Origin: Marsupella aquatica
Taxonomy: Eukaryota > Plantae > Marchantiophyta
Assembly: GCA_973895155.1 (NCBI GenBank)
Contig: OZ316898.1
Span: 9,762,286 to 9,826,285, forward strand
Direction of reading: 5' to 3'
DNA: 64,000 nt
In this document: one piece after another, positions 1-64,000 of the stretch
Layout: each line of letters begins with the position of its first letter
How positions within the stretch are numbered: position 1 is the first letter of the stretch
Notes under the pieces: model-generated
Told to the model about the DNA's origin: nothing
Seen by the model: the letters and a program-made list of their open reading frames with translations, nothing else
Databases searched by the model: none
Made by a program: the position numbers and the translations under genes

Positions 1-2179
1 CCTCTGTTTCCTTGCTTATGGGCCAAATTTTAAAGTCTTGTTTGCTTATGGGAACCAGTATTCCAAATTGACTCCAAGTAAGCCATCTTACTTGTTAATT
101 GAATGAGAAGATTGATTATTGAAACCTTGTCTCTAGCATGGAATTGGTGTAAAATTTGAAGTGTAGAATTAGAGGGGCCGCCGCATCTAATATGACTCAA
201 GAACGTACGCCCAAACAAAGTGTGCTTCTCTAGAACGATGCCATTGGAGAATGCTTTCTCCTAGATAGGAACGGCATTATCTTTTGTAAAGGGTTTGAAA
301 TTATTACCTTGTACAGTGTATATGCATGAATTTTGTGCCATCTTCAAGTGTCACATTGATATGCTGACAGAGAGGGAAACTAAATCTTCTCTTTTGGGGA
401 CGTGCACATGCAGTTGGAAGCTAGTTCACCCATGCAGAATGTGGGAGAGCTGCTGAGTATGACAGATGCCGTTCTCTGGTTTTTGCTTTAGAAAAGATGA
501 CAGAAGACAAAGGGAGGTTGCTTTCTCTTTCCACATGGAACTGGTCTTTAACAACAACGTGGACATACTAAAAGTTATATTTCGTCTTGCTCTTGTCTGT
601 TCACATGGAACTGGTCTATATACTCAATGCTCGGTGTATGCTTTGATTCTGTAAGTTGCCAGGTCTCAGTCTTCTTGTTTCTTTCAAAGTGAAGCTTCCC
701 TTCCCCTTCCCCCTGAAAAACAAACCCCTTCCATATTATTGAAAGGTGAAAAGCAATCTACCAGTCAAAGACATCACCAAAAGAGAGGGTAACGCCAAGA
801 AAGAAAGCACGAGGGGGGTGTCAATGTTAAGCCCGGGAAAACACTTCATGGGGGTGAGTCTTGCTTGCTGTGAAGCGATGTTGCGGGCTAGGTAACCGGC
901 AGACAGGTCAAGAGGGGATCAAATTGGTTTTGGTACTTTGTGGAGGCTGTGTGGTGTGCTGGTTTGCAGCAGAGTGCTTACATTGACGCAAAGCCTGTGC
1001 GCTCCGAACAACTCTTACATGCTCCAGAAAATTCCCACAGACAACTGTTGCGGGGCAGGGCTAGGATGAATTGAAACCTTTCCGCCCACATCCATCTGAG
1101 CTTACAAAGGGGCCTCCGAAGTGAGATGCCAAGATCATTTTTGACATCCCCTACTAGCCTGTGGAAGAATGTCAGAAACTGTCTTTCACTTATCTCTTAG
1201 CCATTATAGTCATCATTCCCTTAGTTCTTATAGGTATGCATAATGGAAAGTTTGACTATACTTCAGACTGAATTTAAGGAGAGTGTAGAGGTAGTAGTTT
1301 TTCCAGGTGTACCCATTGTTAGTTGTGCTTTACTGGGTTTTCACTAAATTGCACCACATTGTGCATTATTTGCACGTTTACATGTGCTTTAGACTTATGT
1401 ACATGTAATGTCTGTAATGTCAAAGTTTTACACATGACATGGAAGAAATCCTTTTATACAAAGTGGGCATTGAACTTGGCAGAATCGCACGAGTGAGAAA
1501 CATGGGGTCTAAGCAACCAAGATCTGAACTTCTGCCATACATACAATTTTCTCCATTATGTTCTTTTTAGTGAAGGTCACTCTTCCCTGCTAATGTGGAT
1601 GAACTTTTCATCCTTCGACAATATCTGTCTAGGCCATATTGAAGGCTGTGGAATCCAAGCGCTTCATTCTGAAATCCTTGAAACAGTACAATTATTCCCA
1701 TGCACAAAGGTGTGCATGAGAAGTCAAAAACCTTATAAGTTATTCTGCTGTATGGATCCAGCCTTTTGAACTGCATCCTAAGAAACTCAATCCTTCGCTC
1801 ATGTATCCAACCTGCCCAAGAGCATCCCTTCCACATCCCTTGCTCAGTCACCCTCCATGGATTGTATGGCCCTCATCTCAGGGGATCAACTACACCAGAA
1901 ACTACAGTAACTTCTAGGCCCCACATGCAATCCAAAATGAATTTATATTTTATCTTTTAAACCAAAGTTTATAAAGCATAGAAAATAAAATAAAGTGCTT
2001 GACCAATAGAGATTATTCCTAGTTATATGTAAATATACTTATTTAGTAACATTGGTAATCCAACATTCAAAACATGAATATTTATAGAATATTCTTTTTA
2101 TAGACCCCCATAGGAAGTTACTTCCAACATTCTTGGATGCACATGCAACAGCCACATCAGCTGTGGATTTGTTACCAAC

Positions 2180-2524
2180 TGTTAGGATTTACTCTTAGGT
2201 CTAGAGTTATGACTGTACCGTAGTTAAGGCTAACCTTAGTTGCAGACTTGGTTAGGTTAGTCATGCTGTGCACACTCTATAACCAAGCGGTGTTTGCTTG
2301 GAGAGGTGGAACTCAAGCTCATTCTTACGGAGCTAGTTGAGAAATAGAGAGAGCTTGTGCTGTGGATGGTTGGTATGGCCGGTCAGCCTAGAGTGCAGTA
2401 AAGCTCTTGTGTGTTCCCGTGGACATAGCCTCATGTGGAGGTGAACCATGTATCTCTCTGTGTCAACTCTTGTGCGTTGGATGGTTAATGGGCTTGCCGT
2501 TGCGATTGTCGTCGATGCTCAACA
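2180..2524 (+). repeat. 5' LTR of copia element
   Basis: TG...CA termini; about 11 mismatches to the 3' LTR by eye, all transitions. Confidence 0.95.
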
Positions 2525-2526
2525 AT

Positions 2527-2538
2527 TGGTATCAGAGC
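2527..2538 (+). promoter_or_regulatory. Primer-binding site (initiator tRNA-Met)
   Basis: TGGTATCAGAGC directly after the 5' LTR. Confidence 0.92.
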
Positions 2539-3358
2539 ATGCTTGGGAGGTGACGAGGTCTTTTTCGTGACGGTTTTCCAGCGTTCATTGTTGGTGTTAC
2601 ATTCGGAGTTTCATCGCATGAAACTCAAATGTGTGTGGCTGAACGGATAGATTAGTGAGAGGGCTTTCTAACGGTGGTTAGAACTCGTTGATCGGAATCC
2701 ATGGTGCGGAGGAATCGAAGTTTGCGTCAATCTGGAGTTTTTTCGTGTTTGATGGTATTTCGGGGGAGAGACCAGAGATCATTTTTTCAACGGTTTGAGT
2801 TGTGTAGTGCGGGAGGCATTGCATGTTATAGCTCATGTTGGAGGTTAAAGCGAGCTGTTTGTTTTGGTAGCTGAGTTGCTGTCGAGTGGTTACCGAGTGC
2901 GTCGTGACGAGTGAAGGAGACGTTCAGATTTTTTCACAGGCTATGGAGCTTATTCTCATCTGAACCGGGTTACTCGTTGTCACGTCCAACTCGGAGGAAG
3001 AAACGCGAAGTGCTATGGCTCAATGTTTTGATTACGACAAGACAGTCATTTTGAGTCCAGGATTGGCACTTGACGCGGAGTGAGTGTGACACGACGGAAG
3101 TTTTTTCTCTACTGAGCTCGCAGATTGTGCCCGTGCAATTGGGCAACATTTCCCCGTCGGCGGTCATCATTTTTACTCATGGAATTGGCGGCAGCAAGCA
3201 ACGTTGGATGTTGGCAAATTGTGTTTCCTACGGCAACGTAACGCGGCACGGAGAGGTGAGGTGTGGCGGCGACCTAGGGCACAAGGAAAATGACAAAGTT
3301 AGTGAACCGTAACTTTGTCTGGGAATTGCGGCGGGATTTTTGCGGCAACAGGGTTTCA

Positions 3359-3503
3359 AAGGGTGACTCAAGGGAGCTTCGCCCCAAGGGCGACTCGAGG
3401 GAGCTTCGCCCCAAGGGCGACCTGAGAGAGCCTTGCCCCAAGGGTGACCTGAGGGAGCCTCGCCCCAAGGGCAACCCAAGGGAGCCTTGTTTCAAGGGCG
3501 ACC
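3359..3503 (+). repeat. 27-bp tandem repeat (~5.4 copies) in the copia 5' leader
   Basis: Unit AAGGGYGACYYRAGGGAGCYTYGCCCC at 3359, 3386, 3413, 3440, 3467. Confidence 0.9.
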
Positions 3504-3648
3504 AAAATTTGTATAACTTTCCCTTCAAAGTTTGTTTTTAATTTTGGTCTTCAGTGTTGGACTTCTAGCTTTGTGGGCTACGCAATGGTGTTTAGTTTTG
3601 AGTTTTTTGAGAAGTTGTGAAAAACGACCTTTTTCGTGATTTTCTCAT

Positions 3649-4293
3649 ATGAGTGATTCGGAAGAGATTTTTGAAGACATGGAACTTGAAGCACGAGGAT
3701 CACCGCGGCGGTTTGAAGTAGAGAGAGAGGAGCAGGAGGAAGAGCACGTGACACCAGTACCATCACCGGTGCGGCGTGTGGTGGAGGAAGCAGTTCTACT
3801 GCCGGAGCTCACGGTAGTGCCAAAGAAGAAGATGGGTATGTTCAAGCTTGGGGGACCCAAGTATGAAGTGACAAAGTATAATGGACGCTCTGACTACTTG
3901 CTTTGGGAGAAGTAGGTGAAGAGAGTGCTCTATGCTTCAGGGATGGGCCAACTGCTAAGCCCTCGTGAAGACGATGTTGATGAGAAACAATGGGACCGCA
4001 TGCAAAAGCAGGGAGTGTGGTGTGTTACACTCTATCTCATGCCTCCCATCATCAAGCAGTTGGGTGCACATAAGGACTGCATGTCCTTGTTTGCGGAATT
4101 GCAGAGCAAGTATCACCGTAAGGAGTTGTCGAATCGGCTCTATACTTCCTACAAACTGATGAGTTTCAGGATGAAGGAATCCGGTACAAAGTTGCAGGAC
4201 CATGTGGATGCTTTCAACAACATGGTCGTTGACTTGGAAAACCTTGGGAAGACTTTGAATGATGAGATAAAGGCTCTACAACTTCTCAGTTCA
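3649..4293 (+). pseudogene. Copia gag (UBN2-type), truncated, with an in-frame TAG at 3913-3915
   Basis: KYNGRSDYLLW...SNRLY..KLMSFRMKE..LQDHVDAFN..VVDLEN..KALQLLSS, typical copia gag. Confidence 0.85.
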
Positions 4294-5798
4294 TCAAGGA
4301 CAACAAAACTTGGGAGCTTGTCAAGCTACCTGAGGGACAACAAGTGATGGACAGCAAGTGGATATACAAGCTAAAGGATCAGTCCATAGGAGGTGGATCA
4401 AAGGTCTACAAGGCTAGGTTGGTAGCCAAAGGATTCACACAGGAAAAAGGTGTGGATTATAATGAGGTCTTCTCACCAGTTGCTAAGTACTCAACAATAC
4501 GGTTATTGTGTGTGCTTGTTGTAATGTTTGGTCTGCTGCTAGATCAGATGGATGTTGTCACAGCCTTCCTCTATGGCACCTTGAAAGAGGTGATCTTCAT
4601 GAGACAGCTGCTAGGTTTTGTGAAGAGAGGGCAAGAGAATTTGGTTTGCAGATTGCTGAGATCCTTGTACGGGTTGAAGCAGTCACCAAGACAGTGGAAT
4701 AAGCTGTTTGATGATTGGATTCATGCACAAGGCTTTCACAGGAGTGTGTTTGACCCATGTGTGTATCTTAAACCGGTGAAGAATGTTGTCTTTGGGTTAA
4801 TTGTTTTAGTACTTTATGTGGATGACATGCTTATTGCGGCCAAGGACAGGTCTGAGATTGTTAAGCTCAAGGCACTGCTAAGTGCAGGGTTTAAGATGAA
4901 AGACTTAGGGTCAGCTAAGAGGATTTTGGGTATGGAGATCACTAGGGACTTGGAGGCTGGCAAGCTATGGTTGACGCAGAGCAGTTATGCGAGGAAGGTA
5001 ATTGCAAGGTTCAACATGGGGGATAGCAAGCCAGTAAGTACCCCGTTGGCTCCACACTTCAAGTTGTCATCAGCATTTTGTCCTACGGATGAGACAGAGA
5101 AGGGGCTGATGTCAAAGGTTCCTTATGACAAGGCAGTGGGGAGTCTCATGTATTTTATGACCTGCACTAGACCCGATCTTGCCATGGCTATGGGCAAGGT
5201 GAGCAGGTACATGTCGAATCCAGGGAAGGTACATTGGGAAGCAATGAAGTGGATTATTCGGTACTTGAAGGGTACCATGGATCATGGTCTATTGTTTGAT
5301 GCACATGTTGATAATGTTAGATCATTGATGGGCTATGTAAATGCTGACTATGCACAGGATCTGGATCGGAGGAGGTCAACAACAGGTTGTGTGTTCACAC
5401 TAGGAGGTGGATGCATAAGTTGGAGGTCTACTCTGCAGAAGTGTATTGCTCAGTCTACTACAGAAGCGGAGTATATTGCAGCAGCGGAAGCAACAAAGGA
5501 AGCGATTTGGTTGGATAGACTGATCACTTAGATGGGATTGCCACAGGGGAATGTGAAGCTCCATTGTGATAGTCAGAGTGCGCTCCATCTTGCTGTGAAC
5601 CAGGTAATGGACAGCAGAGTGAAGCACATCGATGTTAGGTACCATTTTCTTCGGCAAGCTGTGTCTGATAATCAGTTTGAGCTAGTCAAGATTGACGGTA
5701 AACTCAACCCGGCTGACGCTTTTATCAAAGTGATTCCTTTGGAGAGTTTTTCTAGACATCGTGATGTGTTGCAGGTTTTGCAATTGCCTCACAAGTAG
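4294..5798 (+). pseudogene. Copia reverse transcriptase / RNase H with an in-frame TAG at 5529-5531
   Basis: YKARLVAKGF, QMDVVTAFL, SLYGLKQSPRQW, LYVDDML, STTEAEY, KHIDVRYHF motifs. Confidence 0.93.
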
Positions 5799-5989
5799 GG
5801 TTACTTAACATTTGTGTAGATACTAAGATATGCTCTTGCTCATTCCTTGTATAGGCTATGGCTTAGTTCTGGTCTACTCTCGTATAAAGAGGGAAAAACC
5901 GGTTTGGTTTTTCTTTCCAGAACTTCCCGCTGAGCAATCATATAGGTTGTAGTCTTTACCCTCCCCTAGACTAGAGTCAAGGGGGAGAT

Positions 5990-6334
5990 TGTTAGGATTT
6001 ACTCTTAGGTCTAGAGTTACGACTATACCGTAGTTAAGGCTAACCTTAGTTGCAGACTTGGTTAGGTTAGTCATGTTGTGCACACTCTATAACCAAGCGG
6101 TGTTTGCTTGGAGAGGTGGAACTCAGGCTCATTCTTACGGAGCTAGTTGAGAAATAGAGAGAGCTTGTGCTGTGGATGGTTGGTATGGCCGGTCGGCCTA
6201 GAGTGCAATAAAGCTCTTGTGTGTTCCCGTGGACGTAGCCTCATGTGGAGGTGAACCACGTATCTCTTTGTGTCGACTCTTGTGCGTTGGATGGTTAATG
6301 GGCTTGCCGTTGCGATTGTCGTCGATACTCAACA
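5990..6334 (+). repeat. 3' LTR of copia element
   Basis: Preceded by PPT AAGGGGGAGA (5979-5988); direct repeat of 2180-2524. Confidence 0.95.
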
Positions 6335-7127
6335 CCAACAAGAAAAGTTAATTATGCAAGAATAACCAAATTGATTATTTGTGTTTGAGGCAAAGCAACT
6401 AAAAACAGGTAGACCTTGTAATTGTAAAAACAATGGAAAACTGAAAAGCTAATAAGCATTTCAAAAAAACAAAAAAAACAGTAAACTACGGGTGAAAACA
6501 AATAATCTTTGGGTGAGTTGTGATTGATATATCAGTGTTTTTTGGTAATTTCTTTCAATTTTCTATTTAATTTGAACCTTTTTGAAATAATGATAAATAG
6601 CAAAAACTCTTCAACCACTCTAACTTTCACCAAGGTAACATAAGAAACCCAAGAAACTCTTCAACTACTCTAACATTTACCAACGTAACATAAGAAACCC
6701 AAGAAACTTTTCAAATTCTCTAACATAACCAAGGTAACTTAAGAAACCCCTTGCTACTATGGATAGAGGAGTAACAAGCAAAGGTAAGAAACAGGATAAC
6801 TACCATGGGTGGAGGAATACCAAGGGACTCTAAGAACTTTCAACTACTATGGATAATATAATATTTTGCATGAACTATATGAAATGTTAGATATATTTAT
6901 AGACATAGAGGTACTAAGAAAAATGTTTTGCATGGAGAATTACACTTGATATTACCATGAATGTACTCCTATTTGTCTTCAATGAAATTGTCTTAACTAC
7001 CTTTAAAATTCACTTCATGTAAAATATTCCATTTAATCTTTGTCCTCTCATCTGTTGTTCCGGTGTGCAACTCTACATGACTCCAAATAGTTCAATAAAA
7101 CAAGCTTACATAACCGAGGGATACTCA
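6335..7127 (+). repeat. Dispersed ~790-bp non-coding repeat, copy 1 (its first ~75 bp lie at 2103-2179, split off by the copia insertion)
   Basis: Reverse-complement similarity to 17673-18461 and ~32070-33070; internal ~49-bp subrepeats (6603-6760). Confidence 0.8.
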
Positions 7128-10100
7128 GAGTGATTAGATATAGTGTATTTTGATGAGGTCAGTATCTCACATGATATTCTAAGAATATATTAAATGCACC
7201 CAGGTCCCCAATTTTGCTCACTCAAACTCCTACTTCCCCTCAAACTTCCTGTATGATGTCAATCAAATGACTAAAAACCCTCTAAAAACCCTCCCTGATC
7301 CTCCACCACATTTCTCTCCCTCTCCCTCCTCAGATAGAGCAAGTTGGCTCCACCCCCAAACCTTTATCACGACTGGGTATGTTTCACTCTACTGTACAAA
7401 TGGCCCTGATCGCTTTAATTGATTTTCTGAATTGACCTTAAATGCTGAATAAAGTGCACTTATTCCTGGCTTGAAATACCTGAGATCGTTTTTCTTCTCA
7501 CTACTGCCCTCACAAAGTTTGTCAAACTACCTGATGGGAAATTGATGTTGGGACCACAGCGTTTGACCATGCAACTTGGATGGACTAGCAGTGTGGACCC
7601 ATAAGTATGACCGAGTTTACCAAGGAAGATGCTACGTGCATTCAAACAATCACTCCAGTTGTTACGTACCTTAATGTCCTAGTTAGGGGCATTATTTTCA
7701 AAACTTGGGCTACCGCCTTAGTTTTTTTCCAGGGCATTATATCTCATAATGCCCTCTAACCAGAAAATTATCCTATTCAAAGCATGTTTAAAAATGGTCC
7801 ATCCAAATTATTTCTCACACCTTGTGGTCCACGAAATACTGAAGATATTTACAACCCTTTCTGTACTTATAGATATTTTCAGATCAGATTACCTAGTTTT
7901 ACAACCCTTTCTGGCCGTATAGGTATTTTCAGATCACATTACCTAGTATAGTCGTCAAAAACTATAATAAGAGGTCCAGTCACTTTTTAGATTGATCTTC
8001 TTACAAATTCTTTAGTATTTTCTGTGCCAAAGGAATCCAAGAAAATGAAAAAAAACGGCAAAAAGTGGATTGGAAGAAAACTTTTCGAACCTTCCACGTA
8101 ATACTCCTAAGTGTACTTGCATGTACAGTCTTTTTCCCTTGATCTTCTCAAGGTACTTGCAAGTACAACCACTTTTGAAGAGATAAGCCTGGAAAAGGTA
8201 ATTTGTCAGAAAATTTGTATTATTGGAGTTTTCAACCTAGCTACAAACCCCAATATAGCATGTTCATTTTGGAACATGTTTTTGTCTTGTAGTGATATGT
8301 AATTCAGTTAAGTAGGTACATGTAAAATATATGCACATAAAATTACATTATGACAAAAAAAGTACAAAAATACTAAAGAGTTGAGTTGTGCACATACAAC
8401 ACAGATTTTCACTTGCTTCTAAGTAATGACATTCAATTCCATTAAAACCATAAATTTTGCAAAATAAACCATGAGAGTAACTTAGTACACCAGATGTACA
8501 CATTGTTCAAATTCATTTCTTACACTCTTATGAGAAAAAAGAGAATTCACTAGGGAGTGATTGAAAAGGAAAAATTAAACCTTGATGAGGGGAGCCAAAT
8601 ACATTCAAAATACTCTAAGTTCTCTATAATTAAGAGGGGTCCTAAAATTAATTCAAAATTAAATTAATACAAATAATTTACCTTGTTAAGGCACATTAAA
8701 ATCAAAATACTTGACACAAAATTTGAATGAAACAAAATATGAAAAGTGGATTCACCATATAGCAGCCTCAAATGGAACTGTCATCCTTAGATCTGGGGAG
8801 ATCTAAAGATCAGAAATTACTCTATTAAAGCTAGATTAGGAATATTCTTAGTCTCTTCTGCTTCACCCAAGGTGATATTCCTACTCCGGCTAAAAAGAAA
8901 AAGCTAAAAATTACGCTACACAATACCCTAAGAGTACTAAACGACAAACTAACTGTTGTGTCGTACAAGATAGGAAAGCCATTAACAATTATGGGGTGAA
9001 AACCAAAACAGCTGAAACGAGTCAACAAGAAAACGCGTAAACCTCATCATTAGACTATCCAATCAAACTTGCACAGAAGCCAGATCAACCCTCAACTCGT
9101 GGTCTCGTTGGGTGAACCCAGCAGTCCATAAAGCATCTGGGATTCTGTCATTCTGGGCTCCTCTGCCAACATTTTACACGGGCCCACAATGAATGGAATC
9201 CAATGGGAGATTTGATACTTTGCAAGTTGGAAAGTCCGTTACATTATATAACACCATATGTAGATATCACACAGCCAAAAAGACAGAAACGCCAAACAGG
9301 AGAGTATCCCAAGCTAAAACTCAATAAAATATATATATATAAAGGGAGGAAAGAGAGAAAATGGGGAGAGGACCAAACAAGCCCAAGAAGGCAAAGAGTC
9401 CCCACAGCAACCAAAAGTACACTATTAGGACTCAAAGCTTCAAATTCAAGGATGATGGCTTGGTCATAAGCAAATGGCTACAACTTTGTCATAGGGTTAT
9501 GTGAATTTTTTTTCAGCCAACCTCTAGAGCTACTTATGGTCATGATATAGGACAAGTCTTTATGGCAAAGCTATGGACTGTGTCAATTCCATTAATATTT
9601 GATTTTGGGACTCCGTATGGCTAGCTACTGTAGTTGGCTAGCTGCGCCTTCCGGAAATAACAGGCTGCTGTGGCTTTCAATCAACCTAAAGGGAAAACCC
9701 CTGTTTGGGTGAGTCTACAGTCGACTGAACTGCATCTTAGGAACATGACCAGATCCTGCACTATGCCCAAGAAGAATAGCCAGCTACAAAGAACCATTCA
9801 AGCTATAAATAATATCCTCCAACACAACGGGACTGGGCGGGACCTACAGAGGACAATGCTAATGAAATACAATGCTGATGAAATCTATGATGAATGAGGT
9901 GAAGATGAACTGGCTCCCTTGTGAGGATGGCCAGAGGATGCACTTCTGTGTTAGAGTTCAAATTGGGTGCAGGAGACATAGGATTCCTCTGGTTAGGAGA
10001 CCTATGGATAGATATAGGGTTGAATAGAGTCAAATTTGATCTGGCTAAGAGACAGGGAATTGAGAGGGAAATCTGGTATGATTATCCCCCAGCACTGGCT

Positions 10101-10129
10101 TTGGGACACTGAGTGTTTTTGGTGGTGGA

Positions 10130-10245
10130 TGGAGTGTTTTTTTGCCTTGAAAACCTAAAGCAGGCCCATCCAACAGAGGATAGACGTCCTGCTCTGGAGC
10201 ATGCATTTTTATGTAGGGTAGCCACAAGGAGAAAATACCTAGGGA
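10130..10245 (+). repeat. Dispersed repeat fragment, inverted homolog of ~52040-52155
   Basis: TGCCTTGAAAACC..AAAGCAGGCCCATCCAA...ATGTAGGGTAGCCACAAGG matches the reverse complement of 52040-52155. Confidence 0.65.
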
Positions 10246-12640
10246 TCAGACAAGAACCCAGACCAAGAGGAAAAGAGGATTAAACCAGAATCCCAAAGCA
10301 AGCAACCAGAGCTTGAGAGGATAATTAATACTCCCACCACTACACCCCACACACACACACACGTGGAAACTCTCGGTTCTAGGTTCATCCTCTGGCCAAC
10401 TGACCAAAGCCAGTCGGTGGCGGATGGATGTTGGTTGGAGGGGAGGGCCTAGGGGCACCCTCCTCTCCTTGTCTGCGGGCTATCTTTTTCACCAGGTGGC
10501 TGTTACCCCCCAATGTAATTGATGGGGCTGGCCCCTCCCTTTATTGAAAAAAAAAGCCAGCTCAATAGCCAAAGGAGGAGTCCCAAAATTGGGTTTTACT
10601 AACCAGGTTTTGGTTAGCTAGGGACTAAGTTTGCTAGCAAGTGGGGTTTTCGGCTCATAACAGTAAAATGTTTTACAGGTTGCTTGCATGCTACAATTTC
10701 CCCGAGCAAAACACAAGAGACTCATAACTTAGGAGCAGATCACGATTGGTGGTCACTCCTTGTCTGGTCCGCTCAGAAGAAACATGTGGGCAGTAGACTA
10801 GGCCTCTTGGAAGGGAGCAGATCGAGACCCCTGAACTGGGTAAGGGCAAATATTGTGCTGAGTTTAGAGCCAACTCGCATGGGAGCAGCCCTAATTTTCC
10901 GAGCCCTCAATTTTGCAGATGGCACAAAAGTACTCACAGAGAATATGGTGGAGAATTCTCCTTGTCCAGCAGACAAGGCTTATGGCATACATAGTGCAGA
11001 GCCAAGGGCAAAGGCCAGAAATTTTCCTGCCCATAATGTCCAGTCCTCTAAAAAGAAAGTAAAACAAACAAGCACGTATTTTCAACTATGCTCTGAATAT
11101 CTCTCATTCAACTGTAGTGGATATTGCTTGCGAATGCTGACCTACTTTTTGCTGTTCCCTTTGGGTCCTTTTGGGTACTTTTTGCTGTTCCTTTTGCCTG
11201 CAAACTATGGCTGCTAAACGGGAGTTGGGGACCTTAGTTTGCCTACTTGAATAGGATGACACGAGCAGGTCAAGATTTGGACTCTATCTATGAAACTACC
11301 AACAGAAAGGAATCGGACCTCACAAGCAGTACTTGCTGACACCCCGTGATCTCAGGACTGGGTCTGCACATATGGCGTACGCGGTAATGGTCATCATTCT
11401 GCATCACAGTACAATTTATGGCGTAGCTGCAAAGAGACTGGCGGGAGGGCAGCACTCTTGTCGTGAATCAATCTCCACTTCTCCAGAGTCTTGACTGCAT
11501 CGAATGGACATGAATGGACTGGTTGTCACTCACTGAAATACCGAGAAGTCCACGTATACCTTATCCAGAAATGCATCCTTCCCTCGTGTTGTTATTTCCG
11601 ACCCTAGTGTTTTTTTTGCCTCTAATTCCGACTCTAGTTTTTGGACTATGCCCAATGGAATAATTGCCTCCATATTAACGTCTGTAATCTAAGTAGTGGG
11701 AGCACATGGAAAGCTTCAATGTGTTTACAATTCCCAAATGAAATGAAGTTCTTCAAGAATTTCTCCTTTTTTCTCTTTCTAGATTTTCCGGGTTTCATTT
11801 GCCTCTTAGTGTTTGGTGCTTGTTTGTCCACTTTGGACTTCTTTGGCTTTCTCTTCATTGTACTTTGGCCCTTTTTGTAGATTATGGTTTATCTTTGGCT
11901 TCTTCAAGATTGAGAGAGCAGTTAGGCAGAGTAAGGCTGAGGCTTCGTAGTAACCATTCGATTGAAACTAGCCGATTACACTCTCGCGCGACAACGATGT
12001 TGTCCTCACCGGTGGCAGTGTTGACTGGTCGGCTTTCTCAATGAGCCCAACGCGGCAGCAATTCAGCTTTGAGGCCTACGTCTTTAATCTAAAATAAATC
12101 TGAGCAAGAGTTCATGACGAGAAACTCGAGACAATTCAAATTTCAAATTAAAAAGTAGATGATCTGAAATTCCGGACTACAGTAAAGTAGCTTTGGCCCA
12201 TGAAATTCCCGCTTCATGCTCGTACCACAGGTACGATAAATACAAATTTAATGACTCGGTACGTTTTACATATTGTACATACTTCAACGGGCCTATCTCC
12301 AGCGTAAGCGGTAGATTTGCCCTGAAAGATTTTACATGTAGTAAACACTGGCTTTCAAAGAAGATAACATTCTCTCTTCTTCGTCCCTAACTTCTGATCT
12401 AGTTCCTGATGGTGGGTGCAGGGGCCAAAATTTAAGTTCGCACTTTTGAGGCATGAATGTGATGCCGGATGTGAAACTGGTGCGAGCAATATTCATACAT
12501 ATACACCCAGTTATTCATTTCAGTACAGCTCCACCAATAGGTGTGAAAGGAACAACAAAGCTATCTCTATCTTTCGAGCTTCCGAGCTATCTAAATCTGA
12601 CGCAGTTGGTGATGGCACACCCTCCTCAAGCGTAGGGGAC

Positions 12641-15600
12641 CTATGTGTCGGCCGTGACAAACTTGACTGGTATAGTTTCTTGCAGCAGAGCAACGTCCAC
12701 CCCGCTCCAGATCGATACTCCAGTAGGCAAATTTGCAATTTTCTCAACAATGTACATATCTGTCTCTAATACTTGTGCAAATATGGTATGTTTAGGGTAC
12801 CATTCATTATGATTTGCAAGGCTGATGAAGAAATCGGGCCCGCCTCCAATCCACCCAACACTGCCGCGTCGGACAACTGGACATGATTCTTTTGGCATTT
12901 CCCTAAATGGAACAGTGTCTACAGCCAGGGTGCCTTGAACGAGTGCATAGGGACCTGAGATTGTCTGCAGCAAGCAAAGCAATAAATCCAACACCATAAG
13001 AGAAATGAAGAACCAGCAGCTTCTAGGATATGATCCGTTGACAACCAACACCACAAGGAAGAAAAAATCTGTTTATGAGCAAACATGACCCGCGTCAGAA
13101 GAACTGGACACTAGCTCTTCGAAAACCATAAAATTGAGCTTCTTGCCCTATGAATGTTACAACAGATCCGATGATTAAAAGCAAGCATTTCGTCAGATAG
13201 AAGGCAGAGGAGAGTTACACACAATACACAACTCCTGCAACTCTACAACGGAGGAATTATAAAAGAGCTGTCAAACCACTGCGATAGAGGTGTGCCTCCG
13301 TCAATTTAAGAGCTTCAATAGCAGACCTTCGGGCAGTGTAACATGCTATTCTGCTTATCCACAGAAAAATCAAAGTTCTATAAAAAATTGTTGTGTTCGC
13401 CTTCTGCCCTTCGAAATTGAAGGTGAGGATTGAAAGGGGTACTCATTCCACAAAGTTTACGTAAACATCTGTCGAGAAGTACATTCTAGATTTTAGAAAA
13501 TCAAGAAGCACTGGCTGTTATTGTAAAGGGACGACACTGCAGAGGGCACTGTAAGAAGCAAAGTTACCTGACCGATTTGATCTCCCTCCTCATTCCAAGA
13601 TGATCCACGTCCCTCGGCTCGGTATAGATGGCAACCGAGACAATGCCTTAGCTTTTTCAGCTCTAAAATGTAAGCAACTGAGTAAGGTGCACAATCCACG
13701 AGCAGCTGCAAATTCCAATCCACCGGTAAAGAACCAACTTATAGACCTATCACGGCAAACTTCACTGGCAAACCCTAAACCCCAACGCCTTTCTCCAAAT
13801 CTTTCTCGCCCATGTAACCAGCTTGCACATATCAAATGAACGACTGGTGACGACTGGTGTAGTAAACCTATGGGGAGATTAATAAAGAATCCATGAATAT
13901 TGCTTGACACTTCTACTCAATCGAGTGGAATGTTGTAGCCTGGTTAGATCTCAGATCAGGCATTTTGGAGAATAGACACATTAGAGCAACTACAGGTAAT
14001 TTGAGGTGACAAAATCGATGTTTGTCGAACGACAAGAGATTTTTTCTCGGGTTCATAAGAGGAAAGAAATGGAAACTCTCTCACGCCACAAAGAAAATGC
14101 AGGAAAGTCTATTCATTCCACAATTGCTGGTTTGGTCTTTTGGGCCAATATTCCCAAGCCTCAAGTGATGGGACTCGAACTGACAGAACTGAAATAGGAT
14201 TCGACTTCAGACTCCAACATTGATGTTCCGTTTCGCCTAGCAAATAATTAGGCCGTTTCTCGATATCAACAGTAAAGGTGCTGACATGGACCAGGCCCAA
14301 AATAAGAGTTTGAAGATTCGCAAGAAAGAAAAATGAAGCTTTGCAACGTCACTGCCTGACATTGGTACAAGGCTAACTGAAGTTGTACGCCAAAACAACT
14401 TTGTCATTACTGAGGTGGGTTATCATTTTGTCATAGCCTGTTGGCCACAGACCCCTCCTCTAGTTCTGAATGGACTGGGCGAAAAGAACGGCTTTAGCAA
14501 GATCAGACTTGAGAAACATGGTAATCGAAGTAAGATAGTACACTTACCTTCACACGAATGGTACCATGCCGAGTTTTTATTCCCAAAATGCCCTTCAGCA
14601 CGAGGTCGACAACAATACAAACAGTCAATAATCGACTGGGAGAAGCCGAAATTCAAGTTAAAGAACCACAAGTTCTACTTACACTATGAGTCGTTCAGAA
14701 ATATTGTCTTCACCCTACGGACACCAAGATTTCTATTTGCGTAGTCGAGCACAGCCAAGATGAAAAACTCTTAAGACTGCCTATGATGCATACCGCAGCT
14801 TGATCATCATAGATGAGCCCAGACGTCCACATGACATGGTTTCCAGATGCCTGAATGTCCGGATTAAGAGGATCGTTTTGATACTTCAACCAGCACTGCC
14901 AACACAACCAACAATGATGGTTTTATGAGAGACCTTTTACCAACGATTCCTATTTTCAGTGGACCCACGCTCGGATTTTGAGAGGTTTAAAGTTTTCCGT
15001 CATTCTGGTACCAAACAGGACTTAACCGTCTATGACGCCACGTCACATCTCAGCTTCTTTTTTGATAAAATTCAAACAAAATGCTGCCGTAACGAACACT
15101 CCATTAGCAGAGGATAAAATCAAGATGACCTTCAATTAGGACCAAGATGACCTTCAATTAGAACCAAGATGAATCCCTTTCCGCAACTTGTCGGATCAGT
15201 ACTTGAGAATGCATATGACTGAGATACGTTTCCATCAGCATGACTGGAACGATGGTACAGGGTCTCAACACGTAGCTAACGAGGAAATGACTATTTCAGA
15301 CAACGGAAATAAAACGTAAATGGGCATGATCAGTGCACATTAAAGAATTACCAACTTGCTAAGTCGACAAAGGTACAAAATTATGCAAAGTGGATGCCGG
15401 AAGAAGGGAAAGCATTTTGTTTCACTTGAATTAGAAAAGGTTTAGAGCTTGTTGTTCGTTTATTTTATCCAAGAAGACCACGTCAGATCTGACACGAAAC
15501 CAAATAATTGACAGCCTGAACCTCGACTGACCATTTCACAGCTAAGGTATGGACGGATGAAGTCTAAGAAAGGGAATGAGAGAGGACCCACCTGGCCGAA

Positions 15601-15948
15601 CCTATCTCCGCACTTGTTTTGGTTTCCACAGAACACCCAAGAATTGCATCGACACACTCCGGTGTCAGTGCATAACGCTTTGCAGGCCCTGCAACACTCC
15701 TGCGTGGAGTTGGCATCAAATCTGTCGCCCCGCTCGACCACTCGCCCCCACAATTCGAGGTTCTGTACCCCTTTGCAACAAGAATCACTGCCGTCGAGGG
15801 CAACAACCTTCTTGGAAGAAATGGCGGCAGTGAAGAGTGGGGAGAAAAATGCGTAGGCCAGCAGAGTACTGCAGCACACGATTCCGAACAAAATCGCCCA
15901 GTTTCGACACCCGCCGCCCTCTGATGACGAATGCCTCTTCTTCATCAT
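12641..15948 (-). CDS. Cyclophilin-like (PPIase-fold) protein with N-terminal TM and Cys-rich PAN/Apple-like domain (AT4G17070-like family)
   Basis: GT-AG exons 15948-15592, 14895-14794, 14592-14548, 13705-13568, 12964-12641 join in frame: CCKGVQNLELWG..CCRACK..CNSWVFCG|CWLK..WTSGLI|GILGIKTRHGTIRVK|LLVDCAPYSV..YRAEGRG|GPYALVQG..RRGSVGWIGGGPDFFISLANHNEW. Confidence 0.85.
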
Positions 15949-17504
15949 CCTCTCTCCCTGTCTCCCTCCCTTCCCTGCCGCTTTCAACAATTACTCCGAT
16001 GAAAATGATTCCCTCCACCCACCTGCAGTTTTTTAACTACTTCGCACTTGAGCGAATAACTAACCGCCCTCTCACCTCCAGCTAAACTGCCGATCTCTCC
16101 ATACCTTACAATTATTCCATTACACGGGCTCAAGAATATTTCTCAATCTGTGAGAGTAGTGCCGGATCACTGAGGGAATTGTATTGATCACTCCAAGAAC
16201 ACGGTGAAACGAGTAAAAATCTCTGCGATCAAATATTCAGAATAACCTCCTCCTCCTCTCCTCTGTGTCAGTAAGTTGAAGAAACAAATGCAGTAGCTAA
16301 TTTGAAACTCCTGTTACAAATCCCTCGCGTTGGTCCACTGAGGTTACGATCAGCCAACCCGCAGATGAAAAGTTGCTCTTCAGCTTGCCCAACCGCTGTC
16401 CATCTCAGTCAAGATTCCTGCTTGTTCCGGACTTCCGGTACTGTTATCCTGCCTTCTCCGTTCCTGGTCGGCCTGCTGTCGATCGAATGAGGTGGACGTA
16501 AAGGTTCCATATGCAGAATCTGCAGATCTCACGACCATGTCCTAATAAGGTCCATAGTTCACAGTCTGTCGGTCATTCATTCAATGATTTTGACCCCGTC
16601 ATAATGTCTGCTCACCGTCAAGATAAGAGCCGACAAAACTCCCTTCTGAACACAACCCAATCAATAATATGAACTGGAGCACCAGATACTTGGACCAAAA
16701 GTAAGAAAGGTGAACCCGAAAGACACTTCTGACCCCGAATTCAGCTGTGCTGCCTCCGTAATCCTCCACTGCTGCCCTCCAAACCGTCTCGCCTTTCGAA
16801 TTTCACATTATGCTTCGTTTCACACGCTGGCCCACATTCAGTCACTCGCTTCTCCTGTCCCGTCTCTCCTTCCTCTCTCACTTTCCCACCATCACCATCC
16901 CCCGTTTCAGTGGAGACTCACCCTCCTCGGGAACGAAATGGCCGACCTCTTTTGGAGCAGCTGCAGCAGAGACATCGACCTTTCTCCACAATTGTGGAGT
17001 CGGTGATGATGCAGACCTTGTGGATAGACGAGCAATGAATGAATCTTAATCAATTCAAAAAAGCTTGGAAGCCTTCGCGATCGATTCCAGTCCAATCGAA
17101 CGCCTTCTTCGTCCGCTTGACCAGAGTCGAGACTGTTATTTATTCTTCAGCTCGGGGAGAGGAGAGGAGAGGAAAGGAAAGTGCTAGAGGCCATTGTTTT
17201 GAGAGAAGGAGTGGTACAGTAGTAGTAGTGCGATTACAAGAAGATCCTCGGGAATGCCCTCTGGGTCTAGATTCTAGAGTGATCCCGATTGTCCGTATTC
17301 CCTGGATTCATGGAACCTCTTCCCTCGAGCAAAAGTACCAGAGGTTTAATTAATTAGCTAATCCCGGACGTTGACCCTCTCCCCACATACTATTATCTAT
17401 TGTATCTATGTATCTACCTAGAAACTCTATGAGGATGGTATGTAATCCAGGTCTTTGTGGTTGTTTCATGGTCAGCTTTGGAAAGAAGAAGTGTTTTGGA
17501 TAGG

Positions 17505-18720
17505 GATAGAAGATGTTGAGGTGAGAAAAGATATCAAAGTGCTTTGGATAGAAGATGTTGAAGTGAGAAAAGATATCAAAAAGAGAGAAAAGAATAAAAA
17601 TGGACAGAATATGTTCAGGTGACAAAAAAATACTAAGGAGAGAAAAAGATGTCATGCTAAATAAAATTAGTTGGAGTATCCCTTGGTTATGTAAGCTTGC
17701 TTTATTGAACTATTTGGTGCCATGAAAGGTTGAAATAGATAGATGAAAGGACACATATTAAATGGAGGATTCTAATTGAAGTGACTTTTAAAGGTAGTTA
17801 GGATAATTTCATTGAAGACTAATACGAGTACATTCATGATAATACCTAGGGTAATTCTCCATGCAAAATGTTTCCCTTAATACCTCTATGTCTTACATAT
17901 AACATTCAAGATAGTTCATGCAAATATTACTTTGTCCATAGTAGTTGAAAGGTCTTAGAATCCTTTGGTATTTCTCTACCCATAGTAGTTATGGTGTTTC
18001 TTATCTTTGCTTGTTACTCCCCTATCCATAGTAGCCAAAGGTTGTCTTCAGTTAACTTGGTACATGTTAGAGAAGTTGAAAGGTTTCTTGGGTTTCTTAT
18101 GTTACCTTGATAATGTTAGAATAATTGAAGAGTTTCTTTCTACTTGTCATTATTTCAACAATGTGTAAATTAAATAGGAAATTGAAAAAGATTACCAAAA
18201 AACATTGATATATCAATCACAAGTCATCCAAAGATTACTTTCTTTCACCCCTATTTTACCTTTTTCTTTGTTTATTTCAAATGTTACTTTTCAATTTTCC
18301 ATTGTTCTTGGGTCTAACTGTTTTTTTTTGCCTTGCCTCAAACACAAATAGTCAGATTTGGTTCGATCTTCTTGCATAAATAACGGTTCTTGTTTGTGAC
18401 AAATCATGCTCATGTGGCTACACGTGCATCCATGAATTTTGGAAAGACTTCCCAGGGGGTCCGTAATGATCAAGGTGAGAAAAGAGGTTGAGGTGAGAAA
18501 CTGATGTTGAGGAGAGAAAGAGATGTAAAGAAGAGAAAACTATGTTGAGATGAAAATATGTCAAGGAGAGAAAAAGATATTGTGCTGAGAAAGACGTGTC
18601 AATGTGAGAAAAGATGTTGAGATGAGAAAAAAATATCGATGAGAGAAAAAGATGTTGAGGAGAGAAAACGATGTTGAGGTGAGGAAATGATGTTGAGGAT
18701 CAGAGAAAAATGTAAAAAAC
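17505..18720 (+). repeat. Degenerate ~19-20-bp AG-rich minisatellite (GAGAAAAAGATGTTGAGGT) split by the dispersed repeat
   Basis: Units visible at 17505-17655 and 18470-18720. Confidence 0.65.
17673..18461 (-). repeat. Dispersed ~790-bp repeat, copy 2 (uninterrupted)
   Basis: Reverse complement aligns to 2103-2179 plus 6335-7127. Confidence 0.8.
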
Positions 18721-19909
18721 CATCAACTCCAGACTAGACAGCAAATGTATAATATGAGAGCACTCAATCTCACATTACACCAATTAGTTCAAGTACAGAT
18801 AAATTTGAATACATTCAACAATTTGGATCAATAAAAGACTTAGTTTGTTGTGCATGCAAATAGATTAGGTTGTCCAAAATGGCAGGTAAGTATCATTTAA
18901 GTTTGCCTTCATAATTATGGCTGAATGAACATGAAAGTAAATACAGATTATGATTCTATCTCTCTAAGGCATTGTGGGTGAAGCTTGCGCTTCACTGCAG
19001 GCTCCCATGTTGAGCTTGTAAAGCTATTAGATAATCCAGCAAACATGTTGTCATCTGATACATTGTTGGCCCGGGGTTGTTGGCTGATACATCAGAAAGG
19101 AGGCCATCTTCACTACTCTTTTTGAGCTTCTCTGTCAAGGACACAACCTGAATATGTGTGAGGTTGACAACCATGTCGATTGGCATCTTGAAGACATGCC
19201 GAAGTACTCTGATTTGCTCCATTCTTGCTCCTTTTGTAAGGTCCTGGATATATTCCTTCATCCCCTCATGTCTTCATCAAAGTCAACTTCCTTGTGTCTT
19301 AATACTTCTTTCTTATACCTGCAACATTAAACCAATGTGTAATGTTAGTAATGATGTTACATACAGGGTTATTTATTGTTAGTCGATTGCGACTATTATT
19401 GATAAATAGTACTTACCAGAGGCTCATTTTTCTCCATTGTAGTGCTCCTCAAAATCTGCAGAAAATGTTTTTTTCTCATCTATCAATTTTGAGAAGTCTC
19501 TCGAGCTGATCCTGGCCTCCCACACAATTAACTCTATGCCGAGAATATCAGCATAGACAAGTTCCCTTGGTGAGGGCTTCACAAACTTTGGTTTGTTGTC
19601 TGTTGGGAGCTCTTTGATTATCCTACGAGCAAAGTCTGCAGCGATCATGGGGCTGCAAAGAAAAAGTTGCACATTTGGTAAGTTTATAGTTGTTTCACAA
19701 CATGAAAATGAATAAAATTAAATTGAGTGACTGGAAAGTGTAGTTTTGTACCGTGTGCCTTTGAGATGGCTCATCTAGTGTGGCGTTCTTTGTTGCACTT
19801 GGATCTCATGATGGTTGTCCACATTTTGGTGTGCGGATGCCTTTTCCGAATGCCATTTCTCTCCCTTTTGAATACGGTGCATGGATCAGCATCAAAACAC
19901 TTCAAATTC

Positions 19910-21160
19910 GGGAGGTGAGAGCTTATCAACAATTCATAACAATGATCTGTTGGTGACTCTACTCAACATCACATAGACAGGTCCTAGAGTGAATGCATTT
20001 GTTACTTCAGATAGAACCTTGTTAGAACCTTGGCTCTTGTGACCTGTGATTGCATAACTAAGCATGAGTGGGAAGGTGGACTTTTGATATGTCTCTCTCT
20101 CTAAGATAAACTTGTTCTCATGCACTGTCCAACTCACTTTGACTAGATGATAATTGGAGGAGAGTCAAACAATAAATTCTATTTTTTCATCCATGCCACT
20201 TGTGCTGTTTCGACAATACCAATGTTTCCGTTCACAGCTTGTATGGAAAGGTCTGTGTTTTGTGTCAAAATGACTCTACAACCAATCGCAACTTTGGTAA
20301 ATGTGTGAAACTTTTGTGATTGAATCCAAGGTTTGGTGTTTTCATTGTAGGGAGTATTAGTTATGATTGGAACGTTCGTCGATAACGGGGTCGATAATCT
20401 ATTTTGGTGCAAAATAACTTTGAAGGGCCAGATTGTTATAGTTGGCAACGGTTTCGTTGTGAGAGCATATCACAGTAGTAGAAATGTCAATGAATGCAAG
20501 TGCTTCTTGTTGAGAGACGTAACATTGGCTGAGGCATGAGTCAATTGATGCTTGAGTAGGGAGCATTGTGCGAATGTCATTTAAGAACTCCTTAAGCTTT
20601 GTTTGAGCACGGTTGAGAGATGAAACTTTTGCATTGTATCATAGAATGGTGAGGCAAAAAGATGGCACATTGTACATGATATTCCCTCCTTTTTGTGGGT
20701 GAAGACAGATTGCAGTTGGCGCATGTCCCCACCAAAATGACCAATTTCTTTTGGAAGTCAGGGATCGCTAGTATGATCCTCTCTTGATAGTGTTTCATGT
20801 AGTCTAGTGGAGATGCATTGCAAGAGTTTGGGAGTGAGCATGCTTACTTCACCTATGATGAAGATATCAGAGCTGTTCAATTTATGGAAATGTGGGCTAA
20901 TGATGTGGAGAGCTCGGAGCTCTCCTTGTATTGGTATACAAAAAATTGAATGCACTGTCCCTACTGTGGCATGTAGATGTATTGCTACATCACTGGTGGC
21001 ACACATTTGGATTGTCTTCCTCTTTGATTTCCAATAATTGTTTATGAAAGACATAAAGAAAATCTTGGCAGAACCCGAATTTACGTTGATCATGAACAAG
21101 CCATTTGAGGCATCCTTTAGAGCTTCAAACACCTATGTTTGGTCTGGAGTTAGTTGTACA
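19910..21160 (-). pseudogene. Decayed PIF1-family (SF1B) helicase of transposon type
   Basis: LTPDQ..VFEAL start, degenerate Walker A (INVNSGSAKIF), IIGEVSML (Walker B), LVILVG, AVNGNIGIV, FPLMLSYAITGHKSQG, VYVMLSRV spread over several frames. Confidence 0.8.
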
Positions 21161-21279
21161 TCTTGACATGGAAGGGTTTGCATGGTAGGGTCGTTGGTAG
21201 GAACTGTTTGGAGTATAGGTTGAGTTGGAAAACACCCAATTTGGAATGTTGCAGCATCTTGGAACCTGATGCCTGCTTT

Positions 21280-23670
21280 TTTCCACTGCTGGAATAGGAG
21301 GGAGACAGTGCTCTGATGGGTCCAAATTAGAAACCAGGAAACAAGGTACCTTAGTTAGGCTCATACAACTTTCACAACAAAGTTGTCTTCCAATAGTGGT
21401 GGAAGTGTTGAGTGAAGTCCTTACCGTCTCTGTCATACCAAGGCATTAAGTGTTTGCATGGCCATTATAGCATTTCTTATAACTCCACACAAGTGCAAGT
21501 GAGTTTTGGTGGTAGTGTAGCCAAATACTCCTCTTGTTGGTTGTGGTCTATATTTTTTCTTGACTCTGTCCATCATCTAGCACTTGCCACTGTCCAAATA
21601 ATTGCAAGTTGGTTGTGTGTCGCTTCAAGGCCTGCTGGCTTTAAGTCTCTTGTCTGGCCATTGCAACAACTTTCTTAGTTGTTGTTGTAGTGTGTCTAGA
21701 CATAATACCACAACTCTAATAGCACTTTAGAAGGTGCAAACTCCCTAATGGGAAGCAAACCTGAGTTGGCTTGCTCCACAAGGTTGCTAGTAACCTTTCC
21801 GAGATGAGGCAAAGGGAATGCATGCTTGGCATACAACTTCTTGTCCATGTCTTTGATGTACTTAACTGCATCAGGCCCTTGTGTAACGGATGCTGATAAG
21901 TGGTCCAACAATGTGTCAAACCTGCAATCCATGTGAATCACCATATATAAGCGAACCCAATCTCTGTAAGACTTAGCCCTCCCTAGGTGAAATTGAAAGT
22001 ATAAAATTGCATTGTACAAGACTATAGCCTTACCGTCTCTTAGTGTTAGCATGAACACAAGCCAAAAAGATTTGTTTTGCTCCCTAGTCGTGATTTTTTT
22101 TCACATTGGCTCTCAAATGGTTCGCACAATGGGCAGGAAATTTTGTTGGAAACACATTGTGAACAAATGCTTGTAGGCCCTTCTGTCTATCATAAATGAT
22201 TGGAATAGTAAGGTCTGCTATGCCATAAATTGACCGCTCCAATAATGACAAAAACCATGTCCAACTGTCAGTATTTTCCACTGGAGCAACATTGCCATAA
22301 CAAAGAATGTTGACTTGGGAGTTCCCATCAAGTGCTGTAGCTACAAAAAAGTTGGATTGGATACTTCCGATTCTTGGCATGGCACGCATCAATGCACACC
22401 ACAGGTTGACTGTAGTGCAAAGCTCCACAGGTTGCAGGAGGGCATGCATAAGAATGCTCGATTGAAAACTCTGTTGCCTTCTAGAGTAGACCAATCCACT
22501 ACACAGTTTGGATCAACGTCCTTGATTCTGTCCAAGAAGGATGGAATGAAGAGAAAACTTGCACTCTGACCACCAATGTGCCAATCTCGCACAAGATCTT
22601 GAGCCCGCCACATCTAATGGTAATTGCAGCTCTTTTTGTATTCCATCCTCAGTCCATTTAATATCTCTTTCATCGGCACTTGGACATTCATCACTACTCG
22701 ACGTGCAAGCGTCTCACCTAACCATGCTGATTTTTGGATAGGGCCTCACCACCTATGCTTATATTCTGGACAAGGGTGTTGAAGATTACAAACTGTGACT
22801 ATAAACTTACCATCCTTCTCACGTTGACATCTAACTTGAAATGGGCAGGGCTAAATGAGTTCAATATTATCATTGTCTTTTGGTGGCAAGAATCGACATT
22901 GCTCTCCACATGCTACTATCTGTGATTGCTTCTGCACCTTCTCCCTTCTTGCCGTTTGTGGAAAACTTGTTGGGACCCACTCCCAAGTGTGTGCAATGTA
23001 TGCCCTCTTGCTATTTTGCGTACCAATGAATTGGTGAATTGTATTGGCCTGAATTTCCTGCAATGGTGGTCTTGAATTTAGGGGCAATGGATTCTTTGTT
23101 ATTTCCCCTGCATTTTCTTCACCATAATATTCCTCTGATCCTGCCAAATGACTGAATCCAGCTTCATGGAGACCTGCAGATTCAATCTTAGCATCCGGCC
23201 ATTCATGCAGATCGACCTGCAGTTTGAATCTCAATATCCGACCCATAATTGAAATTGTTTCCTTTCCAATGAGGTATGATATTAGCTCCAAATCTGCACA
23301 CTCTAACTTTGTATTTGTATTTAGTCTTGAACTTGTGGCTCACCCTCCCATGCAACACACTCCATGAATCCAAGCACCGATCAAATTCATCAAAAGTAGA
23401 GAAAGATTCTCCAAGCCTAATACGACTAGCCTCCTCTTCCACTTCATGGGAGGACTTTCCTCTCAATAGTGGATTTCCTGGATCAATCTCAGAATTCCAA
23501 GATACAAAATGGCCCTGTAGTTCATTGCTTGGAGGCAACGGAAGCTTCTCCTCATTTGGGATATGTAATGGGTAAACATCCCCTCTGATCCAATCTGGCC
23601 CTATGTTTGCTTCAAAGTCTTCTTCCATTGTTGGTGCTACTGTTCTCTTCACATTTTGAATGTGCAATGC
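21280..23670 (-). mobile_element. Decayed Mutator-like (MULE) transposase: MuDR DBD, DDE, SWIM
   Basis: IRLGESFSTFDEF..KVRVC; VATALDGNSQVNILCYG..ENTDSWTWFL..IIYDRQKGL..CANHLRANV; TSNLVEQAN; TCTC..WPCKHL SWIM at ~21445-21500; stops and frameshifts present. Confidence 0.85.
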
Positions 23671-26608
23671 TAGGATTGTGCTTTGTGTTCTCTACAATAT
23701 GCCTACAAAAAATTCTGCTACTGCAATGTTTCAATGGAGAGAGTGCAAGTCACGGAACTCGACTACCTTAACACTTAGCTCTAGCGTCGCTGACTCTGAC
23801 GCCAAGCTCCTCTATGGTCCAAGCCCCGGAAGGGCCATCCGGTGAGGACTAAGTATGGGGAGACTAGTGGGCAACAAGGTGTTGCACTAGCAAAGGCAAG
23901 ATGCTTAGACTAGCTTGGGGCTGGTCGGGTCATGGGAAGGGGCCAAGCTCAAGGTGGACCGTCCGGACCCCCGAAAAGACTTTGAGTTTTGAGGGCTTGA
24001 GCAAGAGCTTGGACTCTTGGGCCCAAGACTAACAAAGTTTACTTCATGCGCAACGGACACTTGGCGCACAAGATACGGCGCGGCCGCCCGGGATACTCGA
24101 GTGATGACGGGGTTTGAGGGCCTAGGCATGAGCACTGGGTCGCCCTAAATGGTGGGTGGCGGCTTTGGCTCCGGCTTATGGCAAGGCCACCTAGGCTAGG
24201 GATGCTAACCTACTTACCGATGTCTGTTGAGCTTGAGTTAGGATGCTAGACTGAGAACGCCTAGATCTTTTGTATTACTTACCAAGGTGCTTGGTTGCTT
24301 GTGCAGACAACGAGGACCGTTGAGCAACAGTCATGTTAGGGAGCAAGTGCGACTTTGTATGGGAGTGGCCACTAGAGGTGCAAGAGGCATCAAGTTGCTT
24401 GCTCAAGGAGTTCCGTGGAGGAGTTTGGGCACCAAGGACACTAGATGTGGTGGGATTGGTGAGGGCGTTGGGTGGCTGGGTCCACCACTGTGCAGCTCTT
24501 CAATCTAGTACTAGACATAGCACAGTTGCTTGATCATTGTACCCTAAACTCTTGCCTAAACTGAAATGTCTCAAATTGAAGCACTTGAAATTGCCCTAAA
24601 TTTCACTTGGACCGCAGCTTCAATCACCCCGCAGTTCCATATCCCCGATGTGTCAACATTGAGTTGTGCAATTATCTCCTTGCAATGCAGCTTCGACCAG
24701 CTTCAACCTCTTCACTCTAATCACACCCTCAGCGCAACGCTCCATGCACAAAGTGTCCTGAGCAGTGTATGCAAATGTGTTAATTTTTATTCTATCCCAA
24801 GGGGCTCGACATTTTGCTTGGGAGAACCTTGGCCTCCCTGCCCGTGAGCCCCAACGAGTGTTGAAGGGCCAATATTGGGAGGGAACAGGTTGCACGACCC
24901 TCTCCCCCACCCTCACTTTTCCCCCCTCTCACCCGCGTCTGCTGCCTGAAATCCTGGCAACCCGGTTTTCTCACAACATACTCATTCAAACATACATTTG
25001 GGGTCCCACCGAGCCATTTTAGATGTAGTGGGTCTAGTTGAGTCGGCTGTTTTTGTTTGAGGGCCCCACCAAGCAAATCTCTCAAGAGAAAACCCTTCTA
25101 GATTTATCTTTATATACCCATTTATATATTACGTTGTGGGCCCTGAAGAGGGGATGGGTTACCTGCCGCAAGTGAATATTGGAATTCTTATACTCAAGAG
25201 GAGTTGTGGCCCTCATCTGTTCCACTAACATAGAGATTTGTATTAGAGAATCTCCTTGCTAGGATGACAAAAGGGTTAGGACTCATAACAATCTTACAAT
25301 GCAGATACAAAAGAAAATTCACAAGAAAGGTAGAGGAATATAGTTAGCAATGTCCTGTTTACAGGGTATTGTGGGCCATAATGCCCACAAGCTTCAGCTC
25401 AAGTTTTGAGGGGCTACAAAATCAGATTCAAGGAGGGCTTAAGGTGTAGGATAACCAGGTACCCTAAGAGTTGTTAACTGGGTGTCACAACCTATAGCCC
25501 ATAAGAGACCGTGGATTATGGAGGTTAAATTCTGAGTGTATTTCTATTTTATTTTCACCCCAAAACTTTCACCTCAGTTGCATGACCCTCGAGATACGAT
25601 GGATATGGAGTTCTAGATCCTTGTTGCATTTCCACCTCACTCACCCAAATATCCTTTCTTTGAGCATGAATAGAGAGGTGATGAAAAAAATAATCTCCCA
25701 TACCTTCCCAGGTAGCCAGCTCTATCACACAGGTCCGTCACAAGCTCCCTAGAACCAGCTACTCCTCAATGTCTTGGTTTGAATATCAATACTTACCAAT
25801 TGTCCCTTCATTGACTTTGCATTCAATACATCTACACTCTTCAAATTAGTGTGACTAACACTAATTTGAGAGAATAATTTTCAGGGTCTACTTGCAAATT
25901 AGTGTTAGTTACACTAATGTTATGCTAACATTATTTTTGCGCACATGAATTAGTGTTAGTGTGATCTTAAGAGGGAAAAATAAAGAGAAAAAACACACAA
26001 CAATTAATGTTACTTGGGACTCAAGATCATTCATTTTTTACAGACAATCTAAACTAAAGTGTAAAAAAGTTGTTTTGGAAACAAAAAAAAAATAGTGTTA
26101 CTTCGACTCAAAATCATTTTCACCAAAGAAGAGCAGAGGTTGCGACTCTGTTGTCACATCGCAGCTGTTGTTGTTCTTGGAGATGCCGCGGTTTCAGCTA
26201 CGATCGTCGGTGCTGTTCTCGAATCCGTTGCTGCGCGGCAGACAGCTGCAAGCCAGTGGTGGATCTCGATCGGACGTCATAACGAGCGCTCTTTGAGAGA
26301 TTCGAAGACTGTCCAGTGCCGTTCCCAATTTTTTTCCCATGCAGCTGGGTTTCCGGTGTTCGTTTCTACGGTAGTAGAAGAGGTCAACCAAGAGAAGCCT
26401 TTCTGTGGTCTGCGTGACAATAATGCTTGGACTAGAATGTATGGCATTGTCATCTGTCCGACTTGAAGATATCTCTGTCCTTGATATCGAAACTATGACA
26501 CGCCTAGGAACCTTCAGAGGTAGAACTCAGGTCCTGTCTACTTCTCTCTAGATTGTGGTGGTCTCTAGAACTCGGTCCTGTCTACTCCGAGGTTTCGTTC
26601 GTTCCACA

Positions 26609-28717
26609 ATGCAGTCGTTATCTACAACAGCTCCGGATTTCCGAACATTCCGACACCGTGTTTGTGCTCTGAGATGAAGGGAAACTGATCTCATCTGTGG
26701 TTTGTGTTTCTTACAGAGAGTAAGACTTCCACGAGCTGCTCCGGTTTCTGAGATGTTCATCTTACCAGATCTTCCATACCCACTTGTAATCTTTCTACCA
26801 TTGCCCTCATGTGTTTGGTAACACTCCTTAATATATCTCAGTTCCTGTTCTACACGGGCAGTTTACAGTCGAGTCCATTGCACATCGCAATTGAACTTGT
26901 TAACACCTAGTCGTCAATTGTGCTGGTTCGGCTCTTCACTGAAGAATTTAACTACAATATTTGGTTGGAGGTTAGTGTTGAGCAAGTGGTTTGACTGGGC
27001 AGGATGGACTGGAGCCACATATTAGCCGGCAGACATTGGAATTTCATTGGGGCAAACATCACCGCGCGTATGTCGACAACTTGAATAAGCAGGTTGAGAA
27101 CACCGACTTACAGAGGAATACCTTGGATGAGATCGTAAAAATCAGTTACAACAATGGGAATCCGTCGCCTGCTTTTAACAACGCTGGACAGGTATCTTTC
27201 TCCACAACTCTAGAAGTTACAGAAAATGGTGAGCTTATTTCCCAGGTGGAGTGTCCCAATTTGTTCTGAATAGTCTTAGAAGAGAACTCATGTCATGAGC
27301 AAGGGAACTTACTTTTCCTTCTCTGGTTTCATGGTTCTTGGCTTTTGGGATGAAGCTATGGTTTTAATTTGAATCTTAGGTTTTCATAACAACTATCTTA
27401 TCGTAGAATGTTTCGATGCAACCTTTCAAGCAAATGCTGACACTCTCTAAGAAAGTGGCATCACTGAAAAGGGGAAATGTATCTTGGCCTACAGGCTTAG
27501 AATCATGATTTCTATTGGTCATCAATGAAACCAGGAGGTGGTGGAAAGCCTGAAGGAGAATTGATGACACTTATTGAGAGAGACTTTGGAAGCTACGAGA
27601 CTTTCTTGGCAGAATTCAAGCAGGCTGCAACCAGTCAGTTTGGGTCTGGGTGGGCTTGGCTTGTCGGTATGTTCAACCGGCAAGGACTTACTTCCAGTTC
27701 AAATCCTCCAACACTAGACTCTGGCTTTTCTTGGAGTAGTCAGTTGTAATTACAGCGGAGTAGACTCAATGTGTGCTGTGCAATAACTTTGTATTCGGAA
27801 AAATGGATAACTTTGTTTAGGTCTATGGGGAGGGTTTGAGTTTTGTATCATATATATAAGACCACGGTAGCATTGGAAATGTCATTTTTTAGCTTCGGCT
27901 CAATTTTGGGTGCGGTAATAAACAACTACATCAGAGCAGTTACGATTCCCCCGGAGTCAGTGAAGAATCTGCAGTATTAGATGATGTCCTTTCTGTTAGT
28001 GGAACTTTTTTAAGTCATGTTAGCGTTTCCTGTCTGGCAGCGAACAAAGCAAAGCTCGAGATTGTGAAAACTCCAAATGCCATCAACCCGCTTATATGGG
28101 GCCAAGTTGTACGATAACAGCCTGATTCTTGTTTATTTTCGTAGAAGTTAGTTCGTTACGCGTCCATCGATTTTCCATGCATTTCAAAGAGAAATGCTTG
28201 ACTCTGTTGTTGACGATTCACAACTGAAGATCTCGGACGGTGATTATTCCTTGCAGCCTTTGCTGGTGATTGACGTCTGGGAGGTAAGATTTCCTGACCA
28301 CCAGGCGATGTGGAATGTAGTGTTAGGCTGCTTCGTTAATTGGTTTGTTTCAATTTTTTTTCTTTCGTTGATTCTACTTCTGCGTTCGAGTTGGCTAATG
28401 GTGGTAATGGATCCTCCGCCTTGCGCAGCATGCATATTACCTTGACTTTCAGGTAACATCAAAACCCTTCTAACTAGTTCCAATTCTTTGTATCAACTTT
28501 CCGCCGCTTGAATTATTTTTGTTTGAAACTAAGACATACCAGTTCATGAGGTGAAAATCTGATTTATAAATTTGTATTGTGGTGTTTGCAGAATCGCCGC
28601 CCAGATTATGTGACCACGTTTATAAACAACCTAGTTAACTGGGATGCAGCTGAGGAACGCCTTGCCCGTGCCAAAGCGTTTATGAATTTCGGAGAACCCA
28701 ACATTCCAGAATTGTAG
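26609..28717 (+). CDS. FSD3: Plastid Fe superoxide dismutase, FSD3-like; in-frame TAG at 27498-27500 (possible pseudogene); start codon uncertain
   Basis: Exons encode LPDLPYPL|[30 protein letters not shown]|[16 protein letters not shown]|KTPNAINPL|PLLVIDVWE|HAYYLDFQ|[24 protein letters not shown]; the C-terminal tail resembles FSD3. Confidence 0.8.
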
Positions 28718-29369
28718 CCAGTGTCCTCAATGTTGATACGAGTAGGAGAAAGCGGTTGCCTGTTGATAGACAACCACTTTACCTGCAAAACAAGATGAGT
28801 GTAGGATGAGGCAATTTCATAGAATCTGAACAGACTGGCCTCAGCTTCATAGGATGTCAGTTTAATCTGTTCTAAGCCTTCCAAGCTATACCGGTTAGGA
28901 ATTATTCAGCATGATGTCAGGCTTTAGGTTGGGCAATATAAATGCTTAATGAGACAACGATGGTTTGTGTCCCTAGTTAATGGGATGAAGAAAATTGTGT
29001 CCCTTGGGACTGTGCATGTTTCATGGAAAAATAGTCCGAAATCTTGATAACATAGAATGGAAGACACCAATGCTATTATCCAGCCTGAACAATTTGTATG
29101 TCTCATGGGCCCTGCATCGGTGTTTTAAATCCTCTTTAGTTATTAATCCTCTGGGGCGTGTGGCGGGTGCAACAGCACTTTCGAGACTACTCGGTACATG
29201 CGTGGATCGGGATGGTCGTAGCTTCTTTTTCTATAGAGCACGGTGACGTGCATAAGCTGAAGAGTCCTTTTTTGGCTTGTAGAACCATCCATCTGCATTG
29301 TTTTTGTGTTTCCGCATATACAAACTGTCTTAATGTCAATGGAAGTCACAGATTTTACTTCCCAATATC

Positions 29370-31570
29370 TAGCGACCGTTAGAAGGTGTTGAATCTCATT
29401 TACCCAGAGAAAGAATATGCTGCCCAAAATCTAGCGACTTGCTACCATCCGCCTTTACTAAACCTAAGGTCCTTGCATGCACGTACATCAAAAGTCACTT
29501 CAAGGGTCATTTGAGCTTTAAGGTGCACACGCTGATAACCTATTAGGTTTTTCTTTGCCACGCCGTTCCTGCCACTCCCTGGGGGTACAGCATACAATTT
29601 CACCACAGTACTTCCACTCCTGCTCCCCTCGTTCCTGACCATAACTTCTACACGAAAGCTCAAATTGCCACAAACACTCGCATCATCTTCAATAGGTGGG
29701 TCGGCATCTTCAAGACTGAAAAGTATCTCCCGCTGGGTACTACCTTTTGCTTTGTAGAACGAATCAAGCACAAAGAAGAAGCAGACTTAAAGCTGAATTT
29801 GAAAGAAGTATATGACAACCCATGCCCAAACGCAAATACAGGCTCTCCTGTATAGAAGCGGTAGCTACGGCCAGGATACCCAGCTGAGATATTGGGGCGC
29901 ATATTCATGATTGTCATTGGCACTGTTGGAAAAGACTCTGGATATTGGAAGCTTCCCTCCTGGGTTATAGTCTCCAAAAATTATCCGTGCTAGAGCCTGA
30001 CCACCGGCTTGTCCAGGGTATCCAGCCCAGATGATGCTTGATATGAAGGGGTCCTCTTTAGCAAATGCTACATCTACAGGACCACCTGAAACAACGACAA
30101 GCACAACCGGACCTTTGGCAACTTTGGCGACTTCAGATATGAGCTTTTCTTCATTGCCTGGCAGTAGTAGACTGGTTCGGTCCACACCTTCTACCTCCAT
30201 CGAGAGACTCAACCCCACCACAATGACAACTGCATCAGCTTCAGTTGCTGCAAATGCTGCGTCACTGAAATTTTCATCCTTGCAAAATATATCACTGCAT
30301 GCTGGCCGGTAGTGGATATTGCGAACGTAATCGGATAAACCTTGCAGCGGGTTTATCCCATTACGTGATATATATACAAGGAATTTCTGCATAGTTGCCA
30401 AGTAATCTATTCTCTAGGTCATTTGCACTTGGACTCAGAACAGCCAAGGAATGGGAATTCTCCCAGGACAGCGGCAGTGCACTTTTATCATTCTTAAGAA
30501 GCACAATGCTTTGAAGTGCAGCTTCTAATGCAAGGGTTTGATGCGCTTCGGTACAGACATCATTGACGCTAAGATGTCCGTATCTCTGGCTTTGAGGATC
30601 ACCGTCAAAAAGACCAAGCCGCATTAGCACCGCAAACATATTGCGTAGTGCAACATTCAGATCTGACTCTTTCAGCTTGCCCTGGCTCATAGCCAGTTCT
30701 GCATGATCTCGGTTATCCCACAATTGAGATCTAACCCTGCTAGCAAAGAGTCGGCCACAGCATCCTCCAACGTTTTGGAATAGGCTGGCTCATTGGTCAT
30801 ATCATACACCGTATCACAGTCTGAAACTATGTAACCTTCCAAACCCCAGTTCTCTCGGGCAGTTTCTGTGAGGAAACTGTAGCTGCCACACATGGGTACA
30901 CCGTTCACCCTGTTGTAAGAGCACATCAGACCACTGGCTTTGCCCTCTTGGATACAGCTCTTGAAGGGCGGATTAAATGTGTCCTCCATGTCTTGCTGTG
31001 TTAGAACAGCATTGAAGTGATCACGGTCATCATTACCCCATTTCTCAAGGTCATAAGCCGAGAAATGTTGCAACAAGTTGATGTTTTTAGCATAAAGCCA
31101 GGAAACGAACTGCTCGTTCCCCTCATGAGATCGTCATCTCTCTCTTGCATTCCTCTTACAAATGCAGCTGCGTAGTTGCTTGATAGAACCGGGTCCTCCC
31201 CAGGAGTTTCCTGGCCTCGTCCCCATCTCGGATCTCGAAAGATGTTCACAACTTCACATTGGGCGACCAGAAAGTTAGCCCAGTTTGACCCACATTGTAC
31301 ATTGCCTCGTCATTTGGCCGCCCCGTGGAAAGTTCGAACCATTTGTTGTCAAAGCGACACATACACAGGTGGACGCCAATCAATCAAATCCTCCTCATCC
31401 TGAAGTAATTCAGCCCGTTCTTGTCGATTGGACCAGAGAAGCTCCTGCGAGCCAGCAAGACAGCCTTTTGTGCTGCCTTTCACCTCGATCAAAGGTGAGT
31501 TGAGACACTGGAATGATCGGTTGATCGATTGAGTGACTAATGCAGCTCCTCATTGTATGTTGTATAAATT
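29370..31570 (-). pseudogene. GH3 beta-D-xylosidase/arabinofuranosidase (BXL-like) pseudogene, apparently intronless
   Basis: [65 protein letters not shown] and a C-terminal Fn3-like region; about six frameshifts; fragments abut with no intron-sized gaps. Confidence 0.88.
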
Positions 31571-32069
31571 GCAACGCTCCCGACCCACACAACAGAATTG
31601 CTCACCGTGAAACCTGGCAACTCCAGGCCGAGGATCGAGAGTCGAGTGCCTTCATAATTGTCATGGAGAACCCATCTTCAGGGGGGCACACTCTTGGTCA
31701 CACTCTTATTAGTAGTGTTGCCCTGTTTGCCTTTTCCATTCAAATTGATAAGATAAAACTCTCCATGGTCCTTCGTGTCACTCACACTAATTTTATTTAC
31801 TTGAAATATCTTTTTGAATTCCATTCACAAAGACAGCATACAAGAGGGCGGCCCAAAGGGCAACACCAGGGGGACCAAAGTCGGAGCCAAACAAGCACTA
31901 GGACAGATGTCAAGCCTTCAGGAAGAAAGACAGCTAAGCAAGCGATTTAACTACTGCACCAGGAGAAGCACACTCCACAAAGCGCCACTATCCCCAAAGC
32001 AAAATCCGGTGGAACCAGGTTACTAAAATGAGTGAATAATGTTCTCAAAAAAGTAATTAGTTGACGACC

Positions 32070-33070
32070 CCTTTGTTATTTAAGTTTCATGTTATTCAAC
32101 AACTAAGTTAGAGCACATGAAGAGTTGCATCCTGGACTAGGTTTGAATATGGAGATGAGGGGGAAAAAAGAGTAGATTATTCATGGTAGTAGGCCATGCA
32201 CAACTTTCCCTTGGTACTCTTATGTCCATAGAGTCCATGCAAAATGTTATAGAAGCCTAAGGGTTTCTTACATTCCTTTGGTATTCTTTTATCCATAGTA
32301 GTTAAAGGGTTTCTTATATTCCCTTGGTGTTCTTTTGTCCATAGTAGCCGAAGGGTTTCTTACATTACCTTGGTAAATGTTACAGTAGTTGAAGAGTTTC
32401 TTTCTACCCATGGTTATTCAAAAAATTGCTAATTAAATAGAAAACTCATACAATCTACTGGAAAACACTGATATAGCAATCACAACCCATCCAAATGTTA
32501 TTTTCTTGGACCCCACTTTTCACCCCTTTCTTTGTTTATTTGAAAAGTTACTTTTCAGTTTTCCATTGGTTGTACAATTACAAGGTCTAACTGTTTTTTT
32601 TACTTGTCTCAAACACAGATAATCTTGTTTGGTACTTTTTGCATAACAAACCCTTCTTGTTTGTGACCAATAGTGCTGACTCCTATACCAATGTAATGCA
32701 TGTTAGGTATTTACTCTTAGGTCTAGGGTTACGACATGTAACCATAGTTAGGCTAACTGTAGTCGGAGATGTGATTAGGTTAACTAACTTGCACACTATA
32801 TTCTAAGCGTTGTGTGCTTGGATAAGTGAAACTAAGGCTCATTGTTAGGGAGCCACTTGAAAGATGAGGAGAGCTTACACTATGGAGACTTGGTATGGCC
32901 GACGGACTTAGAGTTCTGTAAAGCTCTCTTGTGTGTTCCCGTGGACGTAGCCTCAAGGCGGTAAACCACGAATCTCTTGTGTCGACTACTTGTGCGTTGG
33001 ATGTGTCATGTGCCTACCATTGTGAATGTCGTCTATGCTCAACAATGCCCATGTCAGGCTAGAAAGTTTT
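32070..33070 (-). repeat. Dispersed repeat, copy 3 (interrupted by the solo LTR)
   Basis: Similar to copy 2 in the same orientation (CACTGATATAGCAATCACAA, CTTGTTTGTGAC). Confidence 0.7.
32701..33044 (+). mobile_element. Solo LTR related to the copia LTR at 2180
   Basis: TGTTAGG..TTACTCTTAGGTCTAG...GTGTTCCCGTGGACGTAGCCTCA...TGCTCAACA; flanks ATGCA/ATGCC (TSD with 1 mismatch); no PBS or internal sequence. Confidence 0.88.
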
Positions 33071-34718
33071 TAGCCAGCAAATGGACGTTGTTGTACCTAC
33101 TGTGTTTTAGAAGCAAGTCTATGTACTAGGTTATAGAAGCAAGTATATTCATGGGCATCCCCTTCCATTGGGTATCCCTTTTCAATCAATCCAAGAGTAT
33201 CCAAATCATTGGAATACATCTGATGGTACTGGTTTTCTCCCTCCTTTTTCACTTTTGTAAACAGATGGTATGGAAGCTATTGGGTGGGGTAGCTTAGTGG
33301 TTGATTTAGAAAGTGTCAATCTGATGCCCATCCCTCTTCTGATTCATGGTCTGTTTACTAAGGGCATCTCTTAGAAAACCATGAATCGAAAGAGGGATGG
33401 GAAGCTTCCCACCAGATTAATCCCATTTTGATTTATGGTCAAGTAACACTTGGCCTTGAATTTTGGCATATATCTTTGCTATATACTAGGAAAGGAAACT
33501 CCTAGCTCTGTATGGTTAAGTCCTTATTCTGTATTTAATGTATACAGTACTTAGGAAATAGAGTACACCATGAAAAGTGATAAGTCAACTAAATCTCAGA
33601 GGTTAGACATTGTGGTCCATCTGAGAATCACCCCAAAATATGTTGGCGGGTATGTTATTCCACATAGTGATTATAACTATGATCACAGTATGGGCAGAGT
33701 CTACACCTACGAACAAATAAACAGGTGCATGGAATTTAGGCGGTATGCAGGCCATTTAATGCCATAATGCTCCAACAAATTGTCATGTCGAGGGACAGTG
33801 CCTCTTATGCACATCGGCATGTCCCTCGCCTGCCCGCTAGGTATGTAGTTAGGGCTAGTGTACTACCTGAGTTAGCGACATGTTCTTGTAGCAAGTCTGG
33901 GCCGTTCTTGAAGCAAATGTGCTTGTTAGTGTGACGCCAGGACTTTGCTTGCTTAGGGCATGTCTTTCTTTGTGGGTTTTCAGTTCTTCTTGAATCGCTG
34001 TTGACAGAGCTCAGACAGTGCTCGTCAGTTCCGTACACGGGATTCACACAGCGATTCGTTAGATGCTCCCGGCCGATCTTGGCATCCCGCCGATTTTTGA
34101 TTCGATTTCAGTACGATTGTTTCTCTTACGCCTTTTATTCAAGAAGAACTCTGTGGTGAAGGGAAGAAAATTGGAGACGTGCTTCTCAGCTGCTCATGTC
34201 GGTTCAGACAATTCCCATTGAAGCCGGTGCAATTTCTTTGAGCAGCATTGGAATGGCGGGTTAAAAGTTATGGGTTTAATGTGGTGTTATGTGTATACAC
34301 CTAACATCCCCGGTTGAGCCCGTGCTTTTGTTCCCGGCTACCTTCGTGACCCCTTCTGCTATGTGCTGCCTTCGACTGTCACTGCCGACTGCGCATCGAC
34401 AACCGACTTGCTGTCGACTGCCTTTTTCTTTCGCGTTTTTGCCCCTTTTCCAGCGTTTCTTGTTTCCGGCCACGCATGACCACCTCCCGGCCGCCGCGTG
34501 CCCACTTCCCTTCCGACCGCGCGCCCTGTTTTTCTCTTTTTCGCCGTTTCCGGCTGTGGTCTCCCCTTCGCCTCCCTCCCGCATAAGGCAGGCTGCGCAT
34601 AGGGCATCGTGCCCTCTCATTTCTGCCAGCATTTTAATTAAGGAGGAAGGGATCCGACTAGCCAAGCACAAGTGCGAGGGGGGAGACAGAGCCGAGGCAG
34701 CCAGCAACGCAAGGAGTG

Positions 34719-35045
34719 GGCACGAGGCCCTAAGCAACATTAAGGAGAGGAGGGGGAGTACATTCAACTCCCTCTCTCGGGAGTCCTGCTAGGCACGAGG
34801 CCCTAGGCAAGCAATTAAAGCAGGGGGAGGGGGAGACAAGCGCAAGGAGAGGAGGGCACGAGGCCCTATGGAGGATTAAAGAGGGGGGGTTACATTCGAC
34901 TCCTTTCCCTGGAGTCCTTCTGCCACTCTGCCACTCTGCCAGGCACAGAAGCATTCATTAAAGCAGGAGAGGAGGGGGAGCGAGAGTGCCAGGAGAAGGC
35001 ACGAGGCCCTAATAAGTAACATTAAGGAGGGGAGGGGGAGTTAGT
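34719..35045 (+). repeat. Purine-rich repeated modules in the element leader
   Basis: GGCACGAGGCCCTA at 34719, 34792, 34855, 34998, each followed by ATTAA(A)G and GGAGGGGG-like tracts. Confidence 0.8.
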
Positions 35046-35375
35046 CGCTCCCTTCTCTTCGAGAGCACATGAGGAGCCAGGAGGGGGTGCAAAACCCTAT
35101 GCAGGGCCTGAGCCATTGATTGAGACCCCTTTTCTTTTCGTTTTTGGTCGCTGCGCGACCTGCAGCGCCCATGTTTTCCAAATCACAGTGGTTTGTGCAT
35201 AGGCCCTGGTCTTAATTGGGGCCCCATTTCTTTTCTTTCGCTGCGCCCTCGCCTCGCTTCCTCGCTTCGCCGCACTTTTTCCTCCTTAATTAAGTGCTCC
35301 GCAGCCTGTACGTACATAGGGTCTCGTCGCTTTTCCCTTGTGCTTGCCAGTTTCCAGGTCCACAATGGGGCCCGA

Positions 35376-35451
35376 TGTGTATACACTTAAGGGGCCCGTA
35401 TATGTATTCACTTAAGGGGGGGCCGGATGTGTATTCACTAAAAGGGGGTCC
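35376..35451 (+). repeat. Three ~26-bp tandem units ATRTGTATWCACTWAARGGGG
   Basis: Seen directly; related GTATACAC palindromes at ~34293 and ~35576. Confidence 0.7.
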
Positions 35452-37129
35452 ATTTTCAGTGTCTTTTCCCTGCCGCCGGCATTAGGCCATTCCGGACAAT
35501 TGGTCGCCACAGGTCATCTACATCGGGCTGCGGGCCCGGGGTATCCACATGGGACAGCAATCCCACATCGCCTATGTATACACATAGGCAAGCGCGACGG
35601 GGACACAATTTGAGGTTTAAGGGTCCTTTTTTTTCCGACGGTTTTTCGACGGTGACGGGTTTTCTCAGTCTTTATACATTTTGCACATTTTGGGTACTGT
35701 CACACAGCATGTCAGCAGACGAGCTGGGAGGTAGCAGCTCATCGCCACCAACGCCCAGGTACCACTTACGGAGTGATCCACGACCGTTGGTGCCCATTTC
35801 ATTGGAGTCTCGGCAATTTTGACGATGTCAGCAGCCATCAGCAGCACCCACACCACGCAACCCTTCTGCTACATTTGGCGGTCGCTTCACCACTACCCTG
35901 AAGCCTACTATTGCTTCTTTGCCCTTTACTCCTTCTGCATCACTGCTTGTTCCAGCTTCACCGACATACAGCATGGATGCCAGCCACTCATCTGGCCACA
36001 TTGAACGCTTCAGTGGGCGGCCAGGCACTGTTTCTTTACGTGAGTTCAAATCCACTTTCTACACTGTCATTTACGAATTGGAGTTGAAATACGGCAGCAA
36101 TTTCACCAATGCTTTTGCATTTAAGCAGCTAGCCAGGTATGTGCACCACGAGGCTTTGGATGTGTATGAGCAGCACTCTCAACGGCTGCTTGCTGTCACA
36201 CAATTGCCTAACCCTGCCTATGCCACTGCAATTGCGGCTGCCTCACAACTGGCATTACAGAATGCCATTGCAGCCCATGCTGCTGCTCCTGCCACTTCCC
36301 CTCCTACTCCAGTTCCCACCACTGCACCAGTTACTCCCACCATCTTGGCACAGGCTACATCAGGCATTTCTCCCACCATTGATTCCCCTGCCTTTGCGGA
36401 TCCAGTGGCTGAGTTTTTCCAGGTTCTTGAATTGGAATTCCAAATCAAGAGTGCTGACAAAATTATGCAGTTGGCCACCTTTGTGAGGCAGCGCGATGAA
36501 ACATTGAAGATGATGTATCGCCGGCTTCTCAAGCTGAAGGACACCCAGAGCATCACTGACCTGGAAGCTGCTCATCGCTATCTTCGCGCATTGGAGGGCA
36601 CATCAGCTCTCCATTCGCAAGTGTTGCAGCAAGTATTCTCAGAGTTTGGAGACAGCTACACCTTGCTCAATGTCTATGACACTGTTGAGAAACTTGAGTT
36701 GGCCCATGCACATTATGAGGCCAGTATTGCGCGTCCACCGCGATCCAGGTACCAGGCTGCTGCCCCTACAATGGCCCCCCCTTCCCGTGTGCCACAATAT
36801 GCTTCCAAGACCAAACCAGCACATGTTGCTTTCATGCTGTCATCTTGCAACTACTGTGGCAATCCTAATCACAAGGCTAATGATTGTGATATTGTTGCTG
36901 AGGACCTGTCTTGTGATTTTTGCGGGAAAGTGGGCCACTTGGAGGCAGTTTGTTTTGCCAAATTCCCAGAGAGGAAGCAGCTACGACAACAGGCCACTCA
37001 TCCTGCTCCTGTTTCCACTCCCCCACCAGCTAGGAGGGCTCATACTGCATCCGTTGCTCCTCCTTCCAATGGCAAAGCAACCAGTGCCACCAAATTGCCC
37101 AAGCAGCAACAGAAGCTACCCGCTCAGAA

Positions 37130-37767
37130 GGCCTCATTCACAATTGGACGACCCAAAAGGAACGTCACACTCAAAAGTGACCATAGTTTATTATGCTTTA
37201 GGACATCATTTGTAAGGTGTAATGAGATGATATGCAAAATTTGATGTACTATACTTAATAAACATCCTGTAGGTTGGTAACATTAATTAAACTATCTAGC
37301 ATTTGAGACTTTGAAGCTTTCCTTATATGTCCTTCAAAGATCGATAAAATGACTTGTCACGCAACTAGTCACATCATTTCAGCACTCGAAATGACTCTAA
37401 AACTTGCATTTTAGACAATGAAATTTTACCAAGGCATGCATACTAATAGAATAATCTTATATTTTAAAACTCAAATATTGACACACACTAAACCTTTATG
37501 TACAGGACAAAAATAATTAGTAATTTTGGCTTATTTAGGGCCATCAATAATAGGATCCCTTAAAAAAGTTAAAAACTTGATTTATCTACATGGTGAGGTA
37601 GGTTACACCATGTAAAATAGTCTTGTGAAAAAATTAGACTTAAATGTCTTGAGATAAAATCATGATGAAGCTTTTTCCATGTTATGAAAGTCATTTTTCA
37701 CTAAAAAAACATGTTTTTGAGTCCTAAAAGTGGTTCCTATGAGGTACACCCAATTGTGAATGAGGCC
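37130..37767. mobile_element. MITE-like insertion (638 bp, AT-rich) in gag
   Basis: Perfect 18-bp TIR GGCCTCATTCACAATTGG with TSD AGAA (alternatively 17-bp TIR with TSD CAGAAG); removing it restores the gag frame (PAQK-EAHTAQ). Confidence 0.92.
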
Positions 37768-39459
37768 AGAAGGAGGCTCACACTGCACAGGCAACTCAAC
37801 TCCAGTCTCTGACTCATGAGGTTGAGTCCCTACGTGCCCAACTTGCCAACATCAAAGGCAAGTCAACTACCTCTGCTGGTCCTTCTCAACCGGCTGGTCA
37901 CGTGCAACCCATCCCTGGCCCAGGCACCACTGACAGTTCAGCACCTCTACCCCGCTCTTTCTATGGCTTGCCATTTGATGCTCATATGGGTGAGTGTGTG
38001 CTGTCCTCTGCTCCATAGCCTGGCTTTACAGTAGACTTTTCAGATTCATTCTGCCCTTCCTATTTTGCTTACCAGCAGGCCCATGCTGCCTCCCGTATTG
38101 CTCCCACACGCCGCATTGTACAGGCTGATGGTCTTGCTGCTGGTCCTATGACTAGAGCCAGGGGCGCTCGGGCTGTCATGCCCCAATCTTTTCAGCCACT
38201 TACCCTTGCTGAAGAGCACACCTTGTTGGCGAGGGGGGAGGGAGTTGCAGCTACATCCATTCCACCACCAGGTGCTGCTGACATTTCATAGGGAGTTGTT
38301 TCTCCTGAGCTGCTTGAGTATTTCACCTCCGGTATGGCACAAAGGATTCTTACAACTCCACTTTTTAGTTGCCATGATTTACAACTGGATGCTAGAGCTA
38401 TCATCAGAGCGCTAGAGGGCTCACTGCATTCTTCATCAGCCCCTGTGACACCGGTTTTGGAGGTCCAATCTCATGTACATACTGGATCTTCTTCTTCTCC
38501 ATTACATGCTTCCACTGGTTTGGTTATCCCAGTACCAATTTCCAGTGGTAGAGATGACAGTATTGCTGCAGATTGTGTGACCAGAGCTACACTGGATTCT
38601 GGTCATGCTGCTCCATCTTTCCTGACTATGCTGTTGAGTGGAAAGACCGTGGACACTAACTCCCTTCACAAGGTACCTCATCATTTGCCAAAAGTGGTGC
38701 CTAGCGACAAGACTTCAGTTTCCACCACCATTGCCATTGTTGACAACAGGAATTCAGCGGTCAAGTTGGAGGGTCACACTCCTCAAGTGGTCATGCTGGA
38801 CACAGGCGCTCAACCAGTGATATTGGGCATTCAGTTTGCCAAGAAGATGGGACTACTGACTGATCATTTACAGCAATCCAGGTGGCACATTCGGACTGCT
38901 AGTGGCACTGTGGAGGATGTGCTGGGTGAGAGTTCTACTTTACTCACTCTCACTTTTAATGGAGGTACAGATCAGGAATTGCATTTCCCAGTCAGATGTT
39001 TGGTTACCAGTGCCACTACGTATGATGTGCTCATTGGCCAGGAGGCTTTGTTCCCACCAGGTTTTACCATTGACAATTGGCATGAGCATGCATACTACAG
39101 AGTTGATTGGCATACGGATGGCTCACACTTGGGCTACATTCCACTTGATTTGCATGGTGCCCATACACCTATGGCTCACCACTGTGTGTTGAAAGCAGTG
39201 CACACAGCTACCTATGTCAACCACCCATTGCAGGATTGGATTGAGGAGGATGATGATGAGGTGGCTACTGCACATGCTGCTGCACGTATAGCAGCACTTT
39301 CCAGCAACGTGGATCATCAACCAGAGGTGGTACAACGGCTCCAAGCAGCCCATGGACCTTTGGTGGCTGCATTGCGCAAATTTGAGGATCTTGGGCAGCA
39401 CAATGGCCAACCAATAGCCCCAATCTTGAGCGCACCCGTTACATGGACTCCTCCTTCAG

Positions 39460-40400
39460 ATGGCCTTATATTGCTTGAGCTTTTTGGTGGCATTTCTACA
39501 GGCCTGGAAGCTCTCCTACAGTCTGGCATGGTGGTGAAGCAGTACATCTATGTGGATATTGATCCAGGTGCAAGGCAAGTGGCTGAATCCCGTCTGCTGG
39601 AATTTTCAGAGCGATTTCCCCAACAGTTTCCACACAATGCATGGAAATCTGCATTTTCTTTCTTTCCTCCAGATATCCAGCTTGTCCAGCACCGGCACTT
39701 AACCCTTCTTGGCTCCCTTGATTTGATCATAGCTGGTTGGGAATGCCAAGGGTTTTCAGCTGCTGGTCACGGTGCTGGACTGCATGATTCTCGTTCTAGC
39801 CTTTTCACAGCATTGGTTCAGATTCTCACCTGGGCTCAATCCCTTTATCCTGCTGTTGGTTATATCATTGAGAATACTCCATCTCAATTTGACCAGCGTC
39901 CACAGGTCAAAGAGGATTTCAGTGTGGTCCAGCACTACTTGGGACCACCCCTTCTCATTGATGCAGTGCACTGTGGTTCTTATGCACATCGTCTTCGTAA
40001 CTTTTGGACTAACCTTGCACCACCTTCCTTGTTGGAGTTAGCTCTTCACCACACATCCAGGGACACTAACCTCACAGTGGACCAGATTTTGGATCCTGAC
40101 AGTTCTTGCCAACCAGTTACACGGCAAGAGCCAGCACCTTGGTTCCAGCCAATACCATTGGACAGCCCCGTGCTGCTTGGCCTACATTTGTATCCTTTCC
40201 AGGTGCACATGCCTTTCAGGGTGATGGTCCTGGCCTGGTTTATCAACATTCTACCGGTACTTGGGATGAACCTAGTCCTGAGGAGAGAGAACGGGCTATG
40301 GGCTTCCAATCCGGTACTATAGGTCACACCCAGATCACCAGGCTGGCCAGGAATGCTTTACTTGGCAGGGTAATGGATCTTAATGCTCTCACTTGGCTTC
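39460..40400 (+). other. DNMT3-like C5 cytosine methyltransferase domain within the polyprotein (1-bp frameshift at ~40146)
   Basis: Motif I LELFGGISTG, II YVDID, IV IIAGWECQGFS, VI IIENT, VIII IDA..SYAHRLRNFWTNL, IX ERERAMGF, X TRLARNALLGRVMD. Confidence 0.9.
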
Positions 40401-43400
40401 TGGTCACTTGCATCCTTTTTCAGATGTACATTCATCCAGCATCTGGAGTTCCAGCTCTACCACTCCATGGTGCTGCTACATGGCATCCCGACCAGGTGCA
40501 CTTACCTCTATTCAACACTCACCGCTTCAGTCCAAGTGTTGGGGGGGAGGAGGTCCCTTGTAATGTGGCTGATATTATTTTTGAGTTTCATGGTGTGGAC
40601 CAACCCAGATCAGCAGGTACAACAGGCCTTGGAGAGGCCTCATCACCTTATCAGCAGCATGCTAGCAGCTTGGACAGTGGTGAGGCTAGCACTTCTGGCT
40701 CTTCAAGTACGAGTACATCAGGTCCTATTCCTAGTGTTGCCAACTACACATTCATCATGGGCAACCACCTGAGTAAAAGACAGAAGGACCAGCTGCTGAA
40801 TTTGCTCCTCAAGCATGAGAATGTGTTTGCTTTCTCTATGAAGGACTTGGGTAAGTGCAAGACTATGCAGTTCTCCATTGAGTTGGCTGATGAAACACCT
40901 ATCTTCAGGCGGAGACACCGTTTGAGTAAGCATGAGTGGCAGCTGGTGGATGAGAGGTGCCAAGAGCTCTATGAAGCTGGTCTTATTCAGCCATCTACAT
41001 CAGATTTTGCAGCAGCTACAATGATGCCAACAAAGAAGGATTCCAGTGGATTGTGGACAGAGAAGAGCATGTGTGGGGACTACAGGCCACTGAACCTGGT
41101 CATACCCCAGGACAGGTACCCCATGCCACGGCCAGAGGAGCTATTTGACAGCATTGGAGACTCAGACATCTTCACTCTTGTGGATCTAAGGCAAGGCTTC
41201 AACCAGATTTTGCTGCTTGCAAAGGATCGCAAGAAAACAGCTTTCCATGGTAGTAACCAACTATGGGAGTGGTTGGTGATGCCATTTGGCTTGAAGAATG
41301 CGCCCATATTCTTTCAAAGAGTCATGGACCAGGTTCTTCAAGGTGCTGAGTTTCTGAAATGCTACATTGATGATGTGTTGGTCCACAGCAAAGGATTTGA
41401 CCAACATCTACTTGACCTTGAGGAGCTATTCATGAGGCTTAAGAAGGTGAACCTAAAGATACACCCCAAGAAGTGTGAATTTGCTGTCAGATCAGTAGTA
41501 TACCTTGGGCACCGCATTCTTCCAAATGGAACCATGGCTCACTGGGCCAAGGTGGTATCCATCTTGGAAATGCCCACTCCTACCGATGTTCACACTTTGA
41601 GGAGTTTTATTGGGTTGTGCAATTACTATCGGATCTACATCAAAGATTTCAACACCATTGCACACCCATTGTATGCTTTGTTGAAAAAGAATGTGACTTG
41701 GACATGGAGTACAGATGCTGAGGCAGCATTTGCCACTTTGAAGGAGAAGCTCTCAGAATACCCGGTGCTGAGAAGACCTGATTTCAGCAAGGTCTTTGTG
41801 CTCCACACAGATTGGAGTGCCCTTGGGATTGGTGCCATTCTGGGCCAGCATGATGAGGAAGGTAAAGAGTACGTCATTGCCCATGCATCCAGGAGCAACA
41901 ATCAGGCAGAGAGTCATTATTCTTCGTATGAGGGTGAATGCCTTGCTGTTGTGTGGGCTGTCATACATTACAGGCCCTACCTCTATGGGACCAGGTTTGT
42001 CCTCTACATCGACCACTAGCCCTTGAAGTGGTTGATGACCAACGACAAGCTTACTGGCAAGCTTGCTCGTTGGGCGCTCATACTCCAGGAGTATGATTTT
42101 GAGGTAATTCATAGGCCTGGTGTGACACATCAAAATGCTGACACTATGTCCCACAACCCTTTGATTGCCTCTGATGATTCCTCAGATACACGGCAGGATT
42201 TTGACCAGGTTTCCATCCTGCCTACATTTCATGCATCTACCTATCTTGCTTTGCTGCCATGCTACGTTGTTGACCAACCTGTGGTGGACATATGGGAGGA
42301 CAACGACACTCTGAGATTTTTGCGGCATGGGGAGTACCCCATACATGTTACTGCTGCCCAGAGAGACCGAATTCAGCAAAGGTCCAAGCGTTACTTGTGG
42401 AAGGGAGATCATCTCGTGCGCTGCTTGCCAGACAGGGAAGTGGTGGTTCCACCCATTCATGAGAGGGTTGGCCTTATCCGTAAGGTACATTCTGAGCTTG
42501 GTCATTTTGGCGTTAAGAGGACTTACAGCCTCTTGGTCCCTCATTATCATTGGAGAGGCATGCATGGCCAGGTTCGAGATGTTATTGCCCGGTGTGAACA
42601 GTGTGATAGGGCGAGGACTTCTTTCACATCTCGGCAACCCACACTTCATCCACTCCCTATTCAGGGCATGTTTTATCGCTGGTCATGTGATTTGGCTGGA
42701 GAATTACCCCTCACGTCTCGGGGTAATCTTTACATCATGATCATGATAGAGCATTTCTCCAAGTGGATAGAACTTGTGGCATTGCCGGATAAGACTCCCG
42801 TAGCACCAGCCAGGCATTCCTGCAACAAGTTCTTAGTCGCTTTGGAGCTTGTGCAGAATGTCTCACTGACCAGGGCTCAGAGTTTAGAGGAGAGTTCCAG
42901 GAGTTGCTTGATCAGGCCCTCATTGATCATCGCCGGACATCACGAGATCACCCACAGGCAGATGGCTTGGCAGAGCGCATGGTTCAGACATGCAAGAAGG
43001 GTCTCCAGAAGATTTGCCTCACCAAAAACAAGGAGGATTGGGACCTGGCCTTACCCTACATTGCCATGGGGTATAGGATGTCCAGACATGCATCACTGTC
43101 TAACTTTTCTCCCTACTTCTTGTTGTTTGGTCGTCACCCAGTTCCACCTTCTGCTATTGCTGCTCACATGCTTCAGGTGGTAGACTTGGATTCAACTGTG
43201 ACTTGGTCTGATGTGATCTCTGAGAGGGCTGCCCTATTCAGGAGGGTTATGCCCATGGCCATGGAGAATTTGGCCATCGCACAACACAGGGACACATTGC
43301 GTTATGCACACACACGAGGGGGCACTTTTCAGCCCAAGGTCAGGAAGTTTGAAGTGGGAGATTTTGTGTACTTGCAACGGCAAGCTAACGACACCCTGGA

Positions 43401-43577
43401 CACCTCTACCAGTCGTACTATTCTCAGGGTTAAAGCTATTCGACCGTCTGGAGTGCTAGAGTTACAAGGGGCAGATGGGCGCACAATTGCTGACAATGCC
43501 AAGAATTGCGCCCCTTGTCATCTGCCTAACCTGGATCCCACCATTGTGACTCCTACCTGGATTCCACCTGTGGACTA

Positions 43578-43725
43578 CCCTTGCAAAATGTGTTTGCAAA
43601 TTGATGATGCTGACCAGATGCTGCTGTGTGACAATTGCAATGGAGGGTACCATCTTTTCTGCCTTCGGCCTGAACTTACCCAGGTGCCAGAAGGGTTATG
43701 GTTTTGCCCTTCCTGTGCTCCACGT
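43578..43725 (+). other. PHD finger at the integrase C-terminus
   Basis: CKMC..DQMLLCDNCNGGYHLFCLRPELTQVPEGLWFCPSC, a canonical C4HC3 pattern. Confidence 0.92.
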
Positions 43726-44913
43726 GCTACCTGAATTTTCTTCAGCCCTCCTTTTGGCTGTGGTCTGGGGGGGATACAGAGGTTTACACCTCCACTACGT
43801 ACATACCACTTCATTTGCTTTTTCTTGGCACTTGTGAATGTGATTGAACTTTTTCTATGCATGTTGGTTGCTAGCAGCTTGCACATATGCCTTGCCGGTG
43901 ACTTGTATGTTTTTGATACACTATGGCTACGATACTATATGTCACGACAAAATGAGAGCTTAAGCTCAAGTTGGAGGGGCCTATTAATCAGGGGTCAACT
44001 AATGAAATTCATAGGATTCAGATGCGAATAAAATTAGATATATTCAAGTGATGTTAGCAAAAAAATTGAAGATTGTATATGCCTATTATTACCCATAATG
44101 CTTTGGTAACAGGATCTCAATTCAGTTGCCTGAGAGATTTTAATTGTGTACTCATTGATGATAATTATTTTTTGAGGGTTATCCTAGCACTCCTCTGAGA
44201 TTGTAATAACCTGGAGTGACCTCCCCATTGTGCTTAGTTAGCTTTGAACAAAGAAAGTGTGCTGCTAGTTTTTGTCTACAAATATGGATGTGTATTTGTG
44301 TAGTTTCGAAAGGTAAGGCCCATACTTGCTAAACTAACTACTGTACAGTCCCCAAAGGGTTGGGTTATAATCCCTGAGTTAGGGCATCCATTGGAAAGGG
44401 GTGCTTTGGTTCTAAACATCATTCTGTTGGTGCATGGCCATTCAGCCTCCTTGCGCTCTCTCCTTCTGGCACTCATTCTTTGGAAGAGCCTGTTTGATTG
44501 ATTTCTCAATTTGTTGGCAACTACAACAGAAGATTAGGTTGAACAATCTTAGCTCTATTAGTTACTAAGATTTGATATATTGACACATGTTCTGTCTGAA
44601 ATCACTAAAATGCCACACTTTCTTAGGGAACCATAATTCATCAAGTTTGGGGATAATCTATAGTAGAATTCACCATAAAGGTCTACTCACAGCTTATTCC
44701 ATAGACTAAAGTCATAAGTCATAGTTTCTTTGTTAACAGAAATTTTTAATGTTTAGATTATACTTATGAGTAATGGAACGTGCATGAGGAGTCTGGAACA
44801 AGGAGACATTCCTCTGCATACACATGGGTATTCACGCTATGAGAAAGTGCAACAATTCAATTCAGTGGTAATGGGGTGATGCCAATTGTTGTCTTGGTCG
44901 TGCATACAGCATC

Positions 44914-45336
44914 TGGTAGCCAAATTGTGATTATAGATCCAACCATGGTTACTTTAGATTGATCTCAGTTTAAAAAAAATGGTGTCCTAGGAAATTGCTA
45001 TGGTAGCCAAATTGTGATTATAGATCCAACCATGGCTAAGTTAGATTGATCCCGGTTATGAAATTGGCGTTCTAGGAAATTGCTATGGTAGCCAAATTGT
45101 GATTATAAATCCAACCATGGTTAAGTTAGATTGATCCCATCTATGAAAGTGGCGTTCTAGGAAATTGCTATGGGAGCAAATTGTGATTATAGGTCCAACC
45201 ATGGCTAAGTTAGATTGATCCCGGTTATGAAATTGACGTTCTAGGAAATTGCATATGGTAGGCAATTATGATTGTAGATCCATCCATGGTTGAGTTAGAT
45301 TGATCTCGGTTTAAAAAATTGGCGTTCTAGGAAATT
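44914..45336 (+). repeat. ~85-bp tandem repeat, 5 copies, upstream of ARL2
   Basis: Units start at 44914, 45001, 45086, 45171, 45256 (TGGTAGCCAAATTGTGATTATAGATCCAACCATGG...CTAGGAAATTGCTA). Confidence 0.93.
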
Positions 45337-45662
45337 CAAACAAAAAGTGTGGCAATATGAAACTTTGTGTCGTCCCTTCAGGTCGTTCGCCACTACAGCA
45401 GGTCGAAGCATTTCTCAAGCTTACACAAAGAAATCTGGGCTCTACTGAAAGCCTGTCTCGTTTTCGTTCGCTACTACATTGGGTTAAAGCATTTGTTCAA
45501 GTCTCAGCACATAAATCTTAGCTCCAATACAAGCGCTCTGTCTGCGCACGAGCATTCAGGAGTAGAGGACATGACTTCTTTCTGCGTAGGGGACTGGTGA
45601 GAAGTGCTGTGTAGATCTGTCAGTGAAGTTCTGCAGATTGGATTCGAGGGAGATATTGAGCA

Positions 45663-47702
45663 ATGGGGCTGTTGTCGATCATTCGAAAGGTGAAGCGCAA
45701 GGAGAAAGAGATGCGCATTCTCATGGTGTACGTTGCAGCCCTCATTTCTTTGTTGTTTTTGTTTTGCCCCTCCTATTCGCATTCCTTTCGATACTTTTTG
45801 CGGCTGGCCCGTCCATGCATCCATTCGTCCTCAACCATTACCCTGGGAGTGAGTGACTTGAATTGCATTGGAGGTTGTAGAGCTCACAGGTCTCAAATAG
45901 GCTTGGATTAGGAATTGCACAAAGGCGGCACCGGCTTGCATTAAGAATCTCGTTTTCTGTCCTTTGGCAGTTAGGTTAGGGTTGCAAATCTATTCTCTCA
46001 CTCTCCAACTGAGTGAGTTTCAATGTGTTATGGCTTTCTGAAATCCCCAAAAGTTCGTTTACTCTGAATCGGTCCAATGTTCTGTTCCTCGTATGATCAA
46101 ATTAAAATTTTGAAAAAAAGTTCTTCAGGGGAGAAATTTGCATCACGTCGGGGAAGAGTAGGAATTGGACGAAAGGAGTGCCTCTGAGGGTAGAATTGGA
46201 ATTTGCAGAAGGGATATGCGGGCTTCGCTGATAGGCAAAATTTTGGACAATGCAGAGGTCTGGACAATGCCGGAAAGACTACAATAGTCAAAAGAATAAA
46301 TGGTGAAGATACGAGTGGGATAAGTCCTACTTTGGGATTCAACATTAAGACCATGCAATACGAGAGGTTAGACAACCTCACCCGGATTCTTTCACTATTC
46401 ATGTCATGTTCAAAGCTATCCGCTTTTGATGTCTCTTTCTGTAAAGTAAACTGCTTGTGTATGGCCAAGAAATTCGAAGTAAGCAAATTGTGTGAGGGAC
46501 CTTTCTGGACTTGAGCTGCAATGTGGGTTGGATCTTTGGCAGCTATCGTCTGAACATCTGGGATGTTGGAGGCCAAAAGACTCTACGGGCTTACTGGAGG
46601 AATTACTATGAGCAAACAGACGGCTTGATATGGGTTGTGGACAGCTCTGACCTTCGCCGTTTAGAAGACTGTCGGCAGGAGCTTAGTGGACTTCTCCAGG
46701 AAGAGGTCTGACGCTTGCCTTGCAACAGGGTTTACGTTTCGCTTACTTAGGGGCTAACTCGGATCTTAGGTTTTAACTGTCTGAGTGAGAACTTCTTAAT
46801 GAACACAGTAAATCGTTTTTATTATGATCTACCTTGCTCGAATTAACTCGGACCTAGGGCTTAAGTCTCTGAGTGAGAACTTGTCAATGAACACAATAAA
46901 TCTGTTTTATATGCATCTATGTTACTCGAAACCTAGCTCATCGCACAGGCAGCTTTGGTGAGGTTTCATTAGGAAACTTGTTGAATCGCCAAGGCCAACT
47001 TGTTGGGATACTGAGGTTGGTGTTTGGTTTTCTGCGCTTCATATTCATGGCCTGGGATCCTGTGTGGGATGAGAGTCAGTTGATGCTAATGCCAAATGTC
47101 GCGCAGAAATTGCTCGGATCTTCCTTACTGATCTTTGCCAACAAACAAGATCTCAAGGGCTCTCTGAATCCCGAAGCGATTGCAAAGGTTAGTGAACATC
47201 TTCAGCACGGAGTTGGGGGACTAATCTGCTTCATTACATGATAGTTGGTGCCCATCAAGACTAGGAGAATTAAAGTGGAGTGTCTCAGAAGTGAGAATAA
47301 CCGAATCTTTCTGATTACTGTCCACGTGCAAATCGTCTCAAGTAAACTCTCGAGGTGTTCTGTAATTACTCCAACTTATTAGCATTACCAATTTAAAACC
47401 ATATTGTCCTTTCATGCATAGCATGGTCAGTAGACTAGTAGCTGTATTGGTACAGGATCATAAGTAGAATTCGACTCACCTGACTGCTTCCCATATGAAC
47501 AGAGCTAATTTCTTCGCTGCGTGCTCTTATTTCTAAAGTTCTTCTGATTCGTAACTCACGACAGGTGCTGAATCTTGAAGCGATGGATAATAGTCGAAAC
47601 TGGAAAATTGTTGGCTGCAGTGCTATGACAGGCGACGGACTCCTACAGGGATTTGATTGGCTAGTTTCAGACATTAGCTCTCGAATCTATATGCTTCAAT
47701 GA
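45663..47702 (+). CDS. ARL2: ADP-ribosylation factor-like GTPase 2 (TITAN5)
   Basis: Five GT-AG exons: [22 protein letters not shown]|[19 protein letters not shown]|[10 protein letters not shown]|FANKQD|[16 protein letters not shown]. Confidence 0.95.
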
Positions 47703-48599
47703 CATTTTCTCTTGTCCTGTTGGAGGTTGATAAAAATGACGTTCCGAGGTTAGGTAGTATTAGCTGGAAGTGCGAATATGAACTAGGCCCACTACGAAAG
47801 TGCGTTCCACTGGGTGGTGAGTTTACTCGCGGGAGTAAGATTCTTCATGTGTGAAGGGCTTTTGGCTTCCTGCTTGCTAGACGACATATGCGTGTTGTAG
47901 GGTCCCTCAACTCCCCTTGCATGTTCCAAGCTCCGTAAATTTTATCCCAGGTCGATGCCGGGCCAAGCCAAGCTACAGTAGTTACTTGTATATAACAGAT
48001 TCTGGTTCATGAGGACAAATGTATCACTGAAATAGAGAAAACAATTCAAAAGATCGAGCCTACATTGGGCACTTTGATGAGATACAGTGGAAGGTAACTA
48101 TTCTTCCATCAAGATGGAGTAGATTCCAGTGTTGTTGTGTGATGGATCTGGACCGAGAATGGAGTTTGGGAGTGATAAGCACAATGGGAAATGAAGTTTG
48201 AAAGTGTCAATCATTTGATCAGTTTGAATATCAGGAGTTACAGTAGGGTGAGGGGTGAATGAGGGTTGCTTTACAAGAACTGGGCAAGCTTTTTTCCTTT
48301 CTGTGTCTGAGATGCAATCCTAGCCATTCAACTGTGGGAATAGACCACACTCCACTTTACAAGAACTGTGTGGCAACCCCCTTCTCTTTTACTGTGAATG
48401 GAAACACACTGAATGGCTCTTGCGGACTTGTAAAGCCCCAGCCCCCCTCATACTTGCATATGAACCCACTAGTGGAAACTTGTGTTCCAAATGGAAGTCA
48501 AAGCTTGCCAAGAAGTGTACCCAAGGGCGAACCCAACAAGGGGAAATTTACTGAGACACTAAAAAGATTTGTTGGTTAAAATATAGGATTATCATTCCC

Positions 48600-49500
48600 A
48601 ATCACAGTCTGAGTGGTATCCTGCCCGTTTGAAGTTCTGCCTGGGAGCCTTCAGGTCTGGAATTCCATACTTTTGCGGAGGAGCTTTGGAGTTCAGCGCT
48701 TCTGTGCCTGAGATGCAAGTAGAAACCTCAGGGTTTTTTGCAGTGAAAAATTATCTAACTCTCTCCAGGGTAGGAAATCAGGGTGGGAGCCAAGGTTCTT
48801 GCACTGGCGTTTTTTGTTCATGCGGTGATAACAATTGCATGTGCCCATAATGTGCCAAAAAGTGCACATTGTGAGGAACACCTTGCCTGAACACATTATT
48901 GACAATCATTTTGTTTTCCCTTTTTGAGAGACTTATTATGGTTCAAAGCAAATTTTGACACTACTATACTATATGGCCAATCCACCTTTCAAAGTTTTGT
49001 TTTACTAAGAATTTTTGTCATGTATTTTATTTCAATGCACCATAACAAGGTGCATCACTTGTATAATTTAGATTTTAGATTACTTTGGCACCCCTCTAGT
49101 GTTGTCAATCTTCCTATGCTAGAGCTACCCTTCCCTACCATATTTAGATTTGAATACAATGCATTCACCCCCTTCAGCAGATTTCCTGGAATCTTTGCCA
49201 ATTCTATTGAATGAGAGAGAGGATTGATACTTTGAGATGTGGACACCTTTTGCTTTAAGTACTCCTCAAACTTTTATTTGCTAAGCTTATGGTTTTTATT
49301 GTCAATGCCTAAAGTAGTGGAGGATCCTTACCTTATGTCACAATTTTTTATTGATTTGAGTGTCATTAAAGTAAGTCAGAATCTACCTTATATCTCGCCT
49401 TATGTGCCCAACTTTTCAATACTTGTGCACTTCTACTTTTCCTGGTCATTATGTAACATGTATTTTCATTTGGCATGTGCTGTATTTTTCCCACTCAATC
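48600..49500 (-). mobile_element. Possible heavily decayed LINE-like RT remnant
   Basis: Only faint RVDW-like and QGxPL-like traces on the minus strand; no intact ORF. Confidence 0.25.
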
Positions 49501-51068
49501 CTATCAAATAGTATGCAATATTCATTTACACATCACTACAAGACAAATATGAAGCATGTTCCAGGATGAACATGCTATAATGGTTCAAAATTCTGGCCAG
49601 TCAAAGTACAATGCTCCATTATTTTTGGCTTTTAGTATCTATTTAAAGAGACATGACTTTGTGGTAGTTCACTTGAGTAGAGACTGATAGGTCTTGGGCT
49701 CAACTATTGTGGTTGACTCTTCCCTTTCTGTGGAGTTTCACAGATTTCCCCTTAAAAAAAATTCAAAAAGAAGAAGAAGAAGAAGAAAAAAAAAAAAGGT
49801 TTCCTTTGTGGCCTTATGCTTATTTTCTTTTGTGGTTTTCCTTTGTGGCCCTCTGCTTATTGCTTTCAAGGTGATCTGTCTTTGGGATCACATCTCCCAC
49901 ATGGGCCCTTTCTGTTTTTGGGCAGTGTGATATCTATCTTCATTCTGGAAACTTGAAAACACTATCCTCACTCTAAGGCCAAGAAAATTATCATTATCAC
50001 TGGAATGCTAATGGACAGTCAAACTGAAACAACTATTTCCAAAAAAAGTGGCATGTTATAAGCAGGATCAATAAATTTTGTTCTTTTTTGTTTAGATGGA
50101 AAATTGGAACTGTACATTTTGAGTGGAAGTGTAAAAAATGTGGAGCTATACTGAAACCTAAACCCCTCATGTATTTATTTTTGTGTATTTCTGTAGCAGG
50201 TTATGAGGCATTACCCTCAGGGAGAGCGATAGAACCCTTGTGCTAGCCTGACCTGGGGATTTTCAAATTTGAATGAGAATATAGGTAAGGCGCAAGTGGC
50301 AAACAATGGCAGATAACAGTTTTGCAGTATAAAAGTGAGATGAATATTTCAAATATTCACCTTGAAATTCACTTGGGGCTTATGTTGGATAACTCATCCC
50401 CACTTGGCAATAATGGGCTGTAAGCTCTGGGGGATTATATCCCAATCCTCCCACTTGAGGATTGGTTTAGGGTTTAGGCTACACAATTTTTGAACAATTG
50501 ATGCCACCTGTTTGTCCTGGTTGAAGGGTATCCATGGAAACCTCACAAAAAGTGATTCATTCCTCATAGCAAACAAGATAATGCCACATCTCCTTCCTGG
50601 TTGCAAGCACATCCATGGAAATATTGCTTCTCTACACTGTACTGTAAAAATTGAAAATCTTGCCAACAAGAAAGTGCCATGTGTGTGCCCTGAGCTATGG
50701 GCTTCCATTAGAAAGAACTGTTTTTAAATACATTGCCACTAAAAGTTGTCCAGTGTTGTTTTAGTATGTAAAATACTATCCTGAGTTTTGGATATGGTTA
50801 TCTTGGTGAATTAGTTGTTCAAGCAACCTTGTGTGTAGTATTGTAAATGCAGTGTAAAACATTAGCAATATATAAATACTAAAAAGGTATTGAGAAATTT
50901 GTTCTCCATTGCATTGGGGAATAACTTGTCAAAAACAATGTCTCACCTTAGCTGAGCTGGACCAAGTCAAGCCAATCCACGCTTATGATATGTATAGATC
51001 AGTGATGATGTGTAGGGTAACCCATGGCCCCAAGGAGGTTAATATCCTAAATTCCCAAGGGGTTTACA

Positions 51069-51483
51069 TGTTGGGGATAATCCTTGTCCTGAGACACCAT
51101 GCTCATGTGAACATCATACAAAGTAGTCGACACAACGAATACGTGGTTCACCTCATGATTGAGGTTACATCCATGGGAAAGCAAGAGAACTTTACTTCTC
51201 TCTTGCTCCACTCCAACAACCATGCACATGTGAACACCATACAAAGTAGTTGACACAACGAGTACGTGGTTCACCTCATGCCTGACGCTACGTCCACTGG
51301 AAAGCAAGAGACCTTTACTTCTCTCTTGCTCCACTCCAACAATGAATTGAAGATTCACCAGGGGCTGGCATCAGCCTTGGTTATATACAACATGCATCAC
51401 TGCTAACCTCAGCTAAGTCCTAACCTGAGTTAGCCTAATTGTGGTTAGCCCTAGAGTCACAAGACTAAGAGCAATACTCAACA
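51069..51483 (-). mobile_element. Diverged solo LTR of the same copia group, with an internal 123-bp duplication
   Basis: Minus-strand TGTTGAG...CAACA termini; perfect TSD TTACA (51064-51068 / 51484-51488); contains GTGGACGTAGC..GAGGTGAACCACGTA as in the 2180 LTR. Confidence 0.82.
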
Positions 51484-53347
51484 TTACAATCATGGTCCTC
51501 AAGTGGCCATGGATTACCAAACGTAACCCCCAAGTAAATAGACCCAAAATTGTGTCTATTTTGGTTACCTTAAATTGGACACCTAAAATTTGGCTAGCTA
51601 GGGGGCCTAAGTCTCATAACCATCCAGAGAAATACAAAGAGGGGCTGAAGTCTTATAACCATCCAGAAAAATACAAAGAGAAAACTACAGGAGGGGATTA
51701 TGGTAAGCACTTTAAATGCCAGCCAAAGACAAAAGGCTCCAAACAGGGAGACAGGACCCCAAAGGCAAAGAAGATCCAATAAAGATGTTCTAGGGGTACT
51801 TTTAGCACAGGGTAGTTTGTTGAAGAACTGGACAATGCAAACCAACTGGCTGTGGTCAGTTGGCCACACCCAGGGGATTACCCTAGAATTGAGAGGTCTC
51901 AGGTTCAATCCCCCCTCCACACGCAAAGGATTGAAGGGTATGGTGGGGGTGTAGTGGTGAGAGTCCTGGTTTCTCCTAAGCCCTGGCTCAGCTTTAGGGC
52001 CCTGGTTCAACCTTCTCTCCATCCTGTGTCTGGTCCTGTAGGATCCTGGGTGTAGTTCCCTTGTGGCTACCCTACATAAAATTAAATTGTATGCTCCAAA
52101 CATGCAATTTGTCCACTATTGGATGGGCCTGCTTTGGGCTTTCAAGGCACAAACAACTGGATAATGCATGTGACACTAGATCACTGGATTTTTATGCTTA
52201 TGAAACTAGAAGATTGGAAGCTACTCTAGTCTCTACAGTGGTACAGTACAGTGATCGTACCGGTGGCAAGATCTGCTTTTGTGCATGGATGCCTTCACGG
52301 AAGCTGCTGGCGATGGCGTGCCCTGATCCTGGTGGTGGATATTGTGCATTGTCGCCACAGTGACCAACATCCTCTTTCACCAAAACCTTTAAACAAAATT
52401 CGAATCTGTAAATCATTCTTTCTTAGTCTCGTGGCTCTTCTTTCTCTTTTTCTTTCCTGTCTATCGACATTTGAAAGCATTTGGAAACATGGGCTTGTTG
52501 ATCACAATTGGGCAGGATCACCGAGCCTGACGAGGACGACTTCTATTATCTGAAGAAGCACACGCCATTCATTCCGTTCTCTCCGTTCCCCACCCACCTG
52601 ATTCCTGTCCACCCAGAGTCGGAAGGAAATCCACAAGTATGTGCAGAATGAGCTGCGTACTTCTACGTTTTTCTCCGTGCCTGATGGAACTGGGTTCTGC
52701 GGAGAGCTGGCTGATCAGGCGCACAATCCATTCTCTCTAGATTGGCCGAATTGGTACCTATGTGGGCTGAGAACGGTGTTGAACAATGTAGCTGAGAATC
52801 GACGGCCAAGTTAGGATTTAGATGATTTTTGGGTGCCCTGGCTGTCCTCCGTGTGAACTATGCTGTGAAATGTTATGGTCTTAGAACCACGAGTGAGACT
52901 GTTTCAGGAGCCCACATTCCTATTAGGCTGTTACACTACGCCTACCCCTTCTCTGATTGCGCAATTCTACCATTGAACTCCATTGATTTCATCTGTTCAT
53001 GCTGTCGCTCTTTCCTCAGATATTAAGTAGGACTTGCAGGACTTCTTGTAAACGATCAATCGATGAGAATCTAATTTGCCTCAACTTTATGCACACGTGT
53101 TTCAATCCTAGGCTCACGGTGGGTCATGTTCATGGCCAGAATTGCTGGTCTGAGGGATTTGCTGCGGCCTCAAGTACTAATCTGTCATTTTTTTCTCAGA
53201 AAGATTTGAATCTGAACTTCGTGAATTCTAAGTGACCTTCGTTCGACCCCTTTTCGCTTTCTCTCTGCGTAGCCCTTCACACTGACTCTCCCACTCCTTG
53301 TACTTGACCGTCCATCAGGCCTTTTGTAGTGCCTGCAGGGTGCCAAC

Positions 53348-56300
53348 ATGGGAACCCTCGGCGCAGCAGCCGGCACGAAATGTCTTGTGAGCGCTGCTAC
53401 TGCTGCTGCAGGGTCGTCCGTTATTGGATCGGATGAGCACTTCTTTCTGAAATCTACAAGATCAAGTTTGCAAGCCTCAGAATTCGTGGGCCCTGTTTCT
53501 TTGAAGGGAATGAGTTCATTCTTAGGATCTTGGACGGAGCTCGGAAATCTCGCTAGAGAAAGGCGGTGCTGTGGCCTTCATTCTACCGCAGCTCAGTCAC
53601 AAAGATTAGAATATGGTACTCGCTCGAGAATCGTCGTCGGCCAGGTGCTGAAGGATTCAAAAAAGGATGATTTTCAAGAGCGCAATTTGCGTGGAGAGTC
53701 GTTAACCAGTAGAACAAGTTCCGGGAATGGCGGAATGGAGAATAGCTGTGGTAGTCGAGAAAGCAGCAGCGAAGAAGAAAAAGAAAAAGAAATAGATAGT
53801 CATCATGACGAGAGACTCAAATTTCGGATAGGGAGGAGAATGTTGTTAGGTGCAGTTTCTATTGGTCTATCCGCCATTTACTCTTCGTCTTCATCAGAAG
53901 GTGCTCGAGCTATGACCGACAGAGGGTTTAAACTCACCAAAGGTTCATGGTTTTTAGGAGATTCGGAGGCAGACTTGGGATCTGATGGGGAGAAGAGGGG
54001 GTTAGGTCCTGGAGAACAGGAGTCTCGAGTGTACGATGCTACAGTCTTGGGCGAACCTGTTGTAATCGGAAGTGATAATAAGGATCGAGTCTGGACTAGG
54101 CTCCTCGAGAATCGTGTCGTCTATTTAGGCGAGGCTGAGAATGTTGCAGGCACTGACGATAAGGTGTGTGAATGTCGGACATCAATCCCCGCTGCTTGAA
54201 TTTCTCTAAATTCTCTTAGGGAGGGACATACTAATGTTACTAAGGTTTTAGTATACACTTATTTCCAGCCGATCAGAAAACTGGAGGGATGTAGTGCAGG
54301 GCCCAGTGCCTTCCTGCGGCTTTCTTTCCTGCAATTTTCCGTCGTTTCCTTGCGAGTTTCATGAGTGAGCCTTCCAATACATCCAGGAACCTTGCAAAAA
54401 GGTTCTGCTTGATGAGTATAACAAGCGAACTGAACTACTGTAAATGTCAGTGTTTTTTCATTATGTGTGTAAAAAACAAAACGGACTATGCGCAAATTGA
54501 ATTGAATCAACTTTGAAGCTTCACGGTACCCTAAACAAACATAGGGATAGAATGCAAATCAGTGGATGACCAGGATCGAAGGCATGGAAACGACTCATGT
54601 TCTGAATTCCCATATTTGCATCTTAGATTGGTGCTTCCTCTCACATTATGTAGACTTTCCTTGGCAAACCGTGGAAAGAGTGGGAACCGACATACAGTCA
54701 TAAGCATTCTTGTGAAGAGGCTATGAAGATTTTCTCCATTTGAGTACAATCATCTAGCATGTAGATTTGGGACTATTGAAGAGCCATGCTGAATCTGAAG
54801 GAAGGTAGAATGAACATACTCATAAACCGAACACCCAGGGTGACAACAAAATTTGTATGTGTTTCTGAAATGGTACTCAGTGTTTGGAAGGGACTGGCAG
54901 TTGCTGGAGCTGGAGATTGTACAAAAGTTGAGAGATAAATGTTTTGAGCAGAAGCGGAGCATATCCATTGCCTTTGAAGCATTCCCTCGTCCATTGCAAG
55001 CACAGCTAAACGCCTATATGAGTCACAAGTAAGACATCTGCTCCGTGGCTTTCTCTGTGATAGTTTGTTGTGCAAGGAATCTGTTGTTGGCAAGTCATCT
55101 TGCTGCACACTGCAATGTGCACATGACCCGTGTGCTATTTATCGTCTTAATAACCGCAGCATATCTACAGCTGCTTGGGAAAGTCCTGAAATGTTCTGGA
55201 CAATTTAATTCGGCGTAACCTGCAGACATATTGTATTGCCGAATGTCGATGGCTCTGGATACAGTTGGGAGCATATTCTCAGAGATTGAGGCCAGATTTG
55301 TCTGTTGGCATGTCTATCAGGTTGACAGATGACGGATTAAGAGAGGTGGCTGTACAGCTGTCAGAAGAGACGTGGCTAGAATACCTGCCAATATTGCAGT
55401 ACTGCAAGAATAGTGGCGTCCGCTTAGTTGCATGTGGTGCACCTAAGGAGGTGCGTTGATGGCTATACTTTCCTTCCCAATGACCCTTTTCAACAGAATT
55501 TCCTTGTGTACCAGTTTCCAATGTGGCCTTACCCTAAGGACAGGTGAAAACATGCAAGAATCATGGGTTTTCTGTTTTTCAGTACAATGGTGACCTGTGA
55601 GTTGTGAGTTTGGCTGATCAATTCAATTGGAAGGTCCAGTCAACTGTGTGGGAAGCAAGCAGTTCCTTCGCAGGCCTTCCAAATCTATTCATTTAAAAGA
55701 GTTTGAGAATAGTCGTGAAGAGGTGATGTACCTTATTTCCCCAATTCACGAAATCCTTTGCCTTGCACAGGTTCTGCGCATTGTCCAGGCTGAAGGGGTG
55801 CAGGCTTTGAACAAAGAGGATAGGCAAAAGTACATTCCGCCTGCTGGTGGTGGCTATAAGTTCAAGTCCTCCCCACGAGACAATTCAGGGTTTCTAGACA
55901 GTTTACCGAATACATCTGGCCTTGTTGGTCCAGGACCGTATAGATTTGCACAGGCTCGAATTGTTGAAGATTACACAATGGCACAGGTTGTTGCTCAAAT
56001 CATATCAGAAGGAGGTGCAGTGGGATTACTAGTAGTTATCACAGGGGCTTCTCACGTGCAATACGGAGCAAGAGGTACAGGCATGCCAGCCTGGATTGCT
56101 AAGAACAAGGAGATGCAGAAGAGAACCCAAGCGGTTGTTTTACTCAATCCTGACAGGCAGCATCTTCGCAGTGAGGGAGATGTGCCAGAGGCTGACTTCT
56201 TATGGTATTCTGCGGCAAAGGTCTGCACAAGAAATTGTTTTGACCGAACAGAGGTTGCACGAGTCATGGGTGCTGCAGGAAGAAGGCGTGATGCTTTGCC

Positions 56301-58268
56301 TAAGGTTTGCTTCATATGCCGATAATCATTTTCACAGGAAGAATGATCTAGAGTAGTGTCATTGATTACATGTTTTCGTGCCCATAAGTAGTTCCCTCTT
56401 AACAATTGATTTGCTGACGGTCACATGCTAGGATTCTTGCCGTTCAATTCGGGGTGTGAGTTGGATACGAGACAGGTGTATAATCTTGGAATACTAAACC
56501 AGTCTAGGGTAACAGAGTTTTGCCCTTCTGCGTTAAGTTTGGAAAGATTCAAAAAAGTACTTTTGGAAAGTTTTCTGCCACCTCGAACATGCTCACACCA
56601 TAACGTGGCTGGAAGTTGCAACTTTTCGTGACGTGAGTTCTGTCTGTACTTGGGCAGGACCTTCAATTAGGACTGAAGCAAGGACTAGTTGCCCCTGAGG
56701 TTCTGGAAAGCTTTTTCGAGCTGGAGCAGAACCCAATAATGGCAGAGTTAACAGGTCGCTTCCAGGTCAGTGTTTCAAAGAAATCCTGTCAAAGCATGAG
56801 TTTGCACTCAGTTGTGGAGAGCATGACACGCTGAAATTTTTGTTTTTGAACTCAGTCAGATGAAGCAAGTTTTGTTTGACCACAATCTTTCGTGGTCTCA
56901 TTGACCTATTTGTTTAACTTCACAATGCAGGGTCTGCGTGAAAGATGGTTTGCGGATCCGCGCTTCTTAGAACGGCTTGCCATAGAGGAGACTATATCAA
57001 TAACAACAACTCTAATTGCCCAGTATGAACGGAGGGGAACTCGTTTCTGGGAAGAACTTGACTATGTTGCCACAGATACTATCCGAGGAGCTGTAGTCGA
57101 CTTCTTCACAGTGTGGCTACCTGCCCCAAGATTATCTTTTAGAGAGATTGACCCAAATGAGACATTTAATACCCTGGATAGCTTAAATGGTTTACTTGGA
57201 TCATTTCCGGACAATGCATTCCAACGACCTCAAGCCGGAGAGAACTGGGGCTTAGGTGAAAGAGTTGGAGGAATTCTTGTAGGTGGACTCAAGCTCTTTG
57301 GTGTTGGGGTCATTTCGTCCATAGGTACCCTGGCTGGTACCAACCTGGTTCTAAGTGCTCGTCAGGTGTTATCTCCTAAAGCCAGTGGAACTTCTCAAAA
57401 CAAGAGATCACCAATCCTGAAAACAGCCCTTGTCTATGGCTCATTTCTTGGGACATCTGCCAATCTAAGATACCAGGTCCACTTCTGACTTGGCCGGTGT
57501 TTGCATCTTGACTCGTCATCTTTCGTTTCTCCAGGATTGAAATGCCCTGCAAATATAGAGCTCTGAAGCTATCTTCTCCTGTGATGCAGGTTATCGCTGG
57601 TGTTGTAGAAAACTGGATAGCTGATTATTGGCTTGCCTCTCAACCTTTAGCTGGCAACTCCCTTTCGTTTGTAGCTCGTACAGCAAATTCATATTTTGGC
57701 ACTGCGGTAAATTCTTTCTCCAAACTCATTCTTCTATGCAGTACGTTTGGGCTCGTCGAGGGCTTTGTTTTGATTCTGACACTGCCATAGGGCTTTCTGT
57801 GCCATAGGGATAGCCGTTGGCACTTTCGGTTTTGTCAGTTTTGGACCTTCCTTTTGTTTCTTGGGAGGTCAATCGTTGTCTGTCTTGGAGACATAGCCGA
57901 GACGGCTTTATATCTGAAATGGGCTTAAAATAAAATCTTCATGGGCTACTTGTAATGCCTTGTGATCTAGTCAGATACATCTGCCTGTTCAGAAACGTCA
58001 AAATGTATGCCAAGTTTGACTGATATCACGTTCCTTGCAGCAATGGGTAGATCTGGCAAGATTTGCTGGCCTTCAAGCGCATAATGACGAGAGCGATTCA
58101 TCTTCTTCCAAACCAGCTTCGGAAGGACAGCGGGATGTCGGGAGCAATTCTGACGATGTGTCAACCTCAACATCATCGCCCATAACTCAGGACCCTGCCA
58201 GTACTTTTGGAGAAAAAGCGGGGAAAATAGATCAACTGAAAGAAAAAATAGAGGTACCGAAGACTTAG
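53348..58268 (+). CDS. RETICULATA-RELATED 5/6-like chloroplast protein (DUF399/ChaN-like plus DUF3411)
   Basis: Eight GT-AG exons (53348-54163, 54901-55028, 55321-55450, 55771-56304, 56658-56765, 56931-57475, 57590-57706, 58041-58268); [88 protein letters not shown]. Confidence 0.9.
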
Positions 58269-59385
58269 TACATCTCGTTACCAGATTTTTCTAGGTTTTC
58301 AAATTGCTGCAATTCTCCCAGTTACAATGTTACCGTGTAAGGGTATGACACTGCTGTTGGGTGAGATTGAAATTCATCATGCTTTAGTGTTCGATCGTGT
58401 TCTGCTGCGAGCTCCTCGTGAAGAGGGTTGATCTCCTTTAGTCTTAATGGAGTATTTATGGTCGGCCTTATTTCACTGGGATGCTTAGCTTTTCAACTTG
58501 TTATAGCATAGTTGTGTCCTATGGCAAGTCACTCATTTGATGAAATGGGGCTCCAGATTCTGATAGGTTTGTTAATGGATCAACTGAGTAAAGCACTTTT
58601 TCAGTAGGTCGGGTTTCCAAATTGGTGGTAAAGAAGGATATCTACTGTAGACCGAAAATCATTTTCGAGATATGAGAGACAGCCTTCGTACAATTCGAAA
58701 TGAGTTCCTAGTTTAGCGTGGCTCTAGTCTTCTCTGTTATAAATGTTGAAGGGGGTCCATATTGATCTGAAGTACTTGGATGATAGAGAAAGAATCAAGT
58801 ATTCTCTGTCGTCGATATCTGGTGTAAACACATTGATTTCACTGCTGTCATTATTCACCGGGAGCACTGTGTTCAGTCAATTTCCGAATTGCCATCGTGG
58901 CCCGATGCACTAGATTGGATGTCGTTGTTGAAGCAGCAATTGAAGAGAAAAGAATTTTGACGGTTCGTTTTAGTACTTTCATAAGCTTACATGATGACGC
59001 TTGGATTATATTGTCTATTGCAAACTAGAGTAATATCACTTGACGCACCTGGGGTGCGAGAGGATTTTTTACTAATATACTTGGAAGTGCAAAATTGAGG
59101 AAGATTCGAATCCCCTAAAATGTGTAACAATTGTCCCAGAAACGGAAACTTAAGTAACCAAACCAGGTCCGTGACCTTAGTCTCCCTACGACTTTGGTCA
59201 CAAGAAGACTAAACGAGCCTCAGTTATTTGTGAGCAGATAGTTAAGGACAATACAAAAAGGTTCTGCAGAACCCTGCATCGACAGCATGCATACTGTTGG
59301 TTTGTAGCAAATGGAGAAATCCAGTGTCATCAGCTTAAATGGACCTTTCGTCTCCGTCAGTGCAATTCACGACCCAAACGAAATG

Positions 59386-59660
59386 AACTTGGTCGTGAAG
59401 AGCCGAACTTTGCCATGGTCGTATGCTTAATAGAGAAGAAGACGAAGTTATTCTTTCTCAAGAACACGAACTGTCTATTTTTGACTAGTCATAATCATGC
59501 TCAAAGGGATACCTTCAAGCTCCAACTTGGTCGTGAAGAGCCGAACTTTGCCATGGTCTTATGCTTAATAGAGAAGACGAAGTTATTCTTTCTCAAGAAC
59601 ACGAACTGTCTATTTTTGACTAGTCATAATCATGCTCAAAGGGATACCTTCAAGCTCCAA
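59386..59660 (+). repeat. ~138-bp direct tandem duplication
   Basis: AACTTGGTCGTGAAGAGCC...CCTTCAAGCTCCAA at 59386 and 59524. Confidence 0.92.
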
Positions 59661-59804
59661 AGGGATCCCAAAATGTCTGAATAACCTTTGCTACTCTAAG
59701 TCATACGTTTAAAGGAATAATTTTAAAGGTCAAACGCGAGTGTTCTTTCATTCACTAGACTTCCTTTGTGCAGTGCTACTAACAAGTAACAGAATTCAAT
59801 GTCA

Positions 59805-60215
59805 TTCATGGGTATTGCCATTGGGAATAACCAATGCTTTTGGATTGTTTATAGCCTGGAAGACCCAAATTCAAGTCTCTTATTTCGCATCACCTGATAT
59901 TGCCACGGGGAATGAACATCTGTTTAGGATTGTTTTCAGACTCGGAGCACCAAGTTTGGATCAGTGGGCATTGCCATGGAGAATAAAGAATGCTTTTGGA
60001 TTGTTTATACACTTTGCGATGGGGAATGAACAATGTTTTGCGATTGTGTATATAGACTTGAAGTATCAGACTAAATCAAGTCTGTTACCTCGCATCAATG
60101 GGTATCATGAAGAATGTTGTTGGATTGTTTACAGACTTCAAGCCTCTTACCTCGCATTCATGGGCATCGCCATGGAGAATGCAAAATGCAAATGTTCTGT
60201 CTTGGATTGTTTATA
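59805..60215 (+). repeat. Degenerate tandem repeat (~6 units of roughly 45-85 bp)
   Basis: Recurrent TTGCCATGGRGAAT..TGCTTTTGGATTGTTTATAG motif. Confidence 0.6.
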
Positions 60216-61116
60216 GCTGATGTCTGTTCAGATGATTCTTCAGCTGCTTTTTGTATGCGTCTCGAACACCGGGGCATATACGTAGCTCCCCGATTTTTCC
60301 GGACCGCTGTTTAGCTGCAGGGCATGAACGACAACAAGAAATTCTCGCCAGAAAGTTAAGGATTGCCGGTTTCATCGAAGAGCCGGCGTTGTCAACACGT
60401 ATGAGGGTTGTCAATAAGTCGATCGGTTTTGCTCGTTTTCGCAATGCGCGTTTGCTTTGTTTTGTTGAAGAGGACGGATTTGACGATGGTGTATTGATTC
60501 GTCGAGGACTCGCGGTACAGAGCTTCCTGGGATTAATAGGGTGGTGCTTGATCGGGCTTTGAAGCTGATTGAGAATTCTGGCAAGGCAGTTACAGTCAGG
60601 GGAAGTACCACAGATGATGCGCGTGTGAAGTTTTCTATCTAGCTTCTGTGGGATTGATTGATTCCCTGATTACCTTGCGAGTTAGGGTTTGATTTGTTGG
60701 AGAGTGGTCGGTCAATTTTCTTGCACTAGACAATTGGCAATCCATTCAGGTGGACAATTCGTTCAGGTGAGCAGTTTGAGTGCAGTATTGTACGTGAGAA
60801 GCGATCCACTGTTGCAGCTGATGGTCATGCGGCAGACTATTGCACTGTGGAACGGTATGGCCTACTAACTTTCAAGGTGATGACTCTCAGACGCGTTTGG
60901 ATTGCTACTCGAGGAATAGAAAGGAGAAGAGAAGAGTCTTTCATTATATCTTACGCTCTCAAGAGTGTCGTCAATTGGACGGTTGATTGTACTATTTTTC
61001 ACTAAGCAATTTCAGGTGTCTGTATCCACTAAGCAACTTCAGGTGTCTGTATCCATTTCAATCCAAGTCCAGAATAAGCCGTCTGTAGAGGTCGCCAACG
61101 CCACCGGCGGTTGAAA

Positions 61117-62202
61117 ATGGGTAAAAACAAATCCAGTAAGCTGATAGATGAGAACATGCCCGTGAGAACTTTGAGATCCCCAACAGTGAAAGCGGTGGCC
61201 GAGCTGATCAAAGATGGCAAAGCACCTCGCATAGTCGTTCTCATGGGAGCTGGCGTGTCCACCTCCGCTGGAATCCCGGATTTCAGATCACCGAAAACTG
61301 GTCTGTACGCAAACTTGGCACGGCTCAACTTACCACATGCGGAGGCTGTGTTTGACATATCCTACTTTCGACAGAACCCTAATCCCTTCTATGCTCTAGC
61401 TCGGGAGGTATACCCTGGAAAACACAAACCAACTGTGGCTCACGCTTTTATCGCTCTGCTCGCCAAAAAGGGCCTTCTTCACATGCTCTTCACGCAGAAC
61501 ATCGATTGCCTTGAGACAGCGGCCGGGGTGCCGGCGGAGAAGATCATCCAAGCTCACGGAAGTTTTGCTACGCAGCGGTGTATTGACTGCAATAGTGCCT
61601 TCCCAGACGATCTCATGTTGTCAAATATCCAAAGTGGAGATGTGCCCCATTGCATCTTACCGGAATGTAATGGTTTGGTCAAGCCAGACATAGTTTTCTT
61701 CGGAGAAGCGTTGCCTAAGAGCTTCTTTCAGAACAGGCCTAAGATTGCACAGGCCAGTTTGGTGATCGTCATGGGCACTAGTCTTACCGTCCACCCATTC
61801 GCAACTTTACCTGAGTTTGCTCTAGATGGTGTCCCTCGGGTTTTGATCAATTTAGAGAGGGTAGGTGATTTGGGGAGCAGGGTGGATGATGTCTGCATCC
61901 TCTCGGAGTGTGATGCGGGGGTGAGGAGTTTGGCAGACGCTCTCGCATGGAGGGAAGAATTGGAAGCCCTATGGAAAGAGGTATCCGGTCAAGAGGCTGG
62001 TGGAGATGTTGCGGAACAGCTGCCCGACACCAGAACCAAGGACGAAATACTCGAAGATGAGATCGAGACCCTGACTCGAGAAGTGGATCACACCCTCAAG
62101 CTCTCGAAAGCCCATCAGCTGCATTTGGAGGATGATGTTCTTGCGAACGCTACCGAAGGCCCCTCAGGGCTATTTTCGGGGAAAACAGGAGGATCACTCT
62201 GA
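61117..62202 (+). CDS. NAD-dependent deacetylase, class I sirtuin (SIRT2/Hst2-like), intronless, fungal-like
   Basis: GAGVSTSAGIPDFRSP, FTQNID, AHGSF, CIDC..CILPEC zinc site, KPDIVFFGE, GTSL; intact 361-codon ORF. Confidence 0.93.
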   Translation: MGKNKSSKLIDENMPVRTLRSPTVKAVAELIKDGKAPRIVVLMGAGVSTSAGIPDFRSPKTGLYANLARLNLPHAEAVFDISYFRQNPNPFYALAREVYPGKHKPTVAHAFIALLAKKGLLHMLFTQNIDCLETAAGVPAEKIIQAHGSFATQRCIDCNSAFPDDLMLSNIQSGDVPHCILPECNGLVKPDIVFFGEALPKSFFQNRPKIAQASLVIVMGTSLTVHPFATLPEFALDGVPRVLINLERVGDLGSRVDDVCILSECDAGVRSLADALAWREELEALWKEVSGQEAGGDVAEQLPDTRTKDEILEDEIETLTREVDHTLKLSKAHQLHLEDDVLANATEGPSGLFSGKTGGSL

Positions 62203-62354
62203 ACTAAATAGGACCAGGAAAGAGTCAGTCTACTCAGACGAAGCTAGACTGAGAATACCGAAACATTGGAAAAGCTTCAAGTTCGATACCGGTGAAGACT
62301 TCATTACAATTTCATCGGTCCCCTCGAAGCAACTTTTTGATTTACATTCCCTGT

Positions 62355-63170
62355 TGTGATCTACAGGACTAGTAAGTCTTTGTTGTGTTGTGCTCTACAG
62401 GACTAATGAGTCTCTAGTTACAAACATGGAAACAGTAGGAAAAACTCCGAGATGAGCAATATTGGTCGAGATCGACAACTTCAGTACTATAGTGATCTAG
62501 AGGACTAGTGAGTCTTTGTTGTGTTGTGATCTACAGGACTAGTGAGTCTACAGTTACAAACATGGAAACAGCAGGAAACTCTCCGAGATGAGAAGTATTG
62601 GTCGAGATCGACAACTTCAGTACAATAGTGAACTACAGGGCTAGTGAGTTTTTGTTGTGTTGTGATCTACAGGACTTGTGAGTCTCTAGTTACAAACATG
62701 GAAACAGTAGGAAAATCTCCGAGATGAGCAATATTGGTCGAGATCGACAACTTCAGTACAATAGAGATCTAGAGGACTAGTGAGTCTTTGTTGTGTTGTG
62801 ATCGACAGGACTAGTGAGTCTACAGTTACAAACATGGAAACAGCAGGAAAATCTCCGAGATGAGAAATATTGGTCGAGATCGATAACTTCAGTACAATAG
62901 TGAACTACAGGACTAGTGAGTCTTTGTTGTGTTGTGATCTACACGGACTAGTGAGTCTCTAGTTACACACATGGAAACAATCGGTAAATCTCCGAGATGA
63001 GAAATATTGGTCGAGATCGACGACTTCAGTACAATAGTGATCTACAGGACCAGTGAGTCTTTGTTGTGATGTGATCTACAGGACAAGTGAGTCTCTAGTT
63101 ACAAATTTTGGAAACAGCAGGAAAATCTCCGAGATGAGAACATTGGTCCGAGATCGACAATTTTAGTACC
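62355..63170 (+). repeat. 136-bp tandem repeat, ~6 copies
   Basis: GAGATCGA anchor recurs at 136-137-bp spacing (ATCG at 62471, 62607, 62743, 62879, 63016, 63153). Confidence 0.95.
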
Positions 63171-64000
63171 ATATATTCGCATGGCTTGAGTAAAAGAGTG
63201 TATCCTTCTTACGTCATGGTTTATGACGAAGTTGATTCCTGATTGATATCTACCAGAAACTACAATCCGAATCTGATCATCCTGCAATGCCATGTTGGGG
63301 TGCATCATAGTCGATTTGCAAGTTTTTTTCCTTCATGTCATATGCTAGACAGCTCATTTCATGTCCAATTGACAAATAAACGACTGCGTTTTCCATCCAA
63401 TGTCTTGTCCAATCCAAGTTCCCAACTCGAATTCAATTCTTGTCGGGATAAGGTCCCATTGCTTTGGCAAACAATAGCCCTCTCACATTCATACAAAGCT
63501 GGTTACTAGACACCCTTAGGCATTGCTGAAAGAATAAGAACTTAGAAAGGATACTCTATGGTGCACACAGGACAAACAGGTATGGATGAATACGTTCACA
63601 GGACAAACACCTTGAGGAGGGCAGATATGAATCACAAGACAAACAGCTCATCACTGCCTGCTCTTGAAGGGATTGAGTAACCGTAAGGGGGGATGGGGGG
63701 TGAAGATGGCGAACACGAAAAAATTTACTTCTGCACGCCTCCCTTTTGAAGAGTACGAGGCACGGTCAGTCCAATTATCGCTGAGCTTCAACTCTGGCAA
63801 CGGATCAATAGTCGACCCTTCACCTGACTCCAGACAGAATCTCATGATTCAGCAATGTAAGTGCTCTCATGGTTCCGGACCGCCATTATCCATGCCCACT
63901 GTTTAGCCTTTTAGTTGAATAAGGAAACATTGGACTATTCTGCTTTGAAGGAACTCTGGAACGAAATTGGTGTAATACTATACTCACATTCGATATGAGC

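Follow-up and report, generated by a model that had tools for sequence, protein, structure and literature searches.

The window, a 64-kb stretch of Marsupella aquatica DNA, contains at 33781..43949 a defective copy of a retrotransposon of the Ty3/gypsy lineage. A first-pass annotation had taken it to replicate without LTRs; very probably, it instead carries one LTR cut in two, with the right part (segment A) at the left end of the insertion and the left part (segment B) at the right. The LTR is likely to be split because integrase cuts inside it on end-joined cDNA. We favour, with a probability of roughly 0.6 for the whole mechanism including a free circle, a reading in which integrase acts not at the cDNA ends but at a palindrome midway along the LTR, which it cuts on end-joined and probably circular cDNA. 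The features are as follows.

33777..33780, no strand: left target site duplication (TSD), AAAT, read directly; 4-bp TSDs in sister copies
33781..34138, plus strand: segment A, 358 bp, starting TGTCA, right part of the split LTR, from joints in family contigs
33982..33995, plus strand: likely RNA 5' end and self-primer AGTTCTTCTTGAAT, a perfect 14-bp complement of 34137-34150
34137..34150, plus strand: likely self-priming primer-binding site (PBS), directly at the end of A, from complementarity to 33982-33995
34151..35972, plus strand: non-coding leader, with short G-rich tandem repeats at 34708-35041 and 35367-35446
35973..38759, plus strand: gag-like region, CCHC knuckle at 36843-36890, with an insertion inside and stops at 38016 and 38289
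37130..37767, no strand: nested 638-bp non-coding insertion, 18-bp perfect terminal inverted repeats, AGAA on either side
38760..39050, plus strand: aspartic protease domain (PF13975, E = 6.7e-7)
39468..40400 (end approximate), plus strand: C5 cytosine methyltransferase, Dnmt3-like, inside pol (PF00145, E = 1.8e-6)
40946..42094, plus strand: reverse transcriptase (RT; YIDD) and RNase H (RH), stop at 42017
42452..43581 (end approximate), plus strand: integrase, H2C2 finger and D-D-E core (WSCD, TDQG, GLAERM), frame change near 42796
43582..43734, plus strand: PHD finger and stop codon (PF00628, E = 1.6e-11)
43767..43773, plus strand: G7 tract, likely polypurine tract (PPT; plus-strand primer), directly followed by B according to the A-B joints
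43774..43949, plus strand: segment B, 176 bp, ending ACGACA, left part of the split LTR, from joints in family contigs
43950..43953, no strand: right TSD, AAAT, read directly

The domains follow the canonical Ty3/gypsy order of gag and then protease, RT, RNase H and integrase, with the methyltransferase between protease and RT and the PHD finger after integrase. The RT, RNase H and integrase of a relative (P0002) have Ty3 Gag-Pol as best solved match (E = 1e-94), and the DDE triad is seen in the window itself. DNMT3A is the top solved match of the methyltransferase, albeit a weak one (E = 0.002). Integrase is followed by a PHD finger, not a chromodomain, and chromodomain-bearing matches lie outside the element's clade. 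Three leader ORFs of 126-170 aa have no Pfam match, and no tRNA gene is present in the 64 kb.

Both ends of the element are clear, as the first-pass annotation had placed them. It runs from TGTCATGTC at 33781 to GTCACGACA up to 43949, and the 7/9 inverted match between the termini, the TG..CA ends and the flanking AAAT were all seen again on direct reading. The stop codon of the PHD ORF at 43732-43734 indeed leaves 215 bp to the element end, and blastn (word sizes 7 and 4) and a repeat search likewise found neither a copy of this 3' tail in the leader nor a repeat of the element's 5' end at its 3' end. Homology among copies halts at the two ends. In X1, summed contig depth, which is not equivalent to copy number, is 1,667 at 33394-33787 and 137,348 at 33788-34181 for the left end, and 105,743 at 43638-44031 and 190 at 44032-44425 for the right. 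The steps at both ends are repeated in X2 and X4, while in X3 six contigs depart from the element at 43949 into dissimilar flanks (agreement 0.46). Runs X1-X4 represent two studies, and own-family copies are seen in them as short contigs only. The filled site is present in X1, X3 and X4, with short zero-difference contigs spanning the right junction in all three and the left junction in X3 and X4; no empty site is found among the joints listed from family contigs.

The two segments are brought together in contigs of the element's own family. At the B-A joint, contigs of X2, X3 and X4 link 43949 to 33781 across two nucleotides (GACA-GC-TGTC), a one-letter variant of this GC-spaced joint being seen in X1-X4. 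At the A-B joint, 34138 is linked to 43774 in seven, seven and three contigs of X1, X2 and X4, respectively. The G-tract had correctly been described as not followed by TG, but it is a boundary, since contigs join 34138 to the base that comes next. A G-tract occupies the matching place in the sister loci (below) and in the related locus L145. We infer that B is the start of U3 and that A comprises the end of U3, R and U5.

These joints do not support replication without LTR duplication: the family's LTR, B-GC-A, lies between the polypurine tract and the likely self-priming PBS, and sister copies with two A and two B segments exist. Canonically, the ends used by integrase are those set by PPT and PBS. 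Here the latter bound the unit at 43774 and 34138, and the insertion ends fall 176 bp inside it; no direct LTR pair lies at the insertion ends of this copy or of sister copies with both ends. TG..CA ends and the 4-bp TSD do agree with the canonical pattern (TSDs of 4-6 bp). Ginger DNA transposons, to which the element had been likened, have TG..CA ends, a 4-bp TSD and a gypsy-like integrase without RT; the element has both RT and RNase H. What endures of the earlier interpretation is that the family ends are real, the TSD is of 4 bp, a normal LTR pair is missing here and in sisters, and integration is not of the textbook kind; LTR-less replication and the Ginger reading do not.

A sister family was studied at 80 loci (69-83% aa), 74 with A/B downstream, giving 53 distinct insertions; the loci come from metagenome assemblies, which can collapse repeats or join them wrongly. 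Local blastn with the window's A and B matched only two of the 80; locus L053 was therefore used to set the sister ends. Sister B is likewise 176 bp long, and A aligns globally to sister A with a score of 108 (shuffle mean 44, sd 11). Two 3' forms predominate among the 53 insertions, B-A-B (27) and B (21), while two end in B-A and three at a contig end. The spacer at the B-A joint is 2 nt in 31 of 31 cases (by eye, GC in 13, AC in 7, GT in 6 and AT in 5), the last three being G>A or C>T decay of GC. The A-B joint, on the other hand, is variable: among 26, nine are precise, six lack 2 nt, seven take other forms and four are unparsed. Eight sister copies have both ends, with TSDs matching at 4/4 positions in three, 3/4 in three and none in two. 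A normal terminal LTR pair is seen in none of the sister loci and a solo A-B insertion in none of the 80, and the mirror form A-B-GC-A-coding-B is absent from ten sister 5' ends.

In the fuller sister copies, which have A and B twice each, the paired segments (A1 with A2, B1 with B2) of one copy tend, modestly, to resemble each other more than they do those of other copies, the pattern expected from reverse transcription. Transversion distance between A1 and A2 is lowest for the own copy in five of six cases, although by total distance the own A1 is closest in just three of six. Mean B1-B2 distance is 0.075 within and 0.105 between copies (23 copies), with the own B1 closest or tied in 9/23. 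On the tree, the B-only and B-A-B forms are intermingled (15 changes against a shuffle mean of 15.7, P = 0.45), and neither is older than the other (tip 0.049 vs 0.054, P = 0.79). A test of whether the A-B joint is remade each cycle, which has little power, gave P = 0.70 (n = 15).

The earlier statement that there is no evident tRNA-type PBS holds, but a likely self-priming site of the Tf1 type is found at the end of A. The 5' end of the element RNA, its start being placed from sequence, is likely to be complementary to this site, as in Tf1 and Tcn1. Complementarity of at least 12 bp arose by chance in 26 of 20,000 shuffles. At nine sister 5' ends the self-priming pair measures 13-16 bp in six and 10 bp in one and is lost in two, with two compensatory changes relative to the window; in L145 it is 13 bp of other sequence. 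In two related families, the pairing is thus preserved although its letters differ. Predicted pair probability is 0.95-0.97 in the six sisters with 13-16 bp and 0.87 in L145, against 0.26 in this copy, where the pair is absent from the minimum-energy fold and folding of the 5' RNA lends it no support (z = -0.60). In the sister family a TATA box precedes the primer site by some 30 nt; no such box is present within 45 nt upstream of 33982 in this copy.

The proposed cycle would begin with an A-coding-B-GC-A-B parent, whose RNA would start inside A and stop inside the second A. As in Tf1, the minus strand would be primed by the first ~12 nt of this RNA annealed to the PBS; the plus strand would start from the G-tract, and ordinary strand transfers would give a linear [B-GC-A]-coding-[B-GC-A] with ends ATACA.. 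and ..TTTAT, devoid of TG..CA. These ends would then be joined, giving the variable A-B joint, or a 1-LTR circle would arise. Within CA-GC-TG, integrase is predicted to nick each strand just after CA, leaving two CA-3' ends with 2-nt 5' overhangs, shaped like processed retroviral ends, and their integration would create the TG..CA termini and the 4-bp TSD. A 2-LTR circle would insert as A-coding-B-GC-A-B, and a 1-LTR circle or a double cut as A-coding-B, the form of this copy, which later B x B recombination might also produce. The palindrome recurs in L145, a relative at 53% aa identity; its cutting and the circular precursors are predicted steps. A symmetric 2-LTR circle should also yield the mirror form, and its absence at all ten sister 5' ends counts against the scheme.

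In foamy virus and HIV-1, linear DNA is the usual integration substrate. According to the available passages, foamy virus integrase also cuts the LTR-LTR palindrome after CA on both strands with 2-nt 5' overhangs (PMC1180852), and palindrome nicking to give processed ends is similarly described for the two viruses (PMC1180852, PMC1905944). Their palindrome arises by joining of cDNA ends, whereas the element's is LTR-encoded and would be the only attachment site.

An alternative that we consider rather unlikely dispenses with the free circle: integrase would cut linear cDNA at the 5'-LTR palindrome and integrate both new ends, with the host joining A to B in the chromosome, while cuts at both palindromes would give the form of this copy. 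Every junction seen is accounted for in this way, and the two palindromes differ in place and in completion time, a possible reason for the lack of mirror forms. Against this, a double-strand break would mostly have to heal almost without loss, given the precise and minus-2-nt joints, and the literature search turned up no precedent.

The short inverted TG..CA ends and 4-bp TSDs would also suit movement at the DNA level, in which integrase mobilises A..B or A..B-A-B like a Ginger or IS3-type transposase and reverse transcription is secondary; DDE transposases do integrate end-end junctions with a short spacer, as described in passages of PMC7780238. We think this very unlikely, because the spacer is constant (GC and its decay products) and not taken from the flanks, A1/A2 and B1/B2 track the copy with no separate lineages, and conservation across families extends to RT, RNase H, PPT and primer pairing. 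Little credence, already weakened, attaches to PAT/Ngaro-like copying, with RNA from A1 to B2, an internal B-A joint templating the circle joint and a tyrosine recombinase supplied from elsewhere. PAT and Ngaro share the A1-B1-A2-B2 layout in the passages available (PMC4157794, PMC5890265), but the integrase is a DDE enzyme closest to Ty3, the ends are TG..CA with 4-bp TSDs, the A-B boundaries, not the element ends, are where PPT and PBS lie, and no recombinase family, tyrosine recombinases included, appears among the scanned ORFs of the element or the two long ORFs of L145. That this is an ordinary LTR element altered through deletion, nesting or misassembly, or one that replicates without any LTR, fits an old, broken copy in a window with no direct repeat but is largely refuted by identical ends and joints in X1-X4 and 53 sister insertions, by sister loci that all lack a normal terminal LTR pair and by the zero-difference contigs across the junctions.

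The mechanism had been called potentially undescribed; a comparable layout is in print, although the available passages do not give its mechanism. In Klebsormidium nitens, KnitGypsy-Dnmt3 (de Mendoza et al. 2018, PMC5890265) is given as A-coding-B-A-B by the legend to Fig. 4c and combines a Gypsy pol with a Dnmt3-like methyltransferase; its repeats are described as of the DIRS-retrotransposon type, and those passages mention no PBS, PPT, palindrome, TSD, mechanism or PHD finger. This copy has the shorter A-coding-B form, the long one being found in 27/53 sisters and implied by own-family joints. That paper was the only one found naming KnitGypsy, and no permuted LTR with an integrase was found, in a search with most subscription journals, and probably Repbase Reports, outside its range; the available passages of bioRxiv 10.64898/2026.05.21.726589 do not treat the subject either. 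Tf1/Sushi and plant Tcn1 elements share the RNA 5' end complementary to a PBS behind U5, with no tRNA PBS, but in the passages available have terminal direct LTRs and mostly chromodomains (PMC7175516, PMC6317226), in contrast to the PHD finger, methyltransferase and split LTR here. PAT, TOC and Ngaro have split direct repeats, A1-B1-A2-B2, as in sister copies though not this one, and a tyrosine recombinase (passages of PMC4157794) where the element has a DDE integrase, TG..CA ends and 4-bp TSDs. Troyka was considered and rejected: as described in part of PMC12440569, it has true LTRs, CG..CG ends and 3-bp TSDs, with reports only from animals. The element, by comparison, has TG..CA and 4 bp.

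The RT-RH clade of 74 containing the element includes a K. nitens protein (P0023; support 0.997), which may not be KnitGypsy-Dnmt3's own. Four of 74 genome-contig loci were taken into the tree, and L145 (53% aa identity) is the only one of these inside the clade. There, G7 is followed by ACGACAGCTGTCACG and then by the self-priming pair, in a circular assembly that can be repeat collapse; GACAGCTGTC is found in L145 alone among loci L081-L218. Viral contigs gave no match to the window RT, and an alignment query gave only distant elements (27-42%).

Textbook LTR elements integrate linear cDNA ends, circles being dead ends, and whether circles are integration precursors is an old question. Their possible role as precursors is discussed in passages of PMC1180852. 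The present sequence points to a natural family whose integrase site cannot sit at the cDNA ends, with GACA-GC-TGTC as predicted substrate. Internal cutting would link retroviral-type integrases with the bacterial transposases that integrate junctions, and would make split direct repeats easy to account for. We find it evenly balanced whether, in a Ty3/gypsy clade found across green plants (algae, Klebsormidium, Closterium, liverworts and this host), the attachment site moved from the cDNA ends to a fixed LTR-internal palindrome. LTR circles would thus be the obligatory integration substrate, and the same logic would explain the split direct repeats of PAT/Ngaro as permuted LTRs. LTR-finding software would presumably overlook a high-copy family that has no terminal LTR pairs, so that counts of the methyltransferase/PHD clade from the genomes of mosses, liverworts and algae may be too low.

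The copy in the window is old, its damage consisting of stops, two frame changes (the first, near 40145, in the methyltransferase) and the nested 638-bp insertion. Contigs without that insertion connect 37125 to 37770.

The element was placed in the window by its terminal sequences and by contigs from public sequencing runs. The features on which the argument turns are as follows.

33781-43949: the element, with first bases TGTCATGTC and last bases GTCACGACA, flanked by AAAT at both ends
34137-34150: candidate primer binding site (PBS), a perfect 14-bp complement of 33982-33995; A, the part of a split LTR at the element's left end, ends where it begins
43767-43773: G7 tract, where a polypurine tract (PPT) would set the start of U3; B, the part at the right end, starts at the next base
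37130-37767: insertion in gag, 638 bp, non-coding, whose inverted ends (GGCCTCA..TGAGGCC) match perfectly over 18 bp, flanked by a 4-bp AGAA duplication

Contigs from six runs in four studies, one of which may be the source of the window itself, were aligned to the element region. Outside 33781 and 43949 their summed depth drops roughly 100- to 1,000-fold in runs X1, X2 and X4, and six contigs of run X3 depart at 43949 into unlike flanks. These positions are the family ends; the termini and AAAT flanks claimed in the first-pass annotation are real. Its observation that this copy has no LTR pair also holds, since a repeat search and self-comparison of the window found no direct repeat linking the element's two ends. 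The LTR-less reading built on it does not stand. One contig joint runs from 43949 to 33781 with GC between (X2, X3 and X4, with a one-letter variant in X1-X4) and another from 34138 to 43774 (7, 7 and 3 contigs in X1, X2 and X4, and X3 as well); because these two joints define them, A is 33781-34138 and B is 43774-43949. Joined as B-GC-A, they are bounded like an LTR by the G-tract and the candidate PBS, and the insertion ends therefore fall inside this unit.

Only 26 of 20,000 shuffles of A reached even a 12-bp complement. Self-priming of this kind is described for Tf1, where the first 11 RNA bases pair with the PBS and prime reverse transcription (PMC7175516), and is predicted for plant Tcn1 elements (PMC6317226). 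The sister family (69-83% amino acid identity) has the pair AGTTTTTCTAGAAT / ATTCTAGAAAAACT, with two compensatory changes relative to the window; TATAAAA stands some 30 nt upstream. Among nine sister 5' ends (from the best 80 of 433 stretches) the pair is 13-16 bp in six, 10 bp in one and lost in two. The more distant locus L145 (53% amino acid identity) has a different 13-mer pair, in the window family's order: G7, then ACGACAGCTGTCACG, then the primer pair. Against self-priming, in the window copy the pair is absent from the best RNA fold and no TATA box was seen.

Sister loci were taken as the best 80 of 433 stretches from one metagenome scan. In 74 of these 80 the PHD stop is followed by A or B, and grouping by flanks reduces them to 53 insertions, ending in B-A-B (27), B (21), B-A (2) or at the contig end (3). 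Eight copies in this set have both ends, six as A-coding-B-A-B and two as A-coding-B; target site duplications match at 4/4 positions in three (including the A-coding-B copy L048) and 3/4 in three, with none in two. The B-A spacer is 2 nt in 31 of 31 joints from the 80 loci (GC 13, AC 7, GT 6, AT 5), every one, read by eye, being GC itself or derivable from it by transitions. The A-B joint is variable (n = 26, same 80): precise in nine, 2 nt short in six, otherwise in seven and unparsed in four. At L010:2479-2724 most of A is missing from it, lost at a short shared motif, the outcome expected of end-joining. L054:2111-3500 (minus strand) is another copy of the family, close to the first and in tail-to-tail orientation.

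We propose that RNA of an A-coding-B-GC-A-B parent would give, by ordinary self-primed reverse transcription, a linear DNA that carries a B-GC-A unit at either end. The expected linear cDNA ends of the window's family lack TG..CA, and the only TG/CA pair in its LTR is the internal palindrome CA-GC-TG. Nicks after CA on both strands of this palindrome would produce two ends that terminate in CA-3' and carry 2-nt overhangs. Foamy virus integrase nicks an LTR-LTR palindrome in vitro after CA on both strands, with 2-nt overhangs (PMC1180852), HIV-1 integrase cleaves its own palindrome (PMC1905944), and bacterial DDE transposases use joined ends, separated by a spacer, as integration substrates (PMC7780238). 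The A-coding-B-GC-A-B form needs the left B moved behind the right A, and so the cDNA ends would have to be joined, which the variable A-B joint fits. The window's A-coding-B form may arise from a one-LTR circle or a double cut, and would be without the 3' repeat needed for self-copying.

The strongest rival is an internal cut on linear DNA whose ends are then joined in the chromosome. From a symmetric circle one would also expect the mirror form, A-B-GC-A-coding-B, found at 0 of 10 sister 5' ends (best 80 of 433 loci); the circle leaves this absence unexplained, and the linear cut stays in play for that reason, as the less probable account. Alternatively, the A-coding-B form could come from later B x B recombination, which is possible and very slightly the less probable account, as B-only copies are no older than B-A-B copies (P 0.79). 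On a tree of 49 of the 53 insertions (three at contig ends and one carrying an insertion ahead of B were left out) B-only and B-A-B copies intermingle, with 15 changes against a shuffle mean of 15.7; no inheritance of A-B joint type was seen on it, in a test of little power. Repeats tend to follow the copy they belong to: own A1-A2 distance is lowest in five of six sister copies by transversions, but in three of six by all changes, and mean B1-B2 distance is 0.075 within versus 0.105 between sister copies, the own partner ranking first, alone or in a tie, in 9 of 23.

Known systems differ from the element. Canonical Ty3/gypsy elements have the terminal LTR pair that it lacks, PAT/Ngaro elements have a recombinase, not found among the ORFs scanned here, and Ginger is set apart by the RT that this element possesses; Troyka was considered as its identity and rejected. 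The suggestion of a potentially undescribed mechanism survives in part. The split-repeat layout is already in print once, as KnitGypsy-Dnmt3, with DIRS-type repeats and Gypsy domains (Fig. 4c legend, De Mendoza et al. 2018, PMC5890265); the accessible parts of that paper yielded no mechanism for it. Within an incompletely covered literature we found no other work naming KnitGypsy-Dnmt3 and no description of a DDE-integrase element whose LTR is permuted. Nor did we find described the PBS and PPT mapping with a candidate conserved internal attachment palindrome, or the frequent A-coding-B form.

The last 40 bp of sister B (e.g. L053:8955-8993) hold three spaced ACGACA repeats, decayed in the window version; by analogy with DNA transposon ends they could be integrase binding sites. 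In L007, L048, L058 and L065, B ends or joins A at the second ACGACA, at 159-165 bp.

The element codes for a gag that carries a CCHC knuckle, a protease, a C5 methyltransferase (best match DNMT3A, weak, E 0.002), RT, RNase H, integrase with its D-D-E residues present, and a PHD finger. Ty3 is the best match for RT-RH-IN of an 82% relative, and the nearest named relatives of the element's proteins come from the liverwort Calypogeia fissa. The window copy is dead, with stops at 38016, 38289 and 42017, frame changes near 40145 and 42796, and the 638-bp insertion. No further copy of the gag insertion occurs in the window or in the 80 sister loci (best 80 of 433). The leader, 34151-35972, is a fast-changing region with tandem repeats of about 70 and 26 bp; its contig depth is far below that of A and the coding part, and it has many small rearrangement joints.

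An RT-RH tree of 129 rows groups 74 of them in a single clade (FastTree support 0.997), where the window element, the sister family and L145 stand with proteins from Klebsormidium, Closterium, Calypogeia, Marchantia and Haematococcus; DNA ends were read for three families of this clade. At L145:3-6635 a gag-PR-DNMT ORF stops and an RT-RH-IN-PHD ORF follows in the same frame, and many relatives, of 1000-1150 aa, carry only RT to PHD; read-through or separate expression is possible. Eukaryotic gypsy-type contigs, L145 among them, are filed under genome bins of bacteria and archaea, contamination being the most likely cause.

The surroundings of the element in the window contain the following. 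The host gene pieces among them, together with the nearest named proteins, indicate a green plant, probably at the moss or liverwort grade.

2180-2524, 5990-6334 and 32701-33046: first dispersed repeat family
4266-5531: Copia-type RT fragment (PF07727)
6333-7126 and 17674-18398: second dispersed repeat family
29865-30413, minus strand: host glycosyl hydrolase 3 gene piece
33327-33401: inverted repeat, imperfect, its 24-bp arms separated by 27 bp; the element begins 380 bp to its right
44889-45336: tandem repeat of 85 bp, about five copies, 1 kb right of the element
55618-57488, plus strand: host ChaN and RETICULATA-like gene piece
61078-62202, plus strand: host Sir2 gene piece
62356-63173: tandem array with a 136-bp unit

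Follow-up and report, generated by a model that had tools for sequence, protein, structure and literature searches.

Retrotransposons that carry a DNMT3-like cytosine methyltransferase within Pol were described by de Mendoza et al. (2018, PMC5890265, cited here and below from part of its text), and the role of such retrotransposon-borne enzymes has been an open question since 2018. KnitGypsy-Dnmt3 (Gypsy-DNMT3) of Klebsormidium nitens, as described there, shares with the element reported here a gypsy domain set, an intronless DNMT3-like domain in Pol, DIRS-like repeats and purifying selection. SymbioDIRS-Dnmt3 of Symbiodinium also combines a DNMT3 domain in Pol with a reverse transcriptase (RT) and an A-coding-B-A-B repeat arrangement, and the CG methylation obtained in yeast is that of SymbioDIRS-Dnmt3; this element integrates via a tyrosine recombinase, whereas the present one has a DDE integrase and 4-bp duplications. 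Gypsy-7a_cRei of Chlamydomonas reinhardtii (PMC9940879) is an active gypsy element of the green lineage with a bias for intergenic sites. Both it and the present element carry a Gag-Pol PHD finger, but Gypsy-7a_cRei has ordinary LTRs and a domain list without a methyltransferase, and the present element is the opposite on both counts. A 2019 paper held that land plants lack or have lost methyltransferase-carrying elements (PMC6338049). No description of one from a land plant was found in the literature, where only algal ones appear; most subscription papers, theses and Repbase lay outside the scope of this search.

A Ty3/gypsy-type element spans positions 33781-43949 of the window, the 64,000-nucleotide stretch of Marsupella aquatica DNA that was analyzed, in the order gag, protease, C5 methyltransferase, RT, RNase H, integrase and PHD finger (Table 1). 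The protease, DNA_methylase, RT, RNase H, integrase and PHD domains were matched in that order using Pfam, with an E-value of 1.8e-6 and a score of 28.1 bits (cutoff of 22) for DNA_methylase. The gypsy set of gag, protease, RT and RNase H followed by a DDE integrase is present, and no recombinase family of the DIRS/Ngaro/PAT tyrosine type was matched by Pfam in the element, which contains rve and H2C2 integrase domains instead. The limits of 35709..43734 given in the original prediction are too short, and the C-terminal PHD finger of the polyprotein had been missed.

Table 1. Features of the element in the window (window coordinates)
Feature	Position	Strand	Evidence or remark
Left 4-bp target-site duplication AAAT	33777..33780	+	
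Repeat A, 5' end of element, begins TGTCATG	33781..34138	+	A-to-B and B-to-A joints in runs X1 and X3
5' untranslated region, GC-rich, short repeats at 34718-35040	34139..35708	+	
gag with CCHC zinc knuckles, stop at 35820	35709..37129	+	72% to gag of P0002
638-bp AT-rich insertion, MITE-like, 17-bp terminal inverted repeats, splits gag-pol	37130..37767	.	GC 0.31
gag-protease linker, in-frame stops at 38016 and 38289	37768..38726	+	
Aspartic protease, LDTGA at 38796-38810	38727..39200	+	Pfam PF13975, E 6.7e-7
DNMT3-like C5 cytosine methyltransferase, motifs I to X unpermuted, frameshift near 40134-40153	39450..40417	+	Pfam, profile, fold
Methyltransferase site: catalytic Cys in GWECQ	39735-39758		
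Methyltransferase site: ENT	39867-39878		
Methyltransferase site: HRLR	within 39957-40016		
Reverse transcriptase (YIDD at 41363) and RNase H, stop at 42017-42019	40760..42094	+	PF00078, E 3.6e-28; PF17919, E 9e-32
DDE integrase with H2C2 zinc finger, frameshift near 42790-42794	42284..43560	+	Pfam
PHD finger ending the integrase, stop at 43732-43734	43576..43719	+	Pfam PF00628, E 1.6e-11
G-run adjoining repeat B, likely polypurine tract	43766..43773	+	Before the first B in 14/14 related copies examined
Repeat B, 3' end of window copy, finishes CACGACA	43774..43949	+	
Right 4-bp target-site duplication AAAT	43950..43953	+	

The window copy is dead. It contains three in-frame stops (35820, 38016 and 38289), two frameshifts, one in the methyltransferase and the second in the integrase, and the 638-bp insertion in gag-pol. 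Many near-identical copies appear in the sequencing runs, most of them without the frameshift in the methyltransferase, and the joint lacking the 638-bp insertion was found at low depth in runs X1 and X3. The broken state of the window copy at several places could suggest that the methyltransferase is a chance passenger, or that the contig is algal contamination, and both are highly improbable. A passenger of one copy is excluded by an architecture shared with 38 metagenome loci and 207 proteins, so that the domain is not confined to the window copy, and by the purifying selection described below. Algal contamination, which the original prediction had thought unlikely, is ruled out by a flanking host exon that is 89% identical to Calypogeia fissa and by the target-site duplication; the 5' junction between element and host is bridged without differences in the reads of run X1. 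By its sequence, the host is liverwort-like. Contigs of run X14, a run from another organism that is only guessed to be RNA and may contain DNA, show ~88% identity over the methyltransferase and also cover a neighboring gene.

The DNMT3-like C5 methyltransferase predicted within Pol was confirmed by its best profile and fold matches, both of which are to DNMT3. The four motifs quoted in the original prediction were located at 39480-39503 (LFGGISTG), 39957-40016 (IDA..AHRLRNFWTNL), 40289-40306 (ERAMGF) and 40340-40369 (RLARNALLGR), and the DNMT3A counterparts given there for them are present in HMMER alignments to PDB chains. The domain is intronless and lies within the Pol ORF. In the window, its N-terminal part is in frame with the protease (ORF 38292-40322) and its C-terminal part with RT (ORF 40100-42019), and a single frameshift separates the two parts; protease, methyltransferase and RT occupy one frame in the natural homologues P0200, P0335 and P0329. 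A profile of 26 family sequences scored 98.7 bits against DNMT3A, 44-52 against DRM2-type enzymes and 36 against M.HhaI, with DNMT2 far below DNMT3. The order of motifs is unpermuted, unlike that of DRM. The fold model of homologue P0003 covers the whole DNMT3 fold and matches DNMT3B with a Z of 27.7 (rmsd 2.7, 278 aligned), DNMT3A with a Z of 26.5 and M.MpeI with a Z of 24.4, a margin of ~3 Z units over M.MpeI for this homologue. The best Foldseek match is DNMT3A (E 6.9e-18). Motif order and catalytic residues are shared with the catalytic domains of DNMT3A and DNMT3B (PDB 6u8p, 4u7t and 6w89), with which the element has ~20-24% identity and from which it differs by the GWECQ form of motif IV, the polyprotein setting and the lack of a PWWP or ADD domain. 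A prokaryotic or viral source nearer than DNMT3 was rejected, the four top phage proteins and the viral-contig ORFs scoring at most 69.5 bits compared with 98.7 for DNMT3A. Phage records matching at <60% identity numbered 234 (22-28% for the ten listed) and viral-contig loci with a weak methyltransferase match numbered 19; no family members were found in viral contigs.

The catalytic Cys is present in 98% of 164 full domains, the Glu in 100% and the motif VIII Arg pair in 100% and 98%, and the window copy has all of these residues. The SAM-binding motif I, the catalytic Cys, Glu-Asn and both Arg residues are conserved in 85-100% of these domains across chlorophytes and streptophytes. In motif IV of the window copy, Glu replaces the Pro that is usual in C5 methyltransferases, as it does in ~90 of the 164 domains. 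This substitution next to the catalytic Cys, together with the lack of methylation in yeast from the domain of Klebsormidium (PMC5890265) and a CpG loss that is not specific to the element, might indicate that the domain is retained chiefly to bind DNA or RNA, or to flip bases, within the replication complex, while transferring methyl groups little or not at all. This explanation is considered improbable in view of the conserved catalytic motifs, the canonical Pro-Cys in ~46 of the 164 domains and a model that spans the full DNMT3 fold.

The methyltransferase has not evolved neutrally. Median pN and pS values of 0.23 and 0.71 were obtained for the window copy against 20 related copies, and the median pN is comparable to those of gag (0.22) and protease (0.19); the corresponding dN/dS of 0.13 is rough because synonymous sites are near saturation. 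Of 20 well-supported splits in the RT tree, 15 also appear in the methyltransferase tree, compared with at most 2 when labels were shuffled, and the methyltransferase has co-descended with RT. The family ranges over bryophytes, Closterium and chlorophytes, with the methyltransferase between protease and RT in the window and between RNase H and integrase in algae. None of the hits bears the name K. nitens. According to the trees, a single old family probably extends across the green plants, whereas PMC5890265, in the part cited, describes the enzyme as acquired in the lineage of K. nitens.

The observed/expected CpG ratio is 0.18-0.37 for the element, 0.25-0.39 for a Copia and 0.24-0.31 for MULE-like remains in the same window, and 0.73 over positions 34300-35700 of the 5' untranslated region. 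CpG depletion was rejected as a mark of self-methylation since the Copia and MULE-like remains are equally depleted, and the loss therefore gives no sign of self-methylation. CWG is not depleted in the element. The enzyme could instead act outside CG, in a CHH or CHG context, or on the RNA of the element, since the context is unreadable from the sequence, CWG is undepleted and the CG loss is nonspecific; the DNMT3 of mosses acts on CHH in addition to CG. A slightly smaller chance is given to this than to a binding module, as the nearest folds are those of the CpG enzymes DNMT3A/B and M.MpeI, the DNMT2 profile score is far lower, and the dinoflagellate retrotransposon DNMT3 methylated CG only (PMC5890265).

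Split direct repeats in the arrangement A-coding-B-A-B are present in five complete relatives. The window copy itself is A-coding-B without the terminal A-B pair, a form explained equally well by recombination between two B repeats. For the family of the window copy, A-to-B joints (34133-34139 to 43774-43778) and a B-to-A joint (43949/43950 to 33781) appear in runs X1 and X3. No terminal direct repeat of the kind formed by two identical LTRs was found in the window, and the relatives carry the split repeats. The element ends in TG...CA with a short target-site duplication, which is a perfect 4 bp in the window and in four of five complete relatives and matches at 3 of 4 bases in the fifth. An internal CA-NN-TG junction with a 2-nt spacer occurs in 13/13 copies, which together with the TG...CA ends suggests that integrase cuts the internal junctions to make the ends. 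The RNA would span from inside the first A to inside the last B, and the plus strand would be primed at the G-run before B and copy B, the junction and A. This copying would restore both ends and leave CA-NN-TG junctions within the cDNA, where a cut by integrase behind the CA of both strands would yield the TG...CA ends and the 4-bp duplication. Foamy-virus integrase cleaves palindromic LTR-LTR junctions (PMC1180852, cited from part of its text), which supports this scheme; processed ends likewise arise there from the end-to-end junction of 2-LTR circles, but that junction is a replication product, while here the element permanently contains a copy of the junction, the cutting of which is predicted. 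No tRNA primer site after A was seen by eye in the window and eight relatives, and the absence of a first-strand primer site in this inspection counts against the scheme.

The element works like KnitGypsy-Dnmt3, compared by its published description and including the A-coding-B-A-B arrangement, and probably belongs with it. The favored explanation, to which about an even chance is assigned, is that the locus is a dead copy of a multicopy liverwort Ty3/gypsy element, the single polyprotein of which includes a conserved DNMT3-like enzyme that likely methylates freshly made DNA copies of the element, probably in the CG context, before or during integration. The analysis shows the order of the domains, a sequence and fold resembling DNMT3, intact catalytic residues, purifying selection, co-descent with RT and the anatomy of repeats, ends and target sites. 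The polyprotein would be packaged and cut by its own protease, bringing methyltransferase and RT together inside the particle; new double-stranded cDNA would be marked by the enzyme, and the insertion would arrive resembling methylated host DNA. A packaged enzyme that methylates cDNA was already proposed in PMC5890265. Related retrotransposon DNMT3 domains from dinoflagellates methylate CG, and only CG, in yeast, which supports the favored explanation (PMC5890265). Against it stands the Gypsy domain of Klebsormidium, with which no methylation was obtained in yeast, although its authors deem the result inconclusive since DNMT3B failed too (PMC5890265).

The PHD finger, for which the best PDB matches are CHD4, WSTF, EHD3, ATXR5, BAZ2B and KDM5, would recognize tails of histone H3 that carry no modification and skew the choice of insertion sites. 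It could also bring the enzyme to chromatin after integration, where the methyltransferase might silence its own copies or nearby chromatin and limit the load on the host, as considered in the discussion of PMC5890265, or act in trans on competing foreign DNA such as viruses, as published in PMC6338049. Such action is rather unlikely, though it is the strongest of the alternatives to self-methylation of cDNA. Both positions in Pol (between protease and RT here, and between RNase H and integrase in algae) package the domain, the PHD finger is on the integrase and distant from the methyltransferase, and the antiviral argument relied on an absence from land plants that the window locus contradicts.

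A more far-reaching version of the favored explanation is offered tentatively and is possible rather than probable. An ancient integrase-type clade, extending from chlorophytes to liverworts and mosses, may have possessed one and the same DNMT3-like enzyme together with the PHD finger from a time preceding the origin of land plants, with the enzyme moved once within Pol; it would have no true LTRs, contain an end-to-end CA-NN-TG junction that integrase cuts to form the ends of a cDNA already self-methylated, and have recently multiplied in a living liverwort.

This kind of element is already published; the new aspects are its range in land plants, how widely the family extends and the chemistry of its ends. 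The present element differs from KnitGypsy-Dnmt3 in its liverwort host. A PHD finger, target-site duplications, TG...CA ends and the CA-NN-TG junction are not mentioned for KnitGypsy-Dnmt3 in the available text of PMC5890265, to whose description the TG...CA ends, 4-bp duplications, G-run before B and CA-NN-TG junction are added. Split repeats combined with integrase-type ends suggest that replication follows a path intermediate between LTR and DIRS-type elements. Pipelines for finding LTRs require paired terminal repeats and would miss such elements, a possible reason for their having gone unnoticed. A multicopy liverwort family with relatives in Calypogeia and Sphagnum removes the premise of PMC6338049, and the question of what these methyltransferases do shifts to bryophytes, where methylomes and genetics are practical.

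The coding region of the element specifies gag, which has zinc knuckles, followed in turn by an aspartic protease, a C5 cytosine methyltransferase, RT and RNase H, and then a DDE integrase and a PHD finger. The four methyltransferase motifs listed in the original prediction are all found in the window, and alignment to DNMT3A agrees with the DNMT3 motifs it had set beside them. The protease, methyltransferase and RT, said to share one frame, do so in the natural homologues P0200, P0335 and P0329. The window copy is dead, as judged from its in-frame stops, a 638-bp insertion and two frameshifts (Table). The ends of the insertion could also act as weak splice sites.

Table. Features of the element and its surroundings in the window
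Feature	Position	Strand	Basis or remark
Copia-type LTR element	2180-6530	+	repeats 97% identical over 300 bp; pol internally deleted
Transposase remains, presumably MULE-like	21696-23691	-
Broken gene, presumably GH3 / beta-xylosidase-like	29442-31309	-	several frames; apparently intronless
Coding region of the element	35709-43734	+
In-frame stops	35820, 38016, 38289, 42017	+	sequence
MITE-like 638-bp insertion inside gag-pol	37130-37767		terminal inverted repeats
Frameshift within methyltransferase	near 40134-40153	+
Frameshift within integrase	near 42790-42794	+
Tandem arrays of 85-bp and 136-bp units	44889-45314 and 62220-63172
Gene taken to be ARL2-like	45660-47241
Sir2-family ORF, 361 aa	61117-62202	+	Pfam E 8e-58; intronless

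A profile built from 26 family sequences gave 98.7 bits for DNMT3A, 44-52 for DRM2-type chains, 36 for M.HhaI and 22-23 for DNMT2. Phage and viral sequences stayed below DNMT3A, at no more than 69.5 bits for the four top phage proteins and for ORFs from 19 viral loci. The AlphaFold model of homologue P0003 has pLDDT values mostly of 85-95 across residues 81-410. The best match in a fold search with this model was DNMT3B (Z 27.7, rmsd 2.7, 278 aligned), followed by DNMT3A (Z 26.5) and the CpG enzyme M.MpeI (Z 24.4), and Foldseek concurs. A full methyltransferase domain is present in 164 of the 207 family proteins examined. Among these domains, 98% retain the catalytic Cys, 100% and 96% the Glu and Asn, and 100% and 98% the first and second motif VIII arginine; the window methyltransferase has every one of these residues. 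Against this conservation, the motif IV residue before the Cys is Glu rather than Pro in the window and in ~90 of the 164 domains, with Pro-Cys in ~46.

The first search returned 75 homologues among 1,788 candidates (400-2000 residues). The named land plants were Calypogeia fissa (78%) and Sphagnum magellanicum (73%, covering 27% of the query), and the algae were Closterium, Chlamydomonas eustigma, Monoraphidium and one Chrzof1 protein, a label taken here to mean Chromochloris. The profile search yielded 659 clusters with E no higher than 1e-30, a count raised artificially by the flanking sequence that the profile includes. Two layouts appear among the 207 proteins: the methyltransferase lies after RT/RNase H in 99 and directly before the integrase in 35, or after the protease in 16 and before RT in 6; 51 are too short to tell. 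In P0010, P0017 and ~130 others, all chlorophyte-type relatives, the methyltransferase lies between the RNase H and the integrase; several of these proteins have no Pfam DNA_methylase match and are thus unannotated.

In a midpoint-rooted tree of 165 methyltransferase domains, built with no outgroup, the window belongs to a 20-member clade (support 0.986) whose named members are Closterium; the RT-first layout occurs in none of the 19 others. Of the 20 well-supported splits in an RT tree of 61 two-domain proteins plus the window, 15 are also present in the tree of their methyltransferases (shuffled-label mean 0.11, maximum 2 in 200); only 2 of the 61 have the window's layout. A single old acquisition of the methyltransferase and long co-descent with RT would fit these trees, which carry no outgroup. 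The window was also compared with 20 metagenome loci chosen from the 38 so that each presumed insertion counted once; L034 and L038 were excluded. The methyltransferase has a median pN of 0.23 and pS of 0.71, with synonymous sites near saturation; elsewhere the median pN is 0.14 for RT, 0.19 for protease, 0.22 for gag and 0.33 for the spacer before the methyltransferase.

Gene order is identical in all 38 metagenome loci as far as each extends (~22 insertions, all degenerate). The five complete copies are arranged A-coding-B-A-B, where A (~315 bp) and B (~175 bp) are the split direct repeats. They start with TG (decayed in one) and end with CA. The target duplication is a perfect 4 bp in four and matches at 3 of 4 bases in the fifth; a 5-bp match was found in 0 of 6 copies, including the window copy. 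At the internal B-A junctions CA and TG are exactly two bases apart in 13 of 13, with CA or TG decayed in several, and the spacers are GT (5), GC (3), AT (2), TT, GA and TC. In each of 14 copies, a G-run stands directly before the first B. The window copy (33781-43949) has TG...CA ends and the duplication AAAT, with A-coding-B only; its repeats have no clear similarity to those of the metagenome copies. Joints of the window's own family occur in sequencing runs X1 and X3, both B-to-A (with the spacer GC in X1) and A-to-B, so this family has the full repeat layout.

The 3' ends of the metagenome insertions are B-A-B in 12 and a single B in 3. At L026 18087-18566, an A-B unit stands alone with its own perfect 4-bp duplication, equivalent to a solo LTR. 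Recombination would also fit as the source of the single-B and solo A-B forms. Two element copies at locus L037 (4185-12411) lie in tail-to-tail orientation, and a related insertion of 830 bp recurs there several times.

Packaging as polyprotein would place the enzyme alongside RT, where the predicted methyltransferase would methylate new cDNA, probably at CG. Plus-strand synthesis primed at the G-run would copy B, the junction and A and so restore both ends. The CA-NN-TG junction would then be cut after CA on both strands to leave recessed CA ends, the substrate form used by DDE integrases, as is established for those of retroviruses. Such cutting would explain TG...CA ends and a duplication without LTRs. 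At L034 695-1047, the first A is preceded by ~35 bases from the end of B and by a CA-NN-TG junction, a single case that fits a left junction left uncut. The PHD finger matches those of CHD4, WSTF, ATXR5, BAZ2 and KDM5, which read the unmodified H3 tail, and is a putative reader of this kind. Previously, methylation of cDNA by such elements' own enzyme was proposed in the available text of PMC5890265, and that of PMC1180852 reports cutting of palindromic junctions by foamy-virus integrase.

One exon of the neighboring RETICULATA-RELATED gene shares 89% identity with Calypogeia fissa and 78-80% with two species of Riccia; no other named plant exceeds 69% among the 120 matches listed out of 450. 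From these identities the host is most likely a leafy liverwort. An X1 contig with zero differences spans window 33500-33818 and thus bridges the element's 5' junction. The element is inserted ~1.7 kb upstream of the presumed ARL2-like gene. Depth in X1 is 22-24 for unique flanks and ~1,300 for two element contigs, one with 3 differences from the window in 331 bases and the other with 6 in 321; this suggests tens of near-identical copies, depth not being copy number. The methyltransferase break is absent from most of the depth (1,022/1,103 in X1; 22,266/34,601 in X3). The insertion-free joint of the MITE-like sequence has a depth of just 27 in X1 and is low in X3 too, so many family copies may carry the insertion.

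Element-specific CpG loss was considered as a sign of self-methylation and rejected: the o/e is 0.18-0.37 in the element versus 0.25-0.39 in the Copia element and 0.24-0.31 in the MULE-like remains of the window. Short CpG-containing repeats (CACGACA units) are kept at the B 3' end (window 43925-43949; L004-L030), although most CpG is gone from the coding region. The Sir2-family ORF has a CpG o/e of 0.70, a milder loss than most neighbors. This ORF, which we take to be fungal-looking and Hst2-like, makes horizontal transfer or a foreign stretch possible.

The repeat layout of the family is the same as that of KnitGypsy-Dnmt3, the Gypsy element of Klebsormidium nitens, as described in the available text of PMC5890265. 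According to the accessible portion of PMC6338049, land plants such as tracheophytes lack transposons with DNA methylases. The available parts of PMC12344493 and bioRxiv 10.64898/2026.05.21.726589 use the term "streptophytes" without naming any land plant, so those authors' trees may already include land-plant members. The literature search found neither a land-plant description of such elements nor a report of a gypsy element that combines split repeats with integrase-type ends. The element is a real feature and the first liverwort example found in the literature searched, and an old green-plant family stands behind it. Its unusual end structure suggests a replication route that is open to test.

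Follow-up and report, generated by a model that had tools for sequence, protein, structure and literature searches.

An intact Hst2-type sirtuin gene of probable Leotiomycete origin, apparently shared by two liverwort genera

Introduction

How does a sirtuin gene that resembles those of ascomycetes come to stand in a liverwort chromosome? Sirtuins bind NAD+ and an acyl-lysine and release nicotinamide and O-acyl-ADP-ribose. The genes so far described as passing from fungi to bryophytes mostly serve defence or metabolism. A sequence-only reading of the window, by which we mean the whole 64,000-nucleotide stretch of the Marsupella aquatica contig analysed here, proposed that an intact, intronless Hst2/SIRT2-type gene at 61117..62202 had passed from a fungus to the plant. 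Our follow-up favours, with a probability of about 0.9, an intact Hst2-type sirtuin nested in Leotiomycete proteins, which entered the common ancestor of Calypogeia and the window liverwort by one transfer of DNA and has likely been retained by selection, its predicted activity being that of an NAD-dependent lysine deacylase.

Results

On the plus strand, a single-exon open reading frame (ORF) runs from the ATG at 61117 to the TGA at 62200-62202, giving 361 codons without an internal stop in the translation. The protein matches the whole Pfam SIR2 profile (E=8e-58, profile positions 1-180) and carries the sirtuin motifs GAGVS at residue 44, PDFRS at 54, TQNID at 126, H147, KPDIVFFGE at 189 and GTSL at 220, together with an intact four-cysteine zinc site made up of C155 and C158 (CIDC, 155-158) and C179 and C184 (CILPEC, 179-184). 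We take H147 to be the catalytic base; the motif roles are presumed from family knowledge and agree with the alignment to human SIRT3. Because the SIR2 profile is covered in full and the closest solved structures are human SIRT3 (E=5e-79), SIRT2 and yeast Hst2 (E=2e-66), we assign the protein to class Ib (Hst2/SIRT2-type); the bit scores for SIRT2/3/Hst2 are 269/264/228, against 188/156/142 for SIRT1/Sir2 or prokaryotic sirtuins. The sequence-only reading had described an intact single-exon ORF with all catalytic and zinc motifs, and rightly so; the three protein stretches that it quoted recur letter for letter in the translation. Codons 1-341 align to the nearest fungal gene without a gap, so no intron is hidden inside the ORF. 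GC3, tried as a donor signature, proved uninformative (0.54 in the ORF, 0.47 in the nearest fungal gene, 0.36-0.42 in three exons of the host gene).

Where do the relatives of this protein lie? Among the 120 matches listed, the best is a Calypogeia fissa sirtuin (80% identity), followed by nine environmental proteins at 75-80%; the other named rows are all ascomycete, nearly all of them Leotiomycetes at 57-68%. No moss, Riccia or vascular-plant sirtuin appears among these 120 matches, and the same collection contains the RETICULATA-like proteins of these plants. Trees were built from subsets of 70, 33, 138 and 34 rows; representatives not covering residues 60-270 were left out of the 138-row tree, except two, and wider outgroups were drawn from 50% representatives, 10 of 150 representatives being named. 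In the 33-row mixture-model tree, the window protein, the C. fissa proteins and the environmental sequence P0019 form a clade with 100/99 support, placed inside the environmental clade (100/99, then 97/90) and within Leotiomycetes (90/83). With the richer outgroups of the 34-row tree, the plant clade (99/96) again falls inside the environmental clade (95/84), and fungal rows are the successive outgroups in both trees. The phylogeny that the sequence-only reading had called for therefore nests the plant copies in Leotiomycetes, with 99-100 support for the plant clade.

A green-algal class I clade (Micractinium, Scenedesmus, Helicosporidium; also Euglena) reaches 44-49% identity to the window sirtuin. 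Constrained topologies were judged by AU tests, which rejected the union of the plant copies with this clade (p=6e-8), their placement outside all fungi (p=2e-5, richer outgroups) and their grouping with Hyaloscypha, sampled as H. bicolor and H. variabilis only (p=2e-72). An earlier test of a position outside Pezizomycotina had given p=0.02, with only four distant outgroup rows.

Upstream of the sirtuin, on the plus strand at about 53348..58268, lies the host gene that serves as syntenic marker: an intron-containing RETICULATA-RELATED 5/6-like gene with ChaN and RETICULATA-like domains, recognised by its domains, spliced joints and homologues. It ends at 58268, 2.85 kb before the sirtuin ATG, and four of its GT..AG joints are spliced in sequencing run X6, in keeping with the intron-rich plant gene first placed at about 3 kb. 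At the amino-acid level, it is 88-89% identical to its Calypogeia fissa counterpart (two exons), 78-80% to that of Riccia and 61-69% to those of other plants. By these values, the host is a liverwort with a nearer relationship to Calypogeia than to Riccia, and distinct from C. fissa.

Calypogeia fissa, a member of the Jungermanniales, has two sirtuin copies, CAM6087292.1 and CAM6092809.1, in one protein cluster and 80% identical to the window protein. The former follows the RETICULATA-like CAM6087291.1, both on a contig of 41,678,886 bp, and the latter follows the RETICULATA-like CAM6092808.1, both on a contig of 24,099,576 bp. By the convention of record numbering, consecutive protein accessions normally stand for consecutive genes; the synteny was deduced at the level of protein records from accession order and equal-sized contigs. 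In a second liverwort genus, then, the sirtuin apparently has this plant gene as its neighbour, which supplies the orthologs whose presence the sequence-only reading had left to be checked. With the sirtuin apparently beside one and the same plant gene in both genera, one old uptake from an ascomycete, followed by retention, is the most likely history.

Six runs from four studies match the window stretch or part of it, and continuity was judged on X2 (possibly the assembly's own sample), X3, X5 and X6. Of the 30 window bins, all are covered by X2, X3 and X5 and 25 by X6. Contigs of X3, X5 and X6, which come from three separate studies, bridge the ORF to its 5' flank (60856-61315, 59958-61279 and ~60207 to 61687, respectively) and to its 3' flank (61820-62436, 62005-62429 and 61659 to ~63384), and the chimeric join with endophyte DNA that had been considered at the outset does not appear in them. 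Across X2, X3, X5 and X6, whose contigs are short, no single read or contig reaches from the host gene to the sirtuin. X6 represents a different organism, roughly 92% identical in the 3' half (41 differing letters and no gap over 61659-62203), and its 5' contig has 53 gap letters.

The flanks at 58300-64000, compared with 80 fungal loci, contain no fungal DNA or gene outside 61167-62108, and no gene was found in the 1.8 kb from the sirtuin to the end of the window. Two short stretches on the plus strand gave faint signals in shuffle tests. Behind the stop, 62203..62335 may hold weak, decayed traces of the fungal C-terminal tail: its DNA score is equalled by 33 of 2000 shuffles, and of its frames compared with nine fungal tails, one beats 500 of 500 shuffles while the others are reached by 10 and 313 of 500. 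Before the start, 61043..61081 is a possible, likewise weak, remnant of fungal 5' leader DNA, with a score that 5 of 1000 shuffles reach when 150 nt are tested and 21 of 300 when 600 nt are. The plus-strand DNA at 60207..61116 lies on one X6 contig with the ORF and is likely a long 5' leader of the sirtuin, contigs telling neither start nor strand. Shortly behind the stop, at 62356..63173, a repeat scan found a 136-bp tandem repeat (6 copies, 89% matches); it is largely skipped in the X6 contig and therefore likely expanded in the window lineage. Tandem duplications also occur upstream of the sirtuin, of 135 bp at 59386-59660 and of 27 bp at 61000-61055.

Other elements were seen elsewhere in the window. 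A Ty3/Gypsy-like element at 35823-43734 (protease, reverse transcriptase and integrase by eye) contains an ORF at 38292-40319 that matches C-5 DNA methylase (PF00145, E=2e-6), and its last ORF has a PHD-like cysteine finger at its end. On the minus strand at 29865-31133 lie pieces of a glycosyl hydrolase family 3 gene, in which few introns are visible and the frame is broken several times. A Ty1/Copia-like fragment, judged by eye to contain gag and reverse transcriptase, occupies 3916-5531.

On the donor side, the gene of the P0006 cluster, which belongs to the nine environmental proteins, was found on metagenome contigs L001-L003, of 5-18 kb, which are near-identical and represent one organism. 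This nearest fungal gene consists of one ORF of 457 codons; blastn aligns it gap-free to the window at 61167..62108 (plus strand), with 79.4% identity over 942 nt. On L002, a Vps64 gene lies nine kb from Hst2 and best matches Leotiomycetes (77-78%), and in four Pseudogymnoascus genomes that occur in both searches the two genes have locus tags that follow each other directly. This linkage identifies the L002 copy as the fungus's own Hst2 locus. The Hst2 tree weakly favours a donor close to Pseudogymnoascus and Claussenomyces and not within Helotiales (85/49 to 91/93); the Vps64 tree places it weakly with Pseudogymnoascus (85/72), whereas raw Vps64 similarity favours Helotiales instead. The donor may have been a Leotiomycete from outside Helotiales that grew in or on liverworts, a placement that these trees support weakly. 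Mniaecia would be a candidate, presumably. Hyaloscypha ericae is described as a symbiont of such liverworts in PMC7062687, which lists C. fissa as colonised by ascomycetes.

Has the gene been maintained since? The window protein and both C. fissa copies have 16 residues in common that are absent from the nine nearest fungal proteins. Differences between window and C. fissa fall in 9 of 130 fungus-invariant columns, defined among 118 fungal-type homologues, versus 52 of 203 others (p=1e-5). The dN/dS check suggested in the sequence-only reading gave 0.10 between window and L002 (dS about 1.2) and 0.06 for the core, values that include the fungal branch. Five window residues (P22, M43, V98, T134 and Q145) have changed at positions that are near-invariant in fungi, so some relaxation is possible.

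The ends of the protein have changed more. A fungal tail of roughly 95 aa is gone from all plant-clade copies, which stop differently, at 361, 382, 393 and 340 aa. A PTS1-like C-terminal tripeptide occurs in 64 of 118 fungal-type rows, with eight of the nine nearest fungal proteins ending in SHL, and in no plant-clade copy; the start MGxxxS/T is present in 113 of the 118 rows and in the window protein, and not in C. fissa. Reading the tripeptide as PTS1 and giving meaning to the MGxxxS/T start are assumptions on our part. Across P0003-P0121, most filamentous-ascomycete Hst2 rows start with MGxxxS and over half end PTS1-like, and no paper on either feature of these proteins surfaced in the literature searched. 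P0019, on a 1206-bp JGI contig, is a divergent sirtuin of 340 aa that falls within the plant clade; it may represent a third liverwort lineage, and in the ESM Atlas it meets only ascomycete-dominated SIR2 clusters.

Hints of transcription come from X6, the contigs of another organism. No run is on record as RNA and X6, available as contigs only, was taken as RNA by guess, which fits the spliced joints of the host gene that it contains.

Discussion

The evidence assembled here points to an ascomycete-type Hst2 gene carried from fungus to plant, as first proposed: best matches, trees, AU tests and the C. fissa neighbourhood all speak for it. In the history we favour, a Leotiomycete gene would have been taken up as DNA, once, by the ancestor of the window liverwort and Calypogeia. 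Consecutive accessions suggest that its insertion downstream of the RETICULATA-like gene predates the separation of the two lineages, after which the roughly 95-aa fungal tail would have been lost and the gene retained by selection. In the 33- and 34-row trees, the branch leading to the window protein alone measures 0.10-0.12 and exceeds the stem of the plant clade (0.06-0.08), so the transfer likely took place shortly before that split.

But is the gene part of the plant at all? A fungal endophyte's DNA wrongly joined into the plant assembly would be in keeping with the colonisation of leafy liverworts, C. fissa included, by ascomycetes (PMC7062687), with the want of any one piece covering both host gene and sirtuin, and with a GC3 above that of the three host exons. 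The RETICULATA-like/sirtuin pair, seen twice in an independent C. fissa genome, is a strong argument against contamination, and the 80% likeness of window and C. fissa copies within one clade, flanks free of fungal genes against 80 loci and the contigs of three studies that join the ORF to its flanks make such an artefact extremely unlikely. Vertical inheritance, in which some liverworts would have kept a native green-lineage class I sirtuin, draws on green algae that retain such enzymes (Micractinium, Scenedesmus, Helicosporidium; Table 1 of PMC3599600), and the sequence-only reading had rightly warned of them. However, the algal proteins form a separate clade whose union with the plant copies is rejected, are far less similar to the window sirtuin than the fungal clade (44-49% versus 75-80%) and are without the fungal C-terminal helix; on the sampled rows this history is refuted, and we leave it almost no probability. 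Two independent transfers, or one from plant to fungus, would find a foothold in P0019, which sits in the plant clade on a long branch and could be a fungal row. Both are very unlikely given the same neighbour gene in both liverworts, the 16 derived residues common to the liverwort copies, the Leotiomycete Vps64 linkage and fungal tail retained by the fungal gene, and the fungal rows standing as successive outgroups.

The remaining alternatives accept a real transfer and differ in its route or its outcome. Lack of introns had been read as fitting passage through cDNA, and a retrocopy of spliced mRNA would account for the intronless window sirtuin, for the intron near codon 43-56 in many ascomycete Hst2 genes (as matches split there show) and for a clear fungal DNA match confined to the coding stretch. 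This part of the sequence-only reading did not hold: the nearest fungal gene is itself intronless in its coding part on the genomic contigs L001-L003, so the missing introns are no evidence for a cDNA route. Moreover, 10 of 39 fungal Hst2 loci of at least 5 kb are uninterrupted by an intron, with others split near codons 43-56, and each of the nine near relatives, all of metagenome origin, is one ORF of full length. By eye, neither a poly-A remnant behind the stop nor a target-site duplication was seen at the sirtuin, and the event is too old for one to be expected. A retrocopy is unlikely, and from the gene structures DNA transfer seems the simpler reading. Could the gene instead be a near-neutral passenger, truly transferred and now of little or no function? 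The different stop at which each copy lost its tail and plant branches (0.09-0.35) longer than those of the fungal sisters (0.05-0.11) in the 33-row tree would suit such a fate, but frames and catalytic motifs are intact in all four plant-clade proteins over ~0.2-0.25 changes per site, and changes avoid the invariant columns (p=1e-5). We consider a passenger improbable and retention by selection the better account.

What would the enzyme do? Yeast Hst2 is mainly cytoplasmic and shuttles. Beauveria SirT2/Hst2 occurs in both compartments and was assayed on H4K16 acetylation (PMC8950411). By analogy with yeast Hst2 and its fungal relatives, the liverwort protein is predicted to act on acetyl- or acyl-lysine in cytosol and nucleus. 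Table 1 of PMC3599600, which includes no liverwort, lists SIRT2-type enzymes in Ostreococcus and Micromonas and no class I sirtuin for Physcomitrella or flowering plants; on this table and on recall rests the notion that land plants lack class I. Judged by sequence, the liverworts with this sirtuin likely gained a predicted enzyme class that is apparently missing from other land plants. A bolder picture, tentative and in our view somewhat more likely wrong than right, is that leafy liverworts regained from a Leotiomycete partner the class I sirtuin lost by land plants, shed its fungal targeting tail and employ the enzyme as a functional NAD-sensing deacylase, possibly toward colonising ascomycetes.

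The case matters for several reasons. At least two liverwort lineages have retained in intact form a conserved regulatory enzyme whose class is known from green algae and not from the land plants of the liverwort-free Table 1 of PMC3599600. The case is also clean and datable: there is one insertion site, the donor-side gene matches at 79% of nucleotides, and C. fissa has kept both its copies. It points to an uncultured Leotiomycete lineage, rather than to the known symbiont Hyaloscypha, as the fungus with which leafy liverworts were once intimately associated, and it makes possible a direct test of the role of a class I sirtuin in a land plant.

Finally, we would like to place the liverwort sirtuin beside known systems. 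Like yeast Hst2, human SIRT2-SIRT3 (class Ib) and Beauveria SirT2/Hst2, the window protein has a SIR2 domain with all motifs; unlike its fungal sisters, it resides in a land plant and is without the long acidic tail and the terminal tripeptide. The native plant sirtuins SRT1 (class IV) and SRT2 (class II) belong to the same superfamily with the same predicted chemistry and are set apart by class rather than by direct comparison, while the green-algal class I sirtuins, also of this superfamily, group apart from the window sirtuin. Fungus-to-bryophyte transfer is already well known (PMC12513842, PMC12454661), and the sirtuin is a further example. The bryophyte catalogue of Dong et al. 2025 comprises 1,809 transferred families, with frequent lineage-specific transfers and few introns, and the liverwort sirtuin satisfies the same filters (PMC12513842). 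Its main text contains 0 mentions of sirtuin, SIR2, Calypogeia or Jungermanni-, and one small supplement is likewise silent; Supplementary Data 8-11 may list the gene. No liverwort sirtuin is reported as transferred in the literature searched, a scope that takes in the main text of this largest catalogue but not its data tables. A close parallel lies in the NAS genes that mosses obtained from fungi and in the NAS of microbial origin in Blasia, which document microbe-to-bryophyte transfer (PMC12454661). Like these, the sirtuin is confined to one lineage, flanked by plant genes and a member of a family reacquired from a new donor. However, NAS is a metabolic enzyme of metal uptake, with several transfers and a tested function (PMC12454661), whereas the liverwort sirtuin is a protein-modifying enzyme with one transfer and a predicted function.
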